A program made the translations under genes and the position numbers. The notes under the pieces were generated by a model. The model worked only from the letters and a program-made list of their open reading frames with translations, had not been told where the DNA came from and did not search any database. A stretch of 52,494 bases of DNA, filler included, from Catajapyx aquilonaris (Eukaryota), in assembly GCA_000934665.2 (NCBI GenBank). It is 2 parts of 2 records of this genome, joined end to end, with 100 filler letters (N's around TTAATTAATTAA, not from the genome) between each part and the next. Parts side by side here need not be neighbours in the genome. Positions count along the whole stretch, not along the records: positions 26,353 to 52,494 come from JYFJ02005245.1; 1 more part is not named here. One strand, given 5' to 3'. Each line of letters starts with the position of its first letter. Within the stretch, counting starts at the first letter, position 1. Positions 1-52,494 of this stretch are shown piece by piece.

Positions 1-116
1 ACATTACACCTCTCCAAAATCTCCTCATTCCTAATCCTATCGAACTTGGTAACCCCACAAACAGCCTGGAGATAACCAACACCCTACTCTTATGCCTATC
101 TGACCAGACCCACGCT

Positions 117-753
117 CAAAGGTGGGCATTAGCGCCTCTAATCAGCTAATAGCTGAACTAACTTTTCAGGCAGCTAGCTGACTAATTAGCTCCCACTAAA
201 TTAGTGCCGCGCCGCAGCTAAATAAATTCAGCTAACAAGATTCATTCGTGTTCCTGTCTCGCTGTCTGTTACTTTTTATAGTTGCATAGGCAGGGATTAA
301 AATAGACCAGTTTTACAGGGCTAAGTGCCGGATTGTAAATTCTCTGTCTACCTGGCCAAAACTTATTTTCCGATCACTTCGGTGCGCGGATTAGATTATA
401 TAGCTACCAATTTTTTAAATATAAATTTTGCCTTGCCTGTCTTTGTAGCTTTCTTCTGAGACAAATGAACCTTTTTCCTATTTGAATTTGTTCATTACAT
501 TTTGTACGGAACAGTAGCCTAAATAACTAAATAAGGCGTATGTGTAGCAATGCTCTCTAGGCTTTATCAGCTTAGGTCTGGTTTTTAAGGGTCATGGAGC
601 AAAAAAAATAAAATAGAGAAGTTAGCTGTTAGCGTTAGCTTTAACTAATTTTCTAGCCATTTAGCATTAGCTATTTAGCAAATCCAATTTTTTTGTAGTT
701 AGCTGATCAGCTGTTAGAGAAGCTGATTTTTCGGTTAGCTGTGCCCACCTGTG
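117..753. mobile_element. Non-autonomous hAT-like element with AGCTAA/TTAGCT-rich subterminal repeats
   Basis: Termini CAAAGGTGGGCA (117) and TGCCCACCTGTG (753) are inverted repeats. AGCTAA motifs cluster on the left and TTAGCT on the right. Same terminal motif as the elements at 9411 and 10011. TSD degraded. Confidence 0.6.
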
Positions 754-779
754 CCCAATTTCGTACCCATTTCATGCCC

Positions 780-780
<1 letters not shown>

Positions 781-845
<65 letters not shown>
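781..845. repeat. (AAT)n microsatellite
   Basis: Direct reading. Confidence 0.98.
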
Positions 846-846
<1 letters not shown>

Positions 847-1340
847 CAATTTCGTATCCAGTGAAACATACCGTGGCAATAAGGTTCAGCTGCTGGTTCG
901 CGGCTTCCTAATGGGCCTGTGCGAGTGGGTTCTGCTTCAGTCTCGAAGAAGGCGTCTGAATCAATTGGCCCATCGTAGAACAATATTTGGTAGAACACTT
1001 CAGAATAATGGAACAGAGAGTCTGAAATCGTTCTGAATTTATTTTTTGGAACACCGGCGATACCGATACGTAGTCGATACCATAATGATTCCCAATAATA
1101 ACGATGCCGATAACGCCAAACCGGTCGATACGATCGCAAATGGAACGTTTTGAGCTGCATTGTCTTTTCCATTCGTTCGATTGTTGCCCGATCTTCCAGC
1201 GATTGTTACGGATGGTCTGGTGGTGTCCAACGGTCCCGTAAGTTGATGGGCCTCCGTGCCCCAGTATGCACAGCTGATGAAGAGGGGGCAAACAAACAGA
1301 AAGGGTGTTATAATTGTTGCTGGGGGCATTGTTGCAGTTG

Positions 1341-2684
1341 ATGGAAGTGTCTGTGGGCGTGTTGTGCAGCAGCGGACCATCAGAGGTGGTTGCGACGTAC
1401 GTGCTGGACAACACCTTCCACATCGTGCTGGTCCCGGAGGAAGCGCAGGTCGGTTGGATACGATTATTGCGGGACATCCGTCGGGCGTTCTTAACCGGCT
1501 TAACTTTTCAGACGCAACAGCCGCAAGAAGCAAAAGATGAAACCACGGAGACACAACAGCCGCAAGTAGCAGAAGACGAAACCACGGAGACGCAACAGCC
1601 GGAAGTAGCAGAAGATGAAACCACGGAGACGCAACAGCCCGAAGATCAAACCAGCGCTATCGCCAAACCAGCGGAAACATTGCGGGTAAGCCGCTTTACA
1701 ATGCGTAAATCCGCTGCATCTAACCGAACGAATTTCCAGCCGATCTCAAGCTGGCCGTACCTGAAGCGCTGCCTGGATGAGATACGTGAGCGGGTCGAGC
1801 AGGTGCAGGCGATGAAGCTGGAGTGCGTGAAGTACCGCCGTGCCATTGTGGACCGGCTGATGACCAAGCGGAATGACTTTCGGAGGCTCAACCTGCAGCA
1901 TGCCACGGATTACGAGCGGTTCGGGCATACGAGAATGGCCGAGATTGCTGATCAACTGGACAGTCAGATTGTGCAGAGCGGCGGGTCGTTACCGGGGAAT
2001 TACGAGTGGCAGAGTTTGCAGGATACGGCGCAGAAGGAAAAGGAAGCGGAGGTGACCGCGGCTATGGAGGAGGAGACCGAACGTGTCAGTAAGATTCAGC
2101 GCGACTTAGCAGAGGAGCAGGAGAGGGTCGAACTTGAGCACCGGATGTTGATGCACCTCCTGAAGCTGGAGTCGTACCGGAATGTGCCCGAAGACGTAAC
2201 GTCTCCACCGCTTGGCCACCAGTATATCTGCCAGCTGATGGACCAGCGCAAGTCGAGCGCTAAAGCAAAACGGGGCTACTGGTCCGCAGTACTGACCCAG
2301 CACAAGACACGCTCCGATCATGAGTCCGAGTACATCCGGAAGCGGTCGCATCTCCTGCAGAAGTTGGGCGACTGCAAGTGTAAAGAACTGAAGTCGTTAA
2401 CGGCTTTGAGCCAAGAGTATATGACTCTCGTGCAAAAGCCCGTGACTTTCAGGTGCCAGAAGATGTTGGCGGACATGAAGGGTCGGTACAAGTCGTGCCT
2501 GGCGAAGCACACGGTCGCAATGACGGGGGTGTACGAGTCGATGGATGCGGCTAGAGCGCAGCTGAAGGCGTGGATCGCTGTCACGAACCACGAGAAGGAA
2601 AAGGCCACCGATGGGTACAAAATGAAGCAGATGATGTTACGCCAGGGGAAGGCTAGACTGAAGGAGATCTGCAACAATTTGTAA
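1341..2684 (+). CDS. Uncharacterised coiled-coil protein with acidic 13-aa repeats
   Basis: Long GC-rich ORF; first ATG at 1341. Probable in-frame introns 1449-1511 (GTCGGT..TTTTCAG) and 1686-1739 (GTAAGC..TTTCCAG). Exons 1341-1448, 1512-1685, 1740-2684. E/K/R/L-rich helical C-terminal part. True 5' end uncertain. Confidence 0.65.
   Translation: MEVSVGVLCSSGPSEVVATYVLDNTFHIVLVPEEAQVGWIRLLRDIRRAFLTGLTFQTQQPQEAKDETTETQQPQVAEDETTETQQPEVAEDETTETQQPEDQTSAIAKPAETLRVSRFTMRKSAASNRTNFQPISSWPYLKRCLDEIRERVEQVQAMKLECVKYRRAIVDRLMTKRNDFRRLNLQHATDYERFGHTRMAEIADQLDSQIVQSGGSLPGNYEWQSLQDTAQKEKEAEVTAAMEEETERVSKIQRDLAEEQERVELEHRMLMHLLKLESYRNVPEDVTSPPLGHQYICQLMDQRKSSAKAKRGYWSAVLTQHKTRSDHESEYIRKRSHLLQKLGDCKCKELKSLTALSQEYMTLVQKPVTFRCQKMLADMKGRYKSCLAKHTVAMTGVYESMDAARAQLKAWIAVTNHEKEKATDGYKMKQMMLRQGKARLKEICNNL
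1512..1643 (+). repeat. 39-bp coding tandem repeat (~3.4 copies; TQQPxxAxDETTE)
   Basis: Units start at 1512, 1551, 1590 and 1629 (partial). Confidence 0.9.
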
Positions 2685-3979
2685 TTGACCGATGATTTTC
2701 AGTAGCTGGTGATGTTGCATGAAGAGAGTTGTTTTTTTGTTGATATTAATTGTTGATATTTATGTGAATCGAAGGATGGAGTACATGAAGAAATGTGCGG
2801 ATCCGTGTTGAGCGGATCTAAGAGTATTTTTGCTACTAATGTAAGATGTGCTGTAAGCTAATTACTGCCTTTGTAAAAGACTGGATTAGTGACTTGGGCA
2901 CTAAACTCGTTACTTGCACTGCCAGATGTGCATGATATTTAGATATTACGAACATTAGCAATAATTGCAACGAACCAAATGTAACATAACAATGCAATAT
3001 TAATGCTAATAGTTCATTTGCAGCATGAGTATGTTCATAATAATATCCTGCGATTTTTCGGTGAATAAAGACGATTGGATTTTTTTACTACTGAAATAAA
3101 CTTTTATTACGACATTTTTCCCCTTGACATACCACTTTTGTTTTCTTACTTTCCTTACTCTGTACAATAACATCAAAAAAATTATAATATTACTCAAAGA
3201 GCTACGAGAATCATAACCAACAATGTGCTCGCTTGGTTTATCATGCAATACAACAGTGACCCGCAAAATTTTGGGACGCCAAATAATTTTTAATATCTCA
3301 TGCCTAATCGTAATAAATAGCACCATCAAGACAAATTCACTCGCAGTTGTTAATTAGGACGTGCACATTGATTGGTTGCGACTTACGCGGTTCAATCGTC
3401 CCACTAGAAGTGACGACGCTGCGGGGGGAGGGAACTGCGCTTCATTCACATGGCTCCGTACGCATTGAAATTGAAAGCATCATCTCACCGCACTCGCAGT
3501 GTTAAAACAGTTCAGAGCATTTCAGGTTCTACTTTTGCAGTACGCCCGTTGCAAGTACACTACGCTAGCACTCTACGTCTTGGTATTAAAAGATATGTAT
3601 TCATTATATTTTTTAAATGCCATTGTTGACGAAACATATAAAAGTGTGCGTAACATGAATTTGGTCCCCATAAATAGTGTTGGTGCAAGTTTTAAAAAAT
3701 TGGTCACCTTCAGTTGAAGTCAGTTTCGCACGTTCCCCTCCCCAACACATCGACACGTCTCACTACAAAATAATGAGTCACAGTACACTGAGTTTTTAAA
3801 TAGCCCCCTTCTGAGCATAAAATGTCCGGGACACAGTATCACAATGCAATATGTTTGGAGGGAAGCATTGACGGAATTGCACCAGAAATAAATAGAAAGG
3901 CTCTTTCGAAAGGCCGGCTCAATAATTTGCACTCGATCAGTTATATCTGAACGCAGTAAAGGCAATCCCCCTCCGCGGT

Positions 3980-6900
3980 TTACCTCGGCGGGATTAGGTT
4001 AGCGCATTTAAAAGGCAACGGGGAGTCTATCCTCAGGCAGCTTTTCTGAGCGGGAGACTCGGACGAGGAGGAAGATAACAAGGATGTGGATGGGGAGACG
4101 GAACCGCACGATGGCGACCGGCGGTGCTGCGGCTGGTGCACGACATGCTTGGGTCTGAGTAAGAAGTGCATGTCATGCGCCGTGTTGATTGCGTAGTACA
4201 CGTTGGCGCCCGAGGGTAGCACCATCTCGCCTCCGTGCGGAAGGATCTGCACCAGTTCGTAATCCTCGGGGCGACCGTTCACCCCCAGCTTCCCCATAGC
4301 GTTTGCGATGACCTGCGGCGTCCTCTCGTTGTTTCCAAGGAGGATGCTCTTGTACATCACTTGTCCTCTCTGCGCGGGGCTGGCGGACGAAGCGCCGGAA
4401 GCCGGTTCGCTCTCGGCATGGATCCGGATGATGTAGAAGTCAGGCGAGGAAAAGGCCGACTCGGACCCGGATTTCGACGGGGTGATTCCGACATTGTTGC
4501 TCCCCATCAACAGATGCATCCCGCTTGTATCCAACGACGGGAGGGACGAACAGCTGGACGACGACGACAACCGGCCGATTCGACGACCGCCGGCCTTGCC
4601 CGCGCCTAGAAATAACAAGTGGGATTTGTACATTGCGGTTCAGTTCGTGATTGATCGGACATACTTGAGCCATCTTCGGGCGTCAGCAAACTGTCAAGGT
4701 CGCAGTAAAAGTGGCTTCCGGAGCTGCTTGAGTTTGTGCTGGCCAACGAATCGGTTTTGCGGTGTCCTCGGATCCGTCTTGCCGAGTGCGTGGCGGGGTT
4801 CGGTGCGGCGGCTGGAGATGCAGGTGATGCGGTCGCTGGCTCCATCCGCAGCGATAGAGCGTGCGCTTCCTTCTCCGTAAACACGGGCAGGGATTTGAAC
4901 CACCTCTGCAGCGCCATGTCCGCCTCGATCCGGTACGCATTAGCCGCACCCTGCAGCAGCTTAATCTGGGCCAGAACCTCAAATTCCCGACGGCGCTTAT
5001 CGAAGTTTAGTAGACCGCCAGGTAAGGTGTCCGGAACCGCAGCGTCCAGCATGGTCAGGTCGGTCAGAAATGTGCCGAGGTACGGCACAGTTCCGTGACA
5101 AGCAGTTGTGCCTGTAAAGTACAATGTGAGCAATTGCTGCGAATTAACACTAAGCACAACGGTACCTTCGTCCTGCCGGCGCATCCGCAATGCACGCTGC
5201 AAATGTCGGTCCTTCACTCCGGCGGTGGCTGCGAATTTGGCCGTCCCTTCCCGTATCAGCAGCTCCCGTTGCGCTTCACGGTTGTTCTCCTCGCTGAATA
5301 TCTTCGCCAGCTCTTCAAACACCTCCAGCTTGTCCGCCGGTAAATGCTGCCAGACTCTCCGTAACCGGAACACCGGATGCGCTTGCAGCCCGGACACTAT
5401 CGCCTTTAGGGATGAAAAGTTCTTAAGAAGCCGCAGCTCCTGAGCGACGTCTATCCAGTGGATGAGCAGCTTGGCACGTCCGTTTGCGGCTGGTGGTCCG
5501 GATGGATCCACGGCTGATGCGACGAGGCGACGGCTGACGGCGTTAAACTGCTGGATTGTGGCCAGCACCGTCGGGGCTTTGGACGCCCGGCCTTTCTCTC
5601 CGCCTCTGGCCCATACGACACCCAGGCACTGGTGAGGAACAAGCCGTCTGAACACATCCACGTCCATCCACGTCAGCTGCTGAGCCAGCTTCCGAGGCTC
5701 TACGTCCACGATGCTACCTAACGACGCCAGTGCGATACCGTTTGGAACCATCTCCGGAAGCGGAAGCGCCTCGTCCTCACGATGCCATTTGTCAAGCCGA
5801 TGGTTCGCTTTCAGCTCCAGTTCCGATCCGGGGAATGACTCGGAGCAAAACTGCTTCAGACGTGACAGCAGCGGGTGATGCGGCGGACACCTGAAGTCTT
5901 CCGGGTATGTGTCGAGCCAGACGTGCATGGCCAGCACTAGTGTCTTCCGGTGCTGTCCCTTGGCGACGTCGGAGAGGGACTCGTCGGTGGCGAGACTTTC
6001 ATATCGCCTGAGCAGCAGAGCCAGCACTTCGTCCGCCGTAGAAAATGCACGGTAGGTAGCGAGGAAGACGTTGACGTACGTGGACTCCAGCTCGCCTTCC
6101 TCGGAAGCCAGGGCCGACACTAGGGATGGGAGCGTACCGGCCTTGATCTGTCTGACCCGCACCGTCTCCCACTCCAGGTGCGATATGGGATCCTCCTCCA
6201 GGTTGTCCGACGACACGTCTCCATTGGACGAGGAGGTGGATCCAAGCAGGCTGCGGCTGGGACGGTGGTAACGAACTTTCTTCAGGTACACCCCGTGGAC
6301 CGCTTCCGGGCTGCGTTCCTCCCCCCAGTACCTCCATGTCGGCTGGTGCAGGAAAGAGAAAAGCATCTCCGTTACAACCATCGTAAGACCAACGCCCAAC
6401 AGCTGGTCCGAAGCGGTTTGGTAAATTTGCATGCGAGTCATTAACCAGCATGAAAATAAGTTGCACAATCGCGTTGGCAGCCTCGACAATATCCTTTGGA
6501 TATAAAAGTGCGGGTTAATTTAATGCGTACTCACAATGTTTTTCCGCCCTTTCATCCTCTGCCGTTTATCCCTATCCGCGTGGCAAGCACTGCCTCGGAA
6601 GCAAACAAACATTCCGACCCTTGCGTGGAATGTGTTTCCACGCACAGGGAACTAGGGTGCGTACAGATACGTGTACCAGATGATACCTTTAGCGCTCGAG
6701 TATCATTTATCTGTACATACATTTGCAGGTGTCGGAGTGTCTGGCTGATAACAACTCAGATTTTTTGGGGGCGGAGATTTGATACAGCAAGTCAAACATT
6801 AGATGCTGCCAGAAAAAGTCAACAATAGGCTCATCGTTTACGTCAACAATTCAAGTTGAGTGCTCTGTAGTAATTAACTGCTTCTTACATTACCGATGAC

Positions 6901-9048
6901 ACTGCCAGCGTTCGAAGCTTACGTCGCTGCAAGTGCCGCGGATTTAATTCCAACAGTTGCGTTGTATGATCTAAGCATTATTGGCAGGCCGTCACTTCCA
7001 ATCCGGTTAAAGCGCATCCTTCCCACAAGTCGGTATGCGCAGTCAGAACACTTTGCATATATTAATGGCCTTGACACTCAGAGACCTTGCTGCAATCGCA
7101 ACTGATTACATTATGCTTTTTTTTAAAAAAAAACTCATCTGCCTGTCCAATTTATTCCTAACGGAATAACAATGGGGGCTGCCAAGTCATTCTCGCAACG
7201 ACAGGCTGACATTATCACCGACGGAGTAATAGCAAAAAGAGCACAGGAAGGAGAGTGATTCACTGCCTGACTCACCGGCTGACATGCAATCGTTAAATGC
7301 CAAGAATAGGATTCTATTCCTCTTAATTACCAGTGTAGCTGACTTTTATCACGCATGAGATGAGCACATGTCGAACCGTGGGGTTAAAAAAGTTTATGTA
7401 ATGCCCAGCTCCTTTAATAAGTTCAGGGAAAAAAAAGCTTTGTACGTAGTCCATAAATCGAATAACAATGCAAGTACAGATTGTAGGACAAGTGCACTGG
7501 ATTTATTTCCTTGTGGTTAATCTCGTTACAGGCCATTATTATTTTGACTTGAAAGCAACTGGAACGGCCAGCATTCAAATTTTACAACTTCCTACTGACC
7601 GTTTCGAATTACGACTCATGAAGTAATTGCCGTGAATCACTCAACAAGAGTAAAAGCGCATAATCAAGCACTTTAACTCATCAGACATTGTTGACCTGCT
7701 AAAAAGTTTGGACACGACATGTGCTTACAAAGCGTAATCTAGCAAAGTGCTCAATTTTGTTGTTTAATCAGTAACCTCTTCGATTTATCTTGATTTCTAC
7801 GTACGGTATGTCACTTATTTGAACAGCCTTCAGCGCAAAAGCTTGCCTTGGACCGACCTGATAAATAAGCCGCGGTTTGGAAATAATGCTCATGAACGAT
7901 ACGACAGGAACGACAGGATACGCAGGAAATATTCTCACACAGTGCCAACAATGAGCAACAATGGATGGCGTCAGACCGTCCGCACTGTGGCGACCTTTTT
8001 TCCTTCTAGCAACATGCAGGAATGTCAGGTGTATACACTTTGTCTATTGCTGATAAGATGAAGCTCACCGCAGCGGACGCCCACAAACAACAAACAATGC
8101 GGTGCGACACCCCCCCAAAAAATTCCTGTGGTCCAGCGATTGAACAGACAGCAGTGTAAGCGCAAATTGTAACCGTACTCCATACTAATTAATTACACTT
8201 GCATCTTTTTCCCCCCATTCTGTCCGCAATTTGCAATCAAGCTCGGTAAACTGATGAAGCCGCATTAATTCCCATTCATGACAAACCCAGCTCAATTATC
8301 CAGCAGTAATGCATATATTGGACTGTCAATTTTCAGCCCCCCCTGAGGGGACAGGCACTAGCGGAGCTGTCCCCGAGGCACTTGTCCTTCCGGTGCCCCC
8401 GACGCATAGTCTGAACCGAAGCTGCCATTCACGTGCCTGCCTCCCATCAAAGTACGTTGTACTGCTCTCCGCAATAGATGTCATATTTGCAATGGAAAAT
8501 TATAAACAATTAGTGCATGAAGGCCCATTCACACAGGCCGTCGACGGTTTTGGTTTTTGGTCTCGTCGACGCCGCGGATCAATCAGAACGGGCCCTCACG
8601 TAAACAACGTGTCATGGTTACCGTGGGGGCCCGCTCGGATTGGTCCAAAACCAAAACCGTCGACGGCCTGTGTGAATGGGCCTTGAAAGTGAAAAATGAA
8701 GGGAATTGATGTGGCGTTTAATCCCGCAATGCAGGGAGATTCCGCACGGAAGCCTAGCTAACCGTAAGAATAGTTCAGTTGTCCAGCTGTGCCGTGTACG
8801 GAACTGACAGTGAGTGATATGTAAGGTGCTGTCAACTTGCCTGCTCCGGAAGCGTACAGAACCAGACCACCATCGTTCCAACGGGGAACACTTGCTCCTG
8901 ATCCTCGTTCCAGGCCGGGAATGAGCCTTCCCCCGCCTTCCTCCTCCTCCTCCCCGAATATATTGATTAGATTAGATTAATTAGCGCCCCTCACCTGCAG
9001 CTGTGCAGACGATGGGGACTGCAGCGGGCTCGAGTCCTGCTGCTCCAT
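3980..9048 (-). CDS. Rgl: Ral guanine nucleotide dissociation stimulator-like protein (REM, RasGEF/CDC25 and RA domains)
   Basis: Exons 9048-8995 (MEQQDSSPLQSPSSAQLQ|GTGAG, less certain), 6342-5166, 5111-4665, 4605-3980, all in frame. Motifs IKAGTL, FLATYRAF, LKNFSSLKAIVSGLQ, GTVPYLGTFLTDLTMLD, NFDKRRREFE; RA domain MYKSILL..ANVYYAIN. Confidence 0.92.
8521..8683. mobile_element. PIF/Harbinger (Tourist-like) MITE in Rgl intron 1
   Basis: About 38-bp TIR AGGCCCATTCACACAGGCCGTCGACGGTTTTGGTTTT, mirrored at the right end. 3-bp TSD TGA at 8518-8520 and 8684-8686. Confidence 0.85.
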
Positions 9049-9243
9049 CAGCTCCTCTTGTTGTTGTTCCACCACCACCAAACTGGGGGCCCTCGCACGG
9101 CCCCTGCCATCACCGATCCATCATTTAATTTAAAAAGACTTAATTGAGAAGGATAAAACCGGAGCAGAAAAAAAAAGGGAATTAATTAATCTCGAGAAGG
9201 GGGAAAAAGAAAGAAAAAAAAAAATGGAATGGAACGCATCAGG

Positions 9244-9255
9244 CGGCCATCTTGG
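9244..9255 (-). promoter_or_regulatory. YY1/Pho-type motif near the putative Rgl transcription start
   Basis: CCAAGATGGCCG on the minus strand about 200 bp upstream of the proposed ATG. Similar motifs at 21143-21154 (POMT1) and 25700-25711. Confidence 0.45.
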
Positions 9256-9410
9256 ATTTGAAGAAGAAAAAAATTGAGACTGCGAGGACATCTGGCGGAG
9301 ACAAACTCAAGCTGTAGAATGCAGGCGGGGTTGCCACATCCACCGAATAGAGTACAGGGTGGGCCATTTGTTACTGACATCAGCGACCTAACCACAGGGT
9401 GAGTCGTGAA

Positions 9411-9764
9411 CAGAGGTGGGCACAGCTAACTTTCGATAACAGCTAACTTGCTCAGCAAAACCATGGACATCACCAAATCCTTAATGCTTAACAGCTAGAA
9501 AGGTTAGTGGANNNNNNNNNNNNNNNNNCCCCCCCTAATCATTCTAGCTGTTTATCATTAGCAATTTAGCGCCGCCCACGGTTTACTAACCGAATTAGCT
9601 GTTAGCGGAAGTTAGCTGAGCTAAAAATTACGGCTATCTTGCCCAGCTCTGCCGTCAGATGTAAGAAGACCGTAACTCAAAAACTAGTAAGGGTGAAAGA
9701 GCATGCATGCGACGGTACTAGTTTTTGAGTTACGGTCTTCTTACATCTGACGGCAACAGCTCTG
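9411..9764. mobile_element. hAT-like MITE with a nested palindromic insert
   Basis: TIR CAGAGGTGGGCA / TGCCCAGCTCTG. Near-identical 8-bp flanks GTCGTGAA (9403-9410) and GTCTTGAA (9765-9772). CAGCTCTG duplicated at 9644-9651 and 9757-9764 around the insert. Confidence 0.75.
9650..9755. mobile_element. Small palindromic MITE (40-bp perfect arms)
   Basis: TGCCGTCAGATGTAAGAAGACCGTAACTCAAAAACTAGTA (9650-9689) is the reverse complement of 9716-9755. Confidence 0.8.
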
Positions 9765-10010
9765 GTCTTGAATGCAATGAAAGTACAGGGTGCGTCATAA
9801 TAATAGTTAGTGCAATCAGGTACTACAGGGGGTGGGGTGTCATAAGTGCAGTCAAAGTACAGGGAGTGTCATAAACTCGAATCAGGGTGCGTCATAATAA
9901 GTGCAGTCTGGTACAAGGGGTGTCATATTAAGTGCAATCAGGTACTACAGCGGGGGTCATAAGTGCAGTCAAAGTGTCATAAACGTGAATCAGGTACAGG
10001 GTGAGTCAAT

Positions 10011-10247
10011 CTGGGCAAGCTAACCGGATTTTTTAGCTCAGCTAACTTCCGCTAACAGCTAATTCGGTTAGTAAACAATGGGTGGAGCTAAATTGCTAAT
10101 GATAAACAGCTAGAATGATTAGGGGGGTTTCCACTAACCTGTCTAGCTGTTAAGAATTAACGATTTGGTGATGTCCATGGTTTTTCTGAGCAAGTTAGCT
10201 GTTATCGAAAGTTAGCTGTTATCGAAAGTTAGTTGTGCCCACCTCTG
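10011..10247. mobile_element. Second, inverted copy of the hAT-like MITE at 9411-9651
   Basis: Reverse-complement match to 9411-9651, ending GTGCCCACCTCTG. Flanked by TGAGTCA on both sides. Confidence 0.8.
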
Positions 10248-11768
10248 TGAGTCATGAATGCAATAAAAGTACAAGGTGCGTCATAATAAGTGCAGTCTGG
10301 TACAAAGGGGGGGTCATAAGTGCAATCAGGTACTACAGCGGGGGTCACAAGTGCAGTGAAAGTACAGGGAGTGTCATAAACGCGAATCAGGTACAGGGTG
10401 CGATTAAACAGGGCGAGTCGTGATTCCTGAATGCAATGAAAGTACAGGGTGTGTTACAATAAGTGCAGTCAGGAGTACCTGCAAGTACAGGGCGGTCATA
10501 TATAATTAAGTGCAAAGTAGAGGGAGTGTCACGTACAGCGTGAGTCGTAAATGCAATGAAAGTACAGGGTGCGTCATAATAAGTACAGTCAGACGCAAGG
10601 GGTACCATAAGTGCAATCAAGTATTACAGGGGGATCATATAAGTGAAAAGTACAGAAACGAGCCAAATACTGGGGGGGAGTCATAAATGCGCCAAGCACA
10701 GGATGCGTCATGAACCAGTCACATACAGGGTGTCACAGGATTTTTGTTAAATGATGAGGCGGTCTGGTTCTATTGGTATATTTTTGTCGAACTGCGGATA
10801 ATAGTTTACAAAGAATTTCCCCGGTAAAACAATTGGTTCAACAATGGGTCAGAGAAAAATATAAAGCATGCACTGGTAATATATTTTTATCGTCACAACA
10901 ATTGCTCAAAAAGGGAACCAACCTGTTCCAGTGGAAGGGTCGAAGTTAAGACAATGCCTCTTTTTTTTAAAAAAAAGACGATTTGTTTCTGGATAGGTGC
11001 AAGTATAACGGTAATTTAAAAATATACATACTTAAAAGGCATAGCTCAATTCAACCCTTCGCCGCAAACTTTACAAACCCCAAAAAAAAGCTTCACTTTC
11101 TGACAAATAATTGCGTACTGACCAAACACGGCAGGTACAGTTCATGTGTGTCCTCAAAATGTACACTGCGAATTAAACACCATGTAAAATAAAACCTGCC
11201 GCAATATGTAGGGAGGGAGGAAAGAGTGATAACAGGCCGTTAACCAGAAACAGCGACAATTGTCAGGTACGGAAAAAACACTCGGAGGAATGCAAGGAGA
11301 ATTTGGGAAAGGAAAAAAAAAAAAAAGGGTTACAGCACCGTGAGCACCATTATAGAATATATTATGTTACATCATGTGGTTTTTAATAAATTTGTATGAG
11401 CCTTGCGTTCGCACTTGGGCCATCCTGTGAAAGGAAAGCGTGCAATGTACGACAAATCGCACATTGCAGATACGGCTTTCTTTCACAGTGACCAGCATGT
11501 AAAATCACATTACAATACAGAGAGCAAATCGTAACCAGTAAATCAAGGTTCAAAAATATTTCCAGGTCTCCCCGCAACACTTAATACTCGTACAAGTACT
11601 AAAGAATAACAATAACAACAATAATAAAAATATGTGTAGCAAGAGTTTGTCGTTATTCCTCTGGTCGTATGCACATACACATGCCGCAACCTCCTGTAAT
11701 TACACAGTGCTGGTCGACCACGTGCAAACTCAAGGCTCGCAGATTGTGTATCTGCAGCGTGATTGGTC

Positions 11769-14700
11769 TCATGTGTCGGAAGGAGCCTCCAGCATCTCCA
11801 TCAGAAAGGTGTCGATCGGTGTGTCTCCGATGAGCTTGAAGAAGAAGAGGTGCTCGAGGCACTTGAGCCCGATGGACCTCAGCGACGGGAGGCGAAGGAG
11901 GAGCTTGGCAAACCGTCCAGGCTCGTCCGGATAGGAATTGCGCGTGTACTCCTCCAGCGCAGCGTACACTTTCTCCCTCAGCGCCTCCACCTGTTGGACC
12001 GACTGGAGCCCCTTGGAGTCTGGGTTGAACAGGATGATGGCTCGCAGGCAGCCGAGCTCCGTTTTGTCCATCTTCATCTCCCGCATTTTGGCCACCAGCT
12101 CGGTCAGGACACGGTCGAATATGGTGCCGACTCCTGCCTGGTGAGCCGAATGTCGATGGACGGTCAGTCCCGTCGCCAATACAATACCGTCTTTAACCTC
12201 AATCGATCGGTGGGAGAATGCGGCTATTAGGAGCTCGTTCCAACCTGCAACGGACAAATCATGAGCCTTTCGTCACTTGCGTAATGAATGAACACTTACC
12301 TGCTCTAAGAAGCACAACCTGGTCGTGTAGCGGTAGCTCGGTGAAGTGCGGTATATGCTTGGCCCACTCCACCAACTGGAATAGCTGCTTGTCCGCTGCC
12401 TGGCAGATGTTAGTCACAGCGTCCTGCAACAAGAGGCGTCACACATGCGGATTTTCGGAAGCGTCGGCGACTTACCTCCGAGTCCATGTGCTGCTCCTCT
12501 TTGCATTCCACCTTCCTCTCCGCCTCTAGAATCCTCTCGACGGGCATGTCTGAGTGTGAGCTGGATGTGGACTCGACCTCATTGTCCCCCTTGTCTTTTG
12601 TCCTCTGCCGCTCCTCCTGAACGGCCTCTCGTTTCATCCCCATCGCCAAGCACTTCTGATACCGGCAGTACTGGCAACGGTTACGCTGTCGCTTGTCTAT
12701 CACACAGTTCTTGTCCTCGCGGCATGCGTATGTCAGGTCCTTCCGCACCGTACGCTTGAAGAAGCCTTTGCATCCTTCACAGCTGTAAGTACACAAATTA
12801 GTACCAACCCGGGCTGTGCATGGCGGCGAATGTACCTGTATACGCCGTAGTGCTTTCCGCTGGCTCTGTCGCCGCATATGCTGCATAGGTGCTTGGAACC
12901 AGACAGTGGATGGTTTGGCGGGTAGTTGTGTGACCCTTTGTTGGCTCCTCCACTTCCACCGCCGGCTACAAACCCTCCAGATCCCAGCGAGAATGACGAC
13001 TGGGCCGCACTTGATGACGAGCTGCAAAAGTCGGCTTCAATAGCTAATCGCTCGTAGGAGTCAGAACCGCTTGATACCCACTTTGGACTGGAAGGTCCTC
13101 CAGCGCCTGGACTGAACCCTGCTGATGACAGGAGGGTGGCCGTGTCCGGCTTCATGTCCAGGGGTGAATGCGGTCCCAGACCTACATCCAGGCCCAAACC
13201 TGAGAACAGAACAGAGATCGCAATTAATACCTGGCATTGCCGCAACAACCGAACATTGAATCCCTGTAAAGCCAGCAATTTTAGTTGACAGCTCCATGCA
13301 AATTTGGTTCCCCATCCTTGAATATTCATGACACCTCATCGTATAATTACAACCCACATCCTCAAGTGTGCGGGTTTGCTATCTAATCCGCCTCTAATCA
13401 ATAAGCGCGATAAGCATAAGTACAAAGTAATATGCTAATCCTCCACTTCAATGTAAACTTATGCCAGGCTGTTTCTTCAGCATTGTTGGCACCATTCCCA
13501 GGGTCAAGGTCATGCCTCTGAATCGATTGGACTGCACCAGCTTTTTATTTTTGTGCCAAACATTTTGTGCTGGGCCCATCGAAAGGGACACACCCATTTT
13601 TGCAGTTGATGGATTAAGCAGAAGAGAGCTTGGCAAAGGCTGAATGTGCGTCAACATGAGTCACATCCACTAGGAATAGGTTTGAATGGGCCAGATGCAG
13701 TTTGAGACCAGACGTGCCATAAACAACATTTTTTTTTATAAAAAAAATGTGTAGCTCCTATTGTTGTCCATTTTTATTTTTGGTCCACATGCAAAACTGA
13801 TGCGGATTTGAGATAAGCCAAAAAAAAAAGTGAGGTGCAACAAAGACTGCTTGTATCAGGCAGCAATGCAGTTGCGTCAGAACAGTCATCCACAACAATA
13901 GGCAATTTTCATTCCTCAACAGCCACCGTCAAATTCATGGAGAGTAATGTCAACAGCGTCATAAGCTTATGGAATTTGTTGTACGCCAGACATTTTTTGG
14001 GGGGGAAAGGAATTAATAAATTTCAAGGACAACTGGGCCAGAATTTGGAACCTCTGGACAAAAAAATTGTTCGTAGAATCAGCTGGATTTCCGTGTTGGA
14101 ATTAAATTCCAGGTAAGAAATGACCGGAAGTCACGCACGGTTTTACCAGATTTCCAACTGGTTTTTAGTGATCGGTTCTATGAAAATTCAGCATATGTTC
14201 CGCAGGTGCTCTAGATACACTTTACAATTAATATCCCTCTGACATGTAACTAACAACCAGAAATTTCAGGAAATGTGATTTACTGTTGTGTATCATATTA
14301 ATTTGATTTTTGTACTAATTACAGTAATAATAATTGCGCCCTGGGCGATTGGCCACTTTGGCGTACCAATTACAGTAAAATGATATTATCTATTACTGGT
14401 ATTCCGCGGTTAATTTGTTATTTGCATAGTCATTGGAACTAAAGTTGGCATAAAAATATGCAATTGTGGCATACTTAGCTGACATTAACCTTTAAGTACG
14501 ATGCATATACTGGTGAAGTCACTCGCAATAATTGGAAGGACGAACATGTACTCTCCGACAACAAATGACAAGAATAAACCCGGGCTGTTAATCATGCTGC
14601 AAGTAGGTGCAAAGTATAAATATCCGGGCTCCCCCACGTGATGCGCCATGTATATTTCGCAGTGTGCGAATTTATGCGAAATATACACGTGTAGTTTATT

Positions 14701-16766
14701 AGTAAGTGTGCAGTATATAGGGTGGGTGGGTGCTGGGCAAAAAGGGGGGGGGGGGGGGGNTAGAAAACCCTGCCAAGGTCACCCAATTGGCCCGGGAACT
14801 TGTGCACAAAAAAATTGCAGATTATTTTGCAGAAAATTTTTGCAGATTTTGAAACTGCCATGCTGTGTGTTGTGTTTCCTGGCAGGCCCTGCTGGGAGAG
14901 CTAGCAAATCCGCAAGGATCCCAAGGCCACCTCAAGGCCATCCTCGCCATTGCCAACCCCCCCTCCTCCTCTCAACTACTCACACCCCACCACATCCATT
15001 TTCGCAAAGGTCACCCCCAGAGCTCTATTTGCAGCACATATTTTAAAATGTTGTTTAATTACCGTATGTCCCTCTGGCCATCTGGTTCTGCGCTCCCTGT
15101 ATGATGGCCGTGACGGACATCATTGGCTTCTCCTTTTTCATCATGGCTCTCTTATTAGTTATTCCTAGATACGCACTATTCCGGCTAGACCCGGCACTAC
15201 TGTCACTACTACTGGCGCCGCTTGCAGACGCCGTCGTTTCCAGACCAGGAGATACACTCTGTTGCCCGGCCTTGCTTTACACCTCCCTCCACCACCACTA
15301 CTTCTTCCTCTTGTTGTAACTACCCGCCTGCACTACNATCCAAGCTCAAGGCCTGCGCAAATACCCCCCCGAACCCTCCACTACTCTACCACCCCCCATC
15401 ATTCTCTCTAGTAGCTATCCCCAAGGCGCCGCTGCGCCACTGCCAATGCCAATGCCGCTTTACCCACCTACTTTTTCTCTCACACACACACACAGCACAA
15501 CATAGTACTATACACTGCGTCAAGGACGGAACCAGACCCAAATACACAGTGACGTAACTGATAAATAGTCAATATTCTAGCTCCATACGTGGTTCAATGT
15601 CATTGGTTGCTTAATTCAGGTAGATTTATTGGCAACACCGCCCGGCTCTCCCCAACTTGGCCGCTCTCACTACATGCACGTTGGTGATGAGTCACAGCGG
15701 GGACAAAGCCCACCAGGGTGCTACAGCACGTGTCATGAGCTATAGTGAACCTGGGCACTGGTAGGCCCCTACTACATGCACGTTGGTGATGAGTCACCGA
15801 GCGGACAAAGCCCACCCACTCCAGAGAGTGAACATGTTGTGTCCTCTCATTGTTGAATTGGGACAGTGCACCTAGGTGATGAGTCAACGTATACGGGGAA
15901 GGAGTCGCGTCGAGAGAGGCTAAGAGAGTAGCCGACTTCTGACGTCACCTCGTCTCTGATTGGCTGGTATGGACTTGTTACCTGTGGAGGCCGCCACCTT
16001 TCGTTCCCCGTCACGGACGCCTCCGATTGGCTGGAGACCAGTACAGACTAGTCTCCAGCCAATCGGAGGCGTCCGTGACGTCGGAGCCGGCCACCTTTTC
16101 ACATAGCAACGAAAGATGGCGGCCTCCACAGGTAACAAGTCCATACCAGCCAATCAGAGACGAGGTGACGTCAGAATATGGCGACTCTCTCCCTCGAGGT
16201 TCTAGTCATCTCTAGTGAGCTCTGGATATGATTTCATATGATTGATGCAAACATTAAATCGGCTTCTGTGTCTATGTTTGTCCGCGGCGAGTCATCAGGT
16301 TCATGTAGTACCACTTTCCTCCACCTGACAGTGGCAGCACTGTGCTGATAGGGAGAGTGCGCCATCTATGAGCGAAGTAAGGTACACTTCGTGGGCAGTC
16401 TGTTGGAAGCAACAGAGTCTGACGAGCCATTGCACGACGTATGGACGTGTCCACACGGTTATTATCAGTTGATATGAACCATTACCTAGGGCAGGCACTA
16501 TTAAGGGTTGGAATTATCGCCAATTGGCTGATTCATTCTCAGCTACCAGCTCTCTCTCTCCCATCACAAAGGGCAAGGAAAAGGTGGCCTTCATGGTCAG
16601 CAAGGATTATTCTGGTACTTGTAGCACCGTTTCGTTTGGTACCAACCCAGGTGCCCAGTCCTTGTTGACAAGACAATACTTGGGCTGGTTCCGGAACCGG
16701 TCCGGTTTTTCTCGTGGCTGAGTAATGATCCGATATGGCAGTGGCACAATAACGGGATCGGCTGTG

Positions 16767-16797
<31 letters not shown>

Positions 16798-17613
16798 TCT
16801 CCAAGTTGCAACATGTTATTCGAAGCTTCGTCAGCCGTGTTGCCCTTTACCACCCAAACACACGCGGCGCAAAGGCTCCATGGAGTTCACACCACAATGT
16901 TATCGATTTGCCCTGGAAGCAACCCCCAGTGTGTGTATTTTTGGCACTTACACTTTTCATTGCATGCCATCACCCCCCTATAATTATTGACATCTAACAT
17001 GTAAGCCATTGTTGGCCCGAAAATCACCTACCCCCAAAATTCAATAATACAGGGTGTCTGAACTTTTTTTTTGTCCGAACCGTTATCGGAAAAGCCTGTG
17101 TATCTTGTTGGGGGCATATTCTGGCTACATAGCTAGATGATAGGCTACAAATAGGCTTTTCCGATAACTGTTCGGAGAGAAAAAGTTGAGACACCCTGTA
17201 TACAGGATGACCCCCAAAAAATCTGGACACATACGTATGGTATACTGTTGGTGGCCGACTTTTTGGGTCACCCTGTAATGTATACTGTATACGCAGCAGC
17301 AGCAGCAGTGTATTATTCATTCGAAAATAAATAAATAAATAATAAAGGTCAGTGCTCTGTGAAACACTGTCCAAGTCCACATAAGTTTATAAATTATTGT
17401 TCACACCAGCAACTTGCGATTGTTGCTCATATGGAACCCAGGTGCTAGGGTCAACAATCCACATAATGTTACAGTCCAGTAGATTCAGGCAATGTAATTA
17501 AATAAATATGCATCACACTAAATATTTTTCGAATAATGAATAAATAACTAACATGTAAATGAATGAATTACATATAAATACTCGAGTAAATTAAAAATGC
17601 AAGAATAAATTAC

Positions 17614-17682
<69 letters not shown>

Positions 17683-18504
17683 GTTTTATTAACCTGCAAG
17701 GCTTTGTGGGGCCTTCTGCAGAAAATGCAAGAATAAATTACATACTAAACACTCCAGTAAAATAAGTAAATTAATTTAAATGCAAGTGTAAATGAAATAA
17801 GGAAATAAACCTTAATACGTACGTGAAACAAATGACGTAATACACGAAACAAATTAATACACGAAACAAATTAATTAATTCACGAAACGAATGAAATTAT
17901 TAATACACGAAATAAATAAAAAACTCATTAAACGAATAAAATAAATGTAATGTAATAAACGAAAAAAATTGACAAATTGTAAAAAAAAAACATGAAAATA
18001 ATAATAAATCAATAACAATCAAATAAATCAATGTTATTGTTCCATCTGACATGTACGAGTGACGTTACAGGTCTTATTGTTGAACATTGTTGCCGATTGA
18101 AATGTCGTCGCTGCTATCGGGTCCATATTTACTTCCACGATTTTTTTTTGGTTGCCGACTATGAATCAATAGCGACGCAAACACCTGTAATATATATTCC
18201 ACTTGTTGTCTGCCCAACCTGGCAACACCGCCACGGCCAATCCACCCATCCTTGGCCCCCCTCCCCCCCTTTCAATGAGAGAGTAAAAAAACAAGTACAT
18301 CCCCTCCCCCCCCCCCGCCCTTTTAATAATAAGAAAAAGAAAAAAATCGGCACAATCGCACACCTTTGCACTATTGATAGCAGGCTCTGATAGTAATAAA
18401 AATTGCGAAATCCACTTTTGGATATAATCCGACCCTGGAGCCAACCCCAGGGCGGCCCCCCCCCATAGGGGCGGGTACTCACCTCTATCTCCTCGACGTT
18501 CCAT
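11769..18504 (-). CDS. RXR: Retinoid X receptor / ultraspiracle (NR2B)
   Basis: Exons 18504-18483 ([14 protein letters not shown]), 13199-13082, 13021-12836, 12782-12476, 12423-12300, 12244-11769, all in frame. DNA-binding domain [32 protein letters not shown]-box [11 protein letters not shown]; ligand-binding domain [27 protein letters not shown]-2 FLMEMLEAP. Confidence 0.96.
15670..15886. repeat. Short dispersed repeat containing GGTGATGAGTCA (3 copies)
   Basis: CTACATGCACGTTGGTGATGAGTCAC..GGACAAAGCCCACC at ~15670 and ~15772; third core at ~15875. Confidence 0.7.
15911..16198. mobile_element. Palindromic MITE-like element in RXR intron 1
   Basis: Arms at ~15923-16038 and ~16051-16190 are reverse complements, e.g. 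TCTGACGTCACCTCGTCTCTGATTGGCTGGTATGGACTTGTTACCTGTGGAGGCCGCCA. Confidence 0.8.
16768..16795. repeat. (CA)n microsatellite
   Basis: Direct reading. Confidence 0.95.
17050..17198. mobile_element. Tc1/mariner-type MITE
   Basis: TA|CAGGGTGTC...GACACCCTG|TA, with inverted arms extending to TTATCGGAAAAGCCT / AGGCTTTTCCGATAA. Confidence 0.8.
17203..17275. mobile_element. Second, abutting Tc1/mariner-type mini-MITE
   Basis: TA|CAGGATGACCC...GGGTCACCCTG|TA directly after the previous element. Confidence 0.65.
17617..17681. repeat. (AAT)n microsatellite
   Basis: Direct reading. Confidence 0.97.
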
Positions 18505-18850
18505 TTATTTTGTGGATAGGCAGTTGCTTGTGTATAATCCGAGAATCGGCAGTGATATGGACGGGAGGTTAATGGACGGATCTTCGCGCTGTTAGTGGGC
18601 CGCCCCCGTGTTCTTCTGCCCCGGGTCCATCACACGAACCGCGTGCCCTCCTTATATTTTTTGGGGGCGATAATCCCCCGCCTTTCACTGGGCAGCACAA
18701 GAGACACAGCCCCGAGTTCACTGACTCCTCATTCCAACATGGCGATTTCGAACGATTTTAGATCCTTTTAGATCCCCATCCGGACGGTGGCGACATCTGC
18801 TCGGTTGTGCTGCTAAACTAAGGTGCCTACACAATCATTGCATGTTGAAA

Positions 18851-19074
18851 TATCGATATATCGCCCGATATATCGATACACACATCGCTTGATATATCGA
18901 TACACATATCGCCCAATATATCGATACACATATCGCTTGATATATCGATACACATAACGCCCGATGTATCGATACACATATCGCCCGATATATCGATACA
19001 CACATCGCCCAATATATCGATACACATATCGCCCGATATATCGATACACATATCGCTCAATATATCGATACACA
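18851..19074. repeat. 24-bp minisatellite carrying 10 TATCGATA (DRE) sites
   Basis: TATCGATA at 18851, 18871, 18895, 18919, 18943, 18967, 18991, 19015, 19039 and 19063. Confidence 0.95.
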
Positions 19075-19123
19075 CCGACCGTATCTGTCATTACGGTATA
19101 TGCCCCACCAGGCCTAGTATGGG

Positions 19124-20182
19124 ATGAGCTGGTTGAAGCTGCCCAGGGGCCGCCCCGGGGCCTGGCTGCCCCGGGTTGGGGTCCTCCTTTTGGGGGTGTA
19201 CATCCTCCATATGGGTGGAGTCCTGCTGTGGGTACGGGAACAACCGTTGGACCTCCAGAAGCTGCAGTACCCGATGCAAGGCGAGGTGTCACGTTGGGTT
19301 GATATGATTGAGATGCAGCAGGCTGAGTCGGTACCGGTACCGGTGTACCAGCATCAGTATGACTACAGGATGAGCTGGGCGGTACGGTGTAACCAGTCGG
19401 AGCGGTTGCGATTGGTGATGCTGGTCAAGTCGGATCCGACGCACTTCAAGCGACGGGAGGCCATACGCAACTCGTGGGGGTTTGAGAGGAGGTTCTCGGA
19501 TGTGCTGGTACGTCGTGTGTTCCTGGTGGGTCGCAGGGGTACGGCAGTGCAGCGCAGGATTGATTCGGAGCATGCGACGCACAAGGATATTCTCCAAGCC
19601 GACTTTACCGATGCGTACTTCAACAACACTATCAAGTCAATGGTTGGACTTAACTGGGCACGGTCGTGCAATGCAGAGTACATGCTGCTGTGCGATGATG
19701 ATATGTACATTAGTCTGAAGAACCTGTTGCGGTTCGCGCGTGATCCAACTCGTTACCCGCAATGGACTGCGTTTGAGCATGTGCCGGACTTGCCCGATGC
19801 GCCGCTGCTGTACGCCGGATTTGTGTTCAAGTCCCGACCGCATCGGCATCGTACGTCAAAGTGGTATGTGCCGCTTGAAGAGTGGCCGTACAATGCGTGG
19901 CCGCCGTACGTAACAGCCGGTGCCGTCTTGTTATCAAAACATGCATTGGACCGCATGTGCACAGCTGCAATGTTCACAAAACATTTCCGGTTCGACGATG
20001 TGTACTTGGCGTTACTAGCGCATCGTGCTGGAATACCGGCGGTACATTCGCCACACTTTCATTTCTGGAAGCTTCCATACAATGTGCACGAGTATGAGAA
20101 CGTTATTGCATCGCATGGGTACGACGATCCGGCTGAGCTAGTGCGAGTGTGGTCTGAACAGAAGAGTGCCGGACATGCCTAA
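19124..20182 (+). CDS. brn: Brainiac-like beta-1,3-glycosyltransferase (GT31)
   Basis: Single-exon 352-aa type II membrane protein. Motifs LVKS..RREAIRNSWG, DFTDAYFNNTIK, CDDD, WPPYVTAGA, FRFDDVYL, IASHGY. Confidence 0.9.
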   Translation: MSWLKLPRGRPGAWLPRVGVLLLGVYILHMGGVLLWVREQPLDLQKLQYPMQGEVSRWVDMIEMQQAESVPVPVYQHQYDYRMSWAVRCNQSERLRLVMLVKSDPTHFKRREAIRNSWGFERRFSDVLVRRVFLVGRRGTAVQRRIDSEHATHKDILQADFTDAYFNNTIKSMVGLNWARSCNAEYMLLCDDDMYISLKNLLRFARDPTRYPQWTAFEHVPDLPDAPLLYAGFVFKSRPHRHRTSKWYVPLEEWPYNAWPPYVTAGAVLLSKHALDRMCTAAMFTKHFRFDDVYLALLAHRAGIPAVHSPHFHFWKLPYNVHEYENVIASHGYDDPAELVRVWSEQKSAGHA

Positions 20183-20268
20183 TATGTTGTAATCCCTTAC
20201 AATTGTGTGCCACTATGCAGCGATTAAAAGAACAGGTTATGTACGAGCTGGTTTAATTTGTTGCGAAT

Positions 20269-20942
20269 TCACTTCTTTTTACCGCTGGATACCGGTGCCT
20301 TGACTTCAGGAACAGCGGTCGAGATAGACGTGTTGTCTTCTATTACAATCGAGTGCTTAAACTTGTTCGCAGCTTCCTTCACCTGCATCACTATGTTCTG
20401 GGACGACTCGATCAGCTGTGGAAATCACAACAATTGTACAACAATGCGAGATTGCAACTGATGCGCGCTTACCTTTGCGTACGCTGCCTCGGCGTACTTT
20501 ATGGCCTTGTCGAACTCTGACCGTGAGATCAGCTTCCTGGCCAGTTGCTCGTTGACCCTTGATAGTTTTTCAGAGAGCACCTGGATGTCCTGTTGAAGCC
20601 GGGTCTTGTCGTCCTCGTCCGCTTCGATGTGACGCTGCAGCTCGTCCCGCTTCACCTTCAGATCCTCCAGGCCTGCCTCAATTGTAATTAAACCGTTCAA
20701 TTATAGCGTACCCCCCCAAACAATGGCTTACTTCTGATCATCTCATTGTTGAGGTTGGTTATGGTGCTTCCCTGTCGCATCAGGCCCCTTGAAGCCGATG
20801 TTGAGGTTGAAGCCTTCCGTGGTCCCTTGCTGGAGGACAGAATGCTGTTCGGGGTCTTCAGCATGGTGGGATGCCTCGACGGCTGCGGCGGATGGGACAG
20901 GATGGTCCCCCTGGAGTCCTTACGCCCCTTCTCGTCCATCAT
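20269..20942 (-). CDS. SSNA1: SSNA1/NA14/DIP13-like centriolar coiled-coil protein
   Basis: Exons 20942-20732, 20672-20473, 20415-20269, in frame. MRQGSTITNLNNEMIRSLEDLKVKRDEL..LSRVNEQLARKL..AEAAYAKLIESSQ matches the SSNA1 pattern. Start codon uncertain. Confidence 0.85.
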
Positions 20943-21227
20943 ACACTTGTAAATTTAGGCTTTTAAATTGCACTGAATAATTTCGAGTCTGAAAAATAAA
21001 TTTCGCGGAACAAAATTCGAACGAAAAGGTGCGTTCCTGCCGATATCGCCGTGCACCCGAACGCACCCGGTGACAACCGGGTGCGTTCGCGTCAACGCCG
21101 GTTTGTTCCGACAGCAGCGGCACGAACACACCCTGGATATTCCAAGATGGCGGCCGAAAAACGATCGTGAAGTGACGTGTCAAGCTTTTTAATTAATTAA
21201 CTAATTAATTACCGGGTTTTTACAACA
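20943..21227. promoter_or_regulatory. Divergent promoter region shared by SSNA1 and POMT1
   Basis: Head-to-head genes 285 bp apart; CpG-rich; CAAGATGGCGGC at 21143-21154; perfect hairpin at 21058-21089. Confidence 0.6.
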
Positions 21228-23599
21228 ATGGGCAGCCATGAAAAGAAGCAGGGCACGCCACAGGTACTGTACAAGTGTATGTACTGTTTGGGCAAATGTG
21301 ACCTCTGACCTCATTGCAGGAGTTGCCCCGGTTGGGTGAACGGCCGCTGACCACAACTTTCAGGATTGATCTGGCAGCCGCATCGCTCTTTGCATTGTCG
21401 GTGGCCACTCGATTCTACAGGTTGGATGAGCCACGGCATGTTGTGTAAGTACGGCATCGGTACATTCCGGACAAGCATAACCAGGTTCCGTTGCAGATTC
21501 GATGAGCTGCACTACTGCAAGTACGCCGGGTTGTACGTGCGGCACACTTTCTTCTTTGACTCGCAACCGCCGTTGGGTAAGCAGCTTGTTGCGCTGTGTG
21601 CGTACCTGGCCGGATTCGATGGGAAGTTTAAGTTCGATAGGATCGGATCGCCCTACACGCCTGACGTACCGGTGGCTGCAATGCGGTTGGTTCCGGCCCT
21701 ATTCGGAAGCCTCATCGCACCGACGGCGTACTCCATCCTGCTTGAGCTGGGTGCGTCGCAATGGGCTGCCGGACTAGGCGGGCTGTTGCTGGTGCTGGAC
21801 AATGCGCTTCTGACCCAATCGCGGTTCGTGCTAATGGAGTCGATGCTGGTCGAAACCGGGTTGATCGCATTGCTGATGTTGCTGAGAGCGCAACGTAGCG
21901 ACGGTTGGCAGTGGGGTTGGACCGCACTTGCCGGGATTGCGATTGGCGCTTGCGTCAGCATTAAGTACTCGGGCGTGCTCAGCCTGTTGCTGGTTATATG
22001 CTTATCGGCGCACGACTGGTGGCGGCGGCTTGCGACCACGACTTGGACAGACAGGCGTGCGGCTTCGGAGCTGCTCATGCGCTTGCTGTTACTTGTTGGG
22101 ATTCCCGTCGCAATATACGTCGGCTCATTCTGGGTCCACCTGGCGACGCTAACACGAGCCGGTCCGCACGATTCGCTGATGACGTCCACATTCCAGGCCA
22201 GCTTGGAAGGCGGCTTGGCGTCAATCGTCCGCGGTCAGCCCTCGATGGTGGCGCACGGATCGCAGGTGACACTCCGCCATTCGCATGGCCGACCATGCTG
22301 GCTTCACTCGCATCCACACCCGTACCCGCTCCGGTACGCAGACAAACGAGGCTCGTCGCACCAGCAGCAAGTCACATGCTACTCGTTCAAAGACGTCAAC
22401 AACTGGTGGATTGTGAAGCGGCCCAACAGGACCGACTTGGCCACACCGTCGCCAACCGCAGTCGATGCGATCCGGCACGGCGATATGATCGAGCTGGTTC
22501 ACGGCATAACAGGCCGGTCGCTTAATTCGCACGATGTGGCCGCCCCGATGTCGCCGATGCACCAGGAAGTCAGCTGTTATGTGGACTACAATGTGTCGAT
22601 GCCAGGTCAGACACTGTGGCGTGTCGAGGTCGTTAAGCAGGACGGAGCAAGTAACGGCGATGGCACATGGCACTCGATACAATCGATGGTGCGATTAGTC
22701 CATGTAAACTCGAGCCAAGCGCTAAAGTTCAGCGGAAGGCAGTTGCCGGACTGGGGGTTCAACCAGCATGAGGTCGTCACCGATCGGGTACTGGACCAGG
22801 AAGATACGCTCTGGAACGTCGAGGAACATCGCTACACAAAAAGTAAGTTAACATCGCTGTAATCTGCCGTATTTAACCCATGTCGTTTTCAGGTGACGAT
22901 CAGAAGGAGCGGGAACGTGAGCTGGTCGGCGCAGAGATGATCCCGGAGCGTCCGACTTCCTTAACGTTTTGGTCCAAGTTCTGGGAGCTGCAGCGGAAGA
23001 TGCTGCTTCCGTCCACGACCGGGAATCCGCCGGACACGCTTCAGAACCATCTGTACGGATCCGATCCGGCTGAGTGGCCCTTTTTGGTACGTGGTATCGC
23101 GTATTGGGTCAGTCCGCAGAGTAATGCGCAGGTACACCTGCTTGGGAATCTGGCCGTTTGGTTTCCATCGTCGGCGGCTATCATCACGCAGGTGGCTCTT
23201 CATATGTTCTTCGTGTTGCGGCGCAGACGAGGTTGCTTGGACGCATCGGGCGACTCATGGCTGCGTTTCCAGGCGGCCACTCGCGTACTGTTAACGGCGT
23301 ACTTGCTGCATTACGTCCCGTTCTTCCTTCTGGATCGTACGTTGTTCTTACACCATTACCTTCCAGCGTACGTCTTCCAGGTTATGCTCCTGGCCGCACT
23401 TGTCGACAACCTGCATCGGATGGCGTCCGGCTCACTCTCGCGTGTTATCGAAATCGCCATTTTCATATGGGTGTGCGCCGCAGCTGGCGTGTTTGTGCAG
23501 TTCAGCCCGCTCTCGTACGGCTTAGTGGCTCTGAATGCCACTCAGGTCGCTGGTCTCAGGTGGCTCGAAACCTGGGATTTGATTATCCATAAGGCCTAA
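21228..23599 (+). CDS. POMT1: Protein O-mannosyltransferase 1 (rotated abdomen orthologue)
   Basis: Exons 21228-21263, 21320-21444, 21497-22842, 22893-23599, in frame. Motifs VVFDELHY, FFFDSQPPLGKQL, MIR domains (WLHSH, SSHQQQVTCYSFKDVNNWW, LNSHDVAAP), QVHLLGN, LFLHHYLPA. Confidence 0.95.
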
Positions 23600-24168
23600 T
23601 ACTTCCATACGTTTCGTAGTGATTTTATAAAAATTGGTGACGGTCGGTTTCGTACGTAATCAGTGCGATTGTCGTAATGCTGAAATTCTCAACCTGTTAA
23701 TACTGAAAGTAATGAGCATGTACAGATGAGTAAATAAGTACCTGTTCACATAATGGAATTGTGCAATATAAATTAATGAACAATGCAAAATTATTGTACA
23801 CTGCATGCAGTGTACAATAATTATGAACGTGTTGTTGTACTTGAACTGTACTGAAAATCATGTTATTACAAGTACTTTTATGTCTCTAATGAAAGTGCAG
23901 CTTGCGCTGCTCTGTACTTCATGCAATTTTATGATCAAATCCTGTCGTACTGTGAATGTGATAAAATACGGATTGTTACTTAGAAAATGTCGCATTGTAC
24001 GTAACAAAGGCAGCTGAACCCTTTCATTGCATAATGAGCCACAATATTTATTATCGCCATTGTTTTTGTACCGAATTTGCTAAATAAAGAGCCTGTAAAG
24101 TGATGAATCATTTATTAATGAAAAAAAATCCAACTTCCCTCCACCCGGACATGTGCGGATAATCCTGC

Positions 24169-25656
24169 TTAAGACATGTCCATGTCTTCAACCACCCGTA
24201 CGGTCTCCTCCTCCACTTCGACTGGGATTACGCGGGTGGACAATACCGCTGTTGTGCCCTTGGGGTAGCGGTAGCTCCCCTGCCGCCTTCCCTTCTCGTT
24301 TGGAGTCAGATACGGACGGAGAGGCGTGGCTTGGGGAGGATTGGTTCCGTCTTTCATGATGACACACAGATCCACGTTGCTGCCTGATCCCAAATCGTTG
24401 AAGACTCCGGCCAGGATGGCCTCGGACACCAGCTCCTTCCCTTCCTCCAGGCTCATGTTGGGCTTCCATTTGCTCTCAAACACGGCCATGGCAGCCAGCG
24501 ACCCGGATCCCATAGTGGTGTACGGGAGGCTGTCGGTCGACCCATGAGGGTAGATGCAGTAGATGTGCGGTCCACTCGTATCCATTCCGCCCAGGACAAG
24601 GGCCGCCCCGATGTAACCCTGAAGATGTCAATATGTCAGCATCAGGGAGCATAATTATACTACATAAGAGGCGCAAACTTCTGTCGGCGCCTTTGATGTT
24701 CGCGTCTCTCTGTTTGGGGCGTTGCCAAGGCTGGCGGCCATTTTGAAGTGTGGGCAACGCCAACGAGGGATATATAGGGTACAGGCAAAAATAGGGTCCG
24801 CCATCTTTGATGATTGTGGCGGCCATGGCAACTACATGCCAAGAAAACGTTCGAATCAAAGATGGCAGACCCAATTTTTGCCTGTACCCTATTTATACCT
24901 CGTTGGCGTTCCACACACTTCAAAATGGCCGCCAGCCTTGGCAACGCCCCAAACAGAGAGACGCAAAAATCGAATGTTTGCGCCTCGCTCCCTGTCAGCA
25001 TGCTGCAAACCGGTTAACCATGTCAACTGGAGGTTACCTGATATCGGAAGAGCATCTGCTTCAACAGGGTGTTGGCCGTGATGACAGGGACGACACGTCC
25101 GGTGTTGAGACGGTGGAGCTCCAGCTGCGAGGAGATGCTGCGGGTCGTCATCTCGGTGTCGGCTGCTGTACCGGCACCGCAGCAACTGCAACGGCAATAC
25201 TTTACACTCTGTACGTACACCGGTTAGTGTCGGTACGTACTACATGTTGGGTGCCAGGTAGTGAATCTTGTTGCAGTTCTTGTCCGACACTATGGTGTCC
25301 TCGGTCGCACGGGTGTCCGCACCCAGGATGACTCCATTGCTGAATATTATACCAGCGATGGTGGTCCCAGTCTTCACAGCCTTCGGAATAGTGTAGCCTT
25401 TCGACTCCAAAAAAGCATTTCTATGAAACAAAAAAAAAAAAAAATGGAATGTCATTCGAACATGCTGAGTCACTACAAGTCGGCCTGAAATTTGACCCGA
25501 TTAAATAAGCCTCGAACCCGGATTCGACCTGATCCGGACAGACCAAACGTCTATGCGTCTAACGAGTGCAGATTGGCCCCGGGGCGGCCCTTACCTGCGG
25601 CAATTATCGAAGTTGAATCCGCTTCGAGGAATCTCCGGTACCAAAACGGACGCCAT
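24169..25656 (-). CDS. PSMB7: Proteasome subunit beta type-7 (beta2)
   Basis: Exons 25656-25595, 25420-25241, 25185-25038, 24618-24169. Propeptide [10 protein letters not shown]; catalytic [59 protein letters not shown]. Confidence 0.97.
24643..24994. mobile_element. Palindromic MITE in PSMB7 intron 3
   Basis: Termini CAGGGAGC / GCTCCCTG. Long inverted arms at ~24668-24811 and ~24855-24986. 7-bp TSD TCAGCAT at 24636-24642 and 24995-25001. Confidence 0.88.
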
Positions 25657-25770
25657 CTTGAAATATCAACTGGGGAAAAAACAAATGACTGCCGAATCTA
25701 AGATGGCCGCCTGATCGCAACGACTGGATCAAAGATGGCTGACGAATAATGACATCTGAAACAATCATAG

Positions 25771-25889
25771 ATGGTCGCATATCACGTGACTGGATCAAAC
25801 ATGGCCGCATGTCACGTGACTGGATCAAACATGGCCGCATGTCACGTGACTGGATCAAACATGGCCGCATGTCACGTGACTGGATCAAA
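25771..25889. repeat. 30-bp tandem repeat (4 copies) carrying TCACGTGAC E-boxes upstream of PSMB7
   Basis: Unit ATGGCCGCATGTCACGTGACTGGATCAAAC; CACGTG at 25783, 25813, 25843 and 25873. Confidence 0.95.
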
Positions 25890-26252
25890 AAACGAACTTG
25901 TCTATTTGCAAAAAAATCGAGCGGGAAGTTCAAACTGCCTTTTGTAATTGACCACCGGAGTTTATATTTCCGTACAGAGCTGTACAAATAATCACAATGT
26001 TCCTGTAAATAAATTGTTCATACAAAAACCAATCGGGAGCAACTCAAGTGTAAAGCCCTTGCGAGGCGCTTTATTCGCGCTTAGAAGCTTGGATCGCACT
26101 AGATTCGCATCGGGCAAAATTGTCCATGAATGTGCACCAGCCTGGAAATTGCTGCGTGATTTAAATTCCTCGTTAGACTTGTGCGGCACCAGTTTTTTAT
26201 TTAAATTAGCGTGGGAACGGCCTGTGCAGCGGGGATGGTCCGGGAGACGGGG

Positions 26253-26352
26253 NNNNNNNNNNNNNNNNNNNNNNNNNNNNNNNNNNNNNNNNNNNNTTAA
26301 TTAATTAANNNNNNNNNNNNNNNNNNNNNNNNNNNNNNNNNNNNNNNNNNNN
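26253..26352. other. Artificial contig-joining linker (assembly artefact)
   Basis: 44 N + TTAATTAATTAA (stops in all six frames) + 44 N = exactly 100 bp. Confidence 0.92.
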
Positions 26353-29341
26353 CTCCTCCTCCCCCATACCCTCCGCCTCCTCCGCCATGACCTCCCTTAT
26401 GACCGCCTCCATGTCCACTTTCCTCGCTTTCTTCATCATGGCTGAAGTGGTTGAAATAGAGGTACGGCTTGTAGTGGTGGTACTGGATCAACCTGCAACA
26501 CCATCAGGAGGTCATGGGGTATCACAGGCTCAGTTTTCAGATCCACGTAGTCTACTATCTACTGCATGTGTCTCTCCTACTCTGGCATTTTCCCCACCCG
26601 AGAGAATTATGTTTGTCCTATTTTGCAAAACCCCCAGAACCTTCAATAATATTATTATGCCTCCCTGTATTGAATGGTTCCGTTGCAAACTACGTATAGG
26701 CTACAGTGTGGTCCGTAATGATTCCGGCAACGTTCTAGGAAGAATTGCATAGCACCACTACTAGAGGATCACTTTATGCAGAGGTGTCATGTGACGAGAT
26801 AGGTCTAAATGGGCTTCAACACATAAGGTATCAAATATCCTGAGAGATATACGTCCCGTCGAGCGACCTTGAGCTTAAAATATGCACGTATATTATATTA
26901 GTCTACCATGCCAATGTAAAACTGCTACCGGTACCGGTATCTCAGTGGATGTAGAAGTCAATCGCTTAGGCTGTATCAGTGGATATGAGATGGTATAATG
27001 CATAATTAATGCTAATTATCTCGGCAACTGGGTTTTGGAGACCAAATGGTGCGTCTGTCTAAAGTGATCATCTAGGGCCCAGGAACTCGTCATACATAGA
27101 GCATTGTCAGAATTATTACGTAACACCGTGCACATTCGAATACTTATTAGTTTTTAAAATTGACACCATACCCTTTCATTTAGTATGCTATTTGCTTTTA
27201 ACTCCCGCTATTGACTTACTTATTAGCTAATTTTAATGTAATTTTATAAGGAACTATAATTATTAAAGTTCGGTTATGGTTTCTTGCTTATTAATGACAA
27301 CACTGGTGTCGTAGTCCATATAAAAAATGGAATATAAGTAGGCCTGTAACATTCTTTTGCATTTTTCTGAATTTCAGTGCGAGCGGAAATACATGCAGGA
27401 CTACAGGCCGCTATGACTTTCTACACTGGGGAGTTACATAATTTATTAAGTGGATGGATGAACTGATGAATGAATGAATAATATATTGATGAATGGATGA
27501 ATGAATGAATGAATAATATGTTATTGAATGGATGAATGGGTGGATGAATGAATGAATGAATGAATGATGGCTTCTTACTTTCCATGTTGCTGGGTCGAAG
27601 AACCTCCTCTGGACGGCAGGAAAAATGCATGTGATACAGCAATTAGCCCAACAACGACGCTAATATAGATCTGTAAACAAAATGACAATATTAAATTCCT
27701 GCTTGACCTCATAATAGGCAAAACCAGAATATTGTGTCCATGGTCCGATTCACAACTTATAATATTCTCGTATTACTGGTGTTGGTAAGAAAAGAGCGTC
27801 GTTGTTACCTTTTAAGCCGCTGCTTTGGACAAATTGTAGTTATTTACAGAATCAGGCCGAAATAGGAATATGATTTGAATGTGATTGGACATACGGTATG
27901 TGAGAAAATAACAAATAACCCTACCCAACTTATTACGGTGTAAAAGTTCTTGATTACACACAGTTTGCATTATTTTTTTGTCGCCGCCAAGAAAAAAATA
28001 CAAGTAAAACAGTCTTCATTATTATTTTTTTATGTAACACGTTTTAAATCTAAAAATATAAGAGTTCCTCTCGGCCTTTATCCTGAATTGAGGACATCTT
28101 ACTATTTGCCTCTGGTCAAATCCATGTTGTGGTGAAGACGCGTTCTTATGTCAATGTCAATATGTCATTCCAAACTGTTTCTGTGTGCACGTAGCATTCC
28201 CTTCCCCCCTCCCCCACTCTCATATCCCCTAAACTCACAAAACTATATTCTTCTTTGCAGTTCACTTTTGTCAACGTAAAAAACCTTGTCGGAGCAAAGA
28301 CACTTTTCCCCGTCGTGTCCTCTTTCTTCAGAGGCAAGAAGTTTGAATGTTACTTTTTATGAACTCGCTTGGAAGTTAGGAATTGGCACTCCTGCAACTT
28401 TTCACTATGATAATATCGATGGTTAGTCCAGTTTGTAAGAATGCAGTTAGAGTTTGTTGTGTAGTTGACACAAAAACATTCAAACTTGTGACTTGGCATT
28501 GACAATGAACTTATTCAAAAATAAGTCACGTTATATCCATACTAATTAATAATGTAGATAATTTTGAAAAGCCTGTTTAAAAGTGCCTTTTAATGAAGAG
28601 CATTTCAGGAATTAAAATAATGTGGCTTGATTAAACTGCGTTAGAAGCCTTCATAATGTAGCTTGTATGTAGAAAAAACCATATGTAAAGGCAGAGGCCA
28701 TCCACCGGCTTTTCCAAATGCCACCCACTCCGGACAGCCCATGGCTATGATTAGGACGATAAAAATCTCGGCGAGGTGAGGGAGTTGTTGTCCCTTTAGT
28801 ATAATAATTGCCAAGGTGCCAAGTGCCACGCATGACATAATTATAACAACTCTGCCTCTTGCCGGTCGTCTTAACACCTTCACTTATATAGCTGAGGATT
28901 ATCCGGAGTGGGTGGCATTCAGAGTAGACTGTACCTTTATCAAGAGCTAATGCCTTTATATATTTTTCTTTTCTGTAGGCTATAGTTCCAGGCAAACATT
29001 GCATCTCTTTTACCAATCTGATACTATTGCGTGCAGAGGAGTTTAATATTAATACAATGACCACGTATGGAAAAAAAATTCCAAAAAAATTAAGTTGCAC
29101 ATGGAAAAACTAACCATCAGTTAAATTAACATGCCGGATCAAGCCTTAACAACTGCTGGAAAAATAGTCTTCAGTCATTCTAAGTAGTCCACTCTTAGTC
29201 CAAGGTAGTAGAAATGTCTCTTCACACGTCAGAGGACAACGAGTTATTGTCTTTTCACCTAAATACCATTCACTGTTACCCCCAAAAAATAAAGCAAGCA
29301 CTTAGACCCACCAATAGTTTAGTCCAAGTGGACGCAGCCAT
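26353..29341 (-). CDS. Secreted Gly/His/Tyr-rich protein ('FFL' family, copy B; 3' end lost in gap)
   Basis: Exons 29341-29312, 27670-27579, 26492-26353(gap) with GT-AG introns of phase 0 and 2. Product MAASTWTKLLIYISVVVGLIAVSHA|FFLPSRGGSSTQQHGKLIQYHHYKPYLYFNHFSHDEESEESGHGGGHKGGHGGGGGGYGGGG... Confidence 0.8.
27450..27567. repeat. Degenerate (GAAT/GGAT)n microsatellite
   Basis: Direct reading. Confidence 0.85.
28717..28919. mobile_element. Degenerate inverted-repeat element
   Basis: AATGCCACCCACTCCGGA (28717-28734) and TCCGGAGTGGGTGGCATT (28902-28919) form a perfect 18-bp inverted pair. No clear TSD. Confidence 0.4.
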
Positions 29342-29399
29342 CACGCTCGACAGCTACTCCTTCCAGAGCAACCTCAACTCCTCAGCGACTGCTATCACT

Positions 29400-29436
29400 C
29401 TCTGATGCCAAAGCGACCACCTCCGCAACTTTTATA
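29400..29436 (-). promoter_or_regulatory. TATA box and Inr-like site of FFL copy B
   Basis: TATAAAAG (29436-29429) about 31 nt upstream of TCAGAG (29405-29400); ATG at 29341. Confidence 0.7.
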
Positions 29437-30950
29437 CCCCTTTTCTTCACTCAGGATTGAAATCAGCAAGAATGCTTTTTTACCCCCCTTAGAAAAGAAG
29501 GTGGGGTAGGATGGGTGGGGGGTCAGTGGCTGGAACAACCACCAGCTTTTCTCAAGACGGTCATTGGGAGCACAAGAGTTCCGCCACTTGACCGGCCCCG
29601 GGAGTCCACTCTGATTTTTTTTCTTCTTCTTCTATTGCTCTCTCCCTTCCCCCCCCCCCNAATGAAGAAGACGAAGAGGAAGAAGCAGACGGAAAGAGGG
29701 GCGGGGTCCATTCAAAAAGTGGAGATTGGGGTCTGCCACTGAACCGATCAAAAAAGCTTCAGGCTGAAATTCAATATCCAGATACATCAGAGGGAGTTGT
29801 TGCCTTTCACTATCTCCAGGTTTTTTAAAGGTGTTTGGTGATACTTTTTTGGCTTACATTAGCCTAGGTCATCTGATTAGCCCTGGGCTTGCATTATTAG
29901 CAGACAGGAAGTGAAGTTTTGGTGTTTGTCGACAGGTTTTTATAGTTGAGAAAATTCCAGACAACTTTACTATTTACCAGAGTATCCAGACTGGATTTAC
30001 CATATGTGCGGTTTTTTTTTTCTCTCGTGTGGCCGCCAGTCACATATAATGTGGAGTTTCGGGTTCGATTCCCTGTCAGGCCACAATGCCCCAATCACTT
30101 CCAGTATAATATTCCGATGTGATGTCGCCGTTTAAAGAGCCATAAATCACTAACAGTTACAAATGACGACAACAACAGCAATAAGTCTGTTACAAATATG
30201 AAAAAAAAGCTGAACAAAATAATGCATGCAGTCAATCGATCGATCAAATTCACATTATTTTGATGTGAACTTTGTTTTGTTCACGAGCTTCTTTTTTTTT
30301 TAAAAAAAGGGGGGGGGGTGGCCTCATTTTTATTTGGTGCACTTCATAAAAATCCTGTAACTGCACATTGCAATTCTGCAACCCGGAGATTAAAAATATT
30401 AAATGCATAGAAGTAGATTTCTATTATGCACTGTACTGCCAATTAACCTGATATCGAGCGTAGCCATTGCAAAAAAAAGGCTGCTTTTTCGTAAAGAAAG
30501 AAAGAACATTGACTCTTTTTCTGTCACCTACAAAGTGATGATTAATTATATGTCTTAATTACGGCTAATTAGTAGGTAGAATAGGGATGGTTCTCCTTAT
30601 TCCTGTTGCATGTAAGATTGCAGAAAATACTTTGAACCGTTCCTTACAATGAAGACACACTGGTTCAGCGAGTCAAGTACTATGTGTTCTATGCTTTCTT
30701 GCACCTGTCTCAAATTAGCAATGCTTTCTTGGGCTCGGAGTTATAGCACCATTTCTCCTGATTACCGCAGCAATTGTAAGTTTAAAAAAAGGCAGTGGCA
30801 ATACACCTAACAGTTACTTCCCGAAGTTAATGGGAAGTGAAACTTACATTTGGTAATTAATATAAACAATTATTCCTGCTCCTTGATGTTTTCAGAATAC
30901 TGTATAAGCCACTTTGTACAGTACAGTGATGTATCAGTATAGTGTTGTTG

Positions 30951-30954
<4 letters not shown>

Positions 30955-31040
<86 letters not shown>
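30955..31040. repeat. (TAT)n microsatellite
   Basis: Direct reading. Confidence 0.97.
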
Positions 31041-31041
<1 letters not shown>

Positions 31042-34000
31042 GTCTAGTTTATAAACCACGGAAACAAGACCAGTCCATTGGCCACTCTTACTAGGATTTT
31101 AAAAAAAAAAACACCTGATGACAGCTGATTAATTATTTCTTGTATGGTGGAATGCAAGAGAAGTAAAAGTGCATCAATTTCACCCAAGCATCAGCAAACT
31201 GTTGACCTCCGGTTTCTCTTCATTGGCTACAAAAATATCGCTAATTGCTCTCGACTTATTATTATCACATTTTTTATCTGAATATGGACTCTGAGGTGTT
31301 GTTGAACCTCAAAGGTGATCCAGAAGGAGGAGAAAACCAGACACGACTCGTCCCCGTAATAAATTCATTAATCTTTTATAGCCGCGACGAAATATTGACG
31401 AAAAGAAAAGAGAGTGAAATCGTATCAAAAAACTCATCCACACCCTACAAAATAAAAAATAAAAAAGTCAAGACTCTAGAAAAAATTTGCAGGAATTTTC
31501 ATGTCTTCTCAGGTTGCATAGATGACGAAATTGTAATTTGGATAGTGGTTCAGCTTGAATATTTTAAAAATTGGACAGGTTGAGTGTGGGGTGTGGTAAG
31601 GAGGAACTGCCCAGTGTCCAAAAGGGAAAGTCTCCGTAGTATTGGAAATGAAAGGAAGGGTGAAAGTTACGCCTTTTGCAGCTGGACCTTTCCCTTATTC
31701 AGCAGTTTGGGGGAGCTGACAGGTCCTTCACACTAAATCGCGCGTAACTTTTGACTTGCGGTTGAGGAGTCTGATAGTTATACCTGATCATTAAAAGCAA
31801 AGGTGTTTCGTCAAATTCAAGTGCCACTCTGATTCGGTCTGTACATTTTAATAAGGATTATCAGAAAAGTCAAGCATTTGTCATGGCAGTCCCAAAAGGG
31901 GTCACGTAGGAAAGAGTTGTACGTGCATCGGGTGCAGCCTCGTTTTTTTATGCTGTACCTGTAAGTTCAACATACAATTACAATATAAATTATTGTGTGC
32001 ACCAGTTGATGTACAAGTGCGATGTGCAGTTGGAGAACCCATTTAGAAATACTTGTCAGGTCGCCAGGACAACTCTGGCATAATGTTGTACCCCTTTTCT
32101 GCTTTGTAACATACAGGGTGAGATATGGTACAGTACTTTTGAATTTGAATTCCGCAGTGCAAACATGATCATCATGGAAGATAAGACGGTAACATGCTAG
32201 GGTACGGTGTGCATCTGTCTTAGAGAAGTCAAGCTAAACTTGCGCAGAAAGCTTCTATAATATAAGTTACAAGGTGATCCAAAACACTAGTTCGATTGCT
32301 GTTGCGATCTTTTCACACTAAGCTGCTTATTACTATGCAGTTACTGTGGATTGGTTACTTTTAGTGTCAAAAATTGGTTGCTAATATTTGGTTGTGTCTT
32401 AAAATCTGCAAGAATGTGTGGTCTGAACAAAATGGGTTCCACCATAGATTGACCTTCTATACCAATTTCCAATCGGCCATTCAAAATTATAAATCCATTG
32501 CAATTTAGAGGTTGGATAGGTCATTCAATTCAGCATATTATTAGCATCTAATAGTTTTGATGACCACTAAAAGTGGCAATTCCAAATTAATTGATAAATA
32601 ATATGCAGTTTAGTGCGAAAAAATAGCAACAACAATCGGGTAAGTAGCTTACATTGGACCACCCTGTACAGTATATTAATACATACGTGTGTTATTATGC
32701 AGCATTTGTTTTCAGAACTATCCATCACATTGAGTAAAAATTGAATCATAAATAGCGTAATGTATAGTACGTACTTGACGCTTTCTCTTCTATGGCCAAG
32801 TCAGCCTTCCGCTAGAGCAATATTACAGTTCCGTTACAAATCTGCTGGAAAAAAGGGGATCCCACAAAGAATAATGCAATCGTCAAACTTCAAATTCTGA
32901 TATCTCGAAATCACTCAGTTGTGAGCCTGATGCGTTTTCGACCACAATTTTAAGGGCATCATAGGGAACTGAGTGAGAGATAGTGATTGATATATTACAC
33001 CAATTCTACGCACGTAACAGTAGAAAGCCTGCAATAATCATATTATCATATGTGCGCACAGTTTCATTTACATGAGGGGCGAGGAAGCAGCAGATTTGGA
33101 AATTCGACGTTTCGAAATGTGTACCTCCCTATGTCAACGATCTTCAACCTTTTTCTTGACATCGACGATCGACCCCATTGACAGTGTAATGAGCGTACTG
33201 TAGTGTAGATCTTTTTACGGGACGCGTACAGTCAAACTGTCAATTTTTAAAACCATGGCACCGTATCATAGTAATTTGGTATACAGGAACCTAATAAATC
33301 AGCCATTATCCAATAAGTTATACTGTATTACGGTATGTCAATTCTCGGATCACTACTAACACGTGCGCAGTTCGCCGGTTGAAGACCGCCGCTATAGTAT
33401 TTTATCAACTGTCTATTACACAGTGTATCCGGATTGAAAGGTAGGCCTAGTAGAAAAAATGTAATATGGCTATCTGTTTTTGAAAAATATGACGTTTAAA
33501 GTAGCCGACAGTATTTATGTGTACAAAAATGTGATTGGTTACGTCGTGTTGTATAAGTTACACTGGCGATGCGATGGCGCCAATATTAGCCACCTTGATT
33601 TTACTGCTATATACATTTCCATCCGAAACCTCACTTGCAACTTTATAATAATTACGGTACTTTCTTTTAAGACCTCTTTTGCGCATACAGGTTGACGACA
33701 GGCTGCTGTGTTGGGAGGAGTTGTCAATTCGGCTGGAAAAAATAATTACTTGCACTATTTTGTTCAACCACATGTCACAATCATATGCTCAGCCTTTTAC
33801 ACTCGTCATGCCGTCAACGCATGCGACACCACGGACATTATATGCTACGTAAGCAGATTCACTCTCTGCCCATGGTATTATCTTGGACAAAAAGATGACA
33901 CCGTTCCGTTCTGAATAGTGAACTCCTTGAAGCCTACTGAAATAATTATGTATGTAGTGTAATTTATTTTATGTTGTGTAGAAGTTCAACCTTATTTATT

Positions 34001-34748
34001 ACATATTCCTGGAGATACTGAACAGTATTGTCATCATATTAATGGACCGCTATTGATTCTCTAGAAAGGCAATACAATATTAAGGTGCAGGAAATCTGTG
34101 ATTTTTCAAACTAATATCGTTCTCTCAGACGATCTTGACTTTTCATCCTCTTTATGAGAGTAACTTACATTTTAATAAGCAATACGGAAACATCTCATCC
34201 CTCTGAAACAGTTCCTTTTATATTTGGGGAAACCAGAAAAATTATTTCGAAATTAATGTTACAATACGTAGATAATATATACGCAAGGTAGGTCTACACC
34301 GAATTACTGTATGAGAAAATCTACTAGTAGCAACTGCTTTTGTTTTAATACTAGTATTTGACAAAACTAATTGAGGGGTAAGCCGATGATGATAAAAGTA
34401 TTTATAATTTTGCAGATAAGTGCTGTATGCATGTCAACAGAATACACAACACTCAATAATAATGGCAAGGGAATATATTTTCTGCCATGGAGCCAGCTGA
34501 CTACCCCTTCTTTAGGTACAGACACAGTATCGTATAAGGAATGTCGTGACGATTTTCTAAAATCACTATCGGTATAAAAATCAGCGCTTACATACATTCC
34601 TGAAGTCCATTGAAATGTTCAACTGCAATAAAAAGTGGAATAAAAAAACCTTATGTAGATTTACCCTACGAACAGCATTTTATTGAGAGCTTGCGAAAAG
34701 GATAGTGGGCATGAAAACAATTGATCTCCTGAATCTTGGCCAACCCGT

Positions 34749-36110
34749 CTAGTGGTGATGATGGCCATGGCCATAGTGGTGATTGTAGTGCTTGTGGTGG
34801 TGGCCATGGTCCACGTACACGTAGTGAGGATGATGGTGATGGTAGTGATGCACCGTCTTGCTGCCGCCACTGAGTTGGAATAAAATGTTGTAGTTGCATC
34901 CACAATAGTTGTTCACTCAAAGTTATAGACTAGTTGAGAATAAACTAATGTGATTTCAATATTTCCCTAGGCTTTGGCTTGTGATAATCATTCATTTTTT
35001 TACACGCTTGCACTATTTTAGTAGGATTTAACGACCTTTTCTAAACAGGTCCTTCCGCAACTACAGAATTTGAAAGGAACACGCAGCAATTTGCGCATTT
35101 TTTGCCCGATTCATTTTTAACAATCAGTCTGCACAAATCCTAATTTCCCCAATCACGCATGGTGGCCAGCGGGTACTCTATAGCGTTACCCCCAAAACAC
35201 GAGTTGTTAAAACAATTAGAGTAATCAGAAGTCACGCCAGTCACGTACTTGCGACCATCAGAATCGGGCAATAATTTCCGTAACATGAATGCAATTAGGA
35301 AGGGCCTTGGGGAAATGCTTCCAAGCATGACCAGACGCATTATTGAGACTAAAGGAAACATATAAAGTTCAGTCAAGTCTGACCAAAAGCATTTTTGAGA
35401 CCAGGAAAGAAAAGAAGGGTAGGGGGGGAAAAAAAGCACTCGTCAAGAAGAATTAGCACCCATGTCGGCCGCATCTTCACGTGCCAGTAATCAGGGGCTT
35501 AATGAGGACAAGAATTTGGGGAAGAGTCATCAACACTTACCCCTTTTTCCCTCCGCCCAAGAAAAAGGCATCAGACGTGGCCAAGGCGCACAAGAAGAGT
35601 GCCAGGATCAACTGAAAGGGGAGGCCGCCATATCAGCCTTCTATCAGCTTTATTCCCCTTTCTGCCTTCCCAAGGAGAAACACCCTAATTTCAAAACTAG
35701 TAAGGGTGAATGTCGTGTGCATGCATTGCACTAATCCTCTCTGACTCAGGAGGGATTTAATGCAGGACATGCATGCGACTTTCACCCTTACTAGTTTTGC
35801 AGTTAGGGTGTTTCTCCTTGGGATTGCAGCTTTGCCTACAAGGTGGCTCTATTCCGTTATCTGCACGCTTGTCAAGTTCATACAACCGAGCGAGAGGTCG
35901 GACAACATTGGTATCACTGGAATAATATGTTAAGGAAATGGCTTATGTTGGAGTAAGCAGCAGTCACGAAACTGAGAATAAATTTGCTCGAATGATATGC
36001 AAAATTTCGGCTTGTCAATCAACTCCTGTAGAAGCAAGAGTGTGAATATTCCAAATAGTAAATTGAGAAAAAATTGGTATTATACTCACAACCGCCTTAG
36101 CTTCCACCAT
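34749..36110 (-). CDS. Secreted 70-aa histidine-rich peptide precursor ('FFL' family, copy A)
   Basis: Exons 36110-36090 (|GTGAGT), 35611-35541 (TTTCAG| ... |GTAAGT), 34869-34749 (CTCAG| ... TAG), phases 0 and 2. Product MVEAKAVLILALFLCALATSDA|FFLGGGKKGGGSKTVHHYHHHHPHYVYVDHGHHHKHYNHHYGHGHHHH*. TATA box upstream; AATAAA at 34684-34679. Confidence 0.88.
35662..35829. mobile_element. Palindromic MITE in intron 1 of FFL copy A
   Basis: Arm TCCCAAGGAGAAACACCCTAA..AAAACTAGTAAGGGTGAA mirrored at ~35781-35823. CTTT flanks both ends. Confidence 0.8.
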
Positions 36111-36178
36111 TTTACCCCTAGTCTCTGGAACTTCCAGCAAGCTGTTGAGGACCCAAATGGGGGCCCAACCCATGAAGT

Positions 36179-36187
36179 CCTTTTATA
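36179..36187 (-). promoter_or_regulatory. TATA box of FFL copy A
   Basis: TATAAAAGG on the minus strand about 70 nt upstream of the ATG at 36110. Confidence 0.7.
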
Positions 36188-37668
36188 AAGACGGTGTGCA
36201 AAGGAGCCAAGTTCAGTGTGAAGGGAATCTGCTTCCAATCATCCATTTCAAATGATTTTTTTTTTTTGCAACTCTCTTTTCACTACAAATTCTTTGAAGG
36301 ACGTATCATCTCAATTTCATGATTGAATCCTGCGTGTCCGTAATCGTGCAGAGAAAGTCCCGGATATTTGCTCACCAAATCCGGATGCCAACCACAATAT
36401 TATCAGAATACGCAAACTGTGTGGTGTAGAAGAAATGAGAAAGGGTCACGTTATGATTCATTACGTAAGGGTGCATTTTCATAACCTGGAGGAATTAGGA
36501 AGCCGCATTGCCACCGATGTCACGGGGTGTTAAAGAGTGGCGCCTGGCGCCAGCTGCTTTCAAGAGAAGAGTGTGAAAATCTTGGAAGGAGTTTTTGGAG
36601 AAAGTCGACAAAAGGTCCACGCTGTCTCGGATCAAACCGGACTCGTTCTTAATCCACTCTCTACGACCGTGAATCCTCTAGACCTTTTTGTGTCTTTTTT
36701 GTGGTATCCCCACCCAGATGAGAACCAAGGCACAACCGGCTCCCTCAAGAACACTCACATCTCTAATCGAATCGATAGAAGGAATATATTCGACCACTTA
36801 GTAACAGTATAGCAGGCGGTAGGTGCTGATGCCTTGGCTAGTGTGTAGTACTGTACAAGTATGATGCAAGTATATTTTGATCAAATGAAGTTTATTTTCA
36901 TTCCGCAATAAGATAATATACCTCTGCCTACACTTATGGCTCAAAAAAAATTTAATATTGCAATTATGTGCTGAGATAATTGGCTGCAGTTCCCTTATGG
37001 AGTTTTACATTTCATTTTTCTCTTGGATCCAAAAAAGCAACTTCCATACAAGATGAAATATAGGATGTGTGTGACAAAATTCTGCTTCCATCTTTAAGAT
37101 TGGTCCAAAACAACACGAATATTATTGTTTTGTGTAGGTATCATAAATGTAGGCTACTCTCAAAACAATTATGAGTTACAATTATTATTCGTAAAATACT
37201 ATTGGTTTTCCAAGCATTAAAAAATGAAGGTCCATGTCGGTATCCGTTCCGTATTTCCCAGTCGGACATGACCATGTTCTCTTCATTGTACTGTACCTGT
37301 ACTTATTACGCTTCATTTTAGCGACGACCTTGTGAGGAATAGTATTAAAGCACTGGGCATTGATAAGTAGAACTTCCAGTACCGTACTCTAGTTCAAAGG
37401 ATTCCTATTTTTATGCGTCTATATGGTAGAAAAAAAAGAAGCCTTAATATTATCCATGCAGTATGAATAAAATTAATTTACACCAGAACAACTTGAAATC
37501 TGTAATGGAATATTCAGTTGCTCCCTGATGTTATGCTGTAATATTGATGTTTTGGTTAATATTTGTGAATTTCTTTCAGAGTATGTAGTAGGCCTACTGT
37601 ACAGTACTTCTGATGCTTGCAAAACTGAGCAAAACCATACCAGTGATTTGCATTTCAGCTCGCTTATG

Positions 37669-37669
37669 C

Positions 37670-37707
<38 letters not shown>
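37669..37707. repeat. (TAT)n microsatellite
   Basis: Direct reading. Confidence 0.95.
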
Positions 37708-37709
<2 letters not shown>

Positions 37710-39675
37710 AACTACTAGTAAGAGTATCCAAGTATCTTGCGCACAGTATACAATGAATAAAAATAGCCCAACATGCAGCACAAGAGTGCAATACTACAAT
37801 TATGTAATTTTTGCATATAATTACGCTGATGTCCAAAATACAGTAACCATGAACAATGAAAGTGCACAGAGAGAAATGTCAGCGTATGTTCTACATGGCA
37901 AATTGATCAGGTAAAATGTGTGTAAATATGTAATTAAAGTTAAAATATTCCAGCATTTTAAAATAAAACTTGCCCATTAAATGCTTTATTAAATATCTCA
38001 CATACGCACTTTATAAACATTTGGATTACCCCTCACATGTTCCCCCCCCCCGGTCAATGACTTAAAAATCGTATTGTTAAAAAAACAACTAATTTCACAA
38101 CTTTCTGATAAGTTGAGCTCAATGGCAAATAATAATCGGTCTCCCATATGTCACATCTCACATCATTCTGCCCTTGCATATTACAATAATTGATCTCAAG
38201 AGCAAATGACAAGGGGGTTTCACCACTCAAGTGAAAACAAGGTGGGGCTTGTGTTGTGAACGGTCATGGCCGCTTGCATAAAAAAGGAGCAAAAAATTAA
38301 GCTCCGGGCACGAGAGTGAAAGTTAAGGAGAAAGCTTATTTCCCCCTACCAACACCCACCCCACCTGTAAGTCCCCCCTCTCTCACACACACACCACACC
38401 CATATCAAAAACTCTCAATCAGTCGCCGGGAATTATTGCCAGTCACTACACTTTCATTACCTCCGCCAACAGTCATTCCCCTCTGCTGCAATTTTCATGC
38501 AAAGCTTGAAATGGACTGCAACGAAGTCCAATATTATGGAAAACAATTCAGAAAAAAATACAGGTATTCACATGACATTAATGTGGACCACTATTGCTTT
38601 CATTCTTGCTTTTCAGTGACAGTTTCATCCTATTCCTGAAAACAATTTCTTCAGCAATTTCTAGCATAAACGGACAAACCTGCAATGCACTTTTTGCTTC
38701 ATATTGGTCATTGAAGGTAAATTACATGCCCGTAGTTTACTGTCAATGGTGGGGAGAATAGGGTACAAGGTGGTAAGTTGGAGGAAACTGGTTGAGAATC
38801 CCTGAAAACCATACAAGGTTACAAATAAAGCCAGCATTGTAACACACTCAAGCTGTTTTATTATTGTAGTATACAATTCACAACAACGGCTGCAGCGGGC
38901 ACAGGAATGACCGTGCTGGTTGTTTATGTACAAAACGGTTCCTTGCATAATTATATCCTAACCCATCTGTGATTTTCCATTGCACATTGGCAATGCACAC
39001 TGTGATGAAATAATTATTTTACATAAAATCAGACACAGACACAACATAATGGTGTAGGTATACATTTTATATCTAAAATGGTTGCATAAATCAATAAATA
39101 ATGCAATGGAGAAATGAGTCCCCAGCCTAGATGTTTGGCATTTTCAGGTAAACATGCAATGTGAAGTCACACAACCAAACAAAAGTCACATTCTGTTATA
39201 AGGCATCTCAAATACAGGCATGTGACATGTTCATTTATGGAGATGCCAATTACATTATACACATATTATTGCACACTTGTTGGTTTACACTTATTCATTG
39301 CAATAGTAGTGTAAGAAAAAAAAAACATCAATAAAGGTTATTCCATCAAGTAGAAAAGGACACTTTGGTGCTCAATGGCGAACAAGAAATGGCATCCAGT
39401 AAATTCTCATGTGAACACTCAGCAGCACAATGATTATGCCCTACAGCAATGATTGCCAGTTTGTCTGATCTTATAATAAGTCATGTCAACCTTGCAAGTA
39501 AAATGGCATAATGTCCTTGTTTACCACTTTCAATGTGAACTTGTTTGTGAACATTAAAGAGCCCTAAAACAAAGCACTTTTGTAGCATCATGCAAAGGAA
39601 AATACACCTGCAATAAGAATAATACAGTAATAATACACATCTGTGCATGCAACATGAATATTGCATCATAATTAA

Positions 39676-40390
39676 CCCCTTTGCTACCAGCTCGGCCAAA
39701 AAAGCCTATATTTTAGCTTACGCCTACTCTGAAGATAAAGACAAGATATTTTACAAATAATAACAGCTATATATGGAAAACACTATTAATATGTTGCGAA
39801 CCATGTTACTCCTCTAGAAGTCCCTAAATTAATTTCCAAAAAGACCGCCTTAAAAACCCGATATCAGAGTACTGGCCAACTGCTAGGCTGATTTAATTAT
39901 GAAATACCCAAAAATATACAGAACAATAACCTTGACATGTGTTCCAGAAGCATTTGCTGAAATCGTCATACTTTGCAAGAAATGAATTAATACTTATTTG
40001 CTGCTTTTTGACACTTCACGAGAAGTAAATCAATTTTGGAGTTTTCCAAAGCGTCAAAAAGCAGCAAATAAGTATTAATTCATTTCTTGCAAAGTATGAC
40101 GATTTCAGCAAATGCTTCTGGCACACATGTCAAGGTTGTTGTTCCATATATTTTTGGGTATTTCATAGTTAAATCAGCCTAGCAGTTGGCCAGTACTCTG
40201 ATATCGGGTTTTTAAGGCGGTCTTTTTGGAAATTAATTTAGGGACTTCTAGAGGAGTAACATGGTTCGCAACACATTAATAGTGTTTTCCATATATAGCT
40301 GTTATTATTTGTAAAATATCTTGTCTTTATCTTCAGAGTAGGCGTAAGCTAAAATACAGGCTTTTTTTGGCTGAGCTGGTAGCAAAGGGG
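39676..40390. mobile_element. piggyBac-type foldback MITE (~335-bp near-perfect arms)
   Basis: TTAA|CCCCTTTGCTACCAGCTC...GAGCTGGTAGCAAAGGGG|TTAA. Arms ~39676-40012 and ~40053-40390 with a ~40-bp spacer. Confidence 0.92.
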
Positions 40391-40979
40391 TTAAGAGTGC
40401 GTTAACAACACACACCTGTCTCTTGAGACAATGGAGAGTGACACAAGGCATTCCATTTGGCATGAAATTTTTTGGTGAGCATTCAGTCCCAAGTTAAATA
40501 GAAATAAATATTCCTCAGATTGAAATGAAATGTGGAGCTGCAGATCAAACCAACCAAGAGAAGTAAGGAGCCAACCAGACGAGGGAAAATCCAGGAAGGC
40601 CAATAGGATGTTACATGTTACATGCCTCCTGATAAGTATAGCACCAATACTGCATAACTACATCATAGTATATAAATGTCAAAATCCCTACGGGTTATAA
40701 TCCAGCACGTTTTTGTTGAGTTTTCACACACCTGGTGCAATTAAAAATTGATTGTATTTTTTGTGGTTTTGTAGTTGGCACTGAAGTGATTTTACTGAAT
40801 GGAATTAGCTCTGGTGACTGCTTATTATTTTATCTTTAACATATTCAAAATTATTACTAATGATACTACCATTTAGCAACCACCCAAGTGATACTCCTCA
40901 GACCCATACTGCCCAAAATGATAAAGAATGAATCAGAATGAAGGACTGTCGCCACTCGCCAACAATGCAAGGCAAAAAG

Positions 40980-41090
40980 GGGAAGGCAGAATGGCACTGT
41001 AGAAACGTAAGCACCTATGGATGGAAGGGTCCCAGGTTCGATCCCAAGCCCGGCATTCCTCCCTCCATCTCGTGAAGAGTTGGGTCATCA
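40980..41090 (+). mobile_element. Truncated tRNA-derived SINE (family B, related to 44188)
   Basis: B box GGTTCGATCCC; downstream TCGTG(A/C)AGAGTTGGG(T/C)CATC shared with the 44188 copy. Confidence 0.6.
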
Positions 41091-41250
41091 GGGAGGTGCG
41101 GTGGCCAGAGATGGTAATGTCTCAGCTTGCTGAGTGAAAGGTCCCAGGTTCGATCCCCGACTGGGAGTTCCCTTTCACCTGCGTCGGGAGGGTCTCTGAC
41201 CCGCGCCTTGGAGGTGTCTGGCAACCTAACCTCCTAAGGAACAGCACATG
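41091..41250 (+). mobile_element. tRNA-derived SINE (family A), 3'-truncated
   Basis: A box TGGCCAGAGATGG and B box GGTTCGATCCC; ~160 bp highly similar to 43070-43230. Confidence 0.8.
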
Positions 41251-41715
41251 TGTACATACCAACCTGCAATACTCCTACAGTGCCTATGATCAGGTCAATG
41301 GTGACTCACTGATCTGGAATGAGGGGCTCATGAACTTGGGTTACATGAGACCTTGATGAGACATATCAATGTAGACTGTGTTTGGGGTACTTGCACCAGG
41401 GGCTTGTGTTACACCTGTATGCATTATATTTTTTCATCCTACCCACAATTGATGGCCTCGGGGGAAGAACGATCAAGGTACACCTCAGGTGAAACTGAGA
41501 TAGGAAAATTTCAAATTTCGAAGGCCCATAAGGATCTATTGTAAATCCCACTTTAGGGGCCTTCCAAAGTGACCTATGATCATTACTCCACAACCACGAC
41601 CAACCCATCATATTCTAAACAAGTGAAAGTATCTTCTGAGATATGTAACTCATTTTTGACAAAAAGTGGACCGTGAGTGTTCTTCCCCTGAGGTCTTCAA
41701 TATTGTTCTCTAAAG

Positions 41716-42014
41716 CAGTGGTTCCCAAACGTTTTTTGGTCACGGCCCACATCAGATAGGGAAAATATCTCGCGGTCCACCTAATGAGCCACTTACACCT
41801 GGTCACCTCCCTTATTGAGAGCTTCAAAGAGTGCATCCGTATGCTTCTGTGTTAAGAACTAAATGTAAGTGGCATGCAGGATTTTTCTTCTTTTTTTACA
41901 TCTTGTGCTCTTGCTCCTCATTTTACAATATCATTTTATAGTTTACAAAAAAAAATAATTCAAGCTCGCGGTCCACTTGGACGGGCCTCGCGGCCCACAG
42001 TTTGGGAACCACTG
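41716..42014. mobile_element. hAT/Charlie-type MITE
   Basis: TIR CAGTGGTTCCCAAAC / GTTTGGGAACCACTG; perfect 8-bp TSD CTCTAAAG at 41708-41715 and 42015-42022. Confidence 0.93.
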
Positions 42015-42264
42015 CTCTAAAGCAGAGTGAACCATCCACAGTTCTATCAATAGGTTAGTGATGGATATCAGGACCTCATTTGGACTTGCAATCACAGGAA
42101 GAAAATTCTTCATTTATACTGAAACCAGCCATTTTGGGAAGCATGGCCTTTGGGAGGGTTACGAGATGACAATGTCACAAGCAATAATTTTGAATTTGAT
42201 GCAGCTTAATAAAAAACTAGGCACCAACTTGCCAAAATTAGGCAAAAGTGCAAAAGTGCGAAAG

Positions 42265-42266
<2 letters not shown>

Positions 42267-42310
<44 letters not shown>
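42267..42310. repeat. (GA)n microsatellite
   Basis: Direct reading. Confidence 0.97.
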
Positions 42311-42313
<3 letters not shown>

Positions 42314-43069
42314 ACACCAGGCAGCAGCATCGAAGCGACATCCGACGGTGGAGTGCAGAAGTATGATGGTGAAGTGCAGAAGTAAGTGAGTCGCCACGCA
42401 GGAGGTGGCACCCGGAACTGCAAAATTGGGAGTTCCGTGGAGCAACCGTGGTCGACCTTTTTTGTGTTTTTTTTGGTTTTTTTTGTTTTTGTTTTTTTTC
42501 ACAAAGTCCCTCGGCACCGTTTCAAAAAAACAAAAGTGGTTTGCAAATATAGAAAACCCGGACAAAATTTAGACACCACTCCCAAAGCTGTAGGCCGTAC
42601 GGTGCGGAGGAGTTTCCACGACAGTCGGCTTTTAATAATATAGATTGCCAGAGCGACTCACACAACTCAATGAAGTCACCATAGCATCAAAAACAGAAGC
42701 ATTAAAAATATCACTGAAAAAACTCTTGACTGCATGTAATTAGATACTCTCCAAGTTCAGGTTAGTGGTCCCCAAAAGGTTTGCAGCAATGAGCTGTATT
42801 CAGTGCCAAAATAATGTTTAGTGAGACATGCACCTCTTAAACTAGTGCCTCTACCACTACCCCCGCATAACTCATCACAGCCTACTACATGTTGTATTGC
42901 TGGACAGCAAATTTTTCCTTGTAGAAAAAGGGATGACAATTAACCAATGAAAATAGGGAATACCTGCTAGTTTGTTATTGTGCTACAAAATTCCACCCTC
43001 AAGAATAGGCTGTAATTTGGCATAGGAATGAAAATAAATGAGGACCTGCTTGATTTTCACTGCTTATTA

Positions 43070-43408
43070 GGGGAGGTGTGGTGGCCGAGATGGTAACGTC
43101 TCGGTTTGCTGTGTGAAAGGTCCCAGGTTCGATCCCCGCCTAGGAGCTCCCTTTCGCCTGTGTCAGGAGGGTCTCTGACCTGCACCAAGGAGGTGTCTGG
43201 CAACCTAACCTCCTGGGGGACAGCACATGACCCCTTTACCGACATTGCACTTGCACCCATGTTCCCTCCCCAAAAATCCCTATCCTTACCCAATTTCCTT
43301 GATTCCTTGCACCGAAGTTGAGTTGAGAAACTTGAACAAAAATAAATAAAGGTTCATGCGATATACCCCCGGTTGGGGGTGAAAGCATTACCCACCCACC
43401 CACAATTT
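43070..43408 (+). mobile_element. Full-length tRNA-derived SINE (family A)
   Basis: A box TGGCCGAGATGG and B box GGTTCGATCCC; 11-bp TSD ACTGCTTATTA at 43059-43069 and 43409-43419. Confidence 0.88.
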
Positions 43409-43771
43409 ACTGCTTATTAAGAGCCTATTTTGACTGTTTTCAGGCCCTAAATGCCTACCTATTTGAGGGTTTTTTAGAACCTAGAAATCCGTTCCTTAAT
43501 GATAACCTACATGTCCACTACTTAGGTGCAAATGACAAATTATGGCCATATTGTTTTTAACAAACAATATTGTTACAGTCAGCATAGGCCATATGTCGAA
43601 ATTTAGTAAATGTGTATGATTCAAAAACCTTTACAAATATTTGCATTTAGCATAACAAGAGTCAACTAAACAATAAAAGTGACAGACTTTGCAATATTGT
43701 CTTCAACAAACCAGGAAGCCAGAACAACTAGACACTAGGCACATTCAGAAATAGGCATCTGAGTTGCTTAA

Positions 43772-43906
43772 CCTCCTGACGCCCAGCGTACAGCCCTCTA
43801 GCCATTGGGTTTTAAAATTTTTGAAAAAAAAAATTTGTAGAAAAAAATTTAAAAAAAAATTTGAAAATTTAAAAAAATTTAAAAAAATATTCTGAGCTTC
43901 AGGAGG
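43772..43906. mobile_element. Small piggyBac-type MITE with A/T-tract core
   Basis: TTAA|CCTCCTGACGCCCAG...CTGAGCTTCAGGAGG|TTAA. Confidence 0.8.
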
Positions 43907-44187
43907 TTAAGTTAGGCGAACCAACTTTGATTTTCAGAAATTCAAGGGCTACGTCATAACAACTCAGTGTGCATGTCCATCTGAATTCCCTGCTCAGGAA
44001 GTTAGTGTGTTACCAACCACACTCACTGTCAGTTGGCTGAGTTGGTTGAGAACTAGACTGTTTGGCAAATCAGCTCAAAGGCGTGGGGCTAGCTACTCAG
44101 GTATCATGTGACTCAAATCTGGTTTTCATGAATTGCCAAATACACCCGGGGCTAAAATCCATGAATGGCAATTAGAGCTCATTACTA

Positions 44188-44526
44188 AGGGAGACGGAGT
44201 GGCGCCGCGGTAACGCGCGCGCCCACGGAAGTTAAGGTCCCGGGTTCAATCCCCACCCGGGGTTCCCACCTTCTTTCGTGCAGAGTTGGGCCATCTCTGA
44301 CTTCGTTTCGGGTGGCAATTTCCGATAGACTAAGCCACCCGGGGGAGTTCACAAAATGACCAATTAACGACAGCGCACATGCACTTTGCACATCCCCTCC
44401 TACCAACCCTGGAGTACACTAATAAGATTCCATCTTAACACGCTCCAAATATACCAATGGTGGTAATCCACCACCCCCTAAAGACCTAACAGGTCATTCA
44501 CGGGGTAAAAAAAATATATATATATA
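44188..44526 (+). mobile_element. Full-length tRNA-derived SINE (family B)
   Basis: A-box-like TGGCGCCGCGG, B box GGTTCAATCCC, A/AT tail; 15-bp TSD TAGAGCTCATTACTA at 44173-44187 and 44527-44541. Confidence 0.9.
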
Positions 44527-45157
44527 TAGAGCTCATTACTACACTACTCCCTGAATACGTCAGCTTGGTCTGCAGCTCCAAAAGTGAGTGGCTCACCACA
44601 AAAGCTTGTTCATGCCCATCAAATTTGAAATCACTGTTAATAGTATCACCTGTAAATATATTTTTAACACCTCTCTCTGGTGCTATTCATGCCACGTGAG
44701 AATGTTGGTGTCTTAAGCCTCACTCTCACAAGTGACTTTACTGACATTTGTTAAGCCCTGTGGCTCCTGGGTGTGTATCATAATGCACGTAAGGATAAAA
44801 TTCACATATATTAGAAGGTCAAATTTATAAGCATACACAAAGGTGACGTAACATGCGACAAGATCTGGGTTACTTACCCATATCCACTTTGTTCACGAAC
44901 ATTTGTGTGAACCTCGAAAAACACATTCCGATGTAATGCAATAAAATTTGACCCTCTTTTTGATGTGTTAAAGATGCAAAAATTTTGCAATGCAAATTTT
45001 TGCTTGGAAAAGGTATGTGCAGATCTCTCATTCCACATTTCTATGCATGTAATTCTTTAATACATTAATCAAAGTGCACAAGAGGGCATGAAATATAACC
45101 CCCTGACACAGGCTAAGGCAATGTCCTTGACTTTAAAAAAAAATTAAGCACCCTTAA

Positions 45158-45622
45158 CCCTCTCCTGCCACATTTACAACAAACTCATCTCCCCTTTTTC
45201 ATCCTCTCCTCTGTAATCCTGCAGATGCCATAATTCATGACATTCAATACAAGCAAAGTCCCTTCATAACCTCCTAGTACAGTATGTTCATAACCTCCTA
45301 AAGTGTGCAGACATGAGCAGTAAAACAGATTCAGGACCCTGTGGAAAATCATGATTAATTTTAATGATAGCAACCTTGACTCGTGTGGCTCGAGATCATC
45401 AGCATCTTTATCATCATCATAATATTATTGGGGACAAACTTCAGTCAGAAGGAGATCATCCAGGAGGATAGTGAAATTGATGAAAACCAAAGAACCTTTG
45501 GAATTATTGACTGTCAGATTGTTTGATTTGTGGGTTGGTTGACTGATTACTGATATTCCTACTGTCATGGTGGAATGAGGAAGTGGACATGTGCAATTTC
45601 CTCATGGCCAGGAGCCAAAGGG
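45158..45622. mobile_element. Degraded piggyBac-like non-autonomous element
   Basis: TTAA|CCCTCTCCTGCCA...TGGCCAGGAGCCAAAGGG|TTAA; imperfect TIR. Confidence 0.45.
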
Positions 45623-46374
45623 TTAACCTGATTTCAGTTACTTAGGGTGCTTGCTGTTTAGACACACATAAACCTATTAGTCGTGCCTAGAAACTCAACA
45701 TGTATGTGCAATTTCATGTCCATTTTTGGTCAATTGCACTCATGAGAACATAACTTGAAGCAACATGAATCTACTATTATGGATTACATGTTTCCATAAT
45801 GTTCGTAAGGTTTGTGAAGCCCATTTTCTCACTTGTAGATTCTGACTTGCACAGACTGCCCTGAGCCACTCAATCGTATTCACATGTGTAGAGAATACGA
45901 CAAAATTTTTCATGGAAGGTTAAAAGCATAATCATGTGCCTAAGTACACTAACCAGACAGGTCTCTGAATATTGTATAAAAATAAAAAGCCAATTAAGTA
46001 AGCTAATCTCAAATTCCAAAAATCTCATGCAATTAGGTAAAGATGCTTCCCCACAGAGGACCTCATCAACATTACAAAAGTATTATGACATTGCCTTGGC
46101 AACTTCTGCATATCTCATACGTTCACAACTGGTGACACATGCATTTCAATATATCTCAGTTCTGCTCTTGCTAGCATGATGATGATACCAACACAAATCA
46201 CTAACAACTGGGCAGCATGGTAGTCTAGTGGTTAACCATAGCCATCTATCTTGGGAGATCCCTAGTTTGATCCCCAGGCCCGACTCTTCATTATGTGGAA
46301 ATAGTTTTGAGAGACTCTCTCACTAACTGTGTGAATTTTCTCCAGGTTTTCCCATTTCCATCCACTGTCCAAAT

Positions 46375-46620
46375 GAGGGGTGTGGTGGAAAAGGTGATAA
46401 CCCACAAAAGAGTAATTTTCAGGAGAGCGAATTGAAGTTTGCGTTCTCTTCACAAATCATAGGGTATGCGGGTTTTGATATAGTCCGTGTGGCCGCCTTG
46501 TGCATGATACGTGAACTTGGAGTATACCAAACTGTTTACCATGTCTTTTACATAGTTGATAGGTGTTTAGGCCAAAAAGGATCAAAATGAGGGTTATCAC
46601 CTTTTTCCACCACACCCCTC
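46375..46620. mobile_element. Sola2-like MITE
   Basis: About 29-bp TIR GAGGGGTGTGGTGGAAAAGGTGATAACCC, mirrored at 46591-46620. GAG..CTC termini; 4-bp TSD AAAT at 46371-46374 and 46621-46624. Confidence 0.75.
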
Positions 46621-46625
46621 AAATG

Positions 46626-47371
46626 TTAGGGTGAATCAAATTAAACCCTTTCTTGGCTTCTAGAGAGGATACTACTGAACGCAGGGACTTGGAATTTCTA
46701 CCACGGAAAGGTAGTACCAATACCTTCTAAATTCATAGGTAAGAGCCTGAGCATGCATACCAAGAACGCCGCCGCAGCCAATCCAAGATGCGCACTGATG
46801 GCCTACGCACTGTCGAGCATGCCCAATCGGGATCAGCGCATTGTTATCCCATTTCTGGTGGCCAAGGGCAATAGACCGGTGGAAATCCATCTGAAGATGC
46901 TTACGGTGTACTCTGCCAGCTGTGTGGCCAAGACTACCGTCAAGGAATGGTTCAGGATTCGGAGATGGCAACCAATCCATTGCTGCTGACCTTCCCCGAC
47001 CAGGCCAGGCTTGGCCAGCAATCACACCTGCCATCATTACACCTGTGGACCAGCTCATAAGGGGGGATTGTGGGTACATCTGGCTTATTTGGATGCACCA
47101 TACACCGTAAGCATACTCTGATGAATTTCCGCCAGTCTATTGCCTTCACCCATCAGAAATAGAATAGCAATGCGCTGATCCCACTTGGGCGCGTTCAACC
47201 ATGCGCACACCATCTTGGATTGGCTGCGGCGGCATTCTTGGTATGCACGTGCAGGCTCTTACCTATGCATTTAAAAGATATTGGCACTATCTTGTGGTAG
47301 AAATTCCAAGTCCCTGTGTTCAGTAGTATCCTCTCTAGACACCAAGAACAGGTTTCATTTGATTCACCTAA
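46626..47371. mobile_element. Mariner-derived foldback element made of two inverted 5' ends
   Basis: TIR TTAGG(G)TGAATCAAAT; arms of ~285 bp. Left arm encodes a mariner N-terminal HTH remnant QRIVIPFLVAKGNRPVEIHLKMLTVYS..TVKEWF, followed after a frameshift by DLPRPGQA..VDQLIRGD. Confidence 0.85.
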
Positions 47372-48439
47372 TACCTCTCTTTCTTTCCCTATCACCCTCT
47401 ACCATGTCTCATGGCTTCAGTTGCCTAAGCATGACCTGCTCAATATAAAATAGCTTTTGGCACAATATGGTGGATGATGCTGTTGTGCCATAAAAAGCCT
47501 AATCAATCAAGCAAGCAGTTGCCTCACTTCCCCCAGTGAGCCAAGACTCACAGGTAGTATACAACACATGACCACACAGGATTGCAGGATGGAGAAATTA
47601 GAGATAAATTCTTCTCCCTACTTGGTCATAAAAATGTCAAGATCCTAAAACTAATAAGCATGTGGTAAATCAATTACTGCTTCTCCCTCATGTGACATGG
47701 GGGGAACGAGTAACCAATTTTCCTACCATCTGAAAATGTTAGGCTACACTACTTCCATCTGGTGTGTACTAAAGGAATGGGCTAGGCTGGAAAGGAGCTC
47801 CAATGTGGACATGTCCCTCCATTAACCTCTTTCCTCTTGCCAACAAATGGGAGAAAAGTGTCATCCAGAACAACTTCTACCAGCATTTTTTGTGAGGGGC
47901 ATGCTTTTCAGAAATGAACCAGCCCTACCTTTCCCACGCCCCTGATGATTTTTTCATTGCACATGCCATTGAGCAGCAGTAGGTGGGGTCCCATAAAATC
48001 AGACATTTTGCAAGATACAAGCAATAAAAGTTAATGTGACAGGAGATTTGAGCTTTTGCTACATCATGCTAGCAAGAAATCAGAAAATGTATAATATCAA
48101 TTGCAGAAGTACCTCTCTGGCCAGCACTTCTAACCTGACTGTAAATCATTGAAAGAGTGAACACCCGGTCAATGAACTGCTGCATTGAGTGAGTTTGTAG
48201 AAAACCTGTTAAGTCATAGTGTAGGGAATGTTGATTAACTTGTGACCACTGTGCATGGTATTACCAGTGTGGGATATAAAAGTCTTTAAAATGCCAACCT
48301 GCACTAAATTTCCACTCAGGGCCAAAGAGCTTGATTTACATTTGGAGTAAAAACAGCCATCTTGACAGAATCGGTCCAGATGAAACGGGGAAGATCACAG
48401 CCGCTAGGAGCCAGTCTCTATCATGTGCACAAGAGGTAG

Positions 48440-51400
48440 TCACACTGGATGTAAGTAGCCGTCAAATTTACTTGACAATGGTGGGCGAGTGAAAGGTGAC
48501 AACCAAGCAAGTGAGAACCGACCAAACACTGCCTGAAGGCTTTTCCATCTTGATTTTTTCACCCACCGCGCCTCTTCCTTCTTCAATTGTTCTATGCCCT
48601 ATAAACACCCAAGACAATATTGAGTTTGATATAAAAACTAGATATCAACATGACTTACTGTCTCGTCGTTCCAGATGGCCTGCAGCTGGGTGCCAAGCAT
48701 TACCGCAGTAAATATGGAGAACAGAAGAGCTTCAAAAATGAGGAACAGAAGAAGAACAACACTGGCAGGTGGTGAATAGGAGGAGCAGTCCTTCCATTCA
48801 TGCCGGATGCACACAACAAAGTGATTCACCGACAGGATCAATGCATGAAGTGATATCACAGCTATGTAGAACTGCAGAAAATAAGGACAATGTCAAGTAT
48901 ATCTGCTTTCCAAACTGAACAAAAAGGAACCAGCCTTTTGTACACAATGGGTCAAAAGTCCCATCACCCCCTTGTAACTTCTGACCTGATACAAAGAACA
49001 TTATGAATTAAGTGGAGTAATGTAGATCAATTTCTAATAGGCCTCTTTCTCTTTAATTCCAGGCTCCTGCACACGTGGTTACATTTTACACCTTGCTAAC
49101 AAGAATGGTGATCCTTACATATCATTACAAAATCTACAAACCAAAGACATTCATACTCCATTCAATTTATTCATGTTTTTGTTTGAGTTTGTAAGTGTCA
49201 AGGGACTGATGAACATTAGGCCCATCTCATAGTATTGATAGTCCAAACCAAACGCCCCATAAATGAGAACATTAGTTTAACACAAATAATTAATGAACAA
49301 ACTTAAATAAGTAATTATTCTTAAACACATCAAAATAAATGGTAAATCCCAACCAAAAGTCAGCAATAAAGGAGGAATTTGATTGTGATGTGACTTGACC
49401 TGCAATGCATACACTGAAAATGTCCCTTCACTCTCAATTGACATCTGATTATTATCTCAGATGTCAGCCTTGTCATCTATACCACATATGTAGTTTTTGT
49501 TTGAGATTATTTCTTTGAATGCAATTGATGTTTTGAAAAAAACTCTCTAATTTTGTTACATGATGGGGGTCAAGAAGTCCAGGGAAAAAACCATCCAAAC
49601 CATCTGCAAGGCATTGTATCTGGGGAACAGCCTGTTTCAATAGTACGAAGACTATCAAACTAACTGAATGTCTTGCAGAAAAGTCACTCACATCAGTTGG
49701 TGTCATGAGTGCTGATAGCTAGGGAAGGTGTATCAAAAGATTGATTTTTTTCAGAGCTAATAAAGCAAGAGTGAGGAACATCTAAACCATTCAGCTATGA
49801 ATTTTGGAAGGTAAGGTTGGTCTGGTGAAAAGGTGGACAGTCAAGGATCTTGGGATATTGATTCTTACAATAGGTAGGTGTAGCGTGTAGGTCCCAGGCT
49901 GGGATGGTGTGGAAAAGCGCAAGCAAAAAAAAAAAAAGGATGGTGTAATACTGCTGATGAAAACAAGCCTCAAGATCCTGCCAATAATTCTTTGTACATG
50001 ACAAGCACATGTCTATTACTCCAAGACCCACCTACAATTTTGGCTCTCTTGTTTAGAGTTGCAGTATTTATGGCTCTGCCAAAAGCATTTAGCTCTCCAG
50101 TCCCACTGTGTTACCTCTTTGGACACTAAGGCCTCTAAAATCAGCTGGAGTTGCCACATGAAACATATAACTTTCAATGTACAAGTACTGTATCATGGGT
50201 TCATGACTTGATAACTCCAGCAGGTGTTCAAGGTCTCATCTTGCCATAACATCTTGATTGGTACAGCGTACAGGGTAGGTCAGATTTTGATAAGATGGCA
50301 GATCAGGACTACCTGTTGTCTTTCGCTGAACCATGCCATATGTGAGGAAGTTACCCTTCCATTCTCTCACATCTATCCACAGCACTCATACACTGAGGCA
50401 GTTTGCACTTACCGTGAACAGAACAAAGAACTTCTGATTGTTCTCGCCTACACAGTTATTCACCCAAGGGCAGTGATGGTCCATTTTTCTAATGCAGCTA
50501 CAACAGTTAACACATGAAAATGAGCTAGTATTCATTACTTCTCAAAAAGTGCTGTATGTACTTACCGTTGACAGACGGAACAGTGATGAGCTCGTTCTGG
50601 TTTGATGCTGCAGCACTTAGGGCACTTGAATATGACCTGACCTTGGCGGAACCCCATTCGTTGAATCATCTCATGGGTTGCATTACCCTTTGGCACAGCA
50701 CCCTGAAAATCACAAATTTATATTCAGAACAATGTTCAAACACTTTCTCATTTTATATGCATGAATCCAAATAATGTTCCCATTACCAACTGATTCAGCA
50801 AATGGATGAAGCCATCTATTCCATTGAAAATTATGCGAGCTGATGTTCAAGCAATCACTATATTATTTGAATAAGCATGCTTCTTAAAAGCACACTTACA
50901 ATATAAAATTAAAAACATAGCAGATGCACACACATCTTGGAAGACACAGTCAATATTTAGCCTGACTTCATAAATGGGTTATTCACTCTTGCAAAAATGG
51001 TGATCTGGAACTTTTCATATGGAACAAATAAATGCCTCTGACTATGTCAGGCCTTCATGAGTACTCGTATAGGCCATTTGCCTAGCATGAATTCTTAATA
51101 AGATGCAGATTTTATAAAGTTTTTATTTTATTGTGTTTTGAGAATTATGTTTCTTTGGAATGTCCAGGTGCAAGCCTGGAACTTCCTGAATAATGGCTTG
51201 ATGCCTCTGCCAATTGAATGGCATGATCTACTTATGGAAAATTCTTAACAATTATAATATTCCTGAGTATTACAAATTGAAGCCATTTACAAAGTCTACA
51301 CTTACCGGGTCGGTGAACATGGCCCTCAAATGCGAAAAAACTGCCAGAAATGCCAACGTTTGAAATACAACCATATTGATGGTGCTGTAAAATGGGTATG

Positions 51401-51616
51401 GGTTTGGGAGGAGAATGACGTATACCACCACAAACTCCGCGTAGGAAAGAAGTGCCCATGTCAAAACAGCACACATGACACCACATATGTCCTGTAATCA
51501 AGCATATTATAATTCTTTTAAGTTTACAATCACGATACAACACTTACCTTAATACACCAAAGCATGCCACCACAGCATCGGTTCTGATCCATATCGCGGC
51601 CATAGGAATATTCCAT
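48440..51616 (-). CDS. ZDHHC3: Palmitoyltransferase ZDHHC3/7 (GODZ-like)
   Basis: Exons 51616-51548, 51491-51306, 50702-50566, 50497-50413, 48871-48659, 48598-48440, all in frame. Motifs [78 protein letters not shown]. Confidence 0.95.
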
Positions 51617-52494
51617 CTTGATTTGACCCTTGGTATATACCTAATCAATTTTTTTTAACTCCATCGCTGAAGCATAAGAAGAAACAGAAAAATTAATTTT
51701 TAATGCATGGTTATTAGAAATTGACACTTAGAGTTGAATTAATTTCATAATAATTCATTATCACATGTTACGTCAGAAAATGACTAATGACTAATGATTA
51801 ACTGTAGTTTTTTACTATTTTCAATATTCTAAATTATTACGCTACGTCCTTAAAAAATTAGCAGGTAGGTGTTCTTCCTTCCATCACTACCCCTTTGCTG
51901 CTGGAAGCATTTACAGAACAACCAGTTGTAGCACAAGGACTTGGAAAAAATCCAGACATGTCTCGCCAGCTTCATGACTTGTGCACCAACGCAACAGTGT
52001 ATGGGGACAATCCACACCCTGCGGCTACCCTTAACTGTACTACTGCAAATGGGCACTTAGCGGCCCTGTCATAATAACATCATTAAAAATTAAGACAACT
52101 ACTTGCTCTGATCTGAAAATATTGGGACACCCCCAAAAAATGGAGTGGTGGGGTTATACACAGGATGTGATAAAAAGTTTCCATTAAGATTATCTGGACT
52201 TTAGAATGGATAATTATGAATAGTAACAATTGAGCTAGGAGGATACCAAATTTGAAGTTCATTTGACAGTTAACAACTGAAATAAATACGATTATACCTT
52301 GGACAGTGAAATTTCTGTGGGGTCTGGTAAAAATTGCTGCCACTCTGTTTATTTCTTACTTAGCGGGATGTAAATGTTGATAATGAACCTGAGGGGTCGC
52401 ACAAACCCAAAAACAGTTATGACATTAATTACAAAAAATCTAGCACAAAATTAAAAAATATTTATCATGGCTTGCAGATATGCCATTTTCTGTG

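Follow-up and report, generated by a model that had tools for sequence, protein, structure and literature searches.

A candidate three-exon gene for a secreted histidine-cluster peptide and its diverged putative paralogue in Catajapyx aquilonaris

In a 52,494-nt stretch of Catajapyx aquilonaris DNA (hereafter the window, taken at its full length), the minus strand between 36187 and 34679 raises the question of whether a gene made of short exons lies there and, if so, what its histidine-rich product might do outside the cell. A first-pass annotation had proposed at this place a three-exon gene for a secreted peptide of 70 residues, absent from the ORF track. The features of this gene (the peptide gene) and of a related gene on the same strand are collected in Table 1.

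The peptide gene and its coding signature

The TATA box, the ATG, the exons of 21, 71 and 121 nt, the GT-AG introns, the stop codon and the AATAAA signal were all found on the minus strand where that annotation had placed them, and together they form a coherent three-exon unit with consensus splice sites. The spliced coding sequence of 213 nt is in frame and encodes 70 residues, including 19 His, 5 Tyr and 9 Gly. Exon 2 codes for the hydrophobic core of the signal peptide, the S-D-A cleavage region, the FFL of the mature N-terminus and a Gly/Lys spacer, and the His/Tyr-rich domain, with all 19 His of the peptide, is located on exon 3. The unit is indeed missing from the default ORF list: five ORFs of at least 60 aa lie between 34600 and 36300, all in other frames or on the opposite strand, and the His frame itself is a stop-to-stop ORF of 55 aa that has no ATG. 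A second in-frame ATG is present at 36173, 8 nt past the TATA box, and would add 21 residues only with another promoter. Intron 1 contains a MITE-like inverted repeat (35662-35829).

Table 1. Positions of the features of the peptide gene and of its putative paralogue in the window
Feature	Position	Strand	Remarks
Peptide gene, TATA box TATAAAA	36181..36187	-	starts at 36187; sole TATAWR within 400 nt 5' of the ATG
Peptide gene, Inr-like CCATTT	A at 36158	-	A lies 29 nt 3' of the TATA box
Peptide gene, exon 1 (coding part)	36090..36110	-	21 nt, ATG and 6 codons; context AAAATGG; donor GTGAGT at 36089
Peptide gene, intron 1	35612..36089	-	478 nt; 42.5% GC
Peptide gene, exon 2	35541..35611	-	71 nt; acceptor ...cccctttcag; donor GTAAGT; ends in phase 2
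Peptide gene, intron 2	34870..35540	-	671 nt; 41% GC
Peptide gene, exon 3 (coding part)	34749..34869	-	121 nt including TAG; acceptor ...ttccaactcag
Peptide gene, AATAAA polyadenylation signal	34679..34684	-	65 nt past the stop; followed by a T-rich stretch
Paralogue, 5' part	27579..27761	-	TATAAG at 27761-27756; ATG at 27712
Paralogue, exon A	27579..27712	-	134 nt; phase 2; donor GTAAGA at 27578; predicted signal peptide ending S-H-A, then FFL
Paralogue, exon B	26353..26492	-	acceptor ...gttgcag; truncated at 26352 by the assembly gap

Several properties of the region argue that the peptide gene is probably a real, unannotated three-exon arthropod gene. GC content is 52-55% in its exons versus 41-42.5% in its introns and 36.5-37.4% in the flanks, GC3 of the CDS is 0.70 versus 0.62-0.72 in the neighbouring RasGEF, B3GalT and POMT1 genes, and the codon preference is the same as in these neighbours (TAC 4:1, AAG 4:1, GGC, GTG). 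POMT1 matched proteins of insects, crustaceans, chelicerates and a millipede at 56-66% identity (48% for the match listed first, which had partial coverage), and a quick tree placed the window on a long branch of unsettled position, so that the assignment stops at arthropod. His-rich ORFs over the six frames of the window are limited to this gene, and between 34500 and 36400 this strand has just two GTRAGT sites, the donors of the model, which fall exactly at the ORF ends and in compatible phases. When the window was scanned for models combining a TATA box, an ATG, GTRAGT donors, pyrimidine-rich YAG acceptors, a signal-like N-terminus and AATAAA, criteria that were set post hoc with the model already seen, two models were obtained (the peptide gene and 51603-51145), and none was obtained in 40 of 40 block shuffles. 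With the TATA and AATAAA conditions dropped, 23 models were obtained in the real window versus 0.375 per shuffle, so that splice and signal criteria have limited selectivity by themselves.

The alternative is that there is no gene, and that a decayed low-complexity tract rich in His codons lies 3' of splice-like, TATA and AATAAA signals that occur by chance. His codons are one base away from those of Tyr, Asp, Asn and Pro, and therefore the pattern could partly stem from the decay of a CAY-rich tract. Also in keeping with a chance tract are the three minus-strand frames that are all open across exon 3, the many models returned by the relaxed scan, the modest similarity of the last exon to that of the paralogue, and the count of zero for homologues or identical proteins among 5.8 billion clusters and 1.84 billion representatives. 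Set against these points are the exon/intron GC contrast and a GC3 like that of the window's real genes, the exact placement of the region's two GTRAGT sites, the absence of the full model from all 40 shuffles, the lack of a tandem array, and a collinear paralogue that has a common cleavage motif, intron phase and core motif while its non-coding DNA is unrelated; we regard a chance tract as unlikely. A microsatellite origin was rejected, since TRF detected no tandem arrays between 34000 and 37000 even at a score of 30. An origin as the 3' end of DHHC, the gene upstream, was likewise rejected: the exons of DHHC are found at 48.6-50.7 kb, and the peptide gene starts from a TATA box, an ATG and a signal peptide of its own. 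If expressed, the peptide gene would be a real gene missed by both ORF-based and homology-based annotation, having three short exons, a low-complexity product and relatives that were not found.

A related gene 8.3 kb downstream

A related gene that the first-pass annotation did not contain is located on the same strand 8.3 kb downstream of the peptide gene and is cut by an assembly gap (26253-26352). Within its exon A, an acceptor-like ...tttgtttacag is separated from the end of FFL by 18 codons, just as the exon-2 acceptor is in the peptide gene, and its exon B codes for a YHHxxPxYxYxxH core together with an acidic segment and a run rich in Gly/His/Tyr. Besides that of the peptide gene, the only non-microsatellite Gly/His/Tyr-rich ORF of the window belongs to this gene. 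The spliced proteins of the two genes align collinearly with a score of 85 versus 38.7 ± 7.4 for shuffles, a score that 0 of 5000 shuffles reached in this comparison, which was picked post hoc, and that 2 of 5000 reached when the signal and mature parts were kept apart. Over six frames, the patterns [AS]xAFFL and YHHxxPx?YxY occur in these two genes only, and a phase-2 intron precedes the His/Tyr exon in both. The last exons alone are weakly similar, with 39 of 1000 shuffles reaching their score and one off-frame pair also giving z = 1.8. Similarity between the promoter and intron DNA of the two genes was at chance level, which fits an old duplicate whose coding parts were kept by selection. 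Together, these data indicate, as far as can be judged from the sequence, that the peptide gene belongs to a tandem set of two or more diverged paralogues.

Within the window, neither the peptide gene nor its protein singled out the paralogue as a query: in the 26-28 kb region blastn gave no DNA match, and tblastn yielded only weak ones (E = 0.002 at 26399-26482 and E = 0.33 at 27458-27670). The search with the paralogue protein returned only exon 3 of the peptide gene (E = 1.3e-4) together with chance-level matches, and no further copies of either gene beyond the pair were found in the window. The non-repetitive core common to both paralogues offers a handle for a family search in other genomes, for which composition alone cannot serve.

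The predicted peptide and its place among histidine-rich proteins

The product of the peptide gene is probably a secreted His-cluster peptide. Features of a classical signal peptide (an n-region, a hydrophobic h-region of 7-15 residues and small residues at -3 and -1) are present, with a 9-residue Kyte-Doolittle mean of up to 3.44 in residues 6-15 and residues at -3 and -1 that obey the cleavage rule, although these features are heuristic only. Cleavage after S-D-A, as had been proposed, is favoured over the alternative A-L-A because S-x-A/FFL (the slash marking the predicted cut) is common to the peptide gene and the paralogue. The mature peptide would then have 48 residues with 19 His, 5 Tyr and no Cys, in agreement with the earlier prediction, and the single Cys of the precursor sits in the signal region. 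The composition of this 5.7-kDa peptide is 40% His and 19% Gly, and it begins with a hydrophobic FFL tip, continues with a Gly/Lys spacer and closes with a tail of 33 residues, 58% of them His, in which Tyr is regularly spaced. Its pI is 9.5, with a charge of +3.2, +12.3 and +20.3 at pH 7.4, 6 and 5, respectively. A single-sequence AlphaFold2 model of the exon-3 part was without secondary structure and of low confidence (pTM 0.18), and the mature peptide is predicted to be intrinsically disordered. If expressed, it would be a very His-dense addition, both overall and in its tail, to the arthropod secreted His-rich peptides, which are of interest as quinone-tanning substrates, as candidate Zn ligands of metal-hardened cuticle and as pH- and metal-switchable antimicrobial peptides.

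The view that the peptide does not belong to a named family was borne out, in that Pfam, PDB, two protein-universe searches and the ESM Atlas gave no match; with biased queries of 39-46 aa against very large libraries these searches are insensitive, and their blanks are weak evidence of absence. Specifically, the 55-aa exon-3 ORF had 36 word-sharing candidates among proteins of 30-97 aa and a two-exon alignment had 118 among longer proteins of 82-2000 aa, none in either case at E ≤ 10. Similarly, phmmer against the 1.84 billion representatives gave no match at E ≤ 0.001 and the PDB search none at E ≤ 10. Pfam hmmscan of the exon-2 ORF, the exon-3 ORF and both paralogue exons assigned no family, the sole hit being a chance-level one to Myc_target_1 (E = 0.22), and neither Chitin_bind_4 / the R&R consensus (PF00379) nor any other cuticle domain was found by it in the exons of either gene that were tested. 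In the ESM Atlas, exon 3 had no usable match, and feature matches to paralogue exon B gave leads of at most 0.76, including an arthropod 'putative cuticular protein CPG' cluster at 0.76, a weak lead that falls short of what the tool counts as evidence. Compared with the CPG type (GGx/GGY-repeat cuticular proteins), the mature peptide has only 19% Gly, and the paralogue carries its Gly/His/Tyr run. Rfam gave no matches over the whole window. The literature search, in which the motifs were not searched as strings, found analogues and no report of the peptide or its motifs.

The likeness to histatins, to holotricin-3/tenecin-3 and to Nereis Nvjp-1 that had been suggested for the peptide held for composition and did not extend to the features that could be tested. 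Histatins, His-rich peptides of primate saliva that belong to the histatin/statherin family, carry an N-terminal X-X-His (ATCUN) motif that binds Cu/Ni and an HExxH motif that binds Zn. The mature N-terminus here is FFL (TSD with the alternative cleavage) and not X-X-His, HExxH is absent from the 70 aa, and no Pfam or PDB match was found. Holotricin-3, tenecin-3 and Sarcophaga AFP are, going by their generally known composition, small, secreted, Cys-free, unstructured and His/Gly-rich like the peptide, and the GHGGGH-type run of the paralogue resembles their repeats. Proteins of the holotricin-3/tenecin-3 type, however, are mostly Gly, with GGH-type repeats, about 20% His and expression induced by infection, and the mature peptide has 40% His and 19% Gly. 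Tenecin-3 is termed glycine-rich, and histatins are the example named for a histidine-rich antimicrobial peptide (PMC2853521); the latter are, like the mature peptide, short, cationic and disordered with His and Tyr, but they are a vertebrate family and the mature peptide has far fewer Lys and Arg. Nvjp-1 is also a secreted His/Gly-rich matrix protein with a link to Zn hardening, but it comes from an annelid and is much larger, and the resemblance is compositional; the dominant worm-jaw protein is reported to reach about 27% His (PMC8410824).

Three arthropod systems come close in part to the predicted peptide. His-rich cuticular proteins of the BmorCPR152 type are, like the peptide, secreted, with about 40-45% His in HHHH/XHH clusters, and their His serves as the nucleophile in laccase2/NADA-NBAD cross-linking (PMC8062583); unlike the peptide, with its 48 aa and no Pfam domains, they are much longer RR-2 proteins with the R&R chitin-binding consensus, a distinction that is made by description. 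The aphid protein RCP is likewise a secreted, orphan, low-complexity protein rich in His/Gly/Ser/Gln, one position of its repeat is His or Tyr, and its BLAST homologues are reported as not found (PMC6500135), but it has 27-45 kDa and 31-43 octapeptide repeats, whereas the peptide is without a tandem repeat. The hisnavicins of Hymenoptera share with the peptide a His-rich, secreted character and the ambiguity between an antimicrobial and a cuticle role; compared by description, sawfly hisnavicins contain a 62-aa motif up to 19 times, and such a repeat was not found in the peptide (PMC10542623).

Candidate roles outside the cell

By analogy with these proteins, we tentatively favour a cuticle-type matrix and cross-linking role for the peptide, while an antimicrobial role appears nearly as likely. 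The signal peptide would be cut after S-D-A to release the 48-aa, Cys-free, disordered peptide, whose working groups outside the cell would be its clustered imidazoles and Tyr. These could coordinate Zn/Cu/Ni ions and could act as nucleophiles toward quinones made by laccase or phenoloxidase, and the imidazoles would also shift the charge of the peptide from about +3 at pH 7.4 to +12 at pH 6. The peptide may be built into a cuticle-type extracellular matrix, for which chitin would not be required, and form cross-links in it through metal-His bridges and/or quinone-His/Tyr adducts, like other His-rich arthropod proteins. For BmorCPR152, with 45% His and HHHH/XHHH repeats, cross-linking by laccase2 with NADA/NBAD and an influence on cuticle shape have been reported (PMC8062583), and cross-linking of the His/Tyr-rich aphid RCP via phenoloxidase-made quinones has been reported (PMC6500135). 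In arthropod 'tools', imidazole nitrogen is the main site of Zn, the protein layer concerned has hardly any chitin or none, and the passages on this metal-hardened layer leave the arthropod proteins unnamed (PMC8410824). Running counter to a matrix role, a mature length of 48 aa is short by the standard of cuticular proteins and usual among antimicrobial peptides, Pfam found neither an R&R chitin-binding nor another cuticle domain, and kappaB-like sites with a nearby GATA site weakly point to immune regulation. A bolder reading, which we consider very improbable, is that the pair are the first members of an arthropod family not yet described, whose tiny His/Tyr peptides are without a chitin-binding domain and are marked by S-x-A/FFL and YHHxxPxYxYxxH. 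Such peptides would also be the long-sought imidazole matrix for the uptake of Zn or Mn where mandibles, fangs, stings or claws have a chitin-poor, metal-hardened layer.

The nearest competitor of the matrix role, only a little less likely, is that the peptide is an inducible, histatin-like antimicrobial or antifungal effector, acting through pH- or Zn-dependent cationic binding to microbes or by keeping Zn/Cu/Ni out of their reach (nutritional immunity). The precursor is small (70 aa), and this, like the cationic, Cys-free, disordered nature of the mature peptide (48 aa), would suit such a role, as would the hydrophobic FFL N-terminus kept in both paralogues and the rise in charge between pH 7.4 and 6, although the net charge at neutral pH is low. 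Insects do have His-rich putative antimicrobial peptides in the hisnavicins, but for their expansion in sawflies, orthology to cuticle proteins of ants and bees is reported (PMC10542623), and the hisnavicin label therefore cannot separate the two roles. The promoter contains, besides the TATA box, a GATA site (TGATAA at 36405) and, within 300 nt 5' of the ATG, three one-mismatch matches to kappaB, a density of at least three that occurs in just 1.5% of 300-nt windows; the insect kappaB consensus is GGGRAYYYYY and that of the nearby GATA site is WGATAR (PMC11116330). In addition, GGGACTTTCT at 36361-36352 is one of only eight matches in the window to a looser, self-made pattern, GGGRNWYYYY. On the other hand, exact kappaB matches in the promoter number zero, one-mismatch sites are at background across the window (96 found versus 108 expected), the motif tests were post hoc, and the 400 nt upstream of the paralogue hold no GATA site and a single one-mismatch kappaB-like site, at 28060.

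Scarcely credible is a neuropeptide or hormone precursor in which a cut at G-K-K, just past the signal peptide, would free a short amidated peptide and the His-rich part would serve as spacer: Gly followed by Lys-Lys does end the stretch directly past the signal peptide and resembles an amidation/dibasic processing site, but KK is processed poorly next to KR or RR, Pfam neuropeptide families gave no matches, and the paralogue is without the dibasic site and yet keeps FFL and the His/Tyr core, the supposed spacer thus being the conserved part.

The three-exon gene and the case for its reality

Reading of the minus strand from 34500 to 36400 together with scripted splicing of the exons recovered exactly the coordinates that the first-pass annotation had proposed for a three-exon gene (the first gene) encoding a secreted His-rich peptide. 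The 213-nt CDS yields a 70-aa precursor with 19 His, 9 Gly and 5 Tyr, whose lone Cys sits in the signal region. A second in-frame ATG at 36173 lies 8 nt past the TATA box and would serve only from another promoter. The gene had also been described as missing from the ORF track, and this was borne out: the default list held five ORFs of at least 60 aa over the region, none in the His frame, which is a 55-aa stop-to-stop ORF. Since the default ORFs are all in other frames and the His-frame ORF lacks an ATG, the first gene is invisible to that track.

Features of the two peptide genes and of recognisable genes in the window
Feature	Position	Strand	Remarks
First gene, TATA box (TATAAA)	36187 (start)	minus	region read 34500-36400
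First gene, ATG	36110	minus	context AAAATGG
First gene, exon 1	36110-36090	minus	followed by donor GTGAGT
First gene, exon 2	35611-35541	minus	preceded by pyrimidine-rich acceptor ...cccctttcag; followed by donor GTAAGT
First gene, exon 3	34869-34749	minus	TAG at end
First gene, AATAAA	34684-34679	minus	65 nt beyond stop
Paralogue, TATAAG	27761	minus	
Paralogue, ATG	27712	minus	
Paralogue, exon A	134 nt from 27712	minus	signal peptide ending S-H-A, then FFL; phase 2 end at GTAAGA (27578)
Paralogue, exon B	starts 26492	minus	after acceptor ...gttgcag; His/Tyr core, acidic stretch, Gly/His/Tyr run; meets assembly gap at 26352
RalGDS-like gene (RasGEF_N, RasGEF, RA)	3980-6519	minus	Pfam domains, mostly long exons
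Nuclear-receptor C4 zinc finger	12410-13036	minus	
Beta-1,3-galactosyltransferase (B3GalT)	19118-20182	plus	
POMT1 (PMT, MIR, PMT_4TMC)	21351-23599	plus	
DHHC palmitoyltransferase exons	50565-50717, 50389-50541, 48641-48892	minus	best E = 1.4e-15
HTH_48 (Mos1-type mariner transposase) ORF	46645-46986	plus	E = 6.4e-5, just under Pfam cut-off

Exon 3 is the only His-rich ORF in the six frames of the whole window. GC content is 52-55% in the exons, 41-42.5% in the introns and 36.5-37.4% in the 2-kb flanks, and the CDS has a GC3 of 0.70, level with the 0.62-0.72 of RasGEF, B3GalT and POMT1 over their Pfam domains. Synonymous choice agrees with these reference genes in the preference for GGC and GTG, and the ratios were 4:1 for TAC:TAT (31:4 in the reference genes) and 4:1 for AAG:AAA (28:9). 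The only two GTRAGT sites on the minus strand of 34500-36400 are both donors of the model. A scan of both strands of the window for complete three-exon models (TATA, ATG, GTRAGT donors, pyrimidine-rich YAG acceptors, a signal-like N-terminus, 50-150 aa and AATAAA), with criteria chosen post hoc when the model had already been seen, returned two models, the first gene and 51603-51145 in the DHHC gene region, and none in any of 40 block shuffles. With the TATA and AATAAA requirements dropped, 23 models were obtained in the real window vs 0.375 per shuffle. We consider it probable that the first gene is real. An origin of the His exon from a (CAY)n microsatellite was excluded by Tandem Repeats Finder, which reported no tandem repeat in 34000-37000 down to a score of 30.

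A related gene at the edge of the right half

A weak tblastn match led to the minus strand of 26.3-28 kb, where a related gene (the paralogue) was found; the first gene is probably a member of a small local family, which the first-pass annotation had not seen. Paralogue exon B and exon 3 of the first gene are the only Gly/His/Tyr-rich non-microsatellite ORFs in the window. The alignment of the spliced proteins is collinear, running from the position of the exon-2 acceptor to the GHG close to the end, and in this post hoc comparison the score was 85 vs 38.7 +/- 7.4 for shuffles, none of 5000 reaching it (2/5000 when signal and mature parts were shuffled separately). By themselves, the N-terminal parts were matched by 3/3000 shuffles and the last exons gave z = 2.05 (39/1000 shuffles), one off-frame pair giving z = 1.76; the last-exon alignment holds 12 invariant columns, including three Tyr, six His and the Pro. 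The motifs [AS]xAFFL and YHHxxPx?YxY are each confined to these two genes, AFFL by itself occurring also at 30470. Because S-x-A-FFL is common to both, cleavage after S-D-A, as originally predicted, is preferred to the other candidate site, A-L-A.

Neither the promoters nor the introns of the two genes resemble each other more than shuffles do, and blastn found no DNA similarity between the first gene and the paralogue region. An old duplicate would be expected to look like this if selection preserved its coding parts alone. The 12-mer CACACAGTTTGC stands upstream of both genes in opposite orientation (36412-36423, adjoining a TGATAA site, and 27957-27968), about 0.02 such matches being estimated by chance; beyond this 12-mer the two upstream regions are unrelated. 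On the minus strand at 27974-28018, an FFLGGDKK-like stretch matches 7 of 8 residues of the mature N-terminus of the first gene's product (tblastn E = 1.2) and is overlapped, in a different frame, by a short hydrophobic start with its ATG at 28018; a decayed copy of an exon, another first exon for the paralogue and chance are all candidate explanations. The paralogue intron carries a TCAT-type tetranucleotide array at 27450-27568, read as SFIH repeats.

The peptide and its possible role

The predicted mature 48-mer (5.7 kDa, pI 9.5) has a charge of +3.2 at pH 7.4, +12.3 at pH 6 and +20.3 at pH 5. AlphaFold2 prediction of the exon-3 part from the single sequence (pLDDT 67, pTM 0.18, no secondary structure) is consistent with disorder. 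Pfam gave no family for exons 2 and 3 of the first gene or for the two paralogue exons. Searches with this short and compositionally biased query, for which an empty result is weak evidence of absence, returned nothing at E<=10 from a word-indexed search of 5.8 billion clusters (proteins of near length, and two-sequence alignment against longer ones), nothing at E<=0.001 from phmmer against 1.84 billion representatives, no match in the PDB and no usable ESM Atlas match for exon 3. For the paralogue, the ESM Atlas matches were confined to low-complexity clusters from arthropods at 0.75-0.76 (hypothetical protein, 'cuticular protein CPG', DUF4766). An identical protein is absent from the protein libraries searched, and with it any annotated or assembled transcript of the first gene. 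The first-pass annotation had recognised no named family, and none of the features tested places the product in one; its kind (small, secreted, low-complexity peptides with His, Gly and Tyr) is already known from arthropods.

We tentatively infer a role in a cross-linked extracellular matrix, a reading chosen because of the conserved Tyr/His/Pro core, the Gly/Tyr run of the paralogue and the fact that it does not need chitin binding. Clustered imidazoles and spaced Tyr would set the chemistry of the peptide, and three uses of this kind are on record for arthropods or analogues of theirs: quinone tanning, Zn binding and antimicrobial action. For quinone tanning, laccase2 with NADA/NBAD is described as cross-linking a silkworm cuticular protein of 45% His, whose knock-down deforms the cuticle (PMC8062583), and quinones that phenoloxidase makes as cross-linking the aphid His/Tyr-rich protein RCP (PMC6500135). 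In hardened arthropod 'tools', Zn is described as bound chiefly by imidazole nitrogen, within a layer of protein that has little or no chitin (PMC8410824).

A host-defence peptide is nearly as likely, though in itself doubtful. Small size, the conserved hydrophobic tip and a charge switchable by pH would suit it; histatin is named as the type of the His-rich antimicrobial peptides (PMC2853521), and the putative antimicrobial peptides listed for insects include hisnavicins, whose sawfly expansion is reported as orthologous to cuticle proteins (PMC10542623). The promoter offers weak leads in the same direction: three loci within 300 nt upstream of the ATG match GGGRAYYYYY with one mismatch, a number reached by only 1.5% of 300-nt windows, a looser pattern has only 8 matches in the window, of which GGGACTTTCT, one of these three loci, is one, and TGATAA occurs at 36405. 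However, exact GGGRAYYYYY is absent from this promoter and one-mismatch sites are at background overall (96 found vs 108 expected). There are two copies, 80% identical, of a 20-nt element that has a kappaB-like core, one at 36223-36242, some 40 nt before the TATA box, and the other at 35309-35328 in intron 2, a two-copy family so short that it may be chance. The paralogue does not conserve the G-K-K site, which makes a neuropeptide precursor unlikely.

Genomic surroundings

Arthropod DNA that is gene-dense and GC-richer makes up the left half of the window, and the right half from 26.35 kb, which holds both peptide genes, is AT-rich and gene-poor. POMT1 matches proteins of insects, crustaceans, chelicerates and a millipede at 56-66% identity (48% in the first-listed match, whose coverage is partial), with no near-identical protein among the matches listed. 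In a quick tree the window fell on a long branch without firm placement, and its source is read as an arthropod. Pfam searches of 261 right-half ORFs of at least 45 aa recovered only the DHHC palmitoyltransferase exons, the nearest recognisable gene upstream of the first gene, and the HTH_48 ORF, probably a transposon remnant. Between the halves, 26253-26352 consists of two 44-N runs around a TTAATTAATTAA linker with a stop in all frames, at which the paralogue is cut off; two contigs seem to have been joined artificially here, and the halves may therefore not be true neighbours.

Intron 1 of the first gene contains an inverted repeat (35662-35829; 80-nt arms, 83% complementary, 8 nt apart) that looks like a MITE, and a related copy at 9648-9739 adjoins the N run 9512-9528. 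Long trinucleotide microsatellites at 782-907, 17613-17744 and 30943-31044 read as poly-Tyr in one frame.
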